From assembly GCA_965223855.1 (NCBI GenBank), contig CBDCXM010000009.1, forward strand, positions 2,368,001 through 2,432,000: a stretch of 64,000 nt of DNA. Reading direction: 5' to 3'. The translations under genes and the position numbers were made by a program. Source of the stretch: Candidatus Multivoradales bacterium (lineage in GTDB: Bacteria > Acidobacteriota > Thermoanaerobaculia > Multivoradales > JAHEKO01). This document shows, piece after piece, positions 1 through 64,000 of the stretch (within the stretch, counting starts at the first letter, position 1; the number at the start of each line of letters is the position of its first letter). The notes under the pieces were generated by a model, which saw nothing but the letters and a program-made list of their open reading frames with translations, was not told the DNA's origin and did not search any database.

Positions 1-428
1 GCGAGGGTGAAGATCGGGTAGAGGCACTCGAGGGTGAAGCCCCGCTCCAGCACCGACGACTCCGCGTCTTCGGGCGAGTAGAAGACGTCCACCCCTTCAC
101 CGACCGGATAGGGAGCGATGCGCCGCTCGGCCCGGGACCGGCTGGCGTAGGGCAGCACACACCCGTTGAGGCACGTGCCCTCGTACTCGCGGCCGGCCAC
201 ACGATAGGCATAGGCGACCAGGTAGCGGTGACCCGGAAGGCCGTTGGCCGACCGGTTCGGGCGCACCTCGGAACGGACGATGCGACCCGGCACGGACGGC
301 CATCGTCGGCTCCTGGCGCACAGCGCCAGCGAGCCGAACGCCCATGCCGAGTAGATCGCGGCGAAGAGCAGGAGGAGCAGCCCGAGGAGGATGCCCAGGA
401 GGCTCGCGAGCAGGTAGAGGCTGGTCAA
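1..428 (-). CDS. DUF3592-family membrane protein (3' end runs off window)
   Basis: Manual translation from TTG at 428 (not in ORF track): N-terminal TM, 'RRWPSVPGRIVRS', 'YAYRVAGREYEG', 'YPVGEGVDVFYSPEDAESSVLERG'. Confidence 0.75.
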   Translation of the reverse strand, partial: MTSLYLLASLLGILLGLLLLLFAAIYSAWAFGSLALCARSRRWPSVPGRIVRSEVRPNRSANGLPGHRYLVAYAYRVAGREYEGTCLNGCVLPYASRSRAERRIAPYPVGEGVDVFYSPEDAESSVLERGFTLECLYPIFTL

Positions 429-577
429 CGGATGCGTCGCATTCTACGAACGGTGCACAACGGCACTCTCACATGCCCCCCTGCCGGCCGCGGCACCTCG
501 ATCGCCCGGCGCTCCGTTCCGACGCACGATTGTTGGGGGCCGCCAAGTTCCGGCCAGTCGGCGGCAGGGCGGCGAAG

Positions 578-1666
578 CTACTTCGAGTCGGCCCAGTGAG
601 CGTCGTAGGCGGCCATGATCTGGCCGTACTGCTCGCGCGAGTCTGCCAACAGGAGAACGCGAAGCGCCTCCTGCTTGTCGTCCGCGGCGTCGTAGTAGGC
701 CTCGCACATCCGCATCCCCACGTAGTAGCCGATCTGCCAGGGCGCGTCGGGAAAGGCGGGATTGCGTCCGTGGAACCAGCCGGGGTGGTCGGCGCTCGGT
801 GCGTCGGCGTGCTTGCGGAACTCGCGCCACAGCGCCTCTTCGTGGGCGTCCCCGTACGCGAGCTGATCGGCCGTGGAGGCGCCGGACGCCAGACGGGCCA
901 GGAGATCGGCGCCGCCTTCCCGGACGGCTCTCGCGAGGAGAGTGTCGGCACCCTCTTCCACGTACAGTCTGATGTAGTCGATCTCCCCCTGCAGGAGGGT
1001 CTGGTACCAGTGCACCATCTCGTGAGCCGCGACGAAGGACAGCGTGTCGAGGGGCTGCATCAGCTGCTTGCCCGCGGGGAAGAAGCCCTTCTCGGCGAAC
1101 TCGCCGAGAGGGGCGTCGGCGTTGCGTCCGAAGTAGTCGACGGCGACCAGGCTGCCCGTCGCTTCGGCGCTTCCACCGCCGCCCATCGGGGAGACGAAAT
1201 AGTAGGTGGGGAGGATGGAGAGAGTTTCGTGCTCCATGGCGTCACCCACGAGATCGCGCAATCGCACGAGGTCGGCGGAGATCCCGGCTTCGAGAGCGCG
1301 GAGGGCGGGCTCGAGTCCGCCGAGGTAGGCGAGGAATCGAGGGTAGTTCTCGTACGCGGTCGCGTACTTCTGCGCCGAGATGTCGTAGCGAGTCGACCAG
1401 GTCGCGAGGCCGGCGCCTGCGCCGTCCAGGTACTTCTGGAAGGCGGCTTCGGGGTCGGCGCCGCTCTCGATGCTCGCAATCGCAACCGCGAAGCGCCTGA
1501 TGTCTCCGTAGTCGAAGGAAGGGAATCTCAAGTCGGTAGCGCCGGCAGGGGGGCTCAGCGAGAATGACGTCAGCACCGTTGCCGTCAGCGCCAGGATCAG
1601 GACGAGGCGGGCCGGTAGTTTGGACAGACCACGGCAACCTCTGCTCGCGGCAGGCGGCCGGTTCAC
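578..1666 (-). CDS. Exported putative Zn-dependent protease, DUF2268-like
   Basis: Signal-like N-terminus; HEMVH, 'VREGGAD', 'IGYYVG'. Confidence 0.7.
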   Translation of the reverse strand: MNRPPAASRGCRGLSKLPARLVLILALTATVLTSFSLSPPAGATDLRFPSFDYGDIRRFAVAIASIESGADPEAAFQKYLDGAGAGLATWSTRYDISAQKYATAYENYPRFLAYLGGLEPALRALEAGISADLVRLRDLVGDAMEHETLSILPTYYFVSPMGGGGSAEATGSLVAVDYFGRNADAPLGEFAEKGFFPAGKQLMQPLDTLSFVAAHEMVHWYQTLLQGEIDYIRLYVEEGADTLLARAVREGGADLLARLASGASTADQLAYGDAHEEALWREFRKHADAPSADHPGWFHGRNPAFPDAPWQIGYYVGMRMCEAYYDAADDKQEALRVLLLADSREQYGQIMAAYDAHWADSK

Positions 1667-2049
1667 GACAGCCCCCGAGCGGGTTCACGCCGGCGTCTCT
1701 CTCTCGATCGCACCAGTCCCACGAGCACGCACAGGGCCAGGCACCCTGCTGCGAACCACGGTGACCCGATACCGGAGCGAAGGTGGGTGGCGATCGCTCC
1801 CACCATCACGGCTGCCAGCACGGCCGAACCGTAGGGTGCCGTTCGAGGTACGAGTAGCAGGCAGGCTCCCATCGCTTCCGCAGCGCCGACCGTGGGGATC
1901 GTCCATTGCGGGAGCCCCCATGCCGCGAACCGCGCGACCATCGAGGACCCCGGCGCGAGTTTCGGTATGGCGGAGGCAGCGAAGAGCAGGGAGAGGAGGA
2001 TCGTCACTGCCCAGAGGGCGAGTGGGGCGAATCTTGCGAGCCTCGGCAT
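1663..2049 (-). CDS. DoxX-family membrane protein
   Basis: 4 TM; 'FAAWGLPQW..VGAAE', 'MVGAIATH'; start placed at ATG 2049. Confidence 0.85.
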   Translation of the reverse strand: MPRLARFAPLALWAVTILLSLLFAASAIPKLAPGSSMVARFAAWGLPQWTIPTVGAAEAMGACLLLVPRTAPYGSAVLAAVMVGAIATHLRSGIGSPWFAAGCLALCVLVGLVRSRERRRREPARGLS

Positions 2050-2094
2050 TGAGGGTACCTCCGCGAGAGTGCGACGTTGATGGCTGGAGAGCAC

Positions 2095-2116
2095 TAAAAT
2101 ACGTTTCGTAATATAC
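2095..2116. promoter_or_regulatory. AT-rich divergent promoter with possible PadR operator
   Basis: TAAAAT and palindrome TACG-TTT-CGTA (2100-2110) between divergent doxX and padR genes. Confidence 0.3.
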
Positions 2117-2140
2117 GGTTCGAGAGAGACTCCGTCAACC

Positions 2141-2677
2141 ATGCCCAAGGTCACCGACCTCAACTACCTCCTGCTCGGACTCCTCGCCCGCCAGAGCCAG
2201 ACCGCCTACAGCCTCACACAGTCGCTCGCCTCCACGCCGATGCGCGCCTACAGCAGCAGTCCAGGAAGCGTGTACCCTGCGGTGCGCAAACTCGTCGATC
2301 TGGGGTGGGTGGAAGAGGGTCCAGCGCCGCCTTCCGCTCCCGGTCGCCGACCCCGAACCCTGGCGATCACTCAGGCGGGCCGTGAGGAGCTCGAACAGTG
2401 GCTCCTGCAGCCGATCACTGCCGACGAGCTTACTCGTCGGCCGGGAACCGTCGTTCTCCGCCTTTCTCTCGTGAGCGGCGTGCTCGGGGAAGGCCACTTG
2501 CCCCGCAGACTCGACGAGCTCGAGCGCGAGGCGAGGGCAGCCTCTCAGCGGATGGCCTCATTCGTCTCCGAACACCCCGAGCTACCGCTCGGCTCCCGGC
2601 TGCCCCTGGATCTCGCCGTCACCCTGCTCGAGACCTATGCGGATTGGGCCGAGGGCGCCGTCCGCGACCTCGATTGA
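2141..2677 (+). CDS. PadR-family transcriptional regulator
   Basis: 'LLGLL..TAYSL', 'PGSVYPAVRKLVDLGWV', 'ITQAGREELEQWL'. Confidence 0.9.
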   Translation: MPKVTDLNYLLLGLLARQSQTAYSLTQSLASTPMRAYSSSPGSVYPAVRKLVDLGWVEEGPAPPSAPGRRPRTLAITQAGREELEQWLLQPITADELTRRPGTVVLRLSLVSGVLGEGHLPRRLDELEREARAASQRMASFVSEHPELPLGSRLPLDLAVTLLETYADWAEGAVRDLD

Positions 2678-2733
2678 GAGTGCAACTCCTCGAGGTTGCA
2701 CTTTCTGCGCGGACCGAGTCGGGGGAGGACTCT

Positions 2734-4176
2734 CTACTCCTCTAGGGGCGCAGGGGCCGCGAGGAGTTCTCCTCTGGCGTCGATCTCACGGCCTGCAAAG
2801 TCTCCGGAGATCGAGATGGCCTTGCCGACGAGCCTCACCCGAAGGGCAGCGAGTCCCCACGGGTAGGCGACGGCGAAGACCTGCTCGCCGGGGCTCGCGA
2901 CCACTCGAACAGCGGGGAAGGTTCCATTGGAAAACTTCCTCGCCAGAGCGCCGGCGGAGGTGATCGTCGCGGTGCACAGGAGGCCGTCCGCGGTCAGCTG
3001 GAGCGTCCCCGTCTCGGGCTCGCCATCGAAGCTCCCTTCGACTGCGTAGACGCCATTGGGACACTCGAACGGGCCCTCGCGGGCGGGGCCGAAGAACGGA
3101 GCGGCGAGTAGTTCCGCCGTCGTCTCCACTCGCGACGTCCACGTGGCGTTCGACAACAATGAGACGGCCACCCTCTCGTTCGGGTAGACGACGAGCACGC
3201 TTCTGGCTCCCGGCGTGCTACCCGCGTGATGAGCGACGGAACGAGCGTTCCAGTCCCGCCCGGTCCGCCACCCGAATCCGACTTGAAAGCGGGCGTTGCC
3301 GGTCGGCGCGCCATCGGTCAGCAAGACCGGCGTCAACGCCTCCTCCACGCTGGACCTCGAGACGATCGAGCCCGCGGCGAATTCATGGCCGAAGCGTGCG
3401 ACATCCCTGGCAGACGCGCGCATGCCGGTGGCACCCCAGACGTAGCTCTGATCGTTGGGCGACAAGGCGACTGTGTCGGGGCCTTCCGTGGAATAGAGCT
3501 GCACTGCGGCTTCCGAAAGCGCAGTGACGTCCTCGACTCCTGTCTCCCGAAGGCCATGGGGCCTGAGGATCTCGTCGCTCAGGAGCTGCGGGAACGGCTT
3601 GCCCCCGACCGAGGCTGCGGCTGCGGCGAGCAAGGCGTACCCGTAAGAGCTGTATGCATAAGCCCGGCCGGGCGGGTGCAGGAGAGGTGCGTCGCGGAAG
3701 AAGCCGAGCGACTCGCTCGGGTTGGCTACCCGGACTTGCGCACCGGGGCGGCTCGTGCCGGGACTGCCGTAGTGGGGGACTCCGGAAGTATGGGCAGCGA
3801 GCCGTCGAGGCGTGATCTCGCCTTCGCTGCGGGGCGGCCAGTCGGTGACGTAGCTGCTGACGTCGCTGTCGAGGTCGATTCGGCCCTCCTCCGCCAGCTT
3901 CAGGAGGAGCGCGGCCGTGTACAGCTTGGAGACACTTGCGAGTCGGAATCGAGAGTCCGCGCTCACCGGAGCCCCGGTGTCGAGGTTCGCCAGGCCGGTG
4001 ACGCCGCTCCAGACGACCTCGCCGTCTACGACGACCGAGGCTGCGTGTCCGGGGACACGGCTGAAGGCACGGAGACTGTCGAGGAGTCGGTCGGCCGCCG
4101 CCGTAGCCTGGTCCATGGAGGACGCGGCGGACGTCTGCAGCAGGGCCAGTCCGAGCACAAGGGCCGCCTTGCTCAT
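2734..4176 (-). CDS. Exported serine hydrolase (beta-lactamase/AmpC-like family)
   Basis: Signal peptide; SVSK, HTSG, YSSYGY, HAG motifs. Confidence 0.9.
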   Translation of the reverse strand: MSKAALVLGLALLQTSAASSMDQATAAADRLLDSLRAFSRVPGHAASVVVDGEVVWSGVTGLANLDTGAPVSADSRFRLASVSKLYTAALLLKLAEEGRIDLDSDVSSYVTDWPPRSEGEITPRRLAAHTSGVPHYGSPGTSRPGAQVRVANPSESLGFFRDAPLLHPPGRAYAYSSYGYALLAAAAASVGGKPFPQLLSDEILRPHGLRETGVEDVTALSEAAVQLYSTEGPDTVALSPNDQSYVWGATGMRASARDVARFGHEFAAGSIVSRSSVEEALTPVLLTDGAPTGNARFQVGFGWRTGRDWNARSVAHHAGSTPGARSVLVVYPNERVAVSLLSNATWTSRVETTAELLAAPFFGPAREGPFECPNGVYAVEGSFDGEPETGTLQLTADGLLCTATITSAGALARKFSNGTFPAVRVVASPGEQVFAVAYPWGLAALRVRLVGKAISISGDFAGREIDARGELLAAPAPLEE

Positions 4177-5177
4177 GGCTGGGAGGGAATGCAGGCTTGC
4201 CGGCTGATCATTCGTCGAATGGTACCGACGACCAACTCCGGCGCGTCGAGGTGAACGTCGTGTCCACTCTCCGGCGCGAGAATCTTCTCGCTGCAGTAGG
4301 ACAGGTTGAGCAGATCGTTCTGCAGTGCGTGGCTGTGGTCGACAAGGGATGCTGTATCCCAGTTGGAGTCGCCCTTCGGCGCCGGCTTGCCTCCTGCCGA
4401 GATCACGATCAACGGGAGGTACCCGAGATGGAAGGCCTTCCTGTTGGCATGGATCCTCTCGAAGATCTCGGCCTCGAAGGTGTCACTCTGTCCCTCGACA
4501 TAGCTGAACATGCGTTCGTTGTAGAGCCACTCGAACAACTGCTGCTCCTGTGGCGAGAATGCGTGCAGGCGCGCGGAGAGATCCCGACGTCGGGGAGGAA
4601 GCTCCGTGACCCGTCTTGCAGCTGCCACCGCGCCCTCCTGGACAGGGGGGATCGGCCCGTCGGCAGTGAGACGCAGTCGCTTCCACTCGAACTCGCGGGT
4701 TTCCTGGTTGAGGACGCGGAGCACTACGTCCGGATGCGTCGCCTCCACCAGAACCGCCCCCGACACTTCGTCCCTGTACTCGGCTGCAAACATGTGCGCG
4801 AGCAGTCCCCCCAACGAGTGTCCGACGACGATGTAGGGCGGCGCGAACCCGGCCCGCTCCAGGACGGCGCGGCTGTCTCTCACCTGCTGGTTCAAGGCCG
4901 CCCCATGCCCGTGTTCACTCCACCCCTCGCCGTTCTGGTCGATGGCGACTGCTTGCGCGAAAGCTCCGACCGCCGGCAGCACCAGATTCCAGTGAAGGGC
5001 CACATCGCCGGCCCCGTGGAAGAACACCACGGTTGGGCCGGCCTGCCCCTCGCCTGCTGTCAGCAGGTGCATTCGATATCCGCCCATCTCGATCATCCTG
5101 CCGGGAGGGGGCGAGCCCGGTGCGGCCTGAGCCTGGACAAGGCACAGCAGAGCAACGGCCAGGCTCGCTCTCCTCAT
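4173..5177 (-). CDS. Exported alpha/beta hydrolase
   Basis: GHSLG nucleophile, 'SGHDVH'; signal peptide from ATG 5177 (ORF open to 5282). Confidence 0.85.
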   Translation of the reverse strand: MRRASLAVALLCLVQAQAAPGSPPPGRMIEMGGYRMHLLTAGEGQAGPTVVFFHGAGDVALHWNLVLPAVGAFAQAVAIDQNGEGWSEHGHGAALNQQVRDSRAVLERAGFAPPYIVVGHSLGGLLAHMFAAEYRDEVSGAVLVEATHPDVVLRVLNQETREFEWKRLRLTADGPIPPVQEGAVAAARRVTELPPRRRDLSARLHAFSPQEQQLFEWLYNERMFSYVEGQSDTFEAEIFERIHANRKAFHLGYLPLIVISAGGKPAPKGDSNWDTASLVDHSHALQNDLLNLSYCSEKILAPESGHDVHLDAPELVVGTIRRMISRQACIPSQP

Positions 5178-5284
5178 TGCCGTGGCGGGGTGCCCCGACC
5201 GTGCACCGGCCGGCCTCATTCCCTGCCTCTGGCAGGAGCTCTCAGCTCGCCGTCGACGGGTCTGCTCTTCATCAGGGCGCAAGG

Positions 5285-6163
5285 CTAGTCCGGCATGGCT
5301 GTCACAGCCATTTGCGCGCCATGAGCGGAGACAGAGTTCCGAATGTCCGGGTTGGATCCCGCGCAGGTACCGGACTCCAGCTCTCCCAGGACATCGGTAG
5401 GGTCGAGCTCGCTTTGCATCAGCTCGTCGAAGCGTAGTTGCCTGGTGGTCGTCAGGTACTCGACGAGGAGGGATCCGAGGAGATACTGCTCGCGGATGGG
5501 ACCGACCTCGCTGTTGCGAACTTGCCGGAATCTCCGTAGGCGCGAACAGAGGTCCGTGCTTCGGTCCGTCGACGAGAGGGCGGTAGCTGCCGCGTATTCG
5601 GCGTACCCTTCTCTCTTCCAGAGAGGCAGGCGGCTTGCCGCGCGGTGTCCCAGGCGATGGGCGATCAACGAGTGCACGATCTCGTGGGTCGCGATGTGGG
5701 CGAGGTTGCCCTCCAGCAGCGAGTAGCGGTAGCCGTGGCCGTAACGTGCCGCGAAGGAGTCGATGTTGTTCCGAGACAGAAAGATGGAGTGGACGAGCGG
5801 AGCGTTGACGCCTTGCGAGGTCGTAGGGACGCCGAGGAGCCTGGCGAAGAACGAGTAGATCCGCTGGTCCTGGACGAGGAACAGGCGATGGCGGAGTTTC
5901 GGATCATCGATCTCGACGGCGGACAAGCGATGACGGACTTCGGCCAGGGCGTCGCGACTGCCGTCGTCGATGGGGCGATCCGAGCGGAGGATCAGGTTGG
6001 CGCTCCTCAACGAGTGAGGGAAGACGGGTTCGGGACAACCGACAACCACCAGCGGAACCACGATCACGAACCCGGAGAGAAGAGAGATCAGGAGCAGGAA
6101 CCGTCGCACGCGTGACCTCCGTAGCGGTTTGGCGATGTGTGGTGTCGGGGTGGCGTCGGGCAT
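5285..6163 (-). CDS. Membrane-anchored putative zincin metallopeptidase
   Basis: N-terminal TM; HEIVH followed by 'WKREGYAEY'. Confidence 0.65.
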   Translation of the reverse strand: MPDATPTPHIAKPLRRSRVRRFLLLISLLSGFVIVVPLVVVGCPEPVFPHSLRSANLILRSDRPIDDGSRDALAEVRHRLSAVEIDDPKLRHRLFLVQDQRIYSFFARLLGVPTTSQGVNAPLVHSIFLSRNNIDSFAARYGHGYRYSLLEGNLAHIATHEIVHSLIAHRLGHRAASRLPLWKREGYAEYAAATALSSTDRSTDLCSRLRRFRQVRNSEVGPIREQYLLGSLLVEYLTTTRQLRFDELMQSELDPTDVLGELESGTCAGSNPDIRNSVSAHGAQMAVTAMPD

Positions 6164-6290
6164 GGGGCTTCAGCCTCGGCCGACTCCGGCCCTGTGGTCC
6201 ATTTGCAGCGCGTGAGTTCCGACCGGAGGCGTCACCGTCCTGGCCTCTCGGGAGATCGACGACGACCGGTGGCTCCAGTGCCAGGCGGGA

Positions 6291-8192
6291 TCAGCGCGAT
6301 GGGAGCCGGAGCTCCGCGACGATCCGACGGAAGCGGGGTTCGCCTCGGAGCGAGTCGAGGCGGGGGTCGACCGCTACGAACGGAAGCTGAGCGTCGGCTG
6401 CCGACGCCAGAGCCTGTTCGAGAGCACCGAGAGCGCTCTCCGAGTCCCCCAGCAGGGCATGGTACGTCGCGCGGGTCGCGTGGCTGGCGTTGGACTCGGC
6501 CGGGATGTCCGCAAGGTGCTCGACCAACTCCAGATGCCATCGGTCGACGTCGGCGAACCGTGCCTTGAAGCGTTCGTTCATTCTCGCAAGGGCGGCCTCC
6601 TCCTTGTTCTGGAGGAGAAGCAGGTGAGCGCCGAGGATGGGCGCCGCCGAGTTGAACGGGCCGGCCTCAGCCGCTTTGTCGGCCGCTTCGAGTGCCCGGG
6701 AGTAGTTGCGCGCGAACAGGTGGCCTTCAGCCAGGCCTCCCAACGCCCTCGAGGAGGTCGGATCGAGTTCCACCGCCCTTCCGAGTGCATCCAGCGCCGC
6801 TTCGTGCTCTCCTACAGCGGACAGAAACGCCCCGTACAGGCGATAACTTCTGGAGAGTCCCGGTTCCAGGCTGAGTGCGCGCTCGAAGTTGGAGCGTGCG
6901 GCGCTCCAGTCACGCTCGCTGTACATGGCGAGGGCGCCGAGTACCAGATGTGCCTCCGCGAGGGAGCTGTCGGCGGCCAGAGCCCTCTCTCCGTGGTGCC
7001 TGGCGGCGGCGAGGTCTTCCGGCGCTGCAGAGAGCCCGATCCGCATGAGGTGGGCATGCGCCAGAGCGGAATGAGCTCGGCCGAAGTCAGGATCACGGAC
7101 CAGGACCTGCCTGAGCAGGCTCATACCCTCAGCCACCGTGGAGTCCTCGTTGGACTGGGCGCCCGACATCGTGAGGTAGCGTCCTTTGAGATAGAGGGCG
7201 TAGGTAGCTTCGGAAACCGGCGGACGCGGAGCCTGGCGTCGCGGACTACCGCCGATTCGAAGGGCCTGGCGAGCGTCTCGGGCCGCGAGCTGAAGAGCAC
7301 CTGTTCTCGAAGCGCCCGTCACCGCGGAGCGGTGCGTCCAAACGCTCACACGATCCGACACTCTCAGCGCTCGGAGGGCGAGATAGACGGTCCCGTCCGA
7401 CGACGTCAACCGGCCGCGCACGGTGAGGTCAGCTCCCAGAGCGGCCGCCGCCTCGACGAGAGAGGCGTCGGACTCGTCGAGACGCGCCGCTGGATCCATC
7501 GCGATGAGACTCGCATCGGCCCCGAAGGTGGCTCCCAACTCGGCGAGCCACTCCTCGGTGAGGACGGCACTGAGACCGTCCGCTGCGGTTTCCTGTTCGA
7601 GCAGCGACCACCCCATGAGCTCGGCGGTCGATGCCGGTGGGAGATTGGAGACGTGAAAGGGCAGCACCGCCACCGTGGGCGCAGTGGCCATCGACGGCTT
7701 CCGAAGCGACCCGACCGCGAGCGCGCCCAGGAGTGCGGGGAGTGCGAACCAGGCCACGAGCCTCGCCGCCGTCGACCTGCGGGTGCTCCCAGTCCACCGG
7801 GAGGTCTGTCGCGGTTCGCGCACCACGGGAGCGATGAAGCGGTAGCCGAGCTTCGGCAGGGTCTCGATGAACTGCGGTTTCGCAGGATCGTCGCCGATCG
7901 CCTGGCGGATCTTTCGAATCGCGAAGTTGATCCCCTGGTCGTACTCCAGGAACGAGTTGCCCCAGAGGTGCTCGCGAAGCTCCTCGCGAGTCACGACGGA
8001 GCCCGCGCGCTCGAGCAGGAGTGAGAGGGCCTTGGCCGGCTGAGGCTGGAGCGGCACCGTCTGGCGCCCTCTCAGGAGGCGCTCGGGGTGAGTGCGAAGC
8101 AGGAAGTCTCCGAACCGGAACGCCTCTCCGGGCTCCTCCTGCGGGGCCACGCCCGCAGGGACCTCCGGCGCTTCGTCAGCTGCATGCTGCAT
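6291..8192 (-). CDS. CadC/OmpR-type wHTH + TM + TolB-like + TPR regulator
   Basis: 'FIETLPKLGYRFIAPV', TM, 'VAVLPF', TPRs, terminal 'DPRLDSLRGEPRF'. Confidence 0.9.
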   Translation of the reverse strand: MQHAADEAPEVPAGVAPQEEPGEAFRFGDFLLRTHPERLLRGRQTVPLQPQPAKALSLLLERAGSVVTREELREHLWGNSFLEYDQGINFAIRKIRQAIGDDPAKPQFIETLPKLGYRFIAPVVREPRQTSRWTGSTRRSTAARLVAWFALPALLGALAVGSLRKPSMATAPTVAVLPFHVSNLPPASTAELMGWSLLEQETAADGLSAVLTEEWLAELGATFGADASLIAMDPAARLDESDASLVEAAAALGADLTVRGRLTSSDGTVYLALRALRVSDRVSVWTHRSAVTGASRTGALQLAARDARQALRIGGSPRRQAPRPPVSEATYALYLKGRYLTMSGAQSNEDSTVAEGMSLLRQVLVRDPDFGRAHSALAHAHLMRIGLSAAPEDLAAARHHGERALAADSSLAEAHLVLGALAMYSERDWSAARSNFERALSLEPGLSRSYRLYGAFLSAVGEHEAALDALGRAVELDPTSSRALGGLAEGHLFARNYSRALEAADKAAEAGPFNSAAPILGAHLLLLQNKEEAALARMNERFKARFADVDRWHLELVEHLADIPAESNASHATRATYHALLGDSESALGALEQALASAADAQLPFVAVDPRLDSLRGEPRFRRIVAELRLPSR

Positions 8193-8503
8193 GGTTCGTT
8201 CTCCGAGTTTCGGCCGGTGACCGCGAGACGCCTGCTTCGCACTCGGGTGCCGGCTGGCGTTTCGCCTGGAAACGGCCCATCCGGGTGCCTACTCCGATCG
8301 GAGCTTACCGGAGCTCTCGGCGACTGGGCCGCAGCTTTCCTGCTCGATGCCGCCCTTCGATCCGCGCTCACCTGGAGCCCGGTGGCCGCTCTCACGGCGC
8401 TCAGATCGCGCAAATTCCAACTTCGGGATCGCGTCGCCTACGTTGAGGAGGCAAAGCAGGAGCCCGAGCCAAGGCAAGGAACGCAGGACGGAGGACGAAC
8501 AGG

Positions 8504-9970
8504 ATGAACTGGTTTACGCATCGGCAATCGCCGATTTCACGAAGAGACCGTAGCGGTTCGCCCGGCGAAGTGGAGCTGCCGGGGGTGTGGGTCCAATCTC
8601 GGTGCACACGTGCGTCGACCGCGTTGATCATCGCATTGGCGATGTCAGCGGTGTGCGGAGCCGACGTCGAAGCAAAAGGTGTCGAGAAGCGAAGGTCCGG
8701 CGTCTTCGATGCGACGACGGTCGAAACGGCTGTGCGAGGCGACTCTTACCGCCGTAGCAGCGAGCGGGTTGGTTCCGCGATCTCGGAGTTCGTTCGGGCT
8801 CCTTTGATCGACGACATTGCGCACTACAGCTTCCTGATGCGCGTCGGGTCCGGGCCGTACGACACGATACGGGTTCACCGCGTGGTCCGAGAGCTGGCTC
8901 CGTACGTGCCGGTTCGGTCGTCGACTGCGGTGATGATGGTCCACGGCGCGCGTGTCGGTTTCGAGGGGACGTTCCTCACGACCCTCGACGTGCCGTCCGT
9001 TCCCGACCTGCAGGCAGCTCCGGTCTTCCTCGCGGGTCGCGGTGTCGACGTCTGGGGACTCGACGCCCGCTGGGAAGTACTGCCCGGAGACGTCTCCGAC
9101 CTTGCCCCGATTGCGGAATGGACCTTCGGTACCGACGTGGCCGACCTCGGGCAAGCTCTTGCAGTAGCTCGGTTTTCGCGCCTTCTTGGCGGCAGTGGGC
9201 TGGACCGGCTTCATCTGCTGGGCTTCTCGAGAGGGGGAGGGGTGGCCTATGCCTATGCCGGCGAGGAGTCGCAGCGGCCCGTCCCGCTGAGACACGTCAA
9301 GGGGATGGTCGTCGCCGACTTCTTCGTCAAGAGTGATGATGCCGGCCTGATCGAGCAAGCCTGTGAGGACTACTCGGCAGTCCAGGCTCAGCTCGACGCC
9401 GGAGTCGTGGCGCAGCCCGGAGACTTCCTCAACATGCTCGGTGAGTTGGCGGCGACGGCGCCGGACGATCCGTCACCCATCATCCCGGTGCTCACCAACG
9501 GCGATGTGGCCATCCTCATCGGCTCGGACGCCCCGGAAGCGCCGAACGTGGTGCCCTTCTTCCACATGGTCGCAGGGAGCTTCGATCCGGGGCCGCCTCC
9601 CTCTTTCGACCTGACATACACCCAACCTGAGATCTGGTTTAGCCACTTCCGGAGGGGGGCTGCGTTCCTGCCGTTGGCCGTGAATCAGGACCTCAACGCG
9701 GCTCTTTGCGGAGCTCCCGACACCCCCTTCGATGACCACCTGGAGGACATCGAGCTGCCGTTGCTCTACCTCGGTGCCGGTGGAGGAATCGGTGACTTCG
9801 GCCTCTTCAACACCACCCTGGTCTCGAGCACGGACGTCTCGGTTCACTCGGTGACCTTCGAGCCGCCGGCGCTGCGAGCTCTCGACTACGGCCACTCCGA
9901 TCTGTTTCTGGCCGACAATGCCGAGGAAGAGGCTTGGCAGGTGATCCTGAACTGGCTTCGGGCTCGCTAG
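8504..9970 (+). CDS. Exported alpha/beta-fold hydrolase (true start may be downstream)
   Basis: 'MMVHG', GFSRG nucleophile, 'YGHSD'; hydrophobic signal-like segment. Confidence 0.75.
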   Translation: MNWFTHRQSPISRRDRSGSPGEVELPGVWVQSRCTRASTALIIALAMSAVCGADVEAKGVEKRRSGVFDATTVETAVRGDSYRRSSERVGSAISEFVRAPLIDDIAHYSFLMRVGSGPYDTIRVHRVVRELAPYVPVRSSTAVMMVHGARVGFEGTFLTTLDVPSVPDLQAAPVFLAGRGVDVWGLDARWEVLPGDVSDLAPIAEWTFGTDVADLGQALAVARFSRLLGGSGLDRLHLLGFSRGGGVAYAYAGEESQRPVPLRHVKGMVVADFFVKSDDAGLIEQACEDYSAVQAQLDAGVVAQPGDFLNMLGELAATAPDDPSPIIPVLTNGDVAILIGSDAPEAPNVVPFFHMVAGSFDPGPPPSFDLTYTQPEIWFSHFRRGAAFLPLAVNQDLNAALCGAPDTPFDDHLEDIELPLLYLGAGGGIGDFGLFNTTLVSSTDVSVHSVTFEPPALRALDYGHSDLFLADNAEEEAWQVILNWLRAR

Positions 9971-10151
9971 CCTGAACTTCTCACGCCAGTGCACTCTGGA
10001 AGACCGTATGTCACTGAATCTACGGCGTTTTCCGGCCACTGCGCTCCTCGACATAGCTACGGCTGTGTCTCCGGTGCTCGCGACCGGAAGCCTTGTATCT
10101 TCAGCAACCTACGGCCTTCCACAGCACACCGGCGTGAGAAATTCAGGCTAG
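9967..10151. mobile_element. MITE/ERIC-like palindromic element with CTAG ends
   Basis: Left ctagcctgaacttctcacgccagtg vs reverse complement of right end ctagcctgaatttctcacgccggtg (23/25); imperfect symmetry extends about 70 bp per arm; no coding capacity. Confidence 0.65.
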
Positions 10152-10256
10152 ATCGCGTGCGGGCGCTCGAGGATGCTGCTGGAGGTTGGGTCGGATCGCT
10201 GCGTGCGGGCGAGGCCTGCCAGGTCGACAATGGAGCGCCTCCTGAGAGGACTACCC

Positions 10257-11261
10257 ATGGATAGCTCGGCCAGAGTCACGATTTGTGCGTTGGCAGTCTG
10301 CCTCTCGAGCCTCGCAGTGAGCGCCGACATCGTGGAACGGCACCGGATGGACGGGCGAGAGTTCGACCTTCTGCTTCGTAGAAACGGCTCACCCTCGGTC
10401 CTGCTCGTGTCGGGCCTGGGCGAGACGAGCGTGGAGGCCTGGCGCGATGTCCATCGGCGCGTGGGCGAGTTCGCGACGGTCCTTGCCTACGCGCCGAAGG
10501 ATCGAGATTCTGACGCGTCGAATCCAGCACCCCGCGACTCTGTCGAGGTGGCGCGAGAGCTGCGCGGCCTGGCGAGGAGTTTGGAGCTACCGCCTCCCTA
10601 CGTGCTTGTGGGGCACTCCTCGGGCGGCTTTCATGCAAGGGTCTTTTCTGCTCTCTTTCCGGAGGCGGTGAGCGCCATCGTGTTGGTGGATCCCAGCCAT
10701 GAGGACTTCTTCCGGAGTCTCGACGAGCTCGAGCCAGGTGCGTTCGAGGCAGCAATCTCGAGGATGGACGGGCGTCGCCGATACAGATCGCCGCTCGCCC
10801 AGCGCGAGTTCGCGGCTTTCCGTGCCGTCATCGTCGCCGGTGACCTGCCGTCTGGAGATCCCCTGCCCGATGTCCCGGTGATTGTCATCACGTCCGCTCA
10901 GCAAGTCGCTGAGCCCCGGGGACTGGTGGAGTCGCCGGAGGCCACGAATCTTTGGGTCAGGCTGCATCGCCAATGGGCGGCAGGAGTCCCCGGAGCCACC
11001 CACATCGTGACGGAGAACAGCGGTCACTACATTCACGCCGAAGAGCCGCAGCTCGTTGCCCGGTGTGTCGGCTGCGTGGCTCTCGGGTGTTTCGACCTCG
11101 GGCCGGCCTGCGAGCGGCGAGGCGGCCGGGCGGCCGGAGAACTCGAGGCCCGCTCCTGCAGGGAGACGGACGCCGGCCGACTACCGGAGTCTCAAGGGAC
11201 GATCGTCTTGGATCCTTCGGACCTTGGGACGTCGTGCCTCGACTGCTGTCGAGCCCCGTAG
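10257..11261 (+). CDS. Exported alpha/beta hydrolase with atypical Cys-rich tail
   Basis: RBS gagagga; GHSSG; 'SGHYIHAEEP'. Confidence 0.85.
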   Translation: MDSSARVTICALAVCLSSLAVSADIVERHRMDGREFDLLLRRNGSPSVLLVSGLGETSVEAWRDVHRRVGEFATVLAYAPKDRDSDASNPAPRDSVEVARELRGLARSLELPPPYVLVGHSSGGFHARVFSALFPEAVSAIVLVDPSHEDFFRSLDELEPGAFEAAISRMDGRRRYRSPLAQREFAAFRAVIVAGDLPSGDPLPDVPVIVITSAQQVAEPRGLVESPEATNLWVRLHRQWAAGVPGATHIVTENSGHYIHAEEPQLVARCVGCVALGCFDLGPACERRGGRAAGELEARSCRETDAGRLPESQGTIVLDPSDLGTSCLDCCRAP

Positions 11262-11355
11262 ACGTCGGTGGAGTGATCGGCGGTTGGCGCCGGCGGCCTG
11301 CTTCCCGACCCGCAGGTCTGATCGCTCCAGTGGAGACCGTGGCAAGCTCCGGAAT

Positions 11356-11826
11356 GTGAAGCTCCTCCTCAAGAATCTCGCCTTCACGGTGCTCGTGCCG
11401 GGGACTGTGGCGGTGTATCTGCCCCGGCTCCTCATCGCCGAGGGGGCCCAACTGGCGGCACCGCTGCTTGCGGTGCCGGTGTTTGCGATCGGGTTGGCGA
11501 TCTACGTCTGGTGTGTTTGGGACTTCGCGGCCCACGGTCGCGGCACTCCGGCACCGATCGATGCCCCGAAACGGTTGGTCGTCCGGGGGCTCTACGGCTA
11601 CAGCCGTAATCCGATGTACGTGGGAGTGGTCACTGTCATCGTCGGTTGGGCGCTGCTGTATCGATCGCCGGCTGTGGTGGTCTATGCCGCCATCGTCGGC
11701 ACTCTCTTCCATCTGAGGGTCGTGCTCTACGAGGAGCCTCGCCTGCGGGAGCTGTTCGGAGCGGACTACGAGGCCTACTGTCGACGGGTGGGGCGGTGGT
11801 TGCCTCGTTGGCGGCGCGCGAAGTAG
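11356..11826 (+). CDS. Isoprenylcysteine carboxylmethyltransferase/PEMT-family membrane protein
   Basis: 'GRGTPAP', 'LVVRGLYGYSRNPMY', 'EEPRLRELFGADYEAYC'. Confidence 0.9.
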   Translation: MKLLLKNLAFTVLVPGTVAVYLPRLLIAEGAQLAAPLLAVPVFAIGLAIYVWCVWDFAAHGRGTPAPIDAPKRLVVRGLYGYSRNPMYVGVVTVIVGWALLYRSPAVVVYAAIVGTLFHLRVVLYEEPRLRELFGADYEAYCRRVGRWLPRWRRAK

Positions 11827-11881
11827 GGGTCGGCCGAGCGGGACGTGCGGCTCGCCTCGTGGTCCGGACAGGGCCGAGCGA

Positions 11882-12523
11882 TCAGCTTCGCGAGTTCAGG
11901 AGCGCTGCAGCGACGTCTCGAAGACGCTCGAAGTCCCTGACCGAGAACCCGATCACCAGCGCCACCGCCACGTAGGCGAGCCGGCCGTGGAGCAGGGCCC
12001 ATCCCTGGGTCGTGCCGCCGACGGAAAGGACGGCGACGAAGAACTGCAGGACGAAGAAGATGAGCACTCCCAGTACCGCGCTGCTCAGGGGGCGCAGGTA
12101 GAGGGGGATCTCGAGTCGTTCCGGCAGGCCGTCCGGCCGCCTGCCGAGACGCAGGAACTCGATCAGGTTCGACAGCGCGCCTCCGGCGGCACCGGCGACG
12201 AGCATGGTGAGCAGGGTGTTCACGAGCGCGTAGCGCCGCAGCGATTCGTCGAGCTCGGTCAGTGAGCCCTCCGGCGGCAGGTACCAGGCGTAGGAGACGA
12301 GCAGGGCGAGGCCGACCGAGCTCGCCAGGGCCACGGCGGCACTGTAGAGGACGAGCTTGCGACGCCGCGGGTTGGTGAGGATCGGCTCCGGTTCCGGCCC
12401 CGGCGCGGCGACCACCTGGGTCTCGTGCTGCGCCTCGACGGGCTCGTCGTCGACCGCTTCCAAGCGACGTGAGACGACGACCTGAGTCTCCGCGGGATCT
12501 TCCGACCTGGATCTCGAGCTCAT
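11882..12523 (-). CDS. Hypothetical 4-TM membrane protein
   Basis: Hydrophobic helices, 'AGAAGGALSNL', 'YLRPLSSAVLG'; start ATG 12523. Confidence 0.7.
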   Translation of the reverse strand: MSSRSRSEDPAETQVVVSRRLEAVDDEPVEAQHETQVVAAPGPEPEPILTNPRRRKLVLYSAAVALASSVGLALLVSYAWYLPPEGSLTELDESLRRYALVNTLLTMLVAGAAGGALSNLIEFLRLGRRPDGLPERLEIPLYLRPLSSAVLGVLIFFVLQFFVAVLSVGGTTQGWALLHGRLAYVAVALVIGFSVRDFERLRDVAAALLNSRS

Positions 12524-12675
12524 GACAGACCTCTGATTGTGGGATGGGAGAGGCAATGTACCGCCGGAGCGACGGAGAGGTTGTGGCGCAGGGCACAACT
12601 GAGGTCGGGCCGATGGCCGGCGGTTCGGTTGGCACCGGTAAGATCGCCCGGCACCCCGACCAGAGAGGAGGCCCC

Positions 12676-14439
12676 GTGTCCCGACGCACCGTAGCTTTGG
12701 CCTGCATCGCCCTCGCCGCATTTGCGCTCCCCGTTCATTCCTCGGCCGATGCCGAGTGGGAGGCGCTGGTGGCGCGCTATCTCGACGAGATGCCGTCGTT
12801 CTCGCCGGTCGGCGCGACCGGCCTCGGCGACCACCGGTTCGACGGCGAGCTCGACGAAGTGACTGCGGAAGCGCGCGCCGCATGGGCGGCGTTCGCGAGG
12901 GAGCTGCAGGCCGCGATGGAGACGATCGACCCAGGTGAGCTCTCCCGCGCTCATCAGGTGGACTACTCGCTGCTGGCTCACGATCTGGCGTCGGGTCTGT
13001 GGAGTCAGGAGACGGTCCGTGCCTGGGAGTGGAATCCGGTTCGCTACACGCAGCTGGCCGGTGGTGCCGTCTACTCGCTGATGGCACGCGAGTTCGCTCC
13101 GCTGCCGGAGCGGCTCGCGCGGGTCGCCGACCGGCTGGAGAAGCTGCCTCGCCTCTACGAGCAGGTGCGGGCGACTCTGGTACCCGACCGGGTACCGCCG
13201 GTGCATGCCGAGACCGCGGTGCGGCAGAACCGGGGCGTACTGTCGATTCTCGGCAACATGGTGCGGCCGCAGCTCGATCAGCTCGCCGACGACGAGCGAT
13301 CGAGGTTGGAGGCTGCGATGGAAACGGCCACCGCCGCGGTCGAGGGGCACCAGAGCTGGCTCGAGGAGACGTTGCTGCCGGCGGCCGGGGGTGACTTCAG
13401 GGTCGGGCGGGAGATCTACGATCGGCGGCTCGCGTTCTCCCTCAACACCGAGCTCGGCCGGGAGGAGCTCAAGGAGCGGGCCGAGGCGGAGTTTCGTCGC
13501 ATCCGTGCCGAGATGTACGAGGTGGCGAAGGAGATCTACGTGGAGCGCTACCCGCTGGCGAAGCTGCCGGCGGAGCCGGACGAGGCGTTGCAGCAGGTGG
13601 TGATCCGGGCGGCACTAGAAGTCGCCTACGAGGATCTTCCGGCCCGGGACGCGATCGTCGAGACCGCTACGGCGCAGATCGAGCAGGCGACCAGGTTCGT
13701 TCGGGAGAACGACCTGGTGACGGTGCCGGACGACCCGGTCGAGGTGATCCTCATGCCGGAGTTCGCGCGCGGCGTCTCGATCGCCTACTGCGATGCGCCG
13801 GGTCCCCTCGATACCGGTCAGAAGACGTTCTACGCCATCTCGCCGATCCCCGAGGACTGGACCGAGGAGCAGGTGCGCTCGTTCCTCCGCGAGTACAACG
13901 TCTACTCGATGCAGGACCTCACCATCCACGAAGCGATGCCCGGTCACTATCTCCAGCTCGCCCATTCAGGACGGTATCCGTCGACGCTGCGCGCGGTCCT
14001 GCAGTCGGGTACCTTCATCGAGGGTTGGGGGGTCTACGCCGAGCAGTTCATGGTGGAGGAGGGGTACAACGGCGGCGATCCGCGGCAGAAGCTCATCACC
14101 CTCAAGTGGCTGCTCAGGTCGGTGACGAACGCCCTCATGGACCAGGCGATCCACGTCGACGGGATGACCCGCGAAGAGGCGATGGACCTGATGGTCGAGG
14201 GCGGCTTCCAGGAGGAGCGGGAGGCCGCGCTCAAATGGGTGAGGGCTCAGCTGAGCTTCGCGCAGCTTTCGACCTACCTGGTGGGATACCTCGAGCACAT
14301 CGATCTGCGGGCGGAAGTCGAGGAGGCCTGGGGTGAGGAGTTCACCCTGGGCAGGTACCACGACCAGGTGCTCTCCTACGGGTCGCCGCCGGTTCGCTAC
14401 GTGCGGGCGCTCGTGCTGGAGCAGCCGATTCCCGATTGA
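12676..14439 (+). CDS. DUF885-family exported protein (putative metallopeptidase)
   Basis: RBS gaggag + GTG; 'ATGLGDHRFD', HEAMPGH, 'EGWGVYAE'. Confidence 0.92.
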   Translation: MSRRTVALACIALAAFALPVHSSADAEWEALVARYLDEMPSFSPVGATGLGDHRFDGELDEVTAEARAAWAAFARELQAAMETIDPGELSRAHQVDYSLLAHDLASGLWSQETVRAWEWNPVRYTQLAGGAVYSLMAREFAPLPERLARVADRLEKLPRLYEQVRATLVPDRVPPVHAETAVRQNRGVLSILGNMVRPQLDQLADDERSRLEAAMETATAAVEGHQSWLEETLLPAAGGDFRVGREIYDRRLAFSLNTELGREELKERAEAEFRRIRAEMYEVAKEIYVERYPLAKLPAEPDEALQQVVIRAALEVAYEDLPARDAIVETATAQIEQATRFVRENDLVTVPDDPVEVILMPEFARGVSIAYCDAPGPLDTGQKTFYAISPIPEDWTEEQVRSFLREYNVYSMQDLTIHEAMPGHYLQLAHSGRYPSTLRAVLQSGTFIEGWGVYAEQFMVEEGYNGGDPRQKLITLKWLLRSVTNALMDQAIHVDGMTREEAMDLMVEGGFQEEREAALKWVRAQLSFAQLSTYLVGYLEHIDLRAEVEEAWGEEFTLGRYHDQVLSYGSPPVRYVRALVLEQPIPD

Positions 14440-14458
14440 GCGAAGGCGTTCCGGAGAA

Positions 14459-15199
14459 TCAGAGCGAACCCGGCTTGCGAAACACCAGCAGGTGCTGTTG
14501 CGGCAGTTCGGTGCGGTTCTCCACGAACTCCAGCCCGACGGCCTCCATCTCGAGGCGGGCCTGGCGTTCGGTCATCTTGTGGAGCTGCAGGATCGCGACG
14601 TCCGGGTCCTCGGAACGGTACTCGACGAGATAGATCCTCCCGCCCGGTCGTAGCGCCTCGAAGAGCCCCTCCATCATCTCGCGCGGGTGCGAGAACTCGT
14701 GGTACGCATCGACCATTAACGCCGCATCGAGGCTCGCCGGCGGCAGGCCCGGATCCTCGACGGCGCCGAGGACGGTGTCGACGTTGGTCACCCCGAGCCG
14801 GGCGCTCTTGTCCTCGAGGATCGTCAGCATTTCGGGCTGGATATCGACCGCCAGCACCCGCCCTTCGGGTACGAGCGGGCTGAGGCGGAAGGTGAAGTAG
14901 CCGCTGCCGGCACCGATGTCGGCGATCACGTCGTCCGCCTCGACTTCGAGAGCCTCGATCAGGAGGTCGGTCCGTTCCTCCCGCTCCCGCTCCGGGCGCT
15001 CCAGCCAGGCGGCTCCACGGTGACCCATGACGAACGAGATCTCCCGCCCCATGTAGACCTTGCCGATGCCGTCGCGGCTCGGCCGTCTGCTGCCGTAGTG
15101 CGGGGCGGACCCAGCGGCGACGGTAGTTCGGGGTTCCTGTGCCGTGGCGACCGTGGCGAGGCAGATGGCGGCGAGGACGGGGATGGAGTGGCTCCTCAT
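14459..15199 (-). CDS. Class I SAM-dependent methyltransferase with signal peptide
   Basis: 'ADIGAGSGYF', 'VDIQPEML', 'VDAYHEF'. Confidence 0.9.
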   Translation of the reverse strand: MRSHSIPVLAAICLATVATAQEPRTTVAAGSAPHYGSRRPSRDGIGKVYMGREISFVMGHRGAAWLERPEREREERTDLLIEALEVEADDVIADIGAGSGYFTFRLSPLVPEGRVLAVDIQPEMLTILEDKSARLGVTNVDTVLGAVEDPGLPPASLDAALMVDAYHEFSHPREMMEGLFEALRPGGRIYLVEYRSEDPDVAILQLHKMTERQARLEMEAVGLEFVENRTELPQQHLLVFRKPGSL

Positions 15200-15312
15200 G
15201 TCCACCCTTTCGCACGAGGCGGGGTTCCGGTTGTGTCCGTGCGCAGAACGTCCGGTCGAGCGGGAAGGAAGGGGTCGTCAGCGGTCCCGGGACGATCCCG
15301 TAGACTCGAGCC

Positions 15313-15891
15313 ATGAGCAGGAAGGGCGGTTGGCTCGCCGGCCCGCAGGTGCTCGGCGTCGCTGCGATCGTGCTGAGCGTCTGTGGTCTGTTCGTGTCGA
15401 TCTACCAGGCCACCCTCGCCCGCCAGGCGCAACGCGCCTCCGTCTGGCCGCACGTCGTCATCGCCCCGTCGCTGAAGGGAGAGAGCCTGCGGCTGTGGGT
15501 GCAGAACACCGGTGTCGGGCCGGCACGGATCGAGACCGCTGTCGCCCGCGTCGACGGCGAGACGGCCTCCGGCTGGAACGAGGTCGTGAGTCGGCTGGAA
15601 CTCCCGCCCGAGGGCGGCCAGGAGAGCTACCGGTCGCTGGTCGGGGGGCGCGTCCTGCCGGCCGGTTCCGACGTGGAAGGGGTGCTCGAGATCAGCGGCG
15701 CCGCATGGGCCAGCGGCTTCTGGACGGCGATTATGGAAGGGCGAGTGGACATCGAACTTTGCTACTGCTCGGTGTTCGAAGAGTGCTGGCTCACCAGGCT
15801 GCAGACGGTCGCCGGCCGGATGCGTGGCGCGCCGGGCGAGTCGGCCCGTGCGGTGAAGCGTTGCGAGGCCGTCGGGAGCAGCGGTATCTAG
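15313..15891 (+). CDS. Hypothetical membrane-anchored protein
   Basis: N-terminal TM, 'ASVWPH', 'NTGVGPARI', 'CYCSVFEECW'. Confidence 0.75.
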   Translation: MSRKGGWLAGPQVLGVAAIVLSVCGLFVSIYQATLARQAQRASVWPHVVIAPSLKGESLRLWVQNTGVGPARIETAVARVDGETASGWNEVVSRLELPPEGGQESYRSLVGGRVLPAGSDVEGVLEISGAAWASGFWTAIMEGRVDIELCYCSVFEECWLTRLQTVAGRMRGAPGESARAVKRCEAVGSSGI

Positions 15892-15928
15892 CAGTCGCCG
15901 ATTGCGATCTTCGGGAGATCCTCGGAAC

Positions 15929-16393
15929 TCAGCTCCCGTATTCGTGGGAGCGATCTTCACCCAGCAGATACGAGGCGGCGGAGTCGACGAGGAAGCGGTC
16001 GCGCAGAGCGGTACGGCCGAGCAGCATTCGGAACTCCATCGACTCGCGGTTGGTGAGGCTCAGCTCGATCGGCCACTCGAGTTCCCCCAGGCGGACGTTG
16101 GTTCGCACGAAGGGCCGCGTCTCGGGATGCCCACCCGAGTCGCGCACTTCCCGGAAGTCGGTGACCTCCGCTTCGCAGCGGACGAGGATCTCGTCGGAGG
16201 AGCGCAGCGGCCGCAGGTCGAAGCGCACCCAGTCGCTCGAGTTCCGTCCGAAGACTTCGTAGTCGTGGGTGTGGAGCGCGGAGCTTCGAGCTCCCGTGTC
16301 CACCTTGGCCTTGATCGCGGGGACTCCGAACTCGGGGAGAGCAAGCCACTCGCGCCAACCCACGATCCACTTCTTCGGGGCAGGCTCCGGCAT
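15929..16393 (-). CDS. RimK-associated retropepsin-like ('ATP-dependent zinc protease' family) protein
   Basis: 'VGWREW', 'KAKVDTGARSSALH', 'MLLGRTAL'. Confidence 0.9.
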   Translation of the reverse strand: MPEPAPKKWIVGWREWLALPEFGVPAIKAKVDTGARSSALHTHDYEVFGRNSSDWVRFDLRPLRSSDEILVRCEAEVTDFREVRDSGGHPETRPFVRTNVRLGELEWPIELSLTNRESMEFRMLLGRTALRDRFLVDSAASYLLGEDRSHEYGS

Positions 16394-16400
16394 GGGAGGC

Positions 16401-18173
16401 CTAGAAGCTCCAGAATCGGGGGATGAAGATCACCGACATGATCCAGAAGAGGATGCTGAGCGGGATCCCGGTGCGCAGGAAATCGGTGTACTTGTAGCCG
16501 CCGGCGTTGTAGATCATCGTGTTGGTCTGGTAGCCGACCGGGGTGGAAAAGCCGGTCGAGGCGGCGAAGGTGATCGCCATCAGGAACGGTCTCGGATCGA
16601 CGCCGATCTGCTCGGCGGTCGAGATCGCGATCGGTGCCAGCAGGACGGCCGCCGCGTTGTTGCTCATCGTGTCGGTCATGACCGAGGTCATCAGGTAGAC
16701 GACGGCGAGCACCGCGACCGGCCCGAACTCGCCGACCGAGGCGACCGCCTTGCCGGCGATCAGGCCGGCGGCGCCGCTCTTCTGCATGGCGATGCCGAGC
16801 GGCAGGATGCCGCCCAGCAGAAAGATCACCTGCCAGTTGATGGCATGGTAGGCCTCCTCGAGCCGCAGGCAGCGGGTGAGCACGAGTGCCAGGCAGCCGA
16901 GGATGGCGGTGACGAGGATCGGCAGCACCCCGAAGGCGGCGAGACCGACGACGGCGGCGAGGATGCCGAGCACCAGTGGCGCCTTGTGTCGCAGCGCCAC
17001 CCCCGGCACCTCGTCGAGGACGATGAAGTCGGAGTCGTTGCGCAGCTGCCGGATCTGCTCCTCGTGGGCCTGAATCAGGAGCGCGTCGCCGAGGCGGAAG
17101 GAGATCGAGTTGAGCTTTTCCTGGATCGCCTCGCCGCTGCGCTGCACCGCCAGAACGAGCGCCTTGTAGCGGTTGCGGAAGTCGATCTCCTTGAGGGTGT
17201 TGCCGATCAGGTCGGAGCCGGGAGCGACGAGCGCCTGCACGAGCCGCAGGTCCTCGGTCTGAAGGGTCTCGTCGCGGAGCTTGAAATCGGCGTTGAGCTC
17301 GAGCCGGGCCGAGTCCCGCAGTCGCAGCAGTTCTTCGATCTTGCCGCGGACGAGCAGCACGTCGCCGGAGCCGACCGCCTGGCGCAGGGGCGCCCACACG
17401 GCCTCGGTCGTCTGCCGCAGTCGCAGCACGGTGACGTCGTGGTCCTGGCCCAGACGGCTGTCGAGCACCGACTTGCCGATCAGCGGCGAAGTTTCCGACA
17501 CTCGCAGCTCGGTGATGTATTCGCCGAGCTGGAAGGTGACGGCCAGCTCCTGCGCCATCCGCTCGGGCAGCAGCCAGCGGCCGAAGAGGAGGAAGAAGAG
17601 CACCCCGGTGACGAACAGGATCAGCCCCATCCGGCTGAACTCGAACATCGAGAAGGCGCCGTAGCCGGCCTCGTCGGAGATCGAGCTGACCAGCAGGTTG
17701 GTCGAGGTGCCGACGAGGGTGCAGACGCCGCCGAACTGCGAGGCGTACGACAACGGGATCAGCAGCCGCGAGGCGGCGATCTTGCGGCGGTTGGCGACCA
17801 CCATCACCAGCGGGATGAAGACCGCCACCGCCGCGGTGTTGTTGACGAACGCCGAGATCACGGTGATCGTGCCCATGATCACGACCAGGGCGGTGAAGTA
17901 GTTGCGGCCGAACCGCACCATCAGCTGACCGATCGCCGCCGTCGCTCCGGTTTTCTGGAGGCCAGCGCTCAAGACGAACATCGCCGCCACCGTGACCGTC
18001 GCCGGGTTGCTGAAACCGGAGATCCCCTCCTGGGGTGTGACCAGACCGAAGAGCAGCAGCACGCCGAGCACGAGGAGTGCCACGAAGTCGATCGGGTACT
18101 TCTCGGAGATGAAGAGCGCGACCGCTCCGACGAGGATCGTCAGGACCAGGACCGATTCGACTCCCACGGGCAC
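16401..18173 (-). CDS. SLC13/DASS-family permease with TrkA-C domains
   Basis: 'GFSNPA', 'SAFVNNT', 'GTSTNL', two TrkA-C regions, 'TPVGYQTN'. Confidence 0.92.
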   Translation of the reverse strand: MPVGVESVLVLTILVGAVALFISEKYPIDFVALLVLGVLLLFGLVTPQEGISGFSNPATVTVAAMFVLSAGLQKTGATAAIGQLMVRFGRNYFTALVVIMGTITVISAFVNNTAAVAVFIPLVMVVANRRKIAASRLLIPLSYASQFGGVCTLVGTSTNLLVSSISDEAGYGAFSMFEFSRMGLILFVTGVLFFLLFGRWLLPERMAQELAVTFQLGEYITELRVSETSPLIGKSVLDSRLGQDHDVTVLRLRQTTEAVWAPLRQAVGSGDVLLVRGKIEELLRLRDSARLELNADFKLRDETLQTEDLRLVQALVAPGSDLIGNTLKEIDFRNRYKALVLAVQRSGEAIQEKLNSISFRLGDALLIQAHEEQIRQLRNDSDFIVLDEVPGVALRHKAPLVLGILAAVVGLAAFGVLPILVTAILGCLALVLTRCLRLEEAYHAINWQVIFLLGGILPLGIAMQKSGAAGLIAGKAVASVGEFGPVAVLAVVYLMTSVMTDTMSNNAAAVLLAPIAISTAEQIGVDPRPFLMAITFAASTGFSTPVGYQTNTMIYNAGGYKYTDFLRTGIPLSILFWIMSVIFIPRFWSF

Positions 18174-18293
18174 TCCCTCCAGGATCTCGGCGACGACACA
18201 GTCGCCGCAAGTCGCGTATCGACTAGGCGTGCATTCTAGTCGCCGCGGCTTCCGAGCGACGCGGCGAGGAGACTCTCGCGGCGCCTTCGGTCC

Positions 18294-18905
18294 CTAGCAG
18301 TCGCAGTCGTTGCGCTCGAAGTCGCGCGCCCGGCCTTCTGCGTCCACCTCGACGCGGCAGCAGCGCTCGAGGTCCTCGGCCAGCATCCGGCGGGCGCGCT
18401 GGACCCGCGACTTGGCTCCCGAAAGCGACAGACCGAGTTGATCCGCGACCTCTCGTTGGGGGCGGCCTTCGAAATCGGCCATCAGGAGGGCGTCGCGGTA
18501 CTTCTCGGGCAACTCCTCGGCGATCGGGCGCAGCCACGAGACGACCTCCTCGTGCACGCTGTGATCGCCGTCGAAGGTGGCGAAGCCGGGATCGTCGCCG
18601 TGGCCGGGGTCGGCGAGGGTGTCGGGGTCGACCTGGGTACCCACGTCGGTGGGTTTGCGGCTGCGGTAGTAGTCCGCCACCGTGCGGCGGGCGATGCCGA
18701 ACACCCAGGCCTGGGTGCGCTCGAGGTCTCGCAGGGTGGCGAAGCTCTGGTGAATGCGCAGCAGAGCGTCCTGCGCGACGTCGTCGGCATCGGCGGCCGG
18801 CACGCGGCCGGCGATGAAGCGGCGCAGGCCGTCGATGAACGGCTGCCAGCGAGGGGTGCGCGGTGCGCCCCCCGCCGGCAGCGACTCGGGTGCGTGCGGA
18901 GACAT
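18294..18905 (-). CDS. sigZ: ECF sigma factor, SigZ-like
   Basis: 'DADDVAQD', 'AWVFGIARR', 'LPEKYRDAL', 'SLSGAKSRVQRAR', C-terminal CC/CDC. Confidence 0.8.
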   Translation of the reverse strand: MSPHAPESLPAGGAPRTPRWQPFIDGLRRFIAGRVPAADADDVAQDALLRIHQSFATLRDLERTQAWVFGIARRTVADYYRSRKPTDVGTQVDPDTLADPGHGDDPGFATFDGDHSVHEEVVSWLRPIAEELPEKYRDALLMADFEGRPQREVADQLGLSLSGAKSRVQRARRMLAEDLERCCRVEVDAEGRARDFERNDCDC

Positions 18906-18943
18906 CGGGTCGATCCTAGCGACTGAAGGCCTCACCGGCCCGT

Positions 18944-19450
18944 TCAGCTCGCCACGGGGGCGCAGCAGTCGGGCTCGCAGCACGCCGCCCCGGAGTCCTG
19001 TGCCTCGCGGGAGGCGGTCGCCTCGCTTGCCGAGCAGCAATCCGCGCTGCTGGCGTCGCGGTCGCCATGGAAGGTGCCGGCCTCCGCCGTCGTGTGGAAC
19101 GCCTCCCAGCTCACCCCCTGGCCGTCCTCGACCCAGGTCTTGTCCGACTCGTGGTAGCAGCAGGTCACTTCGCCTTCCTCCTCGACCTTGCCGCGGGTCA
19201 CCGCGATGCGCTCGCGCAGCTCGGTCAACTCCGCCGCCGTCTCCGCCTGGATGCCGAGGTGCTCGATCCCGAACTCCCCCTTGCCGCGGGCGCGGCCATC
19301 GACGATCGAGAAGTTGACGCGAGGATCCTCCACCATCCACTTGGCGTAGTCGTCACGCTCGACGCTGGGCTGCTGGGCGAAGAGGGTCGAGTAGAACTGC
19401 TTCGAGGCGTCGAGGTCGTCGACGATCAGGCTGACGTGAAGTCGTTTCAT
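18944..19450 (-). CDS. arsI: ArsI/CadI-family VOC metalloenzyme (C-As lyase-like)
   Basis: 'RLHVSL', 'YAKW..EDPRVNFSI', 'EHLGIQ', 'TCCYHESDKTWVED..WEAF'. Confidence 0.85.
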   Translation of the reverse strand: MKRLHVSLIVDDLDASKQFYSTLFAQQPSVERDDYAKWMVEDPRVNFSIVDGRARGKGEFGIEHLGIQAETAAELTELRERIAVTRGKVEEEGEVTCCYHESDKTWVEDGQGVSWEAFHTTAEAGTFHGDRDASSADCCSASEATASREAQDSGAACCEPDCCAPVAS

Positions 19451-19498
19451 GGTTCGTTCTCCAGGTTCGAGGACGGCGGCATGCCGCTCTCATCCTGG

Positions 19499-19526
19499 TA
19501 GTCGGAGCGCGGGCGAAAAGGACGCA
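19499..19526 (-). promoter_or_regulatory. Candidate ECF (SigZ) promoter for arsI-sigZ
   Basis: Minus strand TGCGTCC-N15-CGACTA about 50 bp upstream of arsI. Confidence 0.4.
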
Positions 19527-19611
19527 AGGACACCGACATCCGGCGTTGTGAGTCCGTTGCCGGTCGGGGCGGCGGCTCGGGAGAGAGCACCCAGGGTGCG
19601 GCCCGGGGCGT

Positions 19612-20976
19612 CTAAGGAACCGTCGTCGACCAGGCGGAGGTATCGCCCGACTCGAAGCCGTCGGAGAAGAGATCGATCGAGAACTTCTGACCCAGGATGT
19701 CGATCCAGTCCTTGCCGAACCCTTTCCAGAAGACGTGGAACTCCTTGTCCCCGGTCGCGAGAACGACCCCTACGTTCTGGTGGCCCGCGGTTCGGGTATT
19801 GACCTGAAATGGGTGTCCCAGGGGGGACCAGTCCGGGCGCAGCCTGTGGGCGACGGCGGCCCTGTCATCGTCGTCGTCGCCGGGTGACCAGTAGCCGCTC
19901 CAGACCACGACATGGCTGCCGTCCTCCAACGTCGCCAGGCTCCAGATGGAGGCGTTCTCGGTGACCAGGAACTCATCGCCGACAGGATCTCCGTCGGCGT
20001 CGTAGGTGCGGGCCGTGAGACCGCCGTGCCTCCAGGCCGCGGTGAATCCTCCCTCGTCATCGAACGTGACGAGCGCGTGAGGGAAGGAGGAGGGGGTCTG
20101 GCTGAGAAAGAACTCGCTGCTCAGGGCCGAACCGTCGTGGGCGTACCTGCGGGCAACGACGTGGTGATCGGTGCTGTTCACGATCTGTGTCCCCCAGGTC
20201 ACGATGAAGTTGTCGCTCCCATCGACGGCGACTCTGGGATTGCGCTGATCGAGCTCAGTCACCTCGTTGACCTGGAACTGCTCCCCTGAGGGGGTTCCAT
20301 CCGGGGCGAAACGACGTCCCTGGATGCTGTATCCCGAGTCGTCGTCGCCGACGGATAACGTTGCGCTCCAGACGACCACGAAACCGCCGGCCGAGTCGGT
20401 GGCGACGTGGGCGACAGCCTGGCGGTCGCCGATGCGCTGGCTCGCGACCTGCTCCTCCCCGAGCGGCAGACCCTCGGCTGAGAACCTGCTCGCATAGACG
20501 GCGGACCCGGCATCCGTGAAGTCGCAACCTCCCTCGCCGCCTTCGTAGGCCACGACGAAGCCGCCGGTCGGCAGGCTTGCTGCGCTCGGACGACACCGCC
20601 GCGAGCCCGACGGCTCCGCGATAGGGAAGTCGTCTCCGTTCGGGGTTCCCGCCTCGTCGAAGAGGCGCGCCCTGAGGCTGCCGGATGAAGTGTCCTGCCA
20701 AACCACCACGAAGCCTTCGGCAATCGTCGTTGCAGTCGGGTAGTTCTGCGTGCCCGCGAGGGTGGTCGGGACCACGAACTCTTCGCCGACCCGGGGCCCG
20801 GTCGCGTCGCCCGCCACGGCGGCAAGCGGCACGGCAAGGAAGATCGCCACGAGCACTCCTGCTCGTGAGGCTCTCCTCCCCCTTGCAGGTCCTCGACTGG
20901 AGTTTCGACAGCACGATTCGGCCGCCCTGCTGAATCGGCCGGCACTCGGGCTCGCTGCACTCAGGTTCGCTCTCAC
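19612..20976 (-). CDS. Exported repeat (beta-rich) protein with C-terminal FSDGFESGD motif (start uncertain)
   Basis: Repeats 'G.P.G..FQVN', 'GGFVVVW'; ends 'DLFSDGFESGDTSAWSTTVP'. Confidence 0.8.
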   Translation of the reverse strand: MRANLSAASPSAGRFSRAAESCCRNSSRGPARGRRASRAGVLVAIFLAVPLAAVAGDATGPRVGEEFVVPTTLAGTQNYPTATTIAEGFVVVWQDTSSGSLRARLFDEAGTPNGDDFPIAEPSGSRRCRPSAASLPTGGFVVAYEGGEGGCDFTDAGSAVYASRFSAEGLPLGEEQVASQRIGDRQAVAHVATDSAGGFVVVWSATLSVGDDDSGYSIQGRRFAPDGTPSGEQFQVNEVTELDQRNPRVAVDGSDNFIVTWGTQIVNSTDHHVVARRYAHDGSALSSEFFLSQTPSSFPHALVTFDDEGGFTAAWRHGGLTARTYDADGDPVGDEFLVTENASIWSLATLEDGSHVVVWSGYWSPGDDDDDRAAVAHRLRPDWSPLGHPFQVNTRTAGHQNVGVVLATGDKEFHVFWKGFGKDWIDILGQKFSIDLFSDGFESGDTSAWSTTVP

Positions 20977-21074
20977 GGTCTGGCCTCCACTCTAGACGCG
21001 CGATTCCCGGTCGAAGTCCGTCACGGTCTCGAGGGAAAGCCTCGCTCGCACCCGCCCATCGGCGCTTCGAGGCT

Positions 21075-22295
21075 TCAGTCCGGTTCGCCGTCGCATCCGA
21101 GCTCGGTGTAGAAGAACATGCACTGACCTTCGGGAAAGTCGTCGGACGGGAAGGTGGTAGGCGCTGCAAGGCCGCCGGTGGGAGTGAGGTTGCCGGCGGA
21201 ATCGGTGTTGAAGATCGCCGCCCTTGGTCGCACCGCGCTCGTTCCCTCGGCCGCCATGGCCTCGCTGTCGACCCAGAAGTGGAGGTCCCAGACCCGTGGG
21301 TGGTAGCGGTCAGGCGACGCGCACATCAGATTCGCGTCCGGGCAGGCGATCGGCGGCGGGTCGAGGGCCGCGCCCGGCGTCGGATCGAGCAGCATCCCTC
21401 CGTCGCCGGTGTGCCATCCGGCTTCGTGCAGGAACCAGTAGTGGTGGGGGATGCACCCTCGCACCGGCCGCGGCACATCGGGGTCGAATGCGAACGACCC
21501 GTAGGCCCAGCCGACGAACTCGTAGGGCTCGTCGGCACAGCTGTCGCACGGCTGGCAGACGCACGGGGGCAGCACCTGGCCCAGTGCACAGGTCGCGGCG
21601 CAGCTCGTGTTGTCGAGCAGGTCGCTGCCGGGAGCGGCCCTGAACATCAGGAGCTCCGGCGTTCCGACCTGGAAGACCGGATTCGGATGGACGAAGCTCA
21701 CGCCCATGCCGTTGATCGTCGCGTAGCCGTGGTTGTTGAGAATGTAGCCCTCCGCGAAGATCTCGCCGAGGGTGGTGATGCCGCCGAAGCGGTCGAAGAC
21801 CGTCTGGTGCATCGCCCGCAGGTAGCTGTCGACATCGGAGGTGCACGTGTCGGAGTCGACGTGGAAGGCGGCGATCTCCGTTGCACCGAGTTCCGTCTGC
21901 TCTCCACCGATCTCCGCGCCGGCCGACCAGCGGAAGCGGATCTCCTGGTTGGGGTGGAACGGCGCCGCCGTCCCGGCGTCGGCCGTGAAGACGAGGGGGT
22001 CGGAGTCCGAACGGCTCGCTGGCACCGAAAAGGACTCGTTGTGCTCGAGCGGACCCACTTTGAGGATCTCGACGACCACGGCGACGTTGTCTGCCACTGC
22101 GTCCCCCGACCCGGCCCTGGTGACGGTTGCGCTCAGAGTGTGCGGCGGTTCGGCGCTCCAACTCGGAGGCGCCGCTTCGATGACCGCGGGGATGTCGGCC
22201 AGCGGACCCAGGTCGTTGCCGCCGCACGAGGGGAGCAGGGTAGTGAGAAGCAGCGCGGCGAGGACGGGTAAAGCACGACTGGGTCTCCAGGACAT
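21075..22295 (-). CDS. Hypothetical Cys/His-rich lipoprotein
   Basis: Lipobox 'LLPSC'; 'GMGVSF', 'PELLMF', 'WDLHFW'; Cys-rich insert. Confidence 0.75.
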   Translation of the reverse strand: MSWRPSRALPVLAALLLTTLLPSCGGNDLGPLADIPAVIEAAPPSWSAEPPHTLSATVTRAGSGDAVADNVAVVVEILKVGPLEHNESFSVPASRSDSDPLVFTADAGTAAPFHPNQEIRFRWSAGAEIGGEQTELGATEIAAFHVDSDTCTSDVDSYLRAMHQTVFDRFGGITTLGEIFAEGYILNNHGYATINGMGVSFVHPNPVFQVGTPELLMFRAAPGSDLLDNTSCAATCALGQVLPPCVCQPCDSCADEPYEFVGWAYGSFAFDPDVPRPVRGCIPHHYWFLHEAGWHTGDGGMLLDPTPGAALDPPPIACPDANLMCASPDRYHPRVWDLHFWVDSEAMAAEGTSAVRPRAAIFNTDSAGNLTPTGGLAAPTTFPSDDFPEGQCMFFYTELGCDGEPD

Positions 22296-22416
22296 GTTCG
22301 GCCTCCGATGGGCTGAGAGCGTGAAGAGTCTGGATCGGCGATTTTCAGGAGCGGGTCTGGACTTTCTCGACTATCAAGTCACGGGAGAGCCGCCCGGGCT
22401 CTCAGCGCCGGCGCCG

Positions 22417-23268
22417 TCAGCCGCCGCCCGAGCGTCGGCTCGGGCTCCCTCCCACGGTGGGCGCACCACTGACGGCGACAGCCAGATTCGCGGCCTGGAG
22501 AGACGGTCGCTCGCCCAGCGGGCCCCACAGGCCCCGGCGCTCGGCAATGGCGAGGTCTTCGAGACTGCGGTAGTAGGCCTGCCGGCTGCAGGTACCGGCC
22601 CGAAGGATGCCGAAGCCGCTTTTGATCACCCGGGCGGTGTAGTCGCGTCCACCGGCCAGGGTGACGGAGACGATGCGGTGACCCTCGCTGTCGCGCAACG
22701 GCGGGTCCTGTTCGGCGAGGCAAAGCTCGGACCCGGGCGTGAGCTCCACCTGAATCGCGCCTAGGGTCGTGCGCCCGAACCAGCCGAGCTGGGGATAGCG
22801 GTGCTCTGTGTCGGGGGCGTCGAGGCAGGAGACGTGCACGGTCTCCGTTTCCAAGTCGGCCTGACCGTCTGCCGACGCCTCTCCAGGCAGGCGGATCTCC
22901 AGGGTTTCGCTGTTCACCAGCCTCACCAGCTGCGCCTGCGCGCACTCCTGAGCGTGCTCAGGGTCCTGCGCGGGCACTTCGGGCCGCGGCGGCAGTTGCC
23001 GTCGCCCGTTCAGGTGCCAGGTGAGGATCGCGCTCGCGGCGAGGTCGACTTCGTGCAGCGGCACCGAGACCAGTGCTCCTCCGCGCTGCTCGAAGAGGAT
23101 CTGCCCCCGGCGCTCGACCCATCCGCCGTCGATCGTCTGCAGGCCGCCGCCGACGTAGACCAGCCACTCGTCGGCTCGGAGAGCGGACGCTGCCGCCAGC
23201 GCCAGGGTCAGGGTCAGAACGGCGACCCCGAGCGACGGAACGGATCGCGGAAGGCGAGTTGTCGGCAT
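22417..23268 (-). CDS. Exported thermonuclease (SNase)-like protein, degenerate active site
   Basis: 'LDAPDT', 'EDLAIAERRGLWG'; signal peptide. Confidence 0.7.
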   Translation of the reverse strand: MPTTRLPRSVPSLGVAVLTLTLALAAASALRADEWLVYVGGGLQTIDGGWVERRGQILFEQRGGALVSVPLHEVDLAASAILTWHLNGRRQLPPRPEVPAQDPEHAQECAQAQLVRLVNSETLEIRLPGEASADGQADLETETVHVSCLDAPDTEHRYPQLGWFGRTTLGAIQVELTPGSELCLAEQDPPLRDSEGHRIVSVTLAGGRDYTARVIKSGFGILRAGTCSRQAYYRSLEDLAIAERRGLWGPLGERPSLQAANLAVAVSGAPTVGGSPSRRSGGG

Positions 23269-23392
23269 GCTCGGATAAGGGTACACGCTCCTCCCCTCGA
23301 GTGGAGGCTCTGTAGACACCGGAGGCCCGTGCGGCAACGTCGATCACACGAGAGGCGGGAAGGAGTGGTGGCGTTGGGATACTCTCGTCGCC

Positions 23393-24373
23393 ATGTGCAC
23401 TCGCGCCCCGGTCGTCGCGCTCCTGTTGTTCGCAACGAGTGGAGCGAGCGTCGCCGAGCTGTCCTCGGAGTCGATTGTGGGAGACCGAGTCGAGCATGCG
23501 GTATGGGGTGTCGCGTTCGATGCACCGGGATATGAACTCTGGGAGCACCCGCTGAGGGGGCAGCCCAACTTCATCGCTGCAGGCAACTTGCAGGTGGATG
23601 GCTGCGAGCTCCATCTCAGCCTTTTCGCTGTCCCGGCCGGGGAGGGAACCACTCCAGACGAGTGTCGGCGGCGTCTTGCCGGCAACCCCGATACTGTGCG
23701 GTCCCAGGGCGGGGTCCTGCTCGAGGAAACGAGCGGCACCCCTGCGATGACCCGTTTCGACCGTCCGATGGAAGGCAGCCTTGTTCAGAACAAGCGCTTC
23801 GGATATTGGGTCCGTGGGCTGACCTGCTTCGAGCTTCATCAGTCCGCGATCGACTGTAGGACTTTCTCCGAACCAACCCGGGCAATTCTCGATTCGTTCG
23901 AAGTGCAGGAGCGTCCGTATGTAGACTTTCTCTCGATGTCCGCTGCGCATGCCTTGGGCAGCGGTCCGGAGGACTGGCGGGTGCATCAGCGCCTCGGCGA
24001 CACGTTCCTGCATCACTCCGAGCCGAGTGCGACGGAGGCTCGTCACTATTACGACAACGCCCTGGCGCTCGCGGGAAGCGCCTTGACGGCCGAGGACCGC
24101 TGGAAGATCCACTCGGGGATCGGCCTTGCCTGGTTGCACGAGGACGATGGTGAGCGCGCGACCACACCGCTCGAACTGGCCCTGGCGGCGACCGAGGGCT
24201 CGGGCCTCCCAGCCGAGATGCGCGAGGAGACGCTCTACAACCTGACATGCGCCCTGGCGCTCTCGGGGCGTGTCGACGAGGCCTGCGCTCGGGCGTCGAG
24301 TCTCATGAGTGGGTTGAACAGGAAGCACCGCAAGAAGAACCTCGAGGACATGCGGCGTGATCCGCAGCTGTAG
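23393..24373 (+). CDS. Exported TPR protein
   Basis: Signal peptide; TPRs; 'YNLTCALALSG', ends 'RRDPQL*'. Confidence 0.75.
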   Translation: MCTRAPVVALLLFATSGASVAELSSESIVGDRVEHAVWGVAFDAPGYELWEHPLRGQPNFIAAGNLQVDGCELHLSLFAVPAGEGTTPDECRRRLAGNPDTVRSQGGVLLEETSGTPAMTRFDRPMEGSLVQNKRFGYWVRGLTCFELHQSAIDCRTFSEPTRAILDSFEVQERPYVDFLSMSAAHALGSGPEDWRVHQRLGDTFLHHSEPSATEARHYYDNALALAGSALTAEDRWKIHSGIGLAWLHEDDGERATTPLELALAATEGSGLPAEMREETLYNLTCALALSGRVDEACARASSLMSGLNRKHRKKNLEDMRRDPQL

Positions 24374-24482
24374 GCACTGCGGGCAGCGGGTTGCATCGAA
24401 GACCTCTGAGGCTGCGCTGTCGCTGGTTTGACGCCGGAGAGAACCCGACGCTCGGTCTCTCGAGTGGCAGGCTTGATGGCCG

Positions 24483-24929
24483 CTACGAGCCCGAGACAAG
24501 GACCGCTAGAAGCCAGCACCCAAGGAGCATTGCCAGGGGGACAGTGAGCACGCCGGCGGTCCAGGCAGCGAGGTAGCCGAGTGCGGGTCGCTTCACGCGT
24601 TCGAAGCTCCCGACGACCTCGGGGTCGACCTTGAATCGATAGCCCCGACGGGGCACGGTCTCGATGAAGCTCGCATCGTGGGCGTCGTCGTCCAGCGCGC
24701 GGCGGAGCTGGCGAACGATCTGATGGGTGCCCGCCTCCCAGTCCGCAAAGGTCTCGCCCCAGACTGCGTGTCTCAGCTCTTCGTGGGTGGTGAGCTGCGG
24801 ATGGCTCTCGAGGAGGCAGCGCAGGACGATCGTCGCCTGGGGGCGAAGGTGCCTCAGCTCGCCGTTGAGTCGCAGCTCCCCCGACCCTGGGTCGAACTCG
24901 AAGCTGCCGAAGCTGAGCCGGCCTTCCAT
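24483..24929 (-). CDS. Small CadC/ToxR-like wHTH regulator with C-terminal TM
   Basis: 'FGSFEFD..GEL', 'LRRALDD', 'FIETVPRRGYRF', terminal TM. Confidence 0.88.
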   Translation of the reverse strand: MEGRLSFGSFEFDPGSGELRLNGELRHLRPQATIVLRCLLESHPQLTTHEELRHAVWGETFADWEAGTHQIVRQLRRALDDDAHDASFIETVPRRGYRFKVDPEVVGSFERVKRPALGYLAAWTAGVLTVPLAMLLGCWLLAVLVSGS

Positions 24930-25048
24930 GCGGTCTGAGCCCACCTTCTTCACCCGAACATCATAGGTCCTGAGGCGGATCAGGGAAACGTCAGAACCCT
25001 CGGGCGGTCGGCAGGCGTACGTTGTGGATCGAGGAGGAGCAAGTGCCG

Positions 25049-25843
25049 ATGCCAGCAACCACGCCGTCACGACCGCACCGACCATGGATTCATGCCGCCA
25101 TTCTCACCGTCGTCGGCTGGAGAGTCGCCGCCTACTACTCGCCCCACCCGGCCGGCACGGATCCGACCGAGGTCCGCGCTGTCTTTGCTTTGATGGGCCT
25201 GTGGTTTGCCGCCTGCGGGGTGTGGGTCGGCTTGCGCGTTCCCGGGCGTTCGGCGGCGGTCTTCGCGGGGTTCGGGCTCGCCGGCGGCCTTCACTGGGGA
25301 GGCCCGTTGGCTTGGGGCTCTGAGGCGGCGCAGATACTGCTGCTCGCCGTCTACGTAGTTGTCAGCACGGCGCTGGCGCAGAGCCTCTTCCTCCACCTGG
25401 CGGTCTGCTTTCCCGAACCGCTTCCCTCCGCTCGCCACCGCGGTTGGCTGACGGTGATCTATCTTCCGGTTCTGGTCGGTGTGGCGTTGCTTGTCGCACT
25501 GCTGTTGTCGCCGACGGCCCCCTGGCTGATGAACGGGGTGATCGCTCTCTTTCCGGTCGGGGTGATCTACAGCCTCGTCGCGGGAGCTGTGTGGATTCGC
25601 CGGTGGTTCCGATCCGGCCGCGAGGAGCGATCGACCGGTGGGTGGCGGTGGGTGGTTCCGGTTCTGGTGGCCTCCTGGCTGCCCCATGCGCTCGTCTCAT
25701 CGATCGGGCCCGTGGTTCCGCCCTACGATGGGCTCTTCGACCTGCCGATGGGGGCGATTCCGGCCGTGTTGGCACTCGCGCTGAACCGGGCGCGAGCAGC
25801 TCCGTACCGGCTGAGCGGGGGCGCGGACACTGGCCCCTCGTGA
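25049..25843 (+). CDS. Polytopic membrane protein (about 7-8 TM)
   Basis: RBS gaggaggag; 'LFLHLAVCFP'; multiple TM helices. Confidence 0.75.
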   Translation: MPATTPSRPHRPWIHAAILTVVGWRVAAYYSPHPAGTDPTEVRAVFALMGLWFAACGVWVGLRVPGRSAAVFAGFGLAGGLHWGGPLAWGSEAAQILLLAVYVVVSTALAQSLFLHLAVCFPEPLPSARHRGWLTVIYLPVLVGVALLVALLLSPTAPWLMNGVIALFPVGVIYSLVAGAVWIRRWFRSGREERSTGGWRWVVPVLVASWLPHALVSSIGPVVPPYDGLFDLPMGAIPAVLALALNRARAAPYRLSGGADTGPS

Positions 25844-25978
25844 AGGGCGATTCCGTCCAGAGAGTACGGGCAGGACGGAAGGTAGACTCGATCGAATTCC
25901 TTCGTTTGTGCCCAGGAACCGGATTCGCCGGCGCCGTGCGTGCGGGGAGCTGGCGAGTCGAAACCGGGAGGTAGCGCC

Positions 25979-27934
25979 ATGAAAGGTGAACGCCCAGGCA
26001 GGTTGACGGCGGGCCTGATTCTCGGCCTCACGATGCTGCTCGGCGGTTGCTTCGAGCAGGAGCTCCAGATCTCGGTGTTGCCGGACGGCAGCGGCACGAT
26101 CACGGTGCGGTCGGTGGTCGCCAGAGCGAGACTCGGGCCGCAGGAGATCGCCGAGTTCTCGGAAGCGGAGGAGGAGTTCGTCGAGCCGCTGCGCACCGCG
26201 GGGGAGAGGTTCGGGCCGGTCGAGCTGGTCGGCATCGAGAGGATCGACGATGGATCACACCTCGGGCACGTCGCCACGTACCGCTTCGAGGACGTCAACA
26301 AGGTGCTGCTGCGCTATCCGGAGCAGGAAGGTCTGAGCGACACCTCGATCTTCCGCTTTCGCTTCACCCCGGGTTTGCCGGCACGTCTCGAGATCACGTC
26401 CCCGCCAACCGACGACGGACCGGACATGAGTGAGTCTCCCGAGATGATGGCCGCGTTCCTCGGCCAGATGGCGGGCTGGCGCCGGCACTACGCGGTGCGC
26501 TTCCCCGGGACGCTGGCCGGCAGCGACGTGGTGCATGTGGCCGAAGATGGGGACGCAACGGTCGTCACCCTCATGGAGCTCGACGTCGACGCCCTGCTCG
26601 GAGATCCCGAGGGGATGGAGCTGCTCTCCGAGACCGGGATGGACTTCCAGATGATGGCGCGGCTCGGAGTGCCCGGGGTGCGGGGGCAGGATCCCGACAG
26701 GCCCACGGTTCTCGACATCCGCTTCGCCGACGAGGCTGCGGCGCTGGCGGCCGCGGAGGCGATGCCGACGGACGTGGTGCCAAGTGGCGAGGCGAGCCCC
26801 GCAAACCGGGCCGTCTCCTGCGACCGCCGCTCGGGGCAGCCGGCGACGATCGGCAGTCACGAGGGGCCGGTGACCGCGGCGACCTTCTCGCGGGACTGCG
26901 AGTTCGTGGCCACCGGCAGTCTGGACGGCACGGCGGCCGTGTGGTCGTACGCCACCGGGGAAGAAATCACGAGGGTGGCGGTGGCGGAGGAGCGCCGGGT
27001 GATGACGGTCGCCTTCTCGCCGGATGGCAGCCGCCTCCTCACCGCCGGCGCGCTCGCGAGCCGTCGCGACCGCATGCCGATCGTCCAGATGTGGGAGGTG
27101 GCGAGCGGAGAGGAGCTGTGGCGGTTCCCGGGGCCCGGGTTCGAGCCGGGCGAGATGACCGACGAGGGGTGGAGCGAGGTCTGGGGACAGTGGTTCGGGC
27201 GCACCTGTAATCGTGCGGGCAGCAGCGGCAACAACCCGCTCTCCTCGAAGAGCCGGGTGGCCGTCGTCCTGTCGCCTGACGGCGAACGGGTGCTGGCGGC
27301 CAGCTACGACGGCACGATCCGGTTGCTCGACGCGGCCGACGGAGCGTCGCTGATGGACTTCGACGTGCCGCGACACGTTGCCCTGACGGCCTCGTTCTCG
27401 CCGGAAGGCGGAACGGTCGCGATCGGCGGTGCCGACGGCTCGGTGCAGCTGTGGTCGACCGAGACCGGCAAGCCGGTCCGGCAGTATGAACCGCATCTCG
27501 CCGCGGTCGCCGCGATCGCCTTCTCTCCGGACGGTGAGCGCCTGCTGACCGCCAGCGAGGATCACACCGCTCGAGTGCTCTCAGCCGGTGACGGGAGCGT
27601 GCTGCGGCAGATCGGCGAGCTCTGCCCCGAGTGGGGCGAGTCTGCCGAGTGGAGCGGGCTGGGCTACTACATGGGCGCTCCCGCGACGAACGCTATGTTC
27701 TCGGATAACGGCCGGAAGATCCTGATTGCACGCGACAGCGCTCACGTGGAGCTGTGGCCGGGTGATTCCGACGACGGAGTGCTTCTGTTCGAGCTGGGAT
27801 TCGACGACTTCTCGCGGCTGAAGCCGGTGACGGCGTTGGCGGTCTCCCCCGATGGTGAGACGTTGCTCTCCGGGGCCACCGATGCTCTGACAGCCAAGCT
27901 GACGTCGGTCGACGAGGGAGACCCCTGGGACTGA
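25979..27934 (+). CDS. WD40-repeat lipoprotein
   Basis: Lipobox 'LLGGC', 'PDGSGTITV' N-domain; WD40 repeats 'FSPDG..LLTAS.D'. Confidence 0.88.
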   Translation: MKGERPGRLTAGLILGLTMLLGGCFEQELQISVLPDGSGTITVRSVVARARLGPQEIAEFSEAEEEFVEPLRTAGERFGPVELVGIERIDDGSHLGHVATYRFEDVNKVLLRYPEQEGLSDTSIFRFRFTPGLPARLEITSPPTDDGPDMSESPEMMAAFLGQMAGWRRHYAVRFPGTLAGSDVVHVAEDGDATVVTLMELDVDALLGDPEGMELLSETGMDFQMMARLGVPGVRGQDPDRPTVLDIRFADEAAALAAAEAMPTDVVPSGEASPANRAVSCDRRSGQPATIGSHEGPVTAATFSRDCEFVATGSLDGTAAVWSYATGEEITRVAVAEERRVMTVAFSPDGSRLLTAGALASRRDRMPIVQMWEVASGEELWRFPGPGFEPGEMTDEGWSEVWGQWFGRTCNRAGSSGNNPLSSKSRVAVVLSPDGERVLAASYDGTIRLLDAADGASLMDFDVPRHVALTASFSPEGGTVAIGGADGSVQLWSTETGKPVRQYEPHLAAVAAIAFSPDGERLLTASEDHTARVLSAGDGSVLRQIGELCPEWGESAEWSGLGYYMGAPATNAMFSDNGRKILIARDSAHVELWPGDSDDGVLLFELGFDDFSRLKPVTALAVSPDGETLLSGATDALTAKLTSVDEGDPWD

Positions 27935-27936
27935 GA

Positions 27937-30900
27937 GTGAGTCGGGGCCGCTTCCGGGGCGGGGACGCCGGGAGAGCGTTGTATCGATCCCTGGGATCCG
28001 CGCTCCTCGTCGCGTCCATGTTCGGGACGGGTACGCCGAGCGCGGCCGACTTGCCCTGCGCCGGTGGCGGCCGGCCATTGGACGGTGTCGCCCCAGTAGC
28101 CGGCGCGGTCCGACTGCCGCATGTCGCCGAGGTCACCCGCGCGGCGTTCTCGGCTGACGGCCGCCTCCTGGCGACCGGAGACCGGGAGGGTGTGGTGCGG
28201 ATCTGGCGGGACGGAGTGGAGCTGTGGAGGGCCGAGCACGATCGTCCGATCGTCGCCCTCCAGTTCGGTCCCGGCGAGACGCTGCTGGCGGCCGGTCGCT
28301 TCGGCAAAGCCCGGCTCTGGAACTGGTCGGACGAGACGGTCGAAGGAGAACCGTTCCAGCCCCGCTTCCTGCTCTCGGCGGCGCTCTCGACGGAGGGACG
28401 GCTGCTGGTGGCCGGTGCGGCGGGAGGGGCGTGGGTGTGGTCGCTGCCCTCGAGGGCGGAGGAGTCGCTCGAGCACGACCTGGCCGTCTACTCGGTGGCG
28501 GTGGCGCCGGACGGCACCCGGGTCGCGACGGGGGACGCGGCGGGAGCCGTCCGTCTCTGGACCCGGGGCGAGAGCGGCTGGCAGGCGAAGGAACTCGCGG
28601 GTGAGCACGACGACCGGGTGACGCAGATCGGTTTCTCGCTCGATGGAAGCCGGCTGTTCAGCTTCGATCGCAAGGGCACCGCCGTGGTGCGGAGGCTCGC
28701 CGACGGCTCCTTCTCACGATGGACGAGCCCGGAGCCGGACGAACCCTGGCTGGCGGCTGCGTTCTCCGCAGATGGGAAGCGGCTGCTAGTCACCTCCGGG
28801 GACGGCACCGGTGAGCTGGTCGATCTGACCACCGTCGATGCGCCACCGGTGGAGCTCGCGGAGGCACTGGACGGGAGCCCGAAGAGCGTTGCGGCGCTGG
28901 CTCCGGCAGGCGAACGCGCGTTGATCGCGTTCGGTCCGATGGTCTCTGTCGAGACGTTGGCGATCGCCGCTTCGGAGTTGCCGACGGAAGAGTTCGTTCG
29001 CCAGGGCGCGAATCGCCCGCAGCTCGCCATCGAGACCGGGAGTACGACGATCCGAACCGTCGCGGTGAGCGAGGACGGTCGGCTGCTCCTGACGGGCGCC
29101 GAGGATGGAGCGCTTCGCCTGTGGCAGGCCGAGCCGCTGGCCGAGCTGCGTCGGCTGGAAGGGCACAGCGGGGCGATCCTCGACGCCGTCTTCTCGCGAC
29201 AGGGGCGCCACGCTCTCACGGGAAGCGCTGACGGATCGGCTCGACTCTGGGATCTGGCGACCGGGAACGAGGTGCGCCGCTTCGAGCCGAAGTTCGACGT
29301 GCTGTCGCCGATGAGCGCGGGGGCGGTGCTGTCGGTGGCGATTTCGGACGACGGCTGCCGGGTGCTCACCGGAGGCCGGGAGGACGTGCAGGTACGCCTC
29401 TGGGACGTGTCGAGCGGTCGTGAGCTGCGCCGGTTCCGCGGTCACGAGGACTCCATCCGCGCGGTCGGATTCGTACGCGGCGAGCCGGAGAGGGTTGTTT
29501 CGAGCAGCCGGGACGGGACGGCCCGGATCTGGTCGATGGATGGCGCGCGGGTCGGGACGACGCTCGCCGGGGAGCGAGAGGCTTCGTCGGGCGGTGGCAC
29601 GACTTCGAGCGGCGACGGCGAGACGCTACGGACCGTAACCGGCAACCCCGACAATCACCGGCGGCCGGTCGTCTTCTCCGCGCGCGGCGATTGGTTGTTG
29701 CGGGGGTGGAACACCGGCCGACTCGAGCTGGTGGAGGTGCCGTCGGGGGAGGTGCTGCGCCGGTTTGCCGGTCACGAGGATGCGGTGGCCGCGGTGGCGC
29801 TGTCGCCCGACGGCTCGATCGCGGCCAGTGTCGGCGAGGATGGGAGCGCGAAGGTCTGGTCGACCGCCAGCGGAGAGCGGCTGGGGCGCTACTCGACCGA
29901 TGGCGCCAAGGCCGCGGCGTTGCTGCCGATCGCGGGCGGTGCGGTGCTGGTGACGGCGGGTGCAGGCGGCGTCGGCACGGTGCGATCCCTCGCCGATGGA
30001 GACGAGCTGGCGAGGTTGGGAGAGACGCCGAATCGGGTGAAGGCGTTGGCGATCGCGCGCTCGGGCGATCCGATCCTCTTCGGCGGTGGGTCGCGAGTGT
30101 GGTCCTGGTCGACCACGGGCTCGCGCGGTCGCAGCTTCGATGTCGGCGACGCCGAAGTGACGGCCGTCGGGCTTTCGGCGGACGGCGGGCGAGCGGTGGC
30201 GGGAGACAGTGAGGGGCTGGTCCGGGTTTGGTCGACCGCGAGCGGGGTGGAGGTGGCCCGCTTCGAGCACGAGGAGGAGGTCATCGGCGTGGCGACCCTG
30301 CCCCCCGACCGGGTCGTGGTCGCGACCGGCGATGGCGTCGTCCGACTCTGGAGCCCCGGCTCGGCCCTGCCGGAGAGGACCTTCGATGCCTCTGCCGACA
30401 CCGTCCTTCGAGGTACTGCTACCCTGGCCTTCGACCTCTGCTCGACCGGGCAGCTCGTGACCGGCGGTGCCGGCGGCACGCTGCGGCTATGGTCGATCGA
30501 GACCGGAGCGATCGAGGCACGTTTCCGCGAAACGACGTCGGGATCCGTGCTCTCGGTGGCGTGTGCCCCCGACGGCAGGACGCTGGCCGCGAGTTCCGGT
30601 GACGGGGTGCGCCTCTGGGCGGTCGACTCCAAAGTGCCGCTGCGGCGCTTCCAGGCTCCAGGGGGCGCGGCGGAGTTCGCGAGCAGCGTGCGCTACGCAC
30701 CCGACGGCAGAACGTTGCTGATCGGCGGAGCGACGGGCGACGCCTACCTGGTGTCTCCTGAGGGGCGACTGCTCGAGCGCTTCGAAGGGAGCGGCGGCGC
30801 TCCGGCGGCCGCACGATTCACCCCGGACGGCCGCTGGGTGGTCACCGGACACCACGACGGGGTGAGTCGGCTGTGGTCGACTGCGGGTGGCGTCGAGGCC

Positions 30901-32361
30901 GCGCGCTGGGTCGTCTACCCGGGCGGGAACTGGGCGTTGGCGGCCCCCGACGGCCGGTTCGACACCGACGATCTCGAGGCGGTGCGTGGGCTCAACTGGG
31001 TGCTCCCCGAGGATCCCCTTCGAGCGCTGCCGCTGGAGATCTTCATGCGCGACTACTTCGAACCGCGCCTGTTCTCGCGACTCCTTGCCAGGGAGAGGCT
31101 GCCGCCGGTTCCCGACCTCGCCGAGCTGAACCGCCTGCAGCCTCAGTTGGCGCTGGAGGCCATGCCGCAGCAAGGCGACGGCCGGCCCGAGCTACGCGTG
31201 ACCGTCGAGGTCGTGCCGACGGTCGGCGACGACGGAGACAGCGGCGCCCGTGACCTCCATCTGTTCCGTGATGGCCAGCTCGTCGGCATGATCGAAGGTG
31301 ATCTGCTGAGCGCTTCCGGCTCCGGGACCCACACCTTCGCCGACGTCTCCATTCCTCTCGACGGGCGGCGCCAGACCGAGCTGTCGGCCTACGCGTTCAA
31401 TCGCGACGGAGTCAAGAGCGAGACCGCTCGATTCCTCCATCCGCTGCCCGAAGAGCTGCCGCGCCGCCGCGGCAGGGCATACGTGGTCGCCATAGGCGTC
31501 GATCGCTACGAGGATCCGCAGTGGCGGGAGCTGAGCTTCGCCAGTCACGATGCGAGGGCGACGGCGGCGGCGCTCACCGGCTCTCTGGAGTCCCTCGGCG
31601 ACTACTCGGAGGTGGTGTCGATCGAGCTCGTGTCGACCGCCGAGGAGGCTACGGCCACCCGCGATCTCGTTCAGGGGATGATCGACCTTCTGGCCGGCCG
31701 CCGGACCGGGCTGGAGCGGCGACTCCTGGAGGCGGTTCCGGCAGCGGCGCGGCTCGGCGAGGTCGAGCCCGAGGACCTGGTCCTGCTGTCGTTCGCCGGC
31801 CATGGCAGCACCGACGAGGCAGGCGTCTTCCATCTCCAGCTTCGGGACGGTCCCGTCTCGAGCGACGATCTCTCGGTGTGGCTGCGTGACGTCGATGCGG
31901 GGTCGCTGGCGCTGGTGATCGATGCGTGCCAGTCGGCCGCCAGCGTCGAGGAGGAGGGCTTCAAGCCCGGCCCGATGGGGAGTCGCGGCCTCGGCCAGCT
32001 CTCCTACAACAAGGGGATGCCGATTCTTGCCGCCAGCCAGGCGGACGATGTCGCTCTGGAGTTCGCGAACCTGAAGCACGGCCTGCTCACCTACGCTCTG
32101 ATCCGCGAGGGTCTCGAGGGTGCCCTTGCCGATCGCCGTCCGCGAGATCGTTCGATCTCACTCGCCGAGTGGCTCTCCTGGGGTGTCGAGCGTGTGCCGA
32201 GCCTCGCCGAGGAAGCCCGGCGCGGTGTCGTGGACGTGGCTCGGTGGCGCGGCAGCGAGCTGGTTTCCGGCAGGAGGCCGGTGGTGGCCCAGCAGCCGGC
32301 CTTGTTCGACTTCCGGCGGCGCCGCGACCCGGTGCCGCTGGCGAGAGCGGGGAACGAGTAG
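27937..32361 (+). CDS. Exported WD40-repeat + caspase-like (peptidase C14) protein
   Basis: Many WD40 repeats; 'AIGVDRY', FAGHG (His), DACQS (Cys), 'HGLLTYAL', 'QQP'. Confidence 0.92.
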   Translation: MSRGRFRGGDAGRALYRSLGSALLVASMFGTGTPSAADLPCAGGGRPLDGVAPVAGAVRLPHVAEVTRAAFSADGRLLATGDREGVVRIWRDGVELWRAEHDRPIVALQFGPGETLLAAGRFGKARLWNWSDETVEGEPFQPRFLLSAALSTEGRLLVAGAAGGAWVWSLPSRAEESLEHDLAVYSVAVAPDGTRVATGDAAGAVRLWTRGESGWQAKELAGEHDDRVTQIGFSLDGSRLFSFDRKGTAVVRRLADGSFSRWTSPEPDEPWLAAAFSADGKRLLVTSGDGTGELVDLTTVDAPPVELAEALDGSPKSVAALAPAGERALIAFGPMVSVETLAIAASELPTEEFVRQGANRPQLAIETGSTTIRTVAVSEDGRLLLTGAEDGALRLWQAEPLAELRRLEGHSGAILDAVFSRQGRHALTGSADGSARLWDLATGNEVRRFEPKFDVLSPMSAGAVLSVAISDDGCRVLTGGREDVQVRLWDVSSGRELRRFRGHEDSIRAVGFVRGEPERVVSSSRDGTARIWSMDGARVGTTLAGEREASSGGGTTSSGDGETLRTVTGNPDNHRRPVVFSARGDWLLRGWNTGRLELVEVPSGEVLRRFAGHEDAVAAVALSPDGSIAASVGEDGSAKVWSTASGERLGRYSTDGAKAAALLPIAGGAVLVTAGAGGVGTVRSLADGDELARLGETPNRVKALAIARSGDPILFGGGSRVWSWSTTGSRGRSFDVGDAEVTAVGLSADGGRAVAGDSEGLVRVWSTASGVEVARFEHEEEVIGVATLPPDRVVVATGDGVVRLWSPGSALPERTFDASADTVLRGTATLAFDLCSTGQLVTGGAGGTLRLWSIETGAIEARFRETTSGSVLSVACAPDGRTLAASSGDGVRLWAVDSKVPLRRFQAPGGAAEFASSVRYAPDGRTLLIGGATGDAYLVSPEGRLLERFEGSGGAPAAARFTPDGRWVVTGHHDGVSRLWSTAGGVEAARWVVYPGGNWALAAPDGRFDTDDLEAVRGLNWVLPEDPLRALPLEIFMRDYFEPRLFSRLLARERLPPVPDLAELNRLQPQLALEAMPQQGDGRPELRVTVEVVPTVGDDGDSGARDLHLFRDGQLVGMIEGDLLSASGSGTHTFADVSIPLDGRRQTELSAYAFNRDGVKSETARFLHPLPEELPRRRGRAYVVAIGVDRYEDPQWRELSFASHDARATAAALTGSLESLGDYSEVVSIELVSTAEEATATRDLVQGMIDLLAGRRTGLERRLLEAVPAAARLGEVEPEDLVLLSFAGHGSTDEAGVFHLQLRDGPVSSDDLSVWLRDVDAGSLALVIDACQSAASVEEEGFKPGPMGSRGLGQLSYNKGMPILAASQADDVALEFANLKHGLLTYALIREGLEGALADRRPRDRSISLAEWLSWGVERVPSLAEEARRGVVDVARWRGSELVSGRRPVVAQQPALFDFRRRRDPVPLARAGNE

Positions 32362-32459
32362 ACCTGCCGACGGTTGGCACGACCCGTCGATACCGGCGAG
32401 GGCGCGGCTCTGTAACGGTTCCGCGGCGTCGGGCGCCGATCTCGAGGAAGGAGAAGCGC

Positions 32460-32531
32460 ATGATCGAAACCACGGACCAACGTCCGCCCCTAGAGTCTGT
32501 CCGGCCGTTCCTCCTCGGGCGGTTGGGGTAG
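32460..32531 (+). CDS. Possible 23-aa micro-ORF
   Basis: Strong RBS gaggaaggaga before ATG; MIETTDQRPPLESVRPFLLGRLG. Confidence 0.3.
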   Translation: MIETTDQRPPLESVRPFLLGRLG

Positions 32532-32563
32532 CGTGCTGGTGTGATGGCTGACGGAGAAAAACG

Positions 32564-33343
32564 GTGACCGGCCCGGTACCCCTGACCCCCATCGTGCCCC
32601 CCGACTGGGTCGGCGCTTCCGGGGCGGTGACGAGTGACGACAAGGACTACGCGACCCTCAAGGGGGTCACCGCTCCAGACTCGATCATGAGCCAGGAGAC
32701 TCGCGACCTGCTGGGCAACGAGTTCGATCAGCAGATCGCCGGCTCGGGCGGGATCGAATCGATCGTGGCGCGAGAGACGATCGACGGCAACCTGACCGTG
32801 CAGATCAGTGGCCGCGTGCAGCCCGGCACCCTGGCGCGAACCAAGAAGGCCGCGGGCCCCGACAAGCCTCTGGCACCGAGTTTCAACAACAAGACCGGTT
32901 CGCTCTTCAAGGCCGACGAGCTCGGAGGCCTGTCGGCCGACGACTGGGAGCGCGCGCATCTGTGGGGCCCCGGCTTCGGCGACGAGGCGGCGGCGGGTCT
33001 TTGGTACGCCAGTGAGGAGGTCAATCAGGACCTTCAGAACAAGGTCGTCGAGGGCTTCATCCGCACGCTGGCCGAGCAGGCGGAAGAGAACGGCGGCCAT
33101 GTCGACGTGACGGTCACCGGGGAGCGCTTCGACAGTGACGAGCTGCCATCCGAGCACAGCCGCGGCGAGTTCCTAAAGGCGATCCGCTACGACGTCACCC
33201 TGGTCGACGGCGACGGCAACCAGACGCCGCTCTATGCGGAGTTCGAGCTCAACCCGCCTCCCGACGGCAGTGCCAGCCACTTCGGATGCGATCAGCAGAC
33301 CGCGGTGATCATGGACGACCTGTCCAGGCAGTTCGACGACTAG
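32564..33343 (+). CDS. Polymorphic toxin type 4 (Ntox4)-like predicted nuclease
   Basis: 'ERAHLWGPGFGDE..GLWYASEEVNQDLQNKVVEGFIR' recognised as Ntox4-like; RBS ggag + GTG. Confidence 0.65.
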   Translation: MTGPVPLTPIVPPDWVGASGAVTSDDKDYATLKGVTAPDSIMSQETRDLLGNEFDQQIAGSGGIESIVARETIDGNLTVQISGRVQPGTLARTKKAAGPDKPLAPSFNNKTGSLFKADELGGLSADDWERAHLWGPGFGDEAAAGLWYASEEVNQDLQNKVVEGFIRTLAEQAEENGGHVDVTVTGERFDSDELPSEHSRGEFLKAIRYDVTLVDGDGNQTPLYAEFELNPPPDGSASHFGCDQQTAVIMDDLSRQFDD

Positions 33344-33382
33344 CGCCGCGGGCCGCAGTCGCTCCGAGTGTCCTCGTCGGGC

Positions 33383-34030
33383 TCAGGAGCCCCGTCCGGA
33401 GGAGTCCGCCCGATCCCGGGACCGCCGGTAGTAGGCACGAGACTTGGCACGGCTCCCGCAGTCGGCCATGTCGCACCAGCGCCGGCCCCGGTTCTTGGAG
33501 GTGTCGAAGAACATCCACGAGCAGGTCGGACAGAAGCCGATCCGGCGACGTACCTCGGTGGGAGCGGTGAGCAGCTCGCCGGCGTCGAAGAGGACCGGGT
33601 GGACGAGCTCTTCGAGCGTCTTCGGAGGGCGCCACCTCCACCGCAGAGAGCGGTGGTCGATCCGCCGATAGTCGGCCGCTTCTCGAACGCGGCTCTCCAA
33701 CGCCGCCACGGCCTCGGCCGAGGGGCTTCTGCCCTTCGCGAGTGGTTCGAGCGCGGCGGCGATATCGGATCGCGCCTGGTGAACCAGGGCGAGGAGGCGC
33801 CGGCTGCGGGCTTCGCCGGCGAACTCCGCTGCGAGCCTCGCAGCCGTGGCGTCGTCGAGGAGGCCTGCGAGCTGATTCCATCGCAGCCAGTTTCCGGGCG
33901 AGTCCATCCAATCGTGTTCACGGGCCCCGCCGGGCCAGCTCACCGTGTTCACGAAATCGAGACTCGGTCGACCTCCCACCAGCTTGTAGCGGCCTCCTGA
34001 GGAGCCGGCGTCCAGATGCGGCTCGGTCAT
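33383..34030 (-). CDS. ABATE/CGNR zinc-finger protein
   Basis: 'LDFVNT', 'CPTCSWMFFDTSKNRGRRWCDMADCGSRAK'. Confidence 0.92.
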   Translation of the reverse strand: MTEPHLDAGSSGGRYKLVGGRPSLDFVNTVSWPGGAREHDWMDSPGNWLRWNQLAGLLDDATAARLAAEFAGEARSRRLLALVHQARSDIAAALEPLAKGRSPSAEAVAALESRVREAADYRRIDHRSLRWRWRPPKTLEELVHPVLFDAGELLTAPTEVRRRIGFCPTCSWMFFDTSKNRGRRWCDMADCGSRAKSRAYYRRSRDRADSSGRGS

Positions 34031-34056
34031 GGCCCGATCTTACCTCCTAAGTGATC

Positions 34057-34085
34057 TTGACTGGTGCGATACTAACCATCATAAT
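34057..34085 (+). promoter_or_regulatory. Sigma70-type promoter of the serine hydrolase gene
   Basis: TTGACT-17 bp-CATAAT, followed by RBS ggagg and ATG 34117. Confidence 0.7.
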
Positions 34086-34116
34086 GGGTTTGAACGGTAA
34101 GAATTGGAGGTCAGAC

Positions 34117-36177
34117 ATGAGCCCTATCTGGAGCAGGAAGCTTCGAACACTGGTTCCCGCAGTGGCGGTTGGAGCGCTGCTGACGACGCCTGCTGTGGCC
34201 AACAACGGCGCTGTCGCCCTCGCGCGCCCGGTCCGGAGTGTCGTGATCGACGGCGACCTGGCGGATTGGGACGGCACCCACCGCGTCTACCCGATCGAGC
34301 GGGTCGGTGGGGAAGACGCCGTCGGTCCCCCCGATGCCGCCGCTTCCTTTCGGGTCGCCTACAACGCAGAAGAGGGTGCGCTCTATGTCGGCCTGGAGGT
34401 GGAGGATGACTCCTACGTCCCGTCGAGTGCCCTCGGTGTCGAGGACTGGACGGGGAGGGATGGGCACCTGCTCTACGTCGACCGCGAGCACCGGCCGCGG
34501 GGTTCCGGGAACGTGCTCTACCTCCTGAGCGAGCGGCAGCGGGACCTCGTCGCTGCGCAGGCCGGGTGGGACCCCGCAAACGGCGGCGGAAGCTGGGAGA
34601 TAGTGGAGGCGTCTGTGGGCCGGAAGGGTACGAGGACCGTCTTCGAATGGAGGCTGTTGCTCGGGGGCGACATCGCCGCCGGACGCACCATCGGCCTCGA
34701 CCACATCGTGGTCGATCGCGACGCCGATGAGGAGGAGGCCACGTTGCTGGTCTGGGGCGAGGGCTTCGGCAAGAGCTCCAACTCCTACCGGCTTGGCGAC
34801 GTGGTCCTGCTGGGCGCGGGGCAGGAGGTAGGAGAACTCACCGGCTCGGTGGAGTGGGCCGTGGCGTCCGACCGCCCCCTGCCTTCGCACGTCCGAGTTA
34901 CCCGCATCGACGAGCCGGCCTTGTGGGTGCAGGTCGATGTCGGGTCGGACGGCCGGTACCGCGCCGAGCTGCCTGCCGGGCGCTATCGCGTCTCGCCGGC
35001 CTTCTCGCTGAGCGAGCCGTTCCGGGTCGACTTCGGCAACCTTCCCCTGCGCATCGATCAGAGCTTCGCCATCGAGGCCGAGGTCGAGGCGAACAGAGCG
35101 AATGAGGCTCCGCCTCTCGCCTTTCGCACGTTCGAGCGTCCGGACTTCCTTTTCTCCGAGCATCCCCTCCTGCCCGGTCTCGAGCCGGACGATCTGGTGG
35201 CGCTCGACACGTTCATCGATGCCTTCCGCCGGTACTACGACATCCCGGGTGTCTCGGTCGCCGTGGTCCACCACGGCGAGCGGGTCTATCACCGCACCTT
35301 CGGAGTCAGGAATTCACTGACCGGAGCCAGGATCGAGAGCGACACGCTGTTCGAGGGGGCCTCCATCACCAAGGCGATGTTCGCGATGGCCGTGTTGCGA
35401 CAGGTCGAGCGCGAGCTGCTGGATCTCGACCGACCGCTGGTCGAGTATCTGCCGTTCGAGCTGATCGCCGGCGACCCGCGCTCCGCCGGCCTGACGGCTC
35501 GTCACGTGCTGACCCATCACTCCGGCCTGCCGAACTGGGCGTGGGGCGGGCCGGGAGGCTGGCGCGACGGCACTCCGATCGACCTGCTGTTCGCTCCGGG
35601 CAGCGAGTACCACTACTCCGGCGAGGCCTTCAACTACCTCGGTCGGGTGCTCGAGGCGATCACCGGCTCGGACCTGGAGTCGCTACTGACCGCAGAGGTG
35701 TCGAGACCGATGGGACTCGAGAACAGCTTCTACGCCCTCGATGACGCTCGCGCCACGGAGGCCTCGTTGGGCCATTTTTCGCATCATCCGGTTTGGCGGC
35801 GGCGGGCCTCCGAGGTGAGCCCGGCCTCGAGTCTCCATAGCGAAGCGGGCGACTTCGCCAACTTTCTCCTCGGGCTCGTCGAGGGCCGGGGCCTCGGGCC
35901 GGAAATGTTCGAGGCCATGCTCAGGCCTGCTGCGGCTGTTCCCGACGACTGGCGCGTCTATCCGGATGCCTGGCCGCAGTCGATCGGTCTGGGGGTGTTC
36001 CTCAGAGAGACCCCCTACGGCCTCCTTGTCGAGCATGGCGGCAACAACGACGACTTCGACAGCAAGTTCGCGGTCGTGCCGGAGGCCGGCTTCGGCTACG
36101 TCGTCTTCACGAACAGCAACGTGGGCGATGAGCTGATCCGCGCTCTCGAGCTCTACCTGCTCCACGGGAAAAGCTAG
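34117..36177 (+). CDS. Exported serine hydrolase with N-terminal CBM9/DOMON-like domain
   Basis: 'IDGDLADW', 'ALYVGLEVEDD'; SITK, YSGE, HGG motifs. Confidence 0.88.
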   Translation: MSPIWSRKLRTLVPAVAVGALLTTPAVANNGAVALARPVRSVVIDGDLADWDGTHRVYPIERVGGEDAVGPPDAAASFRVAYNAEEGALYVGLEVEDDSYVPSSALGVEDWTGRDGHLLYVDREHRPRGSGNVLYLLSERQRDLVAAQAGWDPANGGGSWEIVEASVGRKGTRTVFEWRLLLGGDIAAGRTIGLDHIVVDRDADEEEATLLVWGEGFGKSSNSYRLGDVVLLGAGQEVGELTGSVEWAVASDRPLPSHVRVTRIDEPALWVQVDVGSDGRYRAELPAGRYRVSPAFSLSEPFRVDFGNLPLRIDQSFAIEAEVEANRANEAPPLAFRTFERPDFLFSEHPLLPGLEPDDLVALDTFIDAFRRYYDIPGVSVAVVHHGERVYHRTFGVRNSLTGARIESDTLFEGASITKAMFAMAVLRQVERELLDLDRPLVEYLPFELIAGDPRSAGLTARHVLTHHSGLPNWAWGGPGGWRDGTPIDLLFAPGSEYHYSGEAFNYLGRVLEAITGSDLESLLTAEVSRPMGLENSFYALDDARATEASLGHFSHHPVWRRRASEVSPASSLHSEAGDFANFLLGLVEGRGLGPEMFEAMLRPAAAVPDDWRVYPDAWPQSIGLGVFLRETPYGLLVEHGGNNDDFDSKFAVVPEAGFGYVVFTNSNVGDELIRALELYLLHGKS

Positions 36178-36536
36178 TGGAGACACTGCGCTGGCTATTG
36201 TTCGAGGAGGCGTCGATCCGCTACGTGGCACGCCTGCACGAGGGGCGAGTGGAGACGGCCTCCAGGCCGGAGCGGAGCGGCGCCAGCAGCGCCGAGTCGG
36301 ACAAGTACGAAGAGCTCATCGTCAACCCGACGCTCATGACGCTGCTGCGTCAGAGGGGCGAGATCGACTGCGGTGGCCTCGACTTCGTCGTCATCCGCTA
36401 CGGCAGCTTCTTCCAGTTGGTGATGCCGACGGAGTCCGGCCACGTCTCGGTCGCGGTGGAGAGCGACGGCGATCCCCTGACGATCGCGGAGCTGGTCAGG
36501 ACGGCGATCGGGCGCTCTAGATCCCGGCGACCTTGA
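36177..36536 (+). CDS. Conserved-looking hypothetical protein
   Basis: Coupled to upstream stop; 'ESDKYEELIVNPTL', 'IDCGGL..IRYG'. Confidence 0.7.
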   Translation: METLRWLLFEEASIRYVARLHEGRVETASRPERSGASSAESDKYEELIVNPTLMTLLRQRGEIDCGGLDFVVIRYGSFFQLVMPTESGHVSVAVESDGDPLTIAELVRTAIGRSRSRRP

Positions 36537-37293
36537 TCGCCGACACCGGTGTCTTCGTCGTCTTCCAGCTCGAGGCGAGGCTGGACCCGCCGTCCCACCA
36601 CTTCAGCAGGTTCCCGCCGGTCGTCTCGTCGGCGTCCGCGGACACGACCCACCATTGGTTCGTCACGCCGCCGAGGCCGAGGTTGAGGCCGGTTCCCTGC
36701 GGTGAGGTCAGGCGGATCTTGTTGCCCTCAGTGTTGTCGATGAAGCCCGCGGCGCCGTCTTCGTCGAGGAAGACGACGTCGTTGTAGATCTGGACGTAGA
36801 TCTCCTCAGCCTTCGCCAGGTGACCGTTGAGGACGACCTCCCAGCTCTTGCCCTCGTCGCTGCTCGCCTTGATGACGTTGCCGCCGTCGACGATCTCGTC
36901 GGTCAGGATGTAGATCGGGTAGCTGCCGAGTGCGGCGACTCGAAGGGCCGTCCCGGCGAGGCCGATCTGGCTGTGATGGCCCTGGTTGTCGGCGAGGTGG
37001 AGCGACTGATCGGGCGCCAGGTAGGCACAACCGCCGGCGCGGCGACCCACCACCTGCTCGGCGCCGAGACTCGGATCGAGGCTCACCCAGTGGGATTTGT
37101 TGCTCGGGAAGCCCGAAAGGTACTTGATGACGTTGCCGTCGGGGCCCGATTCGGTGCTCACGACCCACACCGTGCCGTCCTGCGCGCAGTTGAGATCGAG
37201 GGCAAAACCGGTGTCCGAGACCGGCTGTACATTTCCGTCGGAATCGAGCCAGAAGACCTGCTGATCCTGGTTGATGGCGAAGGCTACGTTCAT
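36517..37293 (-). CDS. Tectonin-like beta-propeller protein
   Basis: RBS aaggggga; repeats 'DGTVWVVS..GNVIK', 'GGNVIK', 'GGNLLKW'. Confidence 0.6.
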   Translation of the reverse strand: MNVAFAINQDQQVFWLDSDGNVQPVSDTGFALDLNCAQDGTVWVVSTESGPDGNVIKYLSGFPSNKSHWVSLDPSLGAEQVVGRRAGGCAYLAPDQSLHLADNQGHHSQIGLAGTALRVAALGSYPIYILTDEIVDGGNVIKASSDEGKSWEVVLNGHLAKAEEIYVQIYNDVVFLDEDGAAGFIDNTEGNKIRLTSPQGTGLNLGLGGVTNQWWVVSADADETTGGNLLKWWDGGSSLASSWKTTKTPVSAIKVAGI

Positions 37294-37373
37294 GGCGATC
37301 CCCCTTCTCTCAGTGTTCCCTTAGTCTAGCCGCGCTGATCCCGATATCGGTGGACTTCAAGTAGGGTGGCGGG

Positions 37374-37748
37374 ATGACCGACCCGCAGCATCCCGATGTC
37401 TACCTCGCGGCCCTTCCCGAGGACTGGCGCGCGCGGACTCTCCTCGAGCTGCGTTCTATCGTGCTCGAAGCCGGGCCCGACCTCGCCGAGGGGATCGAGT
37501 ACGGCATGCTCGCCTACGCGCTGGGAGAAAGGCGGGTGTTTCATCTCCACGCCCAGAGCGGCTATGTCAGTCTGTACGTCGGCGACATCGCCAAGGTCGA
37601 TCCCGGCGGGAAGCTGCTGGCCGGCCTCGACCTCGGCAAGGGGTGCATCCGTTTCCGGAAGAGCAACCCGGTCGCGGAGACCGGGGTCGCCCCGTTCGTC
37701 GAGGCAACGCTGAGGCGCGCTCGCGCCGGGCTGGACATCGACTGCTAA
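37374..37748 (+). CDS. DUF1801-domain protein
   Basis: 'YLAALP', 'EGIEYGMLAY', 'YVSLY', 'GKGCIRF'. Confidence 0.85.
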   Translation: MTDPQHPDVYLAALPEDWRARTLLELRSIVLEAGPDLAEGIEYGMLAYALGERRVFHLHAQSGYVSLYVGDIAKVDPGGKLLAGLDLGKGCIRFRKSNPVAETGVAPFVEATLRRARAGLDIDC

Positions 37749-37753
37749 AAGGC

Positions 37754-37897
37754 GAAGGAGTGCCGGGAAGGCGCCTCGGAATCGCAGTTTTCTCAATCCA
37801 AGCCCCGCGCGTAGGCCCCGGAGGAAACCCTGGAGCCGAAGTTTGAGTATCCTTCCCAGGGGCAGTCACCCTGCCGAGACGGCGCCGACCGCCCTTC
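37754..37897 (-). ncRNA. Rod-shaped structured RNA, probable 6S RNA
   Basis: Hand-folded nested stems with central asymmetric bubble; G-U wobbles only on the minus strand; U-run 3' of the closing stem. Confidence 0.55.
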
Positions 37898-37964
37898 CTA
37901 GACCCTGTCCGCACCCACGACCCCGGTCCACATAGATCACCCCGCACTCACGGAGACCGTCCGC

Positions 37965-38504
37965 ATGCACAGAAAGTTCGCAACCCTCGCCCTCGCCCCG
38001 GCAGTTGCCGTCCTCGTACTTGCTGGAGGCAGCGCGCCTCTCGGCGCGCAGGCGGCGACCATCAACATCGCCGTCGTCGACCTGGATCTCGTGGTCGCCC
38101 GATCGGCAGCCGGCAAGGCGCTTCAGGCTCGCCTGGAAGCCTTCGAGCAGGAGGTGCGCGGTGAAGTCGACAGGCTGAACCAGGAGGCCCAGGCCATTCG
38201 CCAACGGGTCGCCGAGGGGGCTCAGTCGCTGAGCGAGGAGCAGCTCGGTGAGCTCCAGAAGGACTACGAGGACAAGCTCCTCGCGCTAAGAAGGCTGCGC
38301 GACGACAAGCAGCGCGAAGGGCAGAAGATCAGGGACGAGAGCCTGCGGCAGATCGAGAAGGACCTGGAACCCATCTTCGCGCAGGTGCGCGACGAAGGGG
38401 CCTACGACCTGATTCTCAACAACGTGCCGGGCGTGGTCGTGATGGCCGGACCGCGGGTGGACATCAGCGAGCTGATTCTCCAGCGGTTCGACGCGGCGCA
38501 GTAG
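37965..38504 (+). CDS. skp: OmpH/Skp periplasmic chaperone
   Basis: Signal peptide, 'IAVVD', coiled coil, 'YDLIL', 'VDISELIL'. Confidence 0.85.
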   Translation: MHRKFATLALAPAVAVLVLAGGSAPLGAQAATINIAVVDLDLVVARSAAGKALQARLEAFEQEVRGEVDRLNQEAQAIRQRVAEGAQSLSEEQLGELQKDYEDKLLALRRLRDDKQREGQKIRDESLRQIEKDLEPIFAQVRDEGAYDLILNNVPGVVVMAGPRVDISELILQRFDAAQ

Positions 38505-38621
38505 CGGTCGGGGGCGAGGTCCGGCTCGCCCCGGCGCTTGCGCGTGGTGGGGCCGGCGAGAGCCCCTGTTCCGGAACTTCGTCGCACGAGCCGTCGATGA
38601 GGGGTGGCAGCGCTGCCCGGG

Positions 38622-39464
38622 TCAGTTCGAGGCGCCGGGGTCGGACACCGACTTCAGGAAGCCTGCGAGCAGCTCGCTGACCTCCTGCGGCCGATCGATC
38701 GTCGAAAGGTGGCCGGCGTGCGGCACGATCTCGAGTCGCGCGCCGGGAATGCCGTCGGCCATCACGCGGGCGCGCGGCACCGGTTGGGCGTGATCGTGCT
38801 CTCCGACGATCACGAGGGTCGGCAGATCGATTTCGCCGAGGCGCCCGGCTACCGAGTCGCGCCGGAAGATCGCGCGGCCGAAGCGGATGAGAGCGTGGCG
38901 GTCGTTGGCCATCATGCGCTCCCTCCACAGCGCCATCTCGTCGTCGCGCTCCGGATCGCGGAGGGTGTCGGGCGAGAACATGATCCGTTGCACGCTCGTC
39001 ATCAGCGGGCCGTAGCCGAGGATCCGGAGGACCTGGAACATGGCGCCGTACTTGAGTCTGCGGGCCGGCGGCTCGAGCTCGGCGGAAGTGGCCATCAGGA
39101 CCAGGCTCCGTAGCAGCTCGGGTCGCTCGAGGGCGATCCGCAGGCCGACGAAGCCGCCGGTCGAGAGGCCGATGAAGTGACACGGCGCGGCGCCGGTGTG
39201 CTCGATGAAGCCGATCGCATCGTCGACCATGTCCCGGAGCTCGTATCGGCTCTCGCCGCCGTCATGCAGCCGACTCCTCCCGTGCTCGCGGTGGTCGTAG
39301 GCGAGCACGCGATAGTCGCGCGAGAGCCGCTCGATCTGGTGGTCGAACTGGCGGTGATCGACCAGATAACTGTGCGAAAGGACGACCGTCTCGTTGCCGT
39401 CGCCGCGCTCGGCATAGGCGAGGTCGACGCCGTCGAGGGAGAGCGTGGAAGGTTGATGGCTCAT
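38622..39464 (-). CDS. Alpha/beta hydrolase (enol-lactonase-like)
   Basis: 'YDHREHGRS', GLSTG, 'VGEHD', 'AGHLS'. Confidence 0.88.
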   Translation of the reverse strand: MSHQPSTLSLDGVDLAYAERGDGNETVVLSHSYLVDHRQFDHQIERLSRDYRVLAYDHREHGRSRLHDGGESRYELRDMVDDAIGFIEHTGAAPCHFIGLSTGGFVGLRIALERPELLRSLVLMATSAELEPPARRLKYGAMFQVLRILGYGPLMTSVQRIMFSPDTLRDPERDDEMALWRERMMANDRHALIRFGRAIFRRDSVAGRLGEIDLPTLVIVGEHDHAQPVPRARVMADGIPGARLEIVPHAGHLSTIDRPQEVSELLAGFLKSVSDPGASN

Positions 39465-39602
39465 GCGGTTTCCCGGGTGGAGTTCCCTTCGAGGATACCG
39501 CTTCGATGGAGAGCGACAGGAGTCGGTGGAGAAGGAATGTCCTGCGAAGACCTGGAGTTTTCGATTGCGGACCGCTCGATGCGTCCGTGGAGGCATCCCC
39601 CG

Positions 39603-40271
39603 ATGCGACTCGCAGCCTGTCTGACTCTCGCCGCCCTGACTTCTTCAGCCGCCTGGCCGGCCGAGGAGGATCCACACTGGTATCTGGAGGGGCAGTTCGG
39701 CACCGCGGCGCTCGACACCCGGCTCGGCGTCTCGCGCTTCAAGTTCTTCGATGACGACTCCTCGGTGGCCGGCATCGAGGTCGGCTACTCGTTCGGTGAG
39801 CACTTCGCTCTCCAGGGCGGATACCACGACCTGGGGAGCTACCTCGGCGACGGTGCTCTGTGTCCCGACCGCTCCGAGGTTTGCATCGAGCCGCTGGTGC
39901 GCGCCTTCGGCGGCATCTTTATCGACCTCGACGATGCGGCGCTCCAGCGGTGCGCAGACGTCGGCTGCGACTTCGTCGCGGTGGCGCTGACCGCCGAGTC
40001 CACTGCGTGGTCGCTCGCGGCGATGCCGCGCCTGCCGCTCTCCGAGCGGTTGGCCGTGCGCGGCCGGGTCGGCGTCATGGTCTGGGAGACCGAGATCTCC
40101 GCCGGCTTCGGCCTCGGGCGCTTCGACAGCTTCTCGGGTGAGGATCTCGTGGCCGGAGTCGGTCTCGAGATCGGGCTTGTGGATCGACTCGAGGCGATCG
40201 TCGAGTACCGGACGACCGACTTCGATCTCGACCTGGTGACCGGCGGCGTCGTCTGGCGCCTGCCTCGCTAG
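39603..40271 (+). CDS. Outer-membrane beta-barrel protein (OmpA-like TM domain)
   Basis: Signal peptide; 'VGYSF..FALQGGYHDLG'; amphipathic strands; Cys-paired loop. Confidence 0.8.
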   Translation: MRLAACLTLAALTSSAAWPAEEDPHWYLEGQFGTAALDTRLGVSRFKFFDDDSSVAGIEVGYSFGEHFALQGGYHDLGSYLGDGALCPDRSEVCIEPLVRAFGGIFIDLDDAALQRCADVGCDFVAVALTAESTAWSLAAMPRLPLSERLAVRGRVGVMVWETEISAGFGLGRFDSFSGEDLVAGVGLEIGLVDRLEAIVEYRTTDFDLDLVTGGVVWRLPR

Positions 40272-40364
40272 GTCGCGCAAACCTCGACCGCTCGTTCGCC
40301 CCTGCTTCGAAGGCGTGGCTTGAAGTGGGCCCGTCGAGGTGCCTCTCCTGATAGAAGAGGCGCG

Positions 40365-41756
40365 ATGACCGCGAAGAAGGCAGGTGAGGGGGGCGGTACG
40401 GGGAGCGCGACCGGGACGGGGAGCAGACGGCCGTCGGACGCCGCATGGCTCCTGTGTCTCGGGTTGTGCTTTGCCGGATTCCTGCTCTCCTGGGCGATCT
40501 GGGCTCCCGGGTTCATGAGCCCCGATTCCCATCATCAGTGGAGTCAGGTGAAGTCGGGTGAGTACGTCGACGATCACCCGACCATCATGGTGCTGCTGTG
40601 GCGAGCGATCCGTCTGTTTCACGATGGGCCGACCGGCCTGTTCTTTCTTCATCTGAGCGTCTTCTGGCTGGCGCTGATGTCGTTGAGCCGGCTCCTCGGG
40701 CCGAGGGGCGGCGCCTGGCCCTTTGCGGCATTGATGGTCGGTTTCGCTCCTCCTGTGTTCGGCAGTCTGGGTGCCATCTGGAAGGACATCGGCCTGGGGA
40801 TCGCGCTGCTGGCGGCACTCGCCCTGACAGGGCGCCTCTACCAGCGCTTCTCGTGGCGCCATCTGGCGCTGGCGGCGATGCTGCTCTTCTACGCCCAGAA
40901 TGTTCGACACAACGCGCCTCCGGCGGTCTTGCCGTTCTGGATCGCGCTCGCGCTCGTCGTGCTGCGGCACCTCGGAAGGCCGGCATCACCCTGGCGAGTC
41001 GGGTTCGCCGGCGTAGCGATGCTGGCCGTCGCTTCGATCGGATACAAGTCCTTCGAGACAGTGGTTCTCCGGCCCGAGAAGACCTACTTCGTCCAGAATC
41101 TGATGCTCCACGATCTCGCCGCGCTCTCGACGGCCAAGGGAGAGCTGCTGATTCCCGAACCACACCGTGGACAGGACTGCACCGTGGCGAGCGTCGCCGA
41201 GACCTATCGCGGCGATGGGCGCTGCTACGACACCTTCTTCTACGGCAAGAACGCACTACAACGGGTCCCCACGGGCGAGGCGACCGAGTCGCTGAGGCGG
41301 ATCTGGTGGCGGGAGGTGAGAGCCCGGCCGGGCGTCTACCTGAAGCATCGCTGGCGCTTCTTCGTCGGCACGCTCGGCTGGGGCCAGGGGCCCTGCCGGG
41401 CGCATCAGATCCTCCACCTTCCGACCCCTCCCCCCTCTCCCGGCATCGGCGTGAGCCCGGTGCGGGCGGCGCAGTGGTCCTTCCTTCATTTCGAGAAGTG
41501 GGGGCTCTTCTTCGAGCCCTGGTTCTATCTGGCGGCCTCTTCGCTCCTCTTCGCGCTCGGGCTGAAACTCGAGGACGGCGTCGGCCGCGCCGTGATGCTG
41601 ACGGCCTCGTCGTCCTCGGTTCTCTACCTGCTGCCGTACTTCTTCGTTACCGTCTGCTGCGACTTCAGGTACAGCTGGTGGGCGGCGCTCTCCAGCCTGA
41701 TGGCAGGGCTGTTCTACCTTTCGAGTCGACCCTGGGCGCGGGGGCGTGCGAGATGA
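40365..41756 (+). CDS. Polytopic membrane protein, DUF6020-like, putative GT-C glycosyltransferase
   Basis: 'PGFMSPDS..Q..DDHP', 'WKD', 'RHNA', 'DFRY'. Confidence 0.65.
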   Translation: MTAKKAGEGGGTGSATGTGSRRPSDAAWLLCLGLCFAGFLLSWAIWAPGFMSPDSHHQWSQVKSGEYVDDHPTIMVLLWRAIRLFHDGPTGLFFLHLSVFWLALMSLSRLLGPRGGAWPFAALMVGFAPPVFGSLGAIWKDIGLGIALLAALALTGRLYQRFSWRHLALAAMLLFYAQNVRHNAPPAVLPFWIALALVVLRHLGRPASPWRVGFAGVAMLAVASIGYKSFETVVLRPEKTYFVQNLMLHDLAALSTAKGELLIPEPHRGQDCTVASVAETYRGDGRCYDTFFYGKNALQRVPTGEATESLRRIWWREVRARPGVYLKHRWRFFVGTLGWGQGPCRAHQILHLPTPPPSPGIGVSPVRAAQWSFLHFEKWGLFFEPWFYLAASSLLFALGLKLEDGVGRAVMLTASSSSVLYLLPYFFVTVCCDFRYSWWAALSSLMAGLFYLSSRPWARGRAR

Positions 41757-43099
41757 AGTCGGTCCCTGCACGCCGTCTCCTTCCCGCCGCCGGCCTCGTG
41801 CTCGCGCTCGTTCTGCTGTTCGCTGTTCCGCCTGGCCTCTTCCGCCGGCCGAGCCTTCGGATCGACGAGCAGCAGCTCGAGGAGCCGCGCTGGGAGTTTC
41901 CGGAGGCGAGGACCTACGAGGTCGAGTTCGTCTGGCAGCCGACGATCTGGCAACGGCCGCAGCTCGAGTTCTGGGTCGACGATTGCCTGCGCTCGATCGT
42001 CATCAACGACGTCGACCTTTCCGCCCTGCTCGGGTACTGCGACTTCGTCGGCTCGCGGAAGCTCGACCTCGGCCCTCTGCTGGTCGATGGACGTGCCCAT
42101 CTGCGAGTCCAGGTCGAGAATCTCGGCGGTCCGGGCGGCATGACCGTCCACGGGGTGGCGAACGAGTTTCTCGCCACCTGGAGATACCTGGTGAGCTTCG
42201 GTCTCCTGCTCTGGTGGCTCCACCGTCCGGGTGAGGAACCCGGGGCCGGCGAGCCCGACACCGGAGCCTGGAGACGGCGCACGAGAGGCGTCGGGGCGGC
42301 CCTGGCGGCGGCAGCGGTCGTAGCCGGATTCTTCTGGCTGGGGTCTCGCTCGGACGGCGCCCGGGACGGCTCGCACTCCCGGTCCGAGGGCGAGAGAGCA
42401 CCGCCTTCGATCGCCGAGGACAAGGAGCTCAACCCGCGGATTCTCGTCGCCGGCGGAGAGTTCCTCATGGGCAGCCCGGAGGGTGTCGCCTATGAAGACG
42501 AGCGTCCTGTCCGCCGGGTGCGGATCTCGAGCTTCCGAATGCAGCGCTACGAGGTCACCAACGAGGAGTACCTGCGCTTCCGCCCCGGCCATCGCTTCCT
42601 CCCCGGGCAGGAGCGCTACCCGGCGGTGAACGTGACCTGGGAGGACGCCCGCGCCTACGCACGATGGCTCGGCGGCAGTCTGCCGACCGAGGCGCAGTGG
42701 GAGTTTGCCGCTCGGGGGCCACGGGGGCGCAAGTACCCCTGGGGCGACGAGCCACCCGATTGCTCGAGAGCGAACTTCAACGACTGCGGCTGGCGGCTCG
42801 CCCCTGTCGGCGGCCGACCGGCCGGAGCCACGAGGGGCGGGATCGAAGACCTGGCTGGTAATGTCTGGGAGTGGTGCACCGACTGGTACGCCGACCGGTA
42901 TCCGTCGCCCGGTTCGCCCGAAGCGGTAACGGATCCGACCGGTGCGCCCTCGGGCTGGGAGCGGGTGATGCGGGGCGGCTCCCTCATCGGCGGTCCCGGT
43001 CACCTGAGAGGCGCCTATCGCGGCTCCTACAACCCGGGCTTCCTGGGGCACGACATCGGCTTCCGGGTGGTTTGGCCGGAGGAGCGGGAGTCTCCGTGA
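41753..43099 (+). CDS. Membrane-anchored FGE/SUMF1-family protein
   Basis: 'FLMGS', 'YEVTN', 'LPTEAQWEFAARG', 'GNVWEW', 'IGFR'. Confidence 0.88.
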   Translation: MKSVPARRLLPAAGLVLALVLLFAVPPGLFRRPSLRIDEQQLEEPRWEFPEARTYEVEFVWQPTIWQRPQLEFWVDDCLRSIVINDVDLSALLGYCDFVGSRKLDLGPLLVDGRAHLRVQVENLGGPGGMTVHGVANEFLATWRYLVSFGLLLWWLHRPGEEPGAGEPDTGAWRRRTRGVGAALAAAAVVAGFFWLGSRSDGARDGSHSRSEGERAPPSIAEDKELNPRILVAGGEFLMGSPEGVAYEDERPVRRVRISSFRMQRYEVTNEEYLRFRPGHRFLPGQERYPAVNVTWEDARAYARWLGGSLPTEAQWEFAARGPRGRKYPWGDEPPDCSRANFNDCGWRLAPVGGRPAGATRGGIEDLAGNVWEWCTDWYADRYPSPGSPEAVTDPTGAPSGWERVMRGGSLIGGPGHLRGAYRGSYNPGFLGHDIGFRVVWPEERESP

Positions 43100-43130
43100 G
43101 TCTCGGCCCGGCGTGGGCCCACCAGGGGCC

Positions 43131-44978
43131 ATGAACGTCCTCGGACTCATCTTCCACCGGGACTTTCCCCACCCTGCCGCCTGCCTGCTGCGCGACGGCG
43201 ATCTGGTGGCGCTGGGGGAGGAAGAGCGTTTCGTCCGGGTGAAGGGGGCAAAGGGGTTCTTCCCCGGGCGCGCGATCCGCTACTGCCTGGACGAAGGCGG
43301 CCTCTCACTCGCCGACGTCGACCAGATCGCCTTCGGCTGGGACGCGAGCAAGTATCGCTGGCGCTATCCGCTCTTCCTGGCGCGCAGTTTCCTGAGCCAT
43401 CGCCTCTTCGGGAGGAGGGCACGGCCGCGTCGGAGTTCCGGAGAGCGTGGCGCCGGTGGCGGACCGCGACAGGGCTCTGCCGTCCTGGACGGTCTCCGCG
43501 ACCTCCTCGCCACCCACCCTCGGAGTCTCGGGCAGAGCCTCGCCTTCGGCTTCCGTGAAGCGGGATTTCACGGCGAGTTGCCGCCGATCTCCTTTCTCGA
43601 TCATCACGAGTGCCACGCGGCGACCGCCTACTACTGCTCGGGCTTCGACGAGAGCGCTGTACTCGTCTTCGATGGGCACGGCGAGGAGAACACGGTCACG
43701 ATCTGGAAGGGCGAAGGCGACCGGTTGACCCGACTTCGCAGGGTGGTCATCCCGCACTCCCTCGGCTGGTTCTACGCCATGTTCACCGAGTACCTGGGAT
43801 GGGACCCGAACGAGGGTGAGGTCAAGCTCATGGGGTTGGCTCCGTTCGGCGAACCGAACGCCGAGCTTCGCGAGGTGGTCGATTCGATTCTGCGGCTCAC
43901 CCCGGAGGCGATCGAGGTCGATGCCGACTACCTCTTCTACCGTCCGCGCAGCTACGGGCGCTTCTTCAGCGATCTGCTGGTCGAGAGGTTGGGGCCGCCG
44001 CGCGGGCGGGACGACGAGGTCACCGACCGCCATCGCGACATCGCTGCCGCGGTGCAGGCGCGACTCGAGCAGGCCGGCGTCCACCTGGCACGGATCGCAC
44101 TCGAGGCGGCCGGCTCGGCCAACCTCTGCCTGGCGGGCGGAGTGGCGCTCAACTGCAAGATGAACGGCCACCTGCACGCCCTGGGGCTCGCCGAGAAGCT
44201 CTTCGTGCAACCGGTCTCGTACGACGCCGGTGTCGCGCTGGGTGCCGCGCAACTCGTCGCCCGTCGCGGCGGAGACGAGGTGCGCTCACGGATGCGCCAC
44301 GTTCAGTACGGCCCGGCCTTCGGCGCCGACGAGATCGAGACGGTGCTGCGGCGGAACCGCATCGACTTCCGGCGCAGCAGCGACGTGGCGGCGGAGACTG
44401 CGGAGTTCCTCGCGCAGGGCAGGATCGTCGCCTGGTTCCAGGGGCGGATGGAGGTCGGGCCTCGCTCCCTCGGCGCTCGCTCGATCCTCGCCGATCCACG
44501 GGACCCCGCCATGAAGGACCGGGTCAACGACTCGGTCAAGTTCCGTGAGGCGTGGCGACCGTTCGCTCTCTCGCTGCTGGAGGAGTTCAAGGACGAGTAT
44601 CTCGAGAAACCCGCCGACTCGCCCTTCATGATCCTCGCCTTCGAGGTTGCGAAGGCCCGGCGTGGCGAACTGTCGAGCGCGATGCACTGGGTCGATCACA
44701 CGACGAGGCCCCAGACGGTGTCTCGCGAGACCCAACCGCTCTTCTGGGCGCTGATCGATCGGTTTCGCCGGCTCAGCGGCGTTCCGGGCGTGCTCAACAC
44801 CTCGTTCAATGTCAAGGGTGAGCCCGTGGTGTGCAGCCCTGACGATGCGCTCCGCTGCTTCTTCGGCACCGGGCTCGAAGTCCTGGTGATGGGCGACTTC
44901 GTCGTCGAGAAGGCGGCCCAGAGCCGGGGGACCGCTAGCCGGCGGCGCGACGCCGGTCTGCCGTCGACTTCATCGTGA
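43131..44978 (+). CDS. Carbamoyltransferase (NodU/CmcH family)
   Basis: 'EEERF', 'HHECHA', 'EVKLMGLA', 'AGGVALN', 'LNTSFN'. Confidence 0.95.
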   Translation: MNVLGLIFHRDFPHPAACLLRDGDLVALGEEERFVRVKGAKGFFPGRAIRYCLDEGGLSLADVDQIAFGWDASKYRWRYPLFLARSFLSHRLFGRRARPRRSSGERGAGGGPRQGSAVLDGLRDLLATHPRSLGQSLAFGFREAGFHGELPPISFLDHHECHAATAYYCSGFDESAVLVFDGHGEENTVTIWKGEGDRLTRLRRVVIPHSLGWFYAMFTEYLGWDPNEGEVKLMGLAPFGEPNAELREVVDSILRLTPEAIEVDADYLFYRPRSYGRFFSDLLVERLGPPRGRDDEVTDRHRDIAAAVQARLEQAGVHLARIALEAAGSANLCLAGGVALNCKMNGHLHALGLAEKLFVQPVSYDAGVALGAAQLVARRGGDEVRSRMRHVQYGPAFGADEIETVLRRNRIDFRRSSDVAAETAEFLAQGRIVAWFQGRMEVGPRSLGARSILADPRDPAMKDRVNDSVKFREAWRPFALSLLEEFKDEYLEKPADSPFMILAFEVAKARRGELSSAMHWVDHTTRPQTVSRETQPLFWALIDRFRRLSGVPGVLNTSFNVKGEPVVCSPDDALRCFFGTGLEVLVMGDFVVEKAAQSRGTASRRRDAGLPSTSS

Positions 44979-45765
44979 CGAAGTCGAAGCGCGGGGCGAG
45001 GGCGGCGAGCAGCGAGTCGAGCTTGCGCTCGTTGCGGACGCGTCCATAGTTGAGGATGAAGCGGTCGACGAGCGACGACCGGGAGCCTCCGGGTTCGCCG
45101 TGGCTCCGGTAGAACTCCCAGGGGTGGAAGTAGAGGAACGCCGGCCGGCCGGCGGCGATGAACCGTCGCAGGAGAGGGCTCGGAAGGAGCCGGAAGTAGA
45201 AGCCGCCGACCCACGGCCATCGCGGGAAGCCGATCCTCGGGAGCGGGATCTCGACGAGCCGCGATCGGTGAACGAAAGGACGGACGGGGAAGTTGCGGTC
45301 GCCGTAGAGACCGGTCTCGAACTGGCAGAAGCTGCTGTCGTACTCATAGCCCTCGGCCAGCAGCAGATCGAGGAACTCGAGATGCCGGCCATAGGGCACC
45401 GACCAGGACGGGCAGCGGAAACCGACCACTGCTCTCCCGGTCGCTTCCTCGAGGACCGCTTTCGACCGCCGCACCTCGTCGCGCCACGCCGCTTCGTCGA
45501 GCGTGGAGAAGAGTGGGTGCGAGCAGCTGTGCGAGGCGATCTCGTGGCCTCCGTCTGCGATCGCCCGGAGCGTCTCGGGGCCGAAGTCGTCTGAGACGAC
45601 GAAGAAGGTCGCCCGCGCGCGGTGGCGCTCGAGCAGCTCGATCAGGTCGTGAATCCTGGCGATGTCTCGATCGAGATCGCGATGGAGCTCGACCCCGGTC
45701 AGCAGATGCGCCCGACCCCACCACTCGGTGTCGAAGGTCAGGGCGAGAGGATGTTTCTCATCCAT
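44935..45765 (-). CDS. Polysaccharide deacetylase family (DUF3473-type)
   Basis: 'TFDTE', 'ATFFV', 'HEIASHSCSH', 'GFRCP', 'YDSS', 'YFHPWE'. Confidence 0.9.
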   Translation of the reverse strand: MDEKHPLALTFDTEWWGRAHLLTGVELHRDLDRDIARIHDLIELLERHRARATFFVVSDDFGPETLRAIADGGHEIASHSCSHPLFSTLDEAAWRDEVRRSKAVLEEATGRAVVGFRCPSWSVPYGRHLEFLDLLLAEGYEYDSSFCQFETGLYGDRNFPVRPFVHRSRLVEIPLPRIGFPRWPWVGGFYFRLLPSPLLRRFIAAGRPAFLYFHPWEFYRSHGEPGGSRSSLVDRFILNYGRVRNERKLDSLLAALAPRFDFVTMKSTADRRRAAG

Positions 45766-46126
45766 CGCTCGGGAGAGCGTCCCTGTCGGGCGGGGAGCCG
45801 TCTTCCGCCGTCGTCAGGGCGATGTGACGCACGAGCCGGGTGAGCTCGGCCTCCAGCCGCCGGGTCTTGCGGTAGAAGTAGAACGCCGCTGCCGGAAAGG
45901 CGAGCGCGAGGGTGTAGAGGACCAGGTCGGCGCCTCGCCCGACCCCCAGCGCGTGTGCGACGCTGGTCGTGATCTCGGGTCGCCACACGGCGATCGCCGC
46001 TGCGAACCAGAGCAGGGAGCGGGAGAGGGCGATCCACCGCGGTCGCTCGCCGAGCAGAAACCTCGCCGTGCTCGTGACGAAGAAGAGACCGGCGAGCGGG
46101 ATCACGACGATCTGGAAAAGCAACAT
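45758..46126 (-). CDS. DUF2304-family membrane protein
   Basis: 'LGVGRGADLVLY', 'LTRLVRHIAL'; coupled to the GT2 gene. Confidence 0.88.
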   Translation of the reverse strand: MLLFQIVVIPLAGLFFVTSTARFLLGERPRWIALSRSLLWFAAAIAVWRPEITTSVAHALGVGRGADLVLYTLALAFPAAAFYFYRKTRRLEAELTRLVRHIALTTAEDGSPPDRDALPSDG

Positions 46127-46818
46127 CAGCGCAGCTTCTCGAGAAGGACCTCGATCGCGATGCGAAACGCGTTGCTGGAGCGCTGCCCCTTGGCGATCGA
46201 GTACTCGGAGTAGCGGATCGTCACCGGAACCTCGACGTAACGCCACCGGTTCCGGGCAATCTGCTCCAGGATGTCGGAGGCGTGCGCCATCCGGTCCATT
46301 CCGATCGACAGTGTGCCGGCCGCTTCGCGGGAGAGGGCGCGAAAGCCGTTGTGGGCGTCGGTGATTCGCAGACCCGTGATGGCGCGGGTGAAGAGGACGC
46401 CGCACTTGAGGACGAGCCGGCGGGCCATCGGGACGCGGCTGTGGCGATCGAGAAATCTGGTGCCGATGGCCACGTCGCAGTGGCCGGCAGCGACCGGTGC
46501 GACGAGGTCCTCGATCTGTGTGGGATCGTGCTGCCCGTCGGCGTCGAAGGTCACGATGATGTCCGCCCCGAGATTCAAGGCGTGCCGGATTCCCGTTTCC
46601 AATGCTGCGCCCTGGCCGCGATTGACCACATGCCGCAGCCGGCTCGCGCCCAGTCCCTCGAGTTGCCGCCAGGTGCCGTCGGAGGAGCCGTCGTCCACCA
46701 CGACCACTCGCCAACCGCGCGACAGCACCTCCCGAACGACGGCACGAATCACCCGGGCCTCGTTGAAGGCGGCGATGACCACTTCGACGTGGGGGCGGGA
46801 TTCTGGATGGGCGGCCAT
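46126..46818 (-). CDS. GT2 glycosyltransferase (polyprenol-phosphate glycosyltransferase-like)
   Basis: 'AFNE', 'VDDGSSD', 'NRGQGAAL', 'FDADGQH', 'TDAHNGFR'. Confidence 0.92.
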   Translation of the reverse strand: MAAHPESRPHVEVVIAAFNEARVIRAVVREVLSRGWRVVVVDDGSSDGTWRQLEGLGASRLRHVVNRGQGAALETGIRHALNLGADIIVTFDADGQHDPTQIEDLVAPVAAGHCDVAIGTRFLDRHSRVPMARRLVLKCGVLFTRAITGLRITDAHNGFRALSREAAGTLSIGMDRMAHASDILEQIARNRWRYVEVPVTIRYSEYSIAKGQRSSNAFRIAIEVLLEKLR

Positions 46819-46958
46819 CGGCGGTGGGCGAGCGGGAAGACGCTCGGCGTCACTATCCTGTCAGCGTAGCTTGCTGCTGTAACCCCCGGGCGAGCAGGAA
46901 GTCGATCGGGGAATTCGAAGGATCGCCTCCTGCCCGCCATCCAATCTCGCGGGGGCCC

Positions 46959-47873
46959 ATGGAACCAGCAGCTCGCTCATCGCCGACGGCGACCGTCGTC
47001 CTGTCGACCTACAACCAGCCCGCCTGGCTGGAGCTGGCTCTCGACGGCTACGCCCTTCAAAGCGAGCGCGACTTCGAGTTGATCGTCGCCGACGACGGTT
47101 CCGGGCGGGAAACGGCTGCCGTCGTCGACGCCTTCCGCCGGCGAAGCGGGCTGCCGGTGCTGCACCAGTGGCAGGAAGATCGCGGATTCAGAAAGTGCCG
47201 CGCCCTCAACCGCGCGATCGCCGCAAGTCGCGGCGAGTACCTGATCTTCAGCGACGGGGATTGCGTCCCGCCCCCGGACTTCGTCGCCACTCATCTGTGG
47301 CATGCGCGAAGCGGACGGTTTCTCTCCGGCAGCTACTACAAGCTCGCCGCGTCGGTCAGTGCGCGGATCGCCCGGAGCGGGCCGGACCCGGAACCGCCGT
47401 CGATTCGCAACCTGCTCGCCCTCGGCTGCGCGCCCGGGCTGGCGCTTCTGAAGGCGGCGGCGTTGCCACCCGTCCTCGAGTGGGCGCTCGACCGGGTGGC
47501 AGCGATCAAGCGGATCACCTGGAATGGTCACAACTCCTCGGCGTGGAAGCGGGACCTGGTACGGGTCAACGGATTCGACGAGCGGATGGGCTACTGGGGT
47601 GAGGATCGTGAGTTGGGCTTGCGCCTGCGCCATGCCGGGGTCCGGCCGCTGCAGCTCCGTCATCGCTGCTGCTGCCTCCACCTGCATCACGAGCGGCCGT
47701 ACCGCGACCCGGCGCTCCAGACCCGCAACCGCGAGCTGCTTCGCGAGGTGGTCTCCCATAGACGGAGCTGGACGCTCCACGGCCTCGCCCCGGGGCCTCC
47801 GCGGCCGCAGATTCCGATCCCGCACCCGGTGGGCGCGAAGGATTTTCGTCCGGCCGGCATCTCACAGAGTTGA
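46959..47873 (+). CDS. GT2 glycosyltransferase
   Basis: 'STYN', 'ADDGS', 'FSDGD', 'NGFDE..WGED'. Confidence 0.9.
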   Translation: MEPAARSSPTATVVLSTYNQPAWLELALDGYALQSERDFELIVADDGSGRETAAVVDAFRRRSGLPVLHQWQEDRGFRKCRALNRAIAASRGEYLIFSDGDCVPPPDFVATHLWHARSGRFLSGSYYKLAASVSARIARSGPDPEPPSIRNLLALGCAPGLALLKAAALPPVLEWALDRVAAIKRITWNGHNSSAWKRDLVRVNGFDERMGYWGEDRELGLRLRHAGVRPLQLRHRCCCLHLHHERPYRDPALQTRNRELLREVVSHRRSWTLHGLAPGPPRPQIPIPHPVGAKDFRPAGISQS

Positions 47874-48024
47874 GGAACGCCGTGACGTTCAGCGTCACCC
47901 GGACGACGGCGGGGGTTCCATTCTCCAGTACAGACCGCGGTTCTCGGTTGGATGCAGAGTCGCTGAGCCGCAAAGCCTCGGGAGGGCTCGAGTGGTGGAA
48001 CGAAGCTTCAGGAAGTCATTACGG

Positions 48025-49308
48025 ATGCTGGTGCTGTCGGCGCTTGCGGTGCCGATGGCCATAGGCGCTCAGGAAGGGCCCATCACTCTCGAGTTCAGTC
48101 TCTCGAACCCGGGAGCCCGCAGCATGGGCCTCGGTGGCGCCTTTGCCGCCCTGGCCGATGATGCGACCGCAGCCTTCGCGAACCCGGCCGGGCTCGTTCA
48201 GCTGATCGAACCGGAGTTTTCGATCGAGGGGCGCTTCACGTCGGTGGACACTGAGTTCGTGGAGGGGGGACGGGCGGTCGGGGAGCCGACAGGGTTCGGG
48301 ATCGACACAATTGCGGGGGTGAGGACCGGCGTCTCGACCAACGAGAGCTCGGATGCCTCGTTCGCCTCGCTGGTCTTTCCCGCAAGGCGCGCGGCTGTTG
48401 CCCTGTACCGGCACGTCTGGGCGGATTTCGATCTCACGAGACGGGTGGACGGGCTCTTCGGCGACGTGGAGGGAGAGCTCGATCGCTCCGAGGACGTCCT
48501 CGCGAGGACGCGGGTGCGTGTCGTTCACACAGGCCTCGCGCTGGCGCTCGAGGTGACCGATCGCTTCAGCATCGGCATCGCAGCCGTCTCGTTCGATGCC
48601 GACATGGACTCGCGTTCCGTCGAGTACGGACAGGAGGACGACGGATTCTTCGAGCCGAATCCGTTCACGCCTGAGCTGGTCGATACGCTCTACTCGTACC
48701 GGTCGACGACGAGCGACTGGGTCGGGCACGTCGGGATTCTGCTGCGCCCCTCCGATCGATGGTCGCTGGGCGCGTACTACCGTGAGGGGCCGACCCTCGA
48801 GCTCCGGGTGGTGGAGACCGTGGGCCCGGCCGATGACGAAGTCCCTGCGGGGACGATCGAACTCGATACGACGACCCCCCTCGAGCTACCGGACGTCTAC
48901 GGCGTGGGGATCGCGGTGCACAGCGCCGACGGTCGCTGGACGACGAGCGTCGAGTGGGCCCACGTACGCTACTCGGCGATCGTCCGCAGCCTCGACACCG
49001 CCGTCTTCGACCCGGACCAGATCGCGATCGAGGACGGAAGCGAGCTCCACTTCGGGATCGAGCGCATTCTGAGCCGGGCTCGTCCCATCGTCGGGCTCCG
49101 CCTCGGTGCATGGCTCGATCCCGACCATCGCGTCGGTTCCGGTTTCGACGCCGACGTGTTCGAGAGCGCCATCTTCCGCGCCGGCGACGACCTCTGGCAC
49201 GGCACCGGCGGACTCGGACTGGTGTTCGAGAGCTTCCAGCTGGACTTCGGCTTCGATCTGTCGGAGCGGGGGCATACCGCCTCGATCTCGGTCGTCTATC
49301 GGTTCTGA
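48025..49308 (+). CDS. FadL/PorV-like outer-membrane beta-barrel protein
   Basis: 'NPGARSMGLGGAFAALADDATAAFANPAGL'; C-terminal 'VYRF'. Confidence 0.8.
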   Translation: MLVLSALAVPMAIGAQEGPITLEFSLSNPGARSMGLGGAFAALADDATAAFANPAGLVQLIEPEFSIEGRFTSVDTEFVEGGRAVGEPTGFGIDTIAGVRTGVSTNESSDASFASLVFPARRAAVALYRHVWADFDLTRRVDGLFGDVEGELDRSEDVLARTRVRVVHTGLALALEVTDRFSIGIAAVSFDADMDSRSVEYGQEDDGFFEPNPFTPELVDTLYSYRSTTSDWVGHVGILLRPSDRWSLGAYYREGPTLELRVVETVGPADDEVPAGTIELDTTTPLELPDVYGVGIAVHSADGRWTTSVEWAHVRYSAIVRSLDTAVFDPDQIAIEDGSELHFGIERILSRARPIVGLRLGAWLDPDHRVGSGFDADVFESAIFRAGDDLWHGTGGLGLVFESFQLDFGFDLSERGHTASISVVYRF

Positions 49309-51671
49309 TGAACCCGCGTCGACTCGCGGCGGCGGCCGTCGCGATTCTGCTCTTCGCTGCCGCACCGCCGGCGGCCGCGGGGCCGTGGTTCGAGGAGTAC
49401 CACGAGGCGGAGCGCGCCGTGGCCTCCCGGCGCTGGGAGCTCGCCGTGGAGCATCTGCGTGCCGCACTGGCGGATCGTCCCGACTCCGCGGCTCGTGCGC
49501 GGACCTATGGCATGCGCTTCGTCGACTACTTCCCGTACCTCCAGCTCGGGATTGCCTACCGCGGCCTGGGCAGACCCGGCGCAGCTCTCCAGGCGTTCGA
49601 GTCCGAGCTCAGTCAGGGGGCGATCCAGCAGGTACCCGCGCGCCTGCGCGAGCTGCAGACGCTGATCGAAGCGGTGGAGAAGGAAGTGGCGAGCGCGCGT
49701 CTCGAGGAATCGACGCGCGGCGAGCGGCTGATCGCCGAAGGGCTCTCCCGCGCTGCGCGTCAGGAGGAGGCGGGAGATCTCGATGCTGCGGCGGACTCGC
49801 TGGACCGGGTGCTCGCGCTGGCTCCTGAGTCGGAGGAGGCACTCGCCGCGGCCGAACGCGTGCGTGCTGCGCGAGCCGAGCGGCAACGCCGGATCGATGC
49901 CCGAGAGCGTGCCGGCAGGCTGCGCCTCCGAGGCGGAGAGGAGCTTTCGCGTGGCGATCCGCGGGCCGCGGCGGCCAGCTTCGGCGAGGCCGAGCAACTG
50001 TTCCCGACGGACGAGGGCGCCAGGGGGCTCGAAGAGGCGAGGTCGGCGCTGGCCGGGCAGTTGCGGCGCTCGGCGGCTCCCGATCCGATTCCCGGACGAC
50101 TCGACCGGGCGCGCGCGTTCGAGGCGGAAGGGCGATGGCTCGAGGCGATTCGCGAGGTGCAGTCGGTGCTCGCCCTGCAGCCGGGGCACGAGGAAGCGCT
50201 CGAGTTCGAGGAGCGTCTTGCCAGGCTGCGCGCCGACGACGAGGCGGAGAGGGAGTCGGGCCGGCAGGTCTCCGCCCTTCTCGAAACGCTCCGAACTCTT
50301 CGATCGGCCGGCGACCTTGCCGGCACGCTCAGGGCGGCCAACCGGATCCTGGTGCTCGATCCGGGCCACGGCGAAGCGCTCACGGCTGTGGCCGAGGCTC
50401 ACTCCCGGCTGGGAGAGCAACTCCTGGTCGTCGACGGCGAAGCTCCCGTAATCGTGATCGACGGCGCCGGCGCGCCCGGAGAGGAGTGGATCGTGAGCGA
50501 AGGCTCAGGATGGCTCGCCGGCCGGGTCCTCGATGCGACGCCGGTCGAGTTGGTCGCAAGCATCGATGGTCAGGATCACCCGGTCGAGGTTTCGGAAGTG
50601 CGGATGGGAGGGATCTGGGTGAGCGACTTCCGAGTCGCTGCGGTGCTCGATCCCGGCGTGTCGACGGTGCGAGTCGAGGCGCGAGACCTGTCCGGCCGGG
50701 AGACGACCCTCGAACGCGAGGTCGAGTACCGCCGGTCGCTGCTGCGGTCGCGAGGCCTCTTCGGGATCGCGGCCCTGTGCCTCGCGCTCGCGGGAAGCGG
50801 AGCACTGGCGTGGCGCTTCCTGCGGCGCAGGGCCCTCCTGAGAAGGCGCTTCAATCCGTACGTCGCCGGCGCCCCGATTCTCGACGGGGAGCGCTACTAC
50901 GGGCGTCGGAAGCTGCTCGACTACGTGCTACGTAGAATCTCGAACAACAGCGTCATGCTCTACGGTGAGCGCAGGATCGGCAAGACGTCGTTCCAGCATC
51001 AGCTCAAGCGCTGCCTCGGAGAGCTCGACGATCCCGACCACGAGTTCTTCCCCGTCTTCGTCGATCTGCAGGGAATTCCGCAGGAGCGCTTCTTCGCGAC
51101 GCTGGCGACCGAGGTGTTTCACGAGCTGGGGCCGCGTCTCGGTGGGCTCGAGCCCGATCCCTCACTCGCCACCGGCGAGTACGGCTACCGGACCTTCGTG
51201 CGAGACCTGCAGAAGACCTTGGCGGCCCTTCAGGAGCGCAACACCAAGAAGGTCAAGCTCGTGCTCCTGATCGACGAAGTCGACGAGCTCAACGACTACG
51301 ACCCGCGAGTGAACCAGCGGCTGCGCAGCCTCTTCATGCGCTCGTTCTCCGACCGCCTGGTGGCGGTGGTCTCGGGGGTGACGATCAAGAAGCAGTGGGA
51401 GCGCGAGGGGAGCCCCTGGTACAACTTCTTCCAGGAGGTCGAGGTCGAGCCGCTGGGGGCCGGCGAGGCGCGAGCGCTCATCGAAGCTCCGGTGGCCGGA
51501 ATCTTCCGCTTCGAGGAGGCGGCAGCGCTCGAGATCGTCGAGCGGACGCGGAGCAAGCCCTACCTGATTCAGCGCCTCTGCTCGAGTCTCATCGACCGGA
51601 TGCACGAGGAAGGGCGGAGGACGGTCGGCATCGACGACGTCGAGGCCGCCTGCGCGGCGGAGGGTCTCTGA
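49308..51671 (+). CDS. Signal peptide + TPR + Ig-like + TM + cytoplasmic STAND-like P-loop ATPase
   Basis: 'YFPYLQLGIAY', TPRs, TM; 'NPYVAG', Walker A GERRIGKTS, Walker B LLIDEVD. Confidence 0.88.
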   Translation: MNPRRLAAAAVAILLFAAAPPAAAGPWFEEYHEAERAVASRRWELAVEHLRAALADRPDSAARARTYGMRFVDYFPYLQLGIAYRGLGRPGAALQAFESELSQGAIQQVPARLRELQTLIEAVEKEVASARLEESTRGERLIAEGLSRAARQEEAGDLDAAADSLDRVLALAPESEEALAAAERVRAARAERQRRIDARERAGRLRLRGGEELSRGDPRAAAASFGEAEQLFPTDEGARGLEEARSALAGQLRRSAAPDPIPGRLDRARAFEAEGRWLEAIREVQSVLALQPGHEEALEFEERLARLRADDEAERESGRQVSALLETLRTLRSAGDLAGTLRAANRILVLDPGHGEALTAVAEAHSRLGEQLLVVDGEAPVIVIDGAGAPGEEWIVSEGSGWLAGRVLDATPVELVASIDGQDHPVEVSEVRMGGIWVSDFRVAAVLDPGVSTVRVEARDLSGRETTLEREVEYRRSLLRSRGLFGIAALCLALAGSGALAWRFLRRRALLRRRFNPYVAGAPILDGERYYGRRKLLDYVLRRISNNSVMLYGERRIGKTSFQHQLKRCLGELDDPDHEFFPVFVDLQGIPQERFFATLATEVFHELGPRLGGLEPDPSLATGEYGYRTFVRDLQKTLAALQERNTKKVKLVLLIDEVDELNDYDPRVNQRLRSLFMRSFSDRLVAVVSGVTIKKQWEREGSPWYNFFQEVEVEPLGAGEARALIEAPVAGIFRFEEAAALEIVERTRSKPYLIQRLCSSLIDRMHEEGRRTVGIDDVEAACAAEGL

Positions 51672-51672
51672 C

Positions 51673-53640
51673 ATGGCCGTCACTCCCTACGTCGTCGGCC
51701 AGTGGGTACGAGGAGACGCCTTCTACGGGCGCCGCTCGCTCCTGCGCGACATCCTCACGGGGCCACGCAATGGAATCTGGCTGCTCGGGACCCGGCGAGT
51801 CGGCAAGACTTCGGCTCTCAAGGAACTCGATCGGCTGGCGCGCGAGTCTCCCGGCTCCGACTACTTCCCGGTCTTCTGGGATTTCCAGGGGGTCGAAGGG
51901 CCTCACGAACTCAGGGAGAGCTTTCGGGACTCCCTGCTCGATGTGTCGCCTGACCTCGAGGAGCTCGGTATCGATCTCGAAGCGGTCGATCGCAGCGACC
52001 TTTTCGAGTCGATCAACAGGCTCCGAAGGGCGCTCGGCGAGCGAGATCGGCGGCTCCTGCTGCTGGGGGACGAGGCTGAGGAACTGGTGGCGATCCACGA
52101 GCGGGCGCCCCAGTTCCTCACCCGCCTGCGACGGGTGCTGCAGTCGTCCGAGGGGGTCAGGGCAGTGCTCGCCTCGACGATCCGGCTGTGGCGCCTCGCC
52201 GAGAGGGACACCAGCACTTCACCTTTTCTCCACGGTTTCACTCCGGCGAGGGTCGTCGGCCGCCTGTCGGACGATGCCGCGCTCAGCCTGGTTCGTCAGG
52301 ACCAGCTCGCTCCCGAAGCGCGGCCCGAGATCGACGGCGAGGCGGCCGAGCGCATTCGAGCCGCCTGCAACAACCATCCCTTCCTCCTGCAACTCGTCGC
52401 CGAGCGCCACCTCGAGAGCGGCGATCTCACCGCGGCGATCGAGGAGGTCGAGGCCGACTCCATGGCCGGCTTCTTCTTCCAGTCCGATCTGTCGATGCTG
52501 GAGTCCGGGGAGCGTTCCGGGTTGCGTTGGCTCGCCTGCCGCGAGGAACCCGCTTCGGAGGAGGAGTTGGGCCGGGCGATCGCCCCCTCGTCTTCCGCCA
52601 GCCGGTCCGGAGTGCACCGCTTGGAACTGTTGGGGTTCGTGGCGCGAGACGCCGCCGGAGGTCTCGAGATCGCGAATCGCTACTTCCGGCGCTGGCTTCT
52701 GGACTCGGAGGACTCTCCCGACACGGGAGCCGGCCGGGCGACGTCGGAGAGAGTTCTCGTCGGCGACCGCACTCTTGTCGGCGGTCGCTACGACCTGCTG
52801 GAGAAGCTCGGCGACGGCTCCACGGGAGAGGTCTTCAAGGCTCGCGACACCCTCCTCGACAGTATCGTTGCGGTCAAGCTGCTACGTCGCGACTACGGTG
52901 GGGAGAAGGCGGCTCTGGAGCGGCTGCGCCGCGAGGTGCTCCTGGCGCGCGACCTCAGTCATCCGAACCTCCTGAAGGTCTACCACCTCGGAGCCGACGG
53001 CGACCGGCGCTACGTGACGATGCGCTACATCGACGGCGAGAATCTCGCGAAGAAGCTGGCCTCGGAAGCGCGCCCTCCCCTCGCGTGGGGGCTCTCCGTC
53101 GCCCGCAAGCTCGCCTCCGCCCTCGCGGCCCTGCATCGGTGCGAGGTCCTGCATCGCGATCTCAAACCCTCCAACGTGCTGATCGACCGCTCCGGCGAAC
53201 CTCACATCTCCGACTTCGGCCTCGCCAGGCTCCCGTGGAGCCCTGGAGTGACGCGCGACGGCGGCTTCGTCGGAACCCCGGCCTACGCCTCGCCCGAGCA
53301 GGCGATGGGAGGCAAGCCGGACGCGCGCTCCGATCTCTACGCGTTGGGCCTCGTCCTCTTCGAGCTCTTCACCGGCCAGCGGGCGTTCGAGGCGGGCTCG
53401 GGACAGGATCTTCTCGAGCTGCAGGTCCACGCACCGGTGCCGCGACCGTCGGGAATCGCGCCGGACATTCCCGAGGAACTCTCGGCGATTGTCCTGCGAT
53501 GTCTCGAGAAGAAGCCGCTGGATCGGTACGAAAGTGCCGAGGCACTCGAGGCAAACCTCGAGAGAGTGCGGCTGCCTGCGATCTCCGACAGCCAGCCCGC
53601 CACGCCCGATGGCCGCAGCTCGTCGCCGGCCCGGAGTTAG
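51673..53640 (+). CDS. STAND-like ATPase fused to Hanks-type Ser/Thr kinase
   Basis: 'PYVVG', GTRRVGKTS, LLGDE; kinase VAVK, HRDLKPSN, DFG, SPEQ. Confidence 0.92.
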   Translation: MAVTPYVVGQWVRGDAFYGRRSLLRDILTGPRNGIWLLGTRRVGKTSALKELDRLARESPGSDYFPVFWDFQGVEGPHELRESFRDSLLDVSPDLEELGIDLEAVDRSDLFESINRLRRALGERDRRLLLLGDEAEELVAIHERAPQFLTRLRRVLQSSEGVRAVLASTIRLWRLAERDTSTSPFLHGFTPARVVGRLSDDAALSLVRQDQLAPEARPEIDGEAAERIRAACNNHPFLLQLVAERHLESGDLTAAIEEVEADSMAGFFFQSDLSMLESGERSGLRWLACREEPASEEELGRAIAPSSSASRSGVHRLELLGFVARDAAGGLEIANRYFRRWLLDSEDSPDTGAGRATSERVLVGDRTLVGGRYDLLEKLGDGSTGEVFKARDTLLDSIVAVKLLRRDYGGEKAALERLRREVLLARDLSHPNLLKVYHLGADGDRRYVTMRYIDGENLAKKLASEARPPLAWGLSVARKLASALAALHRCEVLHRDLKPSNVLIDRSGEPHISDFGLARLPWSPGVTRDGGFVGTPAYASPEQAMGGKPDARSDLYALGLVLFELFTGQRAFEAGSGQDLLELQVHAPVPRPSGIAPDIPEELSAIVLRCLEKKPLDRYESAEALEANLERVRLPAISDSQPATPDGRSSSPARS

Positions 53641-53713
53641 CCCGTCGACCGAAGGGTCGCGCCCTCCGGATCCGAGAGCCCCGGAGTAAGCGAGCCGAGT
53701 CGTCCGTGGCAGG

Positions 53714-53740
53714 AAAAGCGGGGCCCCGTGAGGGGCCCCG
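53714..53740 (-). terminator. Intrinsic terminator of the TonB receptor gene
   Basis: cggggcccc-gtga-ggggccccg hairpin followed by TTTT on the minus strand. Confidence 0.7.
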
Positions 53741-53764
53741 TGAGATCGCGTTCGACGGAGGTGG

Positions 53765-56707
53765 CTACCGGCTGGCGTCGAGGTCGACTTCGAGCCGCAC
53801 GTAGCCGACCATTCCCGGAAGATCGTGGAACGGGCTCATGCTGACGACGCCGCACGAATCGCAGACGCTCGGATCCTCGTCCAGCAGGTTGTTGATGCCG
53901 AACGCCAGAGTGCTCGACTCGTAGCCGGGCAGATCCCACCGAACCAGGAGGTCGGTGTAGAGGATCGACGCGAGCACACTACCCGAGTCCTGGATCATCG
54001 AGTCTTCCCAGCGGAAGGTGAGGCCGGCGTACCAGTTGTCCTTCGTGCGATCGACCCGCGCTCTCGCCCGCCACTCGGCGAACGCGCGCTGGAAGGTCTC
54101 GTTGGTGATCGTGCCGGTCCGGTCGGTGCTGGTGAGAGAGCCGTCCGGATTGCGGGTCAGCTCCGTGTAGTTGTCGAGGTAGGTGGCACTGAGGCTGGCG
54201 CCCCAGGCTCCGCCGCTCGTCCAGCCGAAGGCGAGGTCGGCGCCCGAGGCTTCGATCCCGCCGATGTTCTGAAGCTGGTTGTCGACCAGGTTGATGAGGC
54301 CGCTCGAAGCACGCTCGACCGCGTCGCAGAAGAACGGGTCCAGCGTGGCGACGCAGGCGTCGATCACCTCACCCGGGTCACGGCCCTGAATGGCGTTGTC
54401 GATCTGGAGGTCGTAGAAATCGACCGACAGCGACCAACCCGCCTGTGAGGTCCGCGTGGGGCTGTAGACGAAGCCGAACGAGTAGCCGTCCGAGGTCTCC
54501 GGCACCAGCCGCTCGTTGCCGGCTGAGATCGCGGAGAGTTGCGGGTTGCGCTGGGCGAAGCTGGTCGGCACGCCGAGGGCGGCGCAGTTGGCGACGATGT
54601 TGGCCGGCTGCGGCGTGTCGCGGCCACCGTTGGCGCTTCCGATCACGCCCAGCACGTCGGCGCAGGGGTCGAGGAAGGTGAAGTCCTCGCGCGCCGCGCC
54701 GCCGAAGAGCTCGCCGATGCCCGGTGCCCGGATCCCGGTGGAGATCGACCCGCGCAGCGAGAGCTCCGCGGTCGGGCGGTAGAGCACGCCGAGCTTGTAG
54801 GTGTCCTCCCCGCCGAAGGTGCTGTAGTCGGAGTAGCGAGTGGCGACGTTGAGCTCCAGATACTCCGCCATGGGGCTGTCGATCAGCAGCGGAAAGTTGA
54901 GCTCCAGGTAGGCCTCGGTGACGTCGAAGCCGCCCGCGGTCGGCGCAGACGGGATGCCGGCGGTCTCGCCGCTGGCGGCGATCGGGTCGGGCTGAAAGGA
55001 GCCCTTCTGATCGCGATACTCGACGCCGGCGGCGAAGCCGACCCGGGCCTGGTTGCTGAGCTCGAACAGGTCGCCGGTGATGTCGGCGTTGAGGGTCGTC
55101 ATCTCCTGGTCGCTGAAGTCACGCTGGGTGTAGGTGATGAAGTCGAGCATCTCCTGCGTGATCGAGCCGGTGCCGTTGGGTCCCTGGCCGCCGAAGAAGT
55201 TGAACGGCACGCAGTTCGGAACCAGAGCGCAGATCGCCGGATCGCCGAGAGCCAGCGCGATCTTGGCGATGTTGTGAGAGTTGAACTTCTGCTGAAAGCC
55301 GCTGTTCTCGCCATAGGAGGCGGTGATGTCCCAGCTGAAGTTGCGCGAACCGCTCGTGAACTCGCCGTCGATGCTGGCGCTGGTGAAGTAGGTGTCGACG
55401 TCCTGCTCGAAGATGCGCGGCCCCGACTCGAGCGGCCGGCGGCCGAAGAACTCGAGGTTGCCGTTGGCCACCGAGAGGTCGATACCGAACGGGTTGAACG
55501 GGTTGTCGCGGTGGATGAGGATGTTCTCGGCGATCCGGTTGCCGCAGCCGTTGCCCAGGCACAGCGGCTCCGGTGCCGCACGGGTCGACGACTGGCGGTT
55601 GGTGTAGGACGCCTTGAGATTGAGAGTCGTGGCTTCGCTCAAGGCGTGGCTGAGCGACGTGTGGAGATTGACCCTCTGATTGGGGGTCTTCAGGTAGTTG
55701 AAGTCGAAGCCGTTGTAGTTGAAACGGTCGGCGCTGGTGAAGGTGTGGAAGTCGCCGCTGCCGGGATCGTCGGGGTTGAAGACCGGGATGTTGGCGACGC
55801 CGTCGTTGAGGACCCCGTCGTTGAGTGTGATGCTCGCGAAGTCGAAGTTCGGCCCGAGGATGAAGCGCCCCTGAGGCGTGAACGAGGAGCACAGGGTTCC
55901 CGGAACGTCGCAACTGGTCGCGAACGGGTTGGGGAAAGCCGACTGGGCGCGATCTGTGGTCGTGACGGCGCCCTCCTGGTAGTAGGAGGCGCTGAACATG
56001 AGGTGGGTGTCCTCGTTGCCGGTGCCCCACAGTCCGCTGACCTCGGTGCCCTCGCCGTCTCCTTCGCTGACGAAGCGCCCGGTCTGAGCGCCGATCTGCA
56101 TGCCCTGGAAGCCGGTGCGGGTGATGATGTTGACGACACCACCGATAGCGTCGGACCCGTAGATGGCGGAGGCGCCGTCCTGCAGGACCTCCACCTTCTC
56201 GATCATGTTGGCCGGCAGAGTGTTGAGATCGACCGAGTTGGAGACGCCGGAAGCCGAGGCGCCCGGGATCCAACGCTTGCCGTCGACCAGCACGAGGGTG
56301 CGCTTGGCGCCGACGTTCCTCAGGGAGAGCTGGATCGCTCCGGCGCCGATGCCGTTGCCGTCCTGCGGGAAGCCGGAGTTGCCGGGGACGTTGAAGCGGG
56401 CGTTGATCGCCGAGCCCATGCTCGGGATCTGCTGGAGCGTCTGACCGATGTTGGTGAGGCCCGACTGCTTGATCTCGAGTTCACCGACCTCGACCAACGG
56501 AGCGCGCTGGTAGAGCGGGCTGGTGGCGATTCTCGACCCGGTGACGACGATGGTGTCGCTGACGGTGTCGTCGGCGTCCGCCTCCGTGTCTTCACCTTCC
56601 TCGACCTGGTTCTCCTCGGTCGAGGATGCCTCTTCGTCCTCCTGAGCCACGGCCGGGCCGAAGGCGACGGCGAGACCGAGGAGGCACAACAGAAAAGTCC
56701 TGCGCAT
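53765..56707 (-). CDS. TonB-dependent receptor
   Basis: TonB box 'DTIVVTGSRI', 'RTLVLVDG', 'GASAIYGSDAIGGVVNIIT'; RBS + ATG 56707. Confidence 0.95.
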   Translation of the reverse strand: MRRTFLLCLLGLAVAFGPAVAQEDEEASSTEENQVEEGEDTEADADDTVSDTIVVTGSRIATSPLYQRAPLVEVGELEIKQSGLTNIGQTLQQIPSMGSAINARFNVPGNSGFPQDGNGIGAGAIQLSLRNVGAKRTLVLVDGKRWIPGASASGVSNSVDLNTLPANMIEKVEVLQDGASAIYGSDAIGGVVNIITRTGFQGMQIGAQTGRFVSEGDGEGTEVSGLWGTGNEDTHLMFSASYYQEGAVTTTDRAQSAFPNPFATSCDVPGTLCSSFTPQGRFILGPNFDFASITLNDGVLNDGVANIPVFNPDDPGSGDFHTFTSADRFNYNGFDFNYLKTPNQRVNLHTSLSHALSEATTLNLKASYTNRQSSTRAAPEPLCLGNGCGNRIAENILIHRDNPFNPFGIDLSVANGNLEFFGRRPLESGPRIFEQDVDTYFTSASIDGEFTSGSRNFSWDITASYGENSGFQQKFNSHNIAKIALALGDPAICALVPNCVPFNFFGGQGPNGTGSITQEMLDFITYTQRDFSDQEMTTLNADITGDLFELSNQARVGFAAGVEYRDQKGSFQPDPIAASGETAGIPSAPTAGGFDVTEAYLELNFPLLIDSPMAEYLELNVATRYSDYSTFGGEDTYKLGVLYRPTAELSLRGSISTGIRAPGIGELFGGAAREDFTFLDPCADVLGVIGSANGGRDTPQPANIVANCAALGVPTSFAQRNPQLSAISAGNERLVPETSDGYSFGFVYSPTRTSQAGWSLSVDFYDLQIDNAIQGRDPGEVIDACVATLDPFFCDAVERASSGLINLVDNQLQNIGGIEASGADLAFGWTSGGAWGASLSATYLDNYTELTRNPDGSLTSTDRTGTITNETFQRAFAEWRARARVDRTKDNWYAGLTFRWEDSMIQDSGSVLASILYTDLLVRWDLPGYESSTLAFGINNLLDEDPSVCDSCGVVSMSPFHDLPGMVGYVRLEVDLDASR

Positions 56708-56844
56708 AGTGGTTCCCCCTTGCGTTGGTCGCAAGCCGCTCCCGACCAGACGACGCGCTGAAACCACTCGGATCTGCGCCATCGGCGCCGACTCGGTTTG
56801 CGAGATTCGTTGCGAGCACCGTAGCAACGCCGGAGTGTCGTGAT

Positions 56845-56860
56845 TGTGAAATACGTCACT
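56845..56860. promoter_or_regulatory. CRP/FNR-family-like site
   Basis: TGTGA-aatacg-TCACT in the divergent intergenic region. Confidence 0.4.
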
Positions 56861-57084
56861 CTCTGCCCTTGTGCAGGGTTTTCCCGGCCTATGAGCCCGG
56901 CAACGTCGAGCTGCGGCAACGCCGGAAGGGCACCACCCGAAAGGGCGTCGTCGTCGTCGACCGGATGTGCTCTTCTTCGGGACGGACGAGCGGGCGCTCG
57001 GGCCGCTCGGCCCGGCGACGGAGCGCGACCCCGGCCGGGAGTGCGCGAAGGGAGTTCGCAGGGAGTGCGAAAGGAGACGGGCCG

Positions 57085-58812
57085 TTGACGACCAGGAGAG
57101 CCTCCTACTTTCACCGAGGCGGCAGCGTGCCCCTCGACGGTCGGACGATCGCCGTCTTCCTCGAAGAAGTGGTGCGGCGCTATCCCGACAACGAGGCGCT
57201 GGTGTCCTGCTGGCAGGGACGGCGACTGACCTACCTCGAGTTGCGCAGCGAGGTCCTGCGTCTGGCGCGCGGTCTCCTGCGGATGGGCGTGGGCAAGGGC
57301 GATCGCGTCGGTGTCTGGGCGACCGACAACATCGAATGGGTGGTGATCCAGCTGGCGACCGCGGTCGTCGGGGCGGTCCTGGTCAACGTCAATCCTGCGT
57401 ACCGGAGCGCGGAGCTCGAGCACGCGCTCGCCGCGGGACGGGTCCAGACACTCTTCCTGATGCCGGCCTTCAGGAAGTCCGAGTACGTGGAGATGGTGCG
57501 GCAGCTGTGCCCGGAGCTCGAGTCGGCGAGACCGGGGGAACTGTCAAACGGGGCGCTGCCGGAGCTTCGCAATGTGGTCGTCTTCGATCCGGTGGATCCG
57601 CAGGCCACCCGGCGCCCTGCGCCGGGCTTCTTCGTATGGGGTGATGTGCTGGAGCTCGGCCTCGGATTGGCACCGGGTGCCCTGGCCGAGCGCAGCGGGC
57701 AGCTCGACTGCGATGATCCGATCAACATCCAGTTCACCTCGGGCACGACCGGGTTTCCGAAACCGGTGGTCCTGACCCACCACAACATCCTCAACAACGG
57801 CTTTCACGTCGCCGAAGCGTTGGCGACTACCGAGGAGGATCGCCTGTGCGTGCCGGTGCCCTTCTACCACTGCTTCGGCATGGTGGTGTCGAACCTCGGC
57901 TGCCTCACGCACGGAGCGGCGCTCGTGATCCCGGAAGCTCACTTCGACGCCGGTGCCATCCTCTCCGCCGTCGAAACGGAACGATGCACGCTCCTGCACG
58001 GTGTGCCGACGATGTTCCTCGCGGAGCTCGAGCACGAGGACTTCGCCGCCTATGACCTGTCGAGCCTGAGGGCCGGCATCATGGCCGGCGCGCCCTGCCC
58101 ACCCGAGCTGATGCGCAGGGTGAGGGAAGAGATAGGGATCACCGACATCCGTATCGGCTACGGACAGACCGAGTGTTCACCGGTCAGTCACTGCACTCTG
58201 GCTGGAGACTCGGTGGAGCGCAGCACGACCACGGTCGGCACCAACCTGCCGCACCAGGAGGTCAAGATCGTCGATCCGGAAACGGGCACCACCGTGCCTC
58301 TCGGCGAGGCAGGGGAGATCTGCTTCCGCGGCTACCACGTCATGCGCGGCTACTACGGCATGCCCGATGCGACCGCCGAGGCGATCGACGTCGCAGGCTG
58401 GCTTCACTCCGGCGATATCGGGGTGATGGACGGGGACGGCTACGTCTCGATCACCGGGAGGATCAAGGAGATGGTGATCCGCGGTGGCGAGAACATCTAC
58501 CCGGCGGAGATCGAGCATTTCCTCTGCCGCCACCCGAAGGTGGCTCAAGCGGCGGTCTTCGGGGTCTCGGACGAGAAGTGGGGCGAGGATCTGGCCGCCT
58601 GGGTGCGCCTCCATCCCGGTGAGACCGCTACCGAGGACGAACTCCGCCAGTTCGTCCGTGAGGGGATGGCGCACTACAAGGTGCCGGCGCTGGTGCGGGT
58701 CGTCGAGGAGTTTCCGATGACCGTGACCGGGAAGGTGCAGAAGTTCCGGATCCGCGAGATCGAGGAGGCTCGGAGAGCGGAGGCGACGCTTCGGGATGAG
58801 GGGTCGCGCTAG
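57085..58812 (+). CDS. AMP-binding fatty acyl-CoA synthetase
   Basis: RBS aaggag + TTG; 'FTSGTTGFPK', 'GYGQTE', 'WLHSGD', 'TGKVQK'. Confidence 0.92.
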   Translation: MTTRRASYFHRGGSVPLDGRTIAVFLEEVVRRYPDNEALVSCWQGRRLTYLELRSEVLRLARGLLRMGVGKGDRVGVWATDNIEWVVIQLATAVVGAVLVNVNPAYRSAELEHALAAGRVQTLFLMPAFRKSEYVEMVRQLCPELESARPGELSNGALPELRNVVVFDPVDPQATRRPAPGFFVWGDVLELGLGLAPGALAERSGQLDCDDPINIQFTSGTTGFPKPVVLTHHNILNNGFHVAEALATTEEDRLCVPVPFYHCFGMVVSNLGCLTHGAALVIPEAHFDAGAILSAVETERCTLLHGVPTMFLAELEHEDFAAYDLSSLRAGIMAGAPCPPELMRRVREEIGITDIRIGYGQTECSPVSHCTLAGDSVERSTTTVGTNLPHQEVKIVDPETGTTVPLGEAGEICFRGYHVMRGYYGMPDATAEAIDVAGWLHSGDIGVMDGDGYVSITGRIKEMVIRGGENIYPAEIEHFLCRHPKVAQAAVFGVSDEKWGEDLAAWVRLHPGETATEDELRQFVREGMAHYKVPALVRVVEEFPMTVTGKVQKFRIREIEEARRAEATLRDEGSR

Positions 58813-59027
58813 CCGCCTCCGGCAGGCGGGGTGTGAATCCCGGGATCCTTGCAGCGCGTGGCAAGGCGCCGTGTCAGCTGCTGCCAGACGTCGGACAAGG
58901 CGTGCTCTTCTCCCGGTCGAGGGTCGAGCAGGGCCAGCCCTGCACACAGTTGGCCACTCTCGGCGAGTGTCGAGGCGAGATTGAGCCTTGCCGCGAGGCG
59001 ATTCGGGTCGAGGTCGAAGGGGTCGCC
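58809..59027 (-). pseudogene. 3' remnant of a TPR-like gene
   Basis: Start-less frame 'FDLDPNRLAARLNLASTLAESGQL..GGG*'. Confidence 0.35.
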
Positions 59028-59028
59028 G

Positions 59029-60492
59029 TTACTGCGACTCGATGCGTTCCAGACGCGCGACCGCTAGCTTGGCCTCGGGGTTGCCCTGCGCGGCCGCGAG
59101 GCGGTACCAGGCGAGTGCGACCCCGAGATTGGCTTCGACGGCGAGGCCGTTTTCATACATCCGGCCGAGGCGGTACTGGGCCTTGGCGTAGCCGGTCCTG
59201 GCCGCCTTCTCGAACAGCTCGCGTGCCGCGGGATAGTCGGACTTCGCGGCGTCGTCGCGCTCGAGGCGCAGGGCGCGGGCGTAGCGGGTTCGTGCCTTGG
59301 TCCGGTCGGGCAGACCGACCTCGGACCAGTTCCGGACCTCCGAGAGTGCGCGCTGGGCCTCGGTCATGACTCGCGCCTCCGGAGGGGAAGCTTCACGAGG
59401 CTCGTCCTCGTCCGCGGCGGCGACCTCCTCCCCGGCAGCTTCCGGTTCGGCAGTCGGAGGCGACGCTGATCGCGAGTAGCGGCGGCCGCAGTCGTCGATC
59501 GCCCCGCCGGCGAGCTTTCGTTCGACGTACTCGCTCAGGGTGCAGTGGGCGACCGAGTCGAGCTCGTTGCGCCGCCCCCAGACCCACTCGCTGGCGGGAG
59601 TGGAGCCGGCCTCCGCCGGTGGGCCGGAAGCGGTCAGAGTCCCGGAGCGGGTGGTCCCGACGGTACGACCCCACTCGTCGTAGTGCAGGTCGGCACCGTC
59701 GGTCGCATTCTCCGGAGGCTCCGCGATCGCCAGCCACTCGTTGATCAGGAGGTTTCTTTCCGCCGGGCTCGTGGTGCCGCCCGCCGCGGCCAGCGGGAGC
59801 GGTGGCGCGTCGGTCGCCTCGTAGACGAAGGTGAAGCGGGGCAGGTTGATGACGAAGATGAGGCTGTCCGGAGGGTGCAGGACGACGGTCTTGCGATCGC
59901 CGCCGTCGCTCTCGACGACGTAGCGCAGGCTGGTCGAACCGTCCGTGGCGGGCTGCGGTGTCCAGGTCGTGTGAACCGCGGCTTCGACCCTCTGGGTCGA
60001 GTCTCCCGCTCCGCACGCCTGCGATGCAGAGGACGAGGCGGCGATCTTGCCCACCTGGTCGGCGGAGCCCTCGAAGACCATCAGATCGACGAAGGCCTGA
60101 ACTTCTACGGTGGCGCCTGCTTCGGCATCTTCGCCCGCTGCGGCGCAGTCCTGGGCGAGCTGCACCGATCCGCTCATCATGAACGGCTCGCCGGGGACGA
60201 TTCGAGCGGGCATCTGGAACTGCCAGCTTTCGCTCGTGCCGCCTTCGCCGCCGCTCGTGAACGTCGCCCCGTCGAGCGGCTGCCAGCCGTCGCCGAAGGC
60301 GCCGGTCAGGACGAGGGCCGGCCGGTCCGGGAGAGTCGTGGCGGCCTGTGCGACCGCGGCCTGCATCCGAACCAGGGCCTCGAAGAGGACCCATGCAGTC
60401 AGGGCCGGGCCCTTCAGCGGGAGACGCCTCCACGCCGCCGTTCGCCGTGCGGCCGCCGTCGGTCTCCGGGAGTCAGTCTCGATGGTGACCAC
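59029..60492 (-). CDS. Exported protein with C-terminal SEL1-like repeats (start uncertain)
   Basis: 'AQYRLGRMYENGLAV..ALAWYRLAAAQGN'. Confidence 0.8.
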   Translation of the reverse strand: MVTIETDSRRPTAAARRTAAWRRLPLKGPALTAWVLFEALVRMQAAVAQAATTLPDRPALVLTGAFGDGWQPLDGATFTSGGEGGTSESWQFQMPARIVPGEPFMMSGSVQLAQDCAAAGEDAEAGATVEVQAFVDLMVFEGSADQVGKIAASSSASQACGAGDSTQRVEAAVHTTWTPQPATDGSTSLRYVVESDGGDRKTVVLHPPDSLIFVINLPRFTFVYEATDAPPLPLAAAGGTTSPAERNLLINEWLAIAEPPENATDGADLHYDEWGRTVGTTRSGTLTASGPPAEAGSTPASEWVWGRRNELDSVAHCTLSEYVERKLAGGAIDDCGRRYSRSASPPTAEPEAAGEEVAAADEDEPREASPPEARVMTEAQRALSEVRNWSEVGLPDRTKARTRYARALRLERDDAAKSDYPAARELFEKAARTGYAKAQYRLGRMYENGLAVEANLGVALAWYRLAAAQGNPEAKLAVARLERIESQ

Positions 60493-60713
60493 GGCAGGCG
60501 TCGCCCGTTCTGGTTCTGAGTGCAGCCACGGGTCGGCAGTATATCCAGCGGTTTCGATGCACCCCGGTGTTCACGGATGGTCACCGCTCGCCAGGCACCC
60601 ATCCGCAGGGGAGGCGGCCCGAGGTCGTGCAACCGGCGAGCATCGTGGCCCGTCGGATCCCGGCAGCTGTCCCGCTCCGGTTCTCCGGGCTGCAGGTGTC
60701 CCTTCGGAGCCCG

Positions 60714-60751
60714 GAAGAAAGAACGGGGTGAGCGCCGAGCGCTCACCCCGT
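60714..60751 (-). terminator. Intrinsic terminator
   Basis: Perfect 13-bp stem acggggtgagcgc/gcgctcaccccgt followed by TCTTTCTTC on the minus strand. Confidence 0.75.
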
Positions 60752-60775
60752 CATCACAGGCTTCCTGCCGGAGAC

Positions 60776-61984
60776 TTATGGCAGGCAGACGCGGTCCTGT
60801 GGTTTGCCGTTGCTGCAGTTGCCCGAGCAGCAGTCGCCGTCGGACAGACAGGAATCGCCGACCACGGTGCAGGAACCGCCGGTGCACGAAGTGGTCTCGA
60901 TCTCGCAGCTGGTCGAGCAGACGAGGAAGCCTCCGGAGAAGCCGAAGTCGCCGCAATCGAGTCCGCCGAAGTCCGATCCGTCGCACTCTTCGACGCCCTC
61001 GCGGACGCCATCGCCGCAGACGGCACCGTTGCCGCCGCTGTTCCAGCCGAGGTCGAGCATCAGCTCCAGGGCGAGGCCCGGATCCTGAATCGGCTGATCG
61101 GCGACGAACGGCTCCATCAGCTCGTCGGGCGTGAGGGTCGTGTCCCAGTGGGAGACCGAAGAGCCCTGTTCGAGCGGATTGGGAGCGTACATGAGCACAT
61201 GCCCGGACGGGTGCACGCCGGCACTGAGGCCGCCTGAAGCGGCCACCACGTTCGCGCCGACCCAGTGGAGGTCGCCGGTGTCGGTGGCGGACTGACGCCG
61301 CCGGTTGTTGTTCATCTGCGGCCAGGTCTGGCCGCGGCTGTGGTCCTCGAGGTTCGTCATGTAGACGTCGTTGCGGTTGAGGAACTTCCCTCCGGTCGAG
61401 TTGTCGACGAAGGTCGAGAAGCCGATGCCGTGACCGATCTCGTGAGCGACCACGTCGACGAGGTCGATGTCGTTGCCGGCGTTGCCGTCGAGACCGAGGT
61501 ACCAGGTCAGGCCGGTGAGGCAGTTGGGATCGTCGTCGTCGATGTCGCTGTTGAAGGTCGCGCCCATGTCGGCGTTGCTCGGGTCCAGATCGACTCCGGC
61601 GAGGCTGTTGGCGAGAGCCTGGTGGTACCAGGTGTTGCTCAACGGCGCGTTGGCGAAATCGCGATGGACCGTGTTGGTTCCCGCGGCTCCGACGACGCCC
61701 GAGGTCGGGCTGCACGAGAGGGGATCGAAGTTGGCGTCGATCAGGATCGTGACGTCGCTGTCGAGAACCGTGCCCCAGATGTCGGCGGCGAACTGGAAGG
61801 CGATCAGGCGTTGCTCTCCGAGTGTCGTGCCCGTGTTGTTTCCGACCGGAGAAACCGGAGTCGGATCGTTGAAGCCTTCTCCGGGACCGTCCTGATTCAC
61901 GACGACGATGTTCGCGCCGAAGGCGGGAGCTGAGGCGACGGCGAGGGCCGTCACGAGACAGAAGAGGCCGGCAGTCCTACTCAT
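60776..61984 (-). CDS. Secreted zinc metalloprotease with Cys-rich C-terminal modules
   Basis: Signal peptide; HEIGHGIGF, 'SHWD..LMEP'; 'CGDGVREGVEECDG', 'CLSDGDCCSGNC'. Confidence 0.85.
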   Translation of the reverse strand: MSRTAGLFCLVTALAVASAPAFGANIVVVNQDGPGEGFNDPTPVSPVGNNTGTTLGEQRLIAFQFAADIWGTVLDSDVTILIDANFDPLSCSPTSGVVGAAGTNTVHRDFANAPLSNTWYHQALANSLAGVDLDPSNADMGATFNSDIDDDDPNCLTGLTWYLGLDGNAGNDIDLVDVVAHEIGHGIGFSTFVDNSTGGKFLNRNDVYMTNLEDHSRGQTWPQMNNNRRRQSATDTGDLHWVGANVVAASGGLSAGVHPSGHVLMYAPNPLEQGSSVSHWDTTLTPDELMEPFVADQPIQDPGLALELMLDLGWNSGGNGAVCGDGVREGVEECDGSDFGGLDCGDFGFSGGFLVCSTSCEIETTSCTGGSCTVVGDSCLSDGDCCSGNCSNGKPQDRVCLP

Positions 61985-62390
61985 GGTCCGGCTCCTCGTT
62001 ACTGTCGAGGTGGGTGATGCAGTCGATGACCAGGGGCTCACCCTGGGAGGAGTCGGCGAAAACCGCAGACCGCATGCGGCCGCGCAGGTTGACCATCACA
62101 CCACTCGCCGGGCTTGCCGTCTCGAAGAGCCCCTCGGACGAGCGACTCAGCAGGTTGCGGGTCCGGGCGTCGAGGGCGATGGTGGAACCACCCGCCACAC
62201 GGCGGCCGGTTCGCGGGTCGAGGGTGATCTGTCTTGCGCTGGAGAACTCGGGCAGCGAGGTCGTGACCTCGCCGGTCTCGGCGGCGGCGGTCGGCTCGGC
62301 CTCGGTCTCCGCCGTCGCGGCGAGGGCCAGGACGGGCAGGACCGACAGGACGAGAGCCGTCGCCAAGGTACGAAGGTACGTTGGGTGCAT
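61977..62390 (-). CDS. Small secreted protein (post-PEP-CTERM-1-like)
   Basis: Signal peptide; 'LDPRTGR', 'LSRSSEGL', 'VNLRGRMRS'; overlaps the protease start. Confidence 0.65.
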   Translation of the reverse strand: MHPTYLRTLATALVLSVLPVLALAATAETEAEPTAAAETGEVTTSLPEFSSARQITLDPRTGRRVAGGSTIALDARTRNLLSRSSEGLFETASPASGVMVNLRGRMRSAVFADSSQGEPLVIDCITHLDSNEEPDHE

Positions 62391-62667
62391 CTACTCCTCC
62401 ATGGAAAGTAGCGAACGAGGGGGCAGCTCGCCAAATGAAATAGTGGGGTGACTATATATCACGATCCCCGGCGAGTCTGTGACCTGAACCACCGATTCAG
62501 GCCTCGGCGTCCGTCGTGGATCGCGAGCTGAAGAGAGGCAGCCGGCGCGAGACCGGAGGTACGGGGGCATCTTCCGCGCCCTTCGGGAGGTACGAGCTCG
62601 TCCTACCCTCCGGGGCGGCCTCAGGCGATAGCCTGAGACAGTAGGCTCGGCGGCGGAGGCCACGAGA

Positions 62668-63195
62668 ATGCAGCTGACCGAGTTTCTGGACACGCTCGAC
62701 GCGCACGGTCGTGCGATGGAGATCGATGCTCTCGTCGCCAGGATGAGAGGGCTCGCACTGCGACGCCAGGACGTCGCCTCGGTAGTCGCCTTCGACGACT
62801 CGTGCTACCGGAGGAACGTCCTTCGCGTCGGCCGGGGCTACGCCGCCCTCGTGCTGTGCTGGCGCTCGGGGCAGGAGAGCCCGATCCACGATCATCGCGG
62901 CTCTGCGTGCGGTGTCTACGTCATCGAGGGCGCCATCACGGAGACCCGGTTCGAACTCGATGCCGACGGGGTTCCCCGCGAGACGACCTCAGGCACGCTC
63001 GGTCAGGGGGAGGTGTGCGGGTCGTTCGACAGTGACATCCACGTCATCCGCAACGCCCAGGCGAGCGGCCGCGATCTGATCACGCTCCACGTCTACACGC
63101 CGCCGATGAGCGGCTACCACATCTACGAGCGCGGCTCCTCGAAGGTCACGCTGCGCCGGGATCTCGAGACGCTGGCGGCACAGGCCGCACTCTAG
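62668..63195 (+). CDS. Cysteine dioxygenase family protein
   Basis: 'YRRN', 'CWRSGQESPIHDHRGSAC', 'IHVI', 'TLHVYTPP'. Confidence 0.88.
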   Translation: MQLTEFLDTLDAHGRAMEIDALVARMRGLALRRQDVASVVAFDDSCYRRNVLRVGRGYAALVLCWRSGQESPIHDHRGSACGVYVIEGAITETRFELDADGVPRETTSGTLGQGEVCGSFDSDIHVIRNAQASGRDLITLHVYTPPMSGYHIYERGSSKVTLRRDLETLAAQAAL

Positions 63196-63295
63196 GGCTT
63201 CCTTCTCCCGCTGCTGGCGCAGGCGACCGCTTCCGGTCTCGCCCGGGGAAAGGGCGACACCGGAAGCGGCGATACCTGGAGCGCGACGTCGAACG

Positions 63296-64000
63296 TCAGG
63301 GGATCGTGTTGCTCCAGACGCTGGTGTCGCCCGACTCGAAGCCGTCGGCGAAGATCTCGGTGTCACCGAGTGCCGCGACCTCCCAGAAACCGCGCCCGTG
63401 AGTCGCGATCTTGAGAGTGTTGCCGGAGGAGCGCGCCATCCCGAAGACGGCGACCACCGGCAGGCCCGTGCCGTAGGGGGTCCAACTGGCGCCGGCGTCG
63501 GTCGAGACGTAGACGCCGATGTCGGTGCCGGCGTAGATCGTGTCCGTGTCGTCGGGTTCGATCAGCACTACGTTGACCGGCACCTGGGGCAACCCCCCCG
63601 AAGCATCGGTCCAGATCGGCGGGCCGCCGTCGAGGTTCTCGGTCTTCCAGACGCTGGAGACGCCGAACGCCGACAGCGAGAGGAAGGCGGTGTTCGAGTC
63701 GGTCGGGTCGATCGCCACCCGCGCCACCGGCACGTCGGGGATGGTGTTCGACGGGTCGAGGTTGGTGAGTGTCGACGATCCGGTCGTCGTGCCCCAGACG
63801 CCACCGTTGGTCTGTCCGACCACTCTCACGTCATCGTCCTGTGGAGCGATCCCGATCGCGGTGATGGCGACTCCGCTGGTGATCGGGTTCTGGCTGACGA
63901 CGGTGTGGTTGACGCCCAGATTGTCGGAGCGGTAGAGCCGGTCCGAGGCGTAGTAGATCGTGTTCGGGTTGCCGGGGCCGCGCTCGAGCGGCGCGTAGAA
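63296..64000 (-). CDS. BNR/Asp-box (sortilin-like) exported protein with IFADGFESGD tail (5' end off window)
   Basis: 'GTDIGVYVSTDAGASW', 'ATHGRGFW'; ends 'IFADGFESGDTSVWSNTIP'. Confidence 0.85.
   Translation of the reverse strand, partial: FYAPLERGPGNPNTIYYASDRLYRSDNLGVNHTVVSQNPITSGVAITAIGIAPQDDDVRVVGQTNGGVWGTTTGSSTLTNLDPSNTIPDVPVARVAIDPTDSNTAFLSLSAFGVSSVWKTENLDGGPPIWTDASGGLPQVPVNVVLIEPDDTDTIYAGTDIGVYVSTDAGASWTPYGTGLPVVAVFGMARSSGNTLKIATHGRGFWEVAALGDTEIFADGFESGDTSVWSNTIP

Follow-up and report, generated by a model that had tools for sequence, protein, structure and literature searches.

Among the closest described counterparts of the locus analysed here are MalT, the AfsR/SARP-type regulators and PknK, which we take to be STAND signalling regulators with fused outputs. 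In these proteins, as in our cassette, a DNA-binding or kinase output is under the control of a P-loop switch ATPase that has a helical lid and a winged helix, but sensor, switch and output lie in one soluble chain. In NLR pairs (NAIP-NLRC4; plant sensor with NRC helper), two paralogous NTPases split sensing and output. Fec-type systems (FecA-FecR-FecI) combine an outer-membrane channel, encoded within the regulated locus, with a bitopic inner-membrane protein that has a periplasmic domain and with an ECF sigma output, and hybrid two-component sensors (Reg_prop/Y_Y_Y) have outer repeats, a membrane-proximal beta-sandwich, one transmembrane helix and a cytoplasmic transmitter. Finally, the ECF43 pairs EcfP/PknT and EcfK/PknS tie a Hanks kinase genetically to a PF07638-type sigma factor; according to the cited source, the ECF43 sigmas phosphorylated by Hanks kinases bear a QTTA motif, and PknS and PknT are themselves transmembrane receptors (PMC13147305).

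The window, that is, the whole stretch of 64,000 nucleotides analysed from Candidatus Multivoradales bacterium (GCA_965223855.1, contig CBDCXM010000009.1, positions 2,368,001 to 2,432,000), contains three genes predicted to encode an outer-membrane barrel, a bitopic receptor-ATPase and a partner ATPase fused to a kinase (Table 1). The original prediction described them as tightly coupled, and both junctions were verified: the stop codon of gene 1 (TGA, 49306-49308) and the start codon of gene 2 (ATG, 49308-49310) share one base in the sequence TGATG, and a single base separates the stop codon of gene 2 (TGA, 51669-51671) from the ATG of gene 3 at 51673. The motifs reported for gene 2 (NPYVAG, GERRIGKTS, LLIDE) and gene 3 (PYVVG, GTRRVGKTS, LLGDE) were all found. 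The start of gene 1 had been placed at ATG 48025; judging from the sequence, translation most likely begins at GTG 47992, which has GGGAGGG 6 nt upstream and yields a normal signal peptide whose n-region is basic.

Table 1. Features of the three-gene cassette in window coordinates. Gene 2 residue numbers, here and in the complex prediction, are those of a reference that began at 49305 and are therefore one higher than in the true 787-aa protein.
Feature	Position	Strand	Basis
Promoter-like bipartite motif GAAGGATTT-N11-GCATC, core GAAGGA-N14-GCATC	47837..47861	+	conserved position
Gene 1: FadL/TodX-family outer-membrane barrel, 438 aa	47992..49308	+	Pfam, relatives' profile, start-site reading
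Gene 2: bitopic receptor-ATPase, 787 aa	49308..51671	+	Pfam, AF2 model, relatives
Gene 2 periplasmic TPR/helical array, model residues 28-374	49386..50426	+	Pfam and AF2 model
Gene 2 membrane-proximal beta-sandwich, model residues 382-475	50448..50729	+	AF2 secondary structure
Gene 2 single TM helix with Arg-rich cytoplasmic flank	50751..50843	+	sequence; model helix 483-513
Gene 2 cytoplasmic AAA+ ATPase: Walker A GERRIGKTS, Walker B LLIDE, GxP-like SKPYLIQ	50871..51662	+	sequence, fold comparison
Gene 3: partner ATPase, winged helix and Hanks Ser/Thr kinase, 655 aa	51673..53640	+	Pfam, AF2 model, relatives
Gene 3 ATPase domain and helical lid, residues 1-274	51673..52494	+	AF2 model, paralogy, alignments
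Gene 3 winged-helix domain, residues 278-344	52504..52704	+	AF2 model
Gene 3 Hanks-type kinase domain, residues 373-630	52789..53562	+	Pfam, Foldseek, motifs

We consider it fairly probable that the cassette works as a signal-transduction module which spans a membrane, possibly the whole envelope, and which has two paired paralogous AAA+ ATPases at its core. Gene 2 would be the receptor, with a cleaved signal peptide, periplasmic TPR and beta-sandwich domains, a transmembrane helix and the cytoplasmic ATPase as transmitter, and gene 3 its cytoplasmic partner, where the sister ATPase, together with a winged helix, bears the output, here a Hanks kinase. A periplasmic signal would alter the oligomeric or nucleotide state of the receptor, whose ATPase would form an ATP-dependent hetero-oligomer with that of the partner; the clustered kinase domains would then trans-autophosphorylate at the conserved activation-loop Thr, and the kinase would phosphorylate a target, most probably an ECF43-like sigma, given that relatives have such a sigma fused behind the kinase. 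Transcription would shift as a consequence, probably including that of FadL-type channel genes and of the operon itself. The anatomy, the paralogy, the conservation of both the pair and the barrel, and the exchange of outputs and sensors are observed; that the ATPases bind, which way the signal runs, which ligand acts and what the kinase phosphorylates are inferred. Unlike MalT, AfsR and PknK, the cassette divides these roles: one ATPase bears a trans-membrane sensor, and its paralogue, which lacks sensor repeats, bears the output.

The AF2 model of gene 2 (pLDDT 87) shows a signal-peptide helix, a helical TPR region, a beta-sandwich, one transmembrane helix, an Arg-rich stretch and the ATPase domain, and the TPR region scores above the Pfam cut-off (TPR_14, 43.5 bits; TPR_2, 37.4 bits), which bears out the domain order proposed earlier. 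A Y_Y_Y domain was not detected by Pfam in the gene 2 of the window; in relatives with a Reg_prop sensor, this domain occupies the position of the beta-sandwich. The receptor shares its layout with the hybrid two-component sensors, and some of its relatives carry Reg_prop/Y_Y_Y sensor domains themselves, but an AAA+ ATPase takes the place of the histidine kinase and there is no receiver domain. The transmembrane-ATPase module is also found behind Laminin_G_3 and other N-termini. Full-length relatives at 41-51% identity number at least 738, the receptor profile collects 805 clusters (50% identity, E <= 1e-30), and a relative is encoded at no fewer than 397 loci of species-representative genomes. 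The literature searched contained no description of a three-gene receptor/partner-ATPase architecture, in agreement with the claim that no such system was known, and the cassette is a real, widespread yet patchy and apparently undescribed signalling architecture.

The kinase of gene 3 had been called intact, and its motifs are complete (Gly loop, VAVK, HRDLKPSN, DFG and SPE). The domain matches Pfam Pkinase at E = 1e-44, its best Foldseek match is PknB (E = 3.6e-21, TM 0.85-0.92 on target), and the catalytic residues and activation-loop Thr527 are invariant across 52 sequences; by sequence and model, gene 3 qualifies as a Hanks-type Ser/Thr protein kinase. The winged helix gave weak MarR/HTH matches, both in relatives and in a PDB profile search. 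The output of the partner ATPase varies among relatives, which have a C-terminal kinase, a C-terminal Sigma70_ECF domain, an N-terminal Trans_reg_C domain (OmpR-type winged helix), a kinase-sigma triple fusion, or no added domain; on the ATPase tree, the kinase label requires at least three changes and the winged-helix label at least four. The fused sigmas carry HTLQPTALVHEAY, which resembles the QTTA motif of ECF43 sigmas, and the motif reads QPTALVHEAY in the triple fusions (L003, L006, L008 and P0087). As in the ECF43 sigmas described in the cited source, Thr replaces the acidic sigma-2.2 motif in the sigmas of the relatives (PMC13147305). Compared with the ECF43 pairs, the cassette kinase is soluble and sits on an ATPase paired with a separate receptor, and no sigma factor was found in the locus or cassette of the window. 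The genome itself has nine PF07638 sigma matches (E <= 4.3e-19), none fused to the ATPase. An ECF43-like sigma as the most probable substrate is a guess drawn from relatives.

Both ATPases had been presented as STAND-like NTPases, and strict membership was not upheld by HMM classification. Both fall below all Pfam cut-offs for AAA_22, ATPase_2, NACHT and nSTAND1: gene 2 reaches 18.8 bits against NACHT (cut-off 26.7) and 20.2 bits against ATPase_2 (PF01637, cut-off 33.2), and for gene 3 no STAND model was found at E <= 0.01. Some relatives pass, just reaching the nSTAND1 cut-off of 27.1 (L006, 31.6; L003, 27.1; P0022, 27.4) or exceeding that of ATPase_2 (P0300, 52.7; P0022, 39.8; P0308, 36.0; P0345, 35.8; P0321, 34.2). 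The fold of the gene 2 ATPase matches ORC/Cdc6 at least as well as MalT or the NLRs (VIA Z: ORC/Cdc6 18.6-17.0, MalT 16.9, PAB2304 16.6, SSO1545 15.1, ZAR1 14.7), Foldseek matched the ATPase to ORC, RuvB and PAB2304 at about 1e-5, and, among PDB sequences, a profile of gene 3 matched SSO1545 best (2fna, E = 6.4e-4). Since MalT and the NLRs resemble the fold no more closely than ORC/Cdc6, RuvB and TnsC do, the term oligomerising switch is to be read as an analogy. Both proteins share the Walker A form GxRRxGKTS. Gene 3 has the NTPase, the helical module and the winged helix, an order identical to that of ORC/Cdc6, and its NHPFL lines up with the GxP stretches of SSO1545 and a plant NLR; gene 2 has SKPYLIQ (consensus GKPYLIQ), and its chain ends after the lid, without a winged helix. 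STAND-type sensor repeats C-terminal of the NTPase are absent from gene 3, and the TPRs of gene 2 are N-terminal, across the membrane.

With respect to gene 1, the barrel assignment stood. The protein scores 34.1 bits against Pfam PF03349 (Toluene_X/FadL, cut-off 29.7), all 37 aligned relatives match the same family, and their profile matches PDB chains of CymD, FadL and TbuX at 1e-7 to 1e-5, which on sequence grounds assigns it to the FadL/TodX outer-membrane channels. By analogy, such a barrel may deliver a hydrophobic ligand to the periplasmic domain, act as a regulated uptake channel, or both. The proposal that the signal originates at the barrel is conjectural: reading of the sequence revealed no N-terminal signalling extension, the protein starting directly with a conserved hatch motif, and the barrel is multi-copy and perhaps a regulated target instead. 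A purely regulated uptake channel for hydrophobic substrates, with the TPR domain sensing something else, is a serious possibility, although we would put it somewhat below an even chance. FadL-type barrels number 2-4 in a locus and as many as 11 in a genome, where many lie well away from the cassette, and although 39 of 47 related loci of at least 14 kb have one, in several distinct arrangements, 8 do not. Among 61 related genomes, which are kin and not independent, 20 have ATPase and barrel, 11 the barrel without the ATPase, 30 neither, and none the ATPase without the barrel. Moreover, OmpW-like small barrels recur next to the cassette (in 8 of 20 loci, namely the window stretch and 19 that were fetched). 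Against a barrel that is product only, in the clade of the window its gene overlaps the receptor gene (TGATG) in one operon behind a conserved motif; partner docking is a common role of TPRs, and in Fec-type systems the transporter is, as a rule, both sensor and target. The resemblance to Fec is functional only: the FadL-type barrel has neither TonB box nor signalling domain, the inner-membrane protein is an ATPase and not a FecR anti-sigma (Pfam found no FecR domain in genes 1-3), and the sigma of the relatives is fused to the ATPase.

The conserved motif would act as a promoter-like element. It lies about 155 nt before the start of gene 1, within the 3' end of an upstream GT2 gene, and its core occurs six times in 1.04 Mb (80 related loci), in each case 101-138 nt upstream of a barrel gene, on the strand of that gene and in the clade of the window; 20 shuffles gave 0-2 occurrences. 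The exact core occurs nine times in the 4.5 Mb of the genome itself, so the weight of this evidence rests on the conserved position. The motif was found upstream of none of the nine PF07638 sigma genes.

Returning to the paired-ATPase signalling module, the ATPase domains of genes 2 and 3 are paralogues, as proposed (29% identity over 279 columns, E = 2e-15), with the Walker A Lys and the Walker B Asp-Glu invariant in both alignments. Co-occurrence of the cassette in other genomes was confirmed by its neighbourhoods: among the 67 receptor loci with at least 1200 nt downstream, drawn from 80 fetched as best-scoring by receptor similarity and not as a random sample, a gene 3-type ATPase lies within 150 nt downstream on the same strand in 56 and anywhere in the locus in 63. 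Conversely, the receptor ATPase lies directly upstream in 16 of 19 loci fetched around gene 3-type matches. The genome itself has one pair only, and the ATPase tree resolves a receptor-type and a partner-type clade, each with 100% support and with corresponding major groups, supporting an old, constant pair. The proposed division of receptor and output functions is supported, with sensors swapped on one ATPase and outputs on the other.

Hetero-oligomerisation of the two ATPases, as put forward in the original prediction, gains tentative support. The predicted complex of gene 2 residues 510-788 with gene 3 residues 1-366 scored 0.57 (runs 0.53, 0.57 and 0.59; best control 0.00), with partner pLDDT of at least 79 and at least 70% of contacts shared between runs. 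The mark was passed by 116 of 157 solved complexes and 2 of 215 mismatched pairs; scores up to 0.60 lie in the weak band of the tool, which holds only 18 of the 157 solved complexes and both mismatches that passed. The pass may also reflect resemblance to solved AAA+ assemblies, and the tool returned a score but no interface. One representative, P0388, has a sensor, a gene 2-type ATPase (E = 2e-14) and a gene 3-type ATPase (E = 3e-37 against gene 3 of the window) in one chain. This natural fusion and the weak complex prediction fit with direct coupling. The P0388 fusion is possibly a gene-calling or sequencing artefact.

Coupling could also work in the opposite sense, the receptor ATPase holding the partner inactive at the membrane like an anti-sigma until the signal or ATP hydrolysis frees it. 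We regard release as unlikely. Hanks kinases are typically activated by dimerisation, which favours recruitment, and loci with a third, bare ATPase suggest assembly over a simple clamp. The weak predicted contact is compatible with either direction, and release suits sigma and DNA-binding outputs better than clustering, as these must leave the membrane to act. ECF systems are usually controlled by sequestration (PMC7826278).

An energised envelope machine, in which the inner-membrane ATPase would use the TPR arm to power transport or assembly at the barrel, with gene 3 as regulator, is very improbable: the barrel and receptor genes are translationally coupled and TPR-barrel pairs occur in export systems, but the partner bears transcription and phosphorylation outputs, classic sensor domains can replace the outer part of the receptor, the ATPase folds like an ORC/Cdc6/STAND switch and not like an ABC or secretion motor, and FadL channels require no energy source. 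An anti-phage system of the NLR sensor/helper kind, suggested by weak likeness to nSTAND1, NACHT and AAA_35, by one distant relative fused to SIR2-nSTAND1 (P0360) and by paired STAND genes (nSTAND2) predicted as conflict systems in the cited source (PMC8195603), is the least credible of these readings, because swappable sensors and outputs (kinase, sigma, DNA-binding domain, not death effectors) indicate signal transduction rather than immunity, the cassette has no death effector, the periplasmic sensor can be aligned over its full length between phyla and shows no hypervariability, neighbouring genes are housekeeping envelope genes that differ between loci, and PADLOC 2.0 gave no hit for gene 1, only kinase-domain models for gene 3 (PD-T4-6 and mad6, residues 353-650) and for gene 2 a single match, PDC-S01 (E = 0.0054), without a matched stretch and not meaningful. 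The likeness to NLR pairs is thus a formal analogy that depends on real hetero-oligomerisation, for which the support is weak and in silico; the cassette is non-immune, with kinase, sigma or winged-helix outputs and a conserved periplasmic sensor.

If the paired-ATPase signalling module operates as proposed, a whole transmembrane receptor family has been overlooked. It is close to an even question, though we lean slightly against it, whether receptor ATPases form a separate bacterial receptor class, in which an AAA+/STAND-like transmitter replaces the histidine kinase and recruits a paralogous ATPase with almost any output (kinase, ECF sigma, DNA-binding domain or bare adaptor), and which with FadL-type channels as partners would give sediment and soil bacteria a cell-surface signalling pathway for hydrophobic compounds. 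Such a class would stand beside two-component, ECF/anti-sigma and Hanks-kinase signalling, would mean that ATPase switches of the NLR/MalT kind can be split across the membrane and wired to ordinary gene regulation, and would give a handle on hydrophobic-substrate sensing by these poorly known bacteria. The interchangeable outputs make the hypothesis directly testable. All the named records listed are uncultured MAGs, mostly of Acidobacteriota and Woeseiaceae.

The three tightly coupled genes of the original prediction could be read directly from the sequence, in a window with a G+C content of about 68%. The TGA of gene 1 (49306-49308) overlaps the ATG of gene 2 (49308-49310) by one base, and a single base separates the TGA of gene 2 from the ATG of gene 3. 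All the motifs quoted for genes 2 and 3 were found, and the three genes lie on one strand at the expected positions, except that GTG 47992 is a likelier start of gene 1 than 48025, given the GGGAGGG located 6 nt upstream and the basic n-region of the resulting putative signal peptide. The assignment of gene 1 to the outer membrane held: it matches Pfam Toluene_X with 34.1 bits (cut-off, 29.7), as do 37 of 37 aligned relatives, and a profile of these relatives finds the solved structures of CymD, FadL, and TbuX. Gene 1 is a FadL-family barrel. An NCBIfam search with genes 1 and 2 yielded sub-threshold matches only.

Features of the cassette and its surroundings in the window (residue numbers of gene 2 were counted from 49305 and are each one too high)
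Feature	Position	Basis or remark
ORF with FGE-sulfatase domain	40598-43099 (+)	833 aa
Genes just upstream of the cassette	43113-47873	
Gene 1	47992/48025-49308	same strand as genes 2 and 3
Gene 2	49308-51671	same strand as genes 1 and 3
Gene 2, hydrophobic helix	N-terminal, ends AAA-G	AF2 model
Gene 2, helical TPR region	residues 28-374	AF2 model
Gene 2, beta-sandwich	residues 382-475	AF2 model
Gene 2, single TM helix	residues 483-513, then RFLRRRALLRRR	AF2 model
Gene 2, ATPase domain	residues 523-786	AF2 model
Gene 3	51673-53640	same strand as genes 1 and 2
Gene 3, ATPase domain and lid	to about residue 274	predicted model
Gene 3, winged helix	residues 278-344	predicted model
Gene 3, disordered linker, then kinase domain	after winged helix	predicted model
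Hairpin	53719-53740 (-)	
TonB-dependent receptor gene	53765-56827 (-)	convergent

The proposed succession of TPR region, one TM helix, and ATPase domain in gene 2 (the receptor) was confirmed by TPR matches above the Pfam cut-off and, for the remaining parts, by the AF2 model (mean pLDDT 87) and sequence motifs. Gene 3 (the partner; model pLDDT 84) was expected to combine an ATPase paralogous to that of gene 2 with an intact Ser/Thr kinase. The two ATPase domains are indeed paralogues (29% identity, E = 2e-15), with the Walker A Lys and the Walker B Asp-Glu kept throughout both families. The kinase resembles PknB (Foldseek, E = 3.6e-21), and its motifs are complete and invariant across 52 relatives, including the activation-loop Thr. 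Kinases were the only matches when the whole gene 3 model was used in Foldseek, a search that was uninformative for its ATPase.

The ATPases of the window score below every curated Pfam cut-off among AAA_22, ATPase_2, and NACHT, whereas some relatives reach 27.1-31.6 bits for nSTAND1 (cut-off, 27.1) or up to 52.7 bits for ATPase_2 (cut-off, 33.2). The best solved relatives found with the gene 3 profile were SSO1545 (E = 6.4e-4), a plant NLR at the GxP stretch, and PAB2304; the gene 2 ATPase profile found nothing below E = 0.07 among PDB sequences. By structure comparison, ORC/Cdc6 comes nearest to the gene 2 ATPase domain (Z 18.6-17.0), followed by MalT (16.9), PAB2304 (16.6), MuB and TnsC, SSO1545 (15.1), and ZAR1 (14.7). 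Foldseek returned neighbors of the same kind, and those in the ESM Atlas belong to AAA_22, nSTAND1, nSTAND2, and NACHT clusters. From these mixed neighbors, we therefore call both proteins AAA+ switch ATPases of the Arch_ATPase/STAND neighborhood. The predicted pair of STAND-like NTPases stands in this broad sense, but membership in STAND sensu stricto is at most tentative, considering the missed cut-offs and a fold at least as close to ORC/Cdc6.

Searched against species-representative genomes, the receptor alignment picked up at least 397 loci, and we analyzed the best 80, every one from a MAG. These come from Acidobacteriota (Thermoanaerobaculia, Holophagales, Vicinamibacteria, Polarisedimenticolia, and Sulfomarinibacteraceae) and, beyond this phylum, from Gammaproteobacteria/Woeseiaceae, Binatia, and a few others. 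Co-occurrence of the three genes was borne out: among the 67 loci whose downstream sequence spans 1200 nt or more, a partner ATPase lies directly downstream of the receptor in 56 and within the locus in 63 (the other seven belong to the Woeseiaceae type and have a divergent winged-helix ATPase), with none in four (L071, L078, L090, and L096), and a FadL-type barrel is present in 39 of the 47 loci of at least 14 kb. The genome under study has only one receptor/partner pair. The partner ATPase occurs in 20 of 61 related genomes, almost always adjoined by a weaker receptor-type match, and in 16 of 19 fetched loci the receptor ATPase is directly upstream. In an even draw of the phylum, with eight first-look candidates scored per genome, the receptor ATPase was found at E ≤ 1e-40 in 7 of 301 genomes; the spread of the system is patchy. 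At one place in a single genome (L012/L080), the barrel, receptor, and kinase-ATPase genes were each matched as several fragments, in-frame TGA stops were present, and this cassette looks decayed. An in-frame stop was also seen in a winged-helix ATPase gene (L088:5958-6965).

Around this pair, both ends vary. The partner ATPase carries a C-terminal kinase (the sole form in 37 of the 80 loci), an N-terminal OmpR-type winged helix, a C-terminal ECF sigma (PF07638), or kinase and sigma on one chain (loci L003, L006, and L008, and protein P0087); partners lacking any output form a separate 'bare' clade. In a FastTree phylogeny of all 80 partner ATPases and only 20 of the 80 receptor ATPases, the two types separate into clades with 100% support, several output changes occur inside the partner clade, and the partner of the window falls in a kinase clade of 14 rows. 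Ahead of the receptor ATPase, other outer domains are found, namely Reg_prop with Y_Y_Y, Laminin_G_3, and CarboxypepD_reg, and in one protein (P0388) a sensor is joined to both a receptor-type and a partner-type ATPase. A core that stays constant while sensors and outputs are exchanged around it is the hallmark of a signaling system, which is what the cassette is predicted to be. Two further chains were observed: P0345 (1129 aa), in which a receptor-type ATPase shares the chain with a FadL-type domain, is probably a read-through of overlapping genes, and P0360 combines SIR2, a strong nSTAND1 domain, and a second ATPase that is receptor-like.

In the most economical reading, the receptor's ATPase would be the transmitter and would engage the partner ATPase in a nucleotide-dependent complex; a kinase output would be switched by proximity, and a sigma or winged-helix output by capture and release. 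Complex prediction lent weak support to the contact between the ATPases, scoring 0.57 versus 0.00 for the best control (partner pLDDT at least 79; runs sharing at least 70% of contacts). Of 157 solved complexes, 116 reached the mark used, as did 2 of 215 mismatches; scores no higher than 0.60 came from only 18 of the 157 and from both passing mismatches. The score may also reflect likeness to solved AAA+ assemblies. The kinase–sigma fusions in relatives suggest that the natural substrate of the kinase would be an ECF43-like sigma. The fused sigmas carry the motif QPTALVHEAY, and according to PMC13147305, the target of PknS phosphorylation is EcfK, an ECF43 sigma whose QTTA-type motif contains a Thr. 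The genome under study has nine PF07638 matches (E ≤ 4.3e-19), none fused to an ATPase.

The switch may also run the other way, by sequestration and release, which is a serious alternative. A transport machine is unlikely because of the outputs on the partner and the kind of ATPase. A defense system is also unlikely, since PADLOC matched gene 3 to generic kinases only, gene 1 to nothing, and gene 2 to one insignificant model, the sensor is conserved, a death effector is absent, and the flanking genes are unremarkable and vary between loci.

Returning to the signaling reading, the barrel may feed the sensor, be its target, or both. It is kept in the neighborhood through several rearrangements; in the 61 related genomes, which are kin and thus not independent counts, it occurs in 20 of 20 that bear the ATPase, alone in 11, and neither is found in 30. 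Its multiple copies and the lack of a signaling extension count against a sensing role, and together with the OmpW-like channels that recur next to the cassette this fits a regulon for hydrophobic-substrate uptake. The only other FadL-type paralogue of the genome (38% identity) is in locus L110 (G000:C8:436000-454000; 6952-8619 (-), 4775-7072 (-), and 10885-11460 (+)), where it adjoins a caspase-domain (Peptidase_C14) protein, with a PF07638 ECF sigma 2.3 kb away. Five loci (L004:3549-4235, L006:2906-3589, and three others) share a protein of about 227-255 aa that has no Pfam match and is encoded between paralogous barrel genes.

In the clade of the window, six related loci have the bipartite motif GAAGGA-N14-GCATC at 101-138 nt ahead of the barrel gene, and the motif is also present in the window; these six are all its occurrences in 1.04 Mb of related loci (shuffles, 0-2). 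This conserved position suggests that the whole operon could be driven from one specialized promoter. The motif is absent upstream of the nine strong PF07638 sigma genes of the genome. Between 46500 and 54500, a sigma-70 promoter scan gave no sites, and terminator-like sites numbered two versus 2.8 expected. No 7-mer was enriched upstream of all 68 barrel genes, counting 8-mers upstream of 20 barrel genes from the window's taxonomic family brought out no clear candidate, and ECF-like GGAAC-N14-18-CGT was present in only 2 of the 68 regions. The sole other GAAGGATTT-N11-GCATC in the genome, in locus L111 (G000:C9:168001-178500) at about 8186 (-), lies where two unknown ORFs meet, beside a FecI/FecR-like pair and upstream of a TonB-dependent receptor; this copy may be due to chance.

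As the original prediction held, no system with this architecture was found described in the literature searched or in text passages of PMC7826278, PMC8195603, PMC10907252, PMC7159879, and PMC11032199, whose supplements may list such architectures. PMC10570129 offers a loose precedent only, its outer-membrane sensor being TonB-type, not FadL-type. We class the cassette as an apparently undescribed variant within AAA+/STAND-switch signaling; a bolder reading is that it may define a separate class of receptor.

Just upstream of the cassette are polysaccharide-type genes, namely for a carbamoyltransferase, a polysaccharide deacetylase/DUF3473 protein (-), a DUF2304 protein (-), and a GT2 glycosyltransferase. 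A link to polysaccharide export was dropped because the related loci do not share these genes. The ORF preceding them has no Pfam match over its first 600 or so residues and ends in an FGE-sulfatase domain (E = 4e-48), for which PMC8195603 discusses a sensor role in bacterial conflict systems. Within the 124-nt gap after gene 3, a perfect 9-bp G+C hairpin followed by a T-rich tail stands directly after the convergent TonB-dependent receptor gene.
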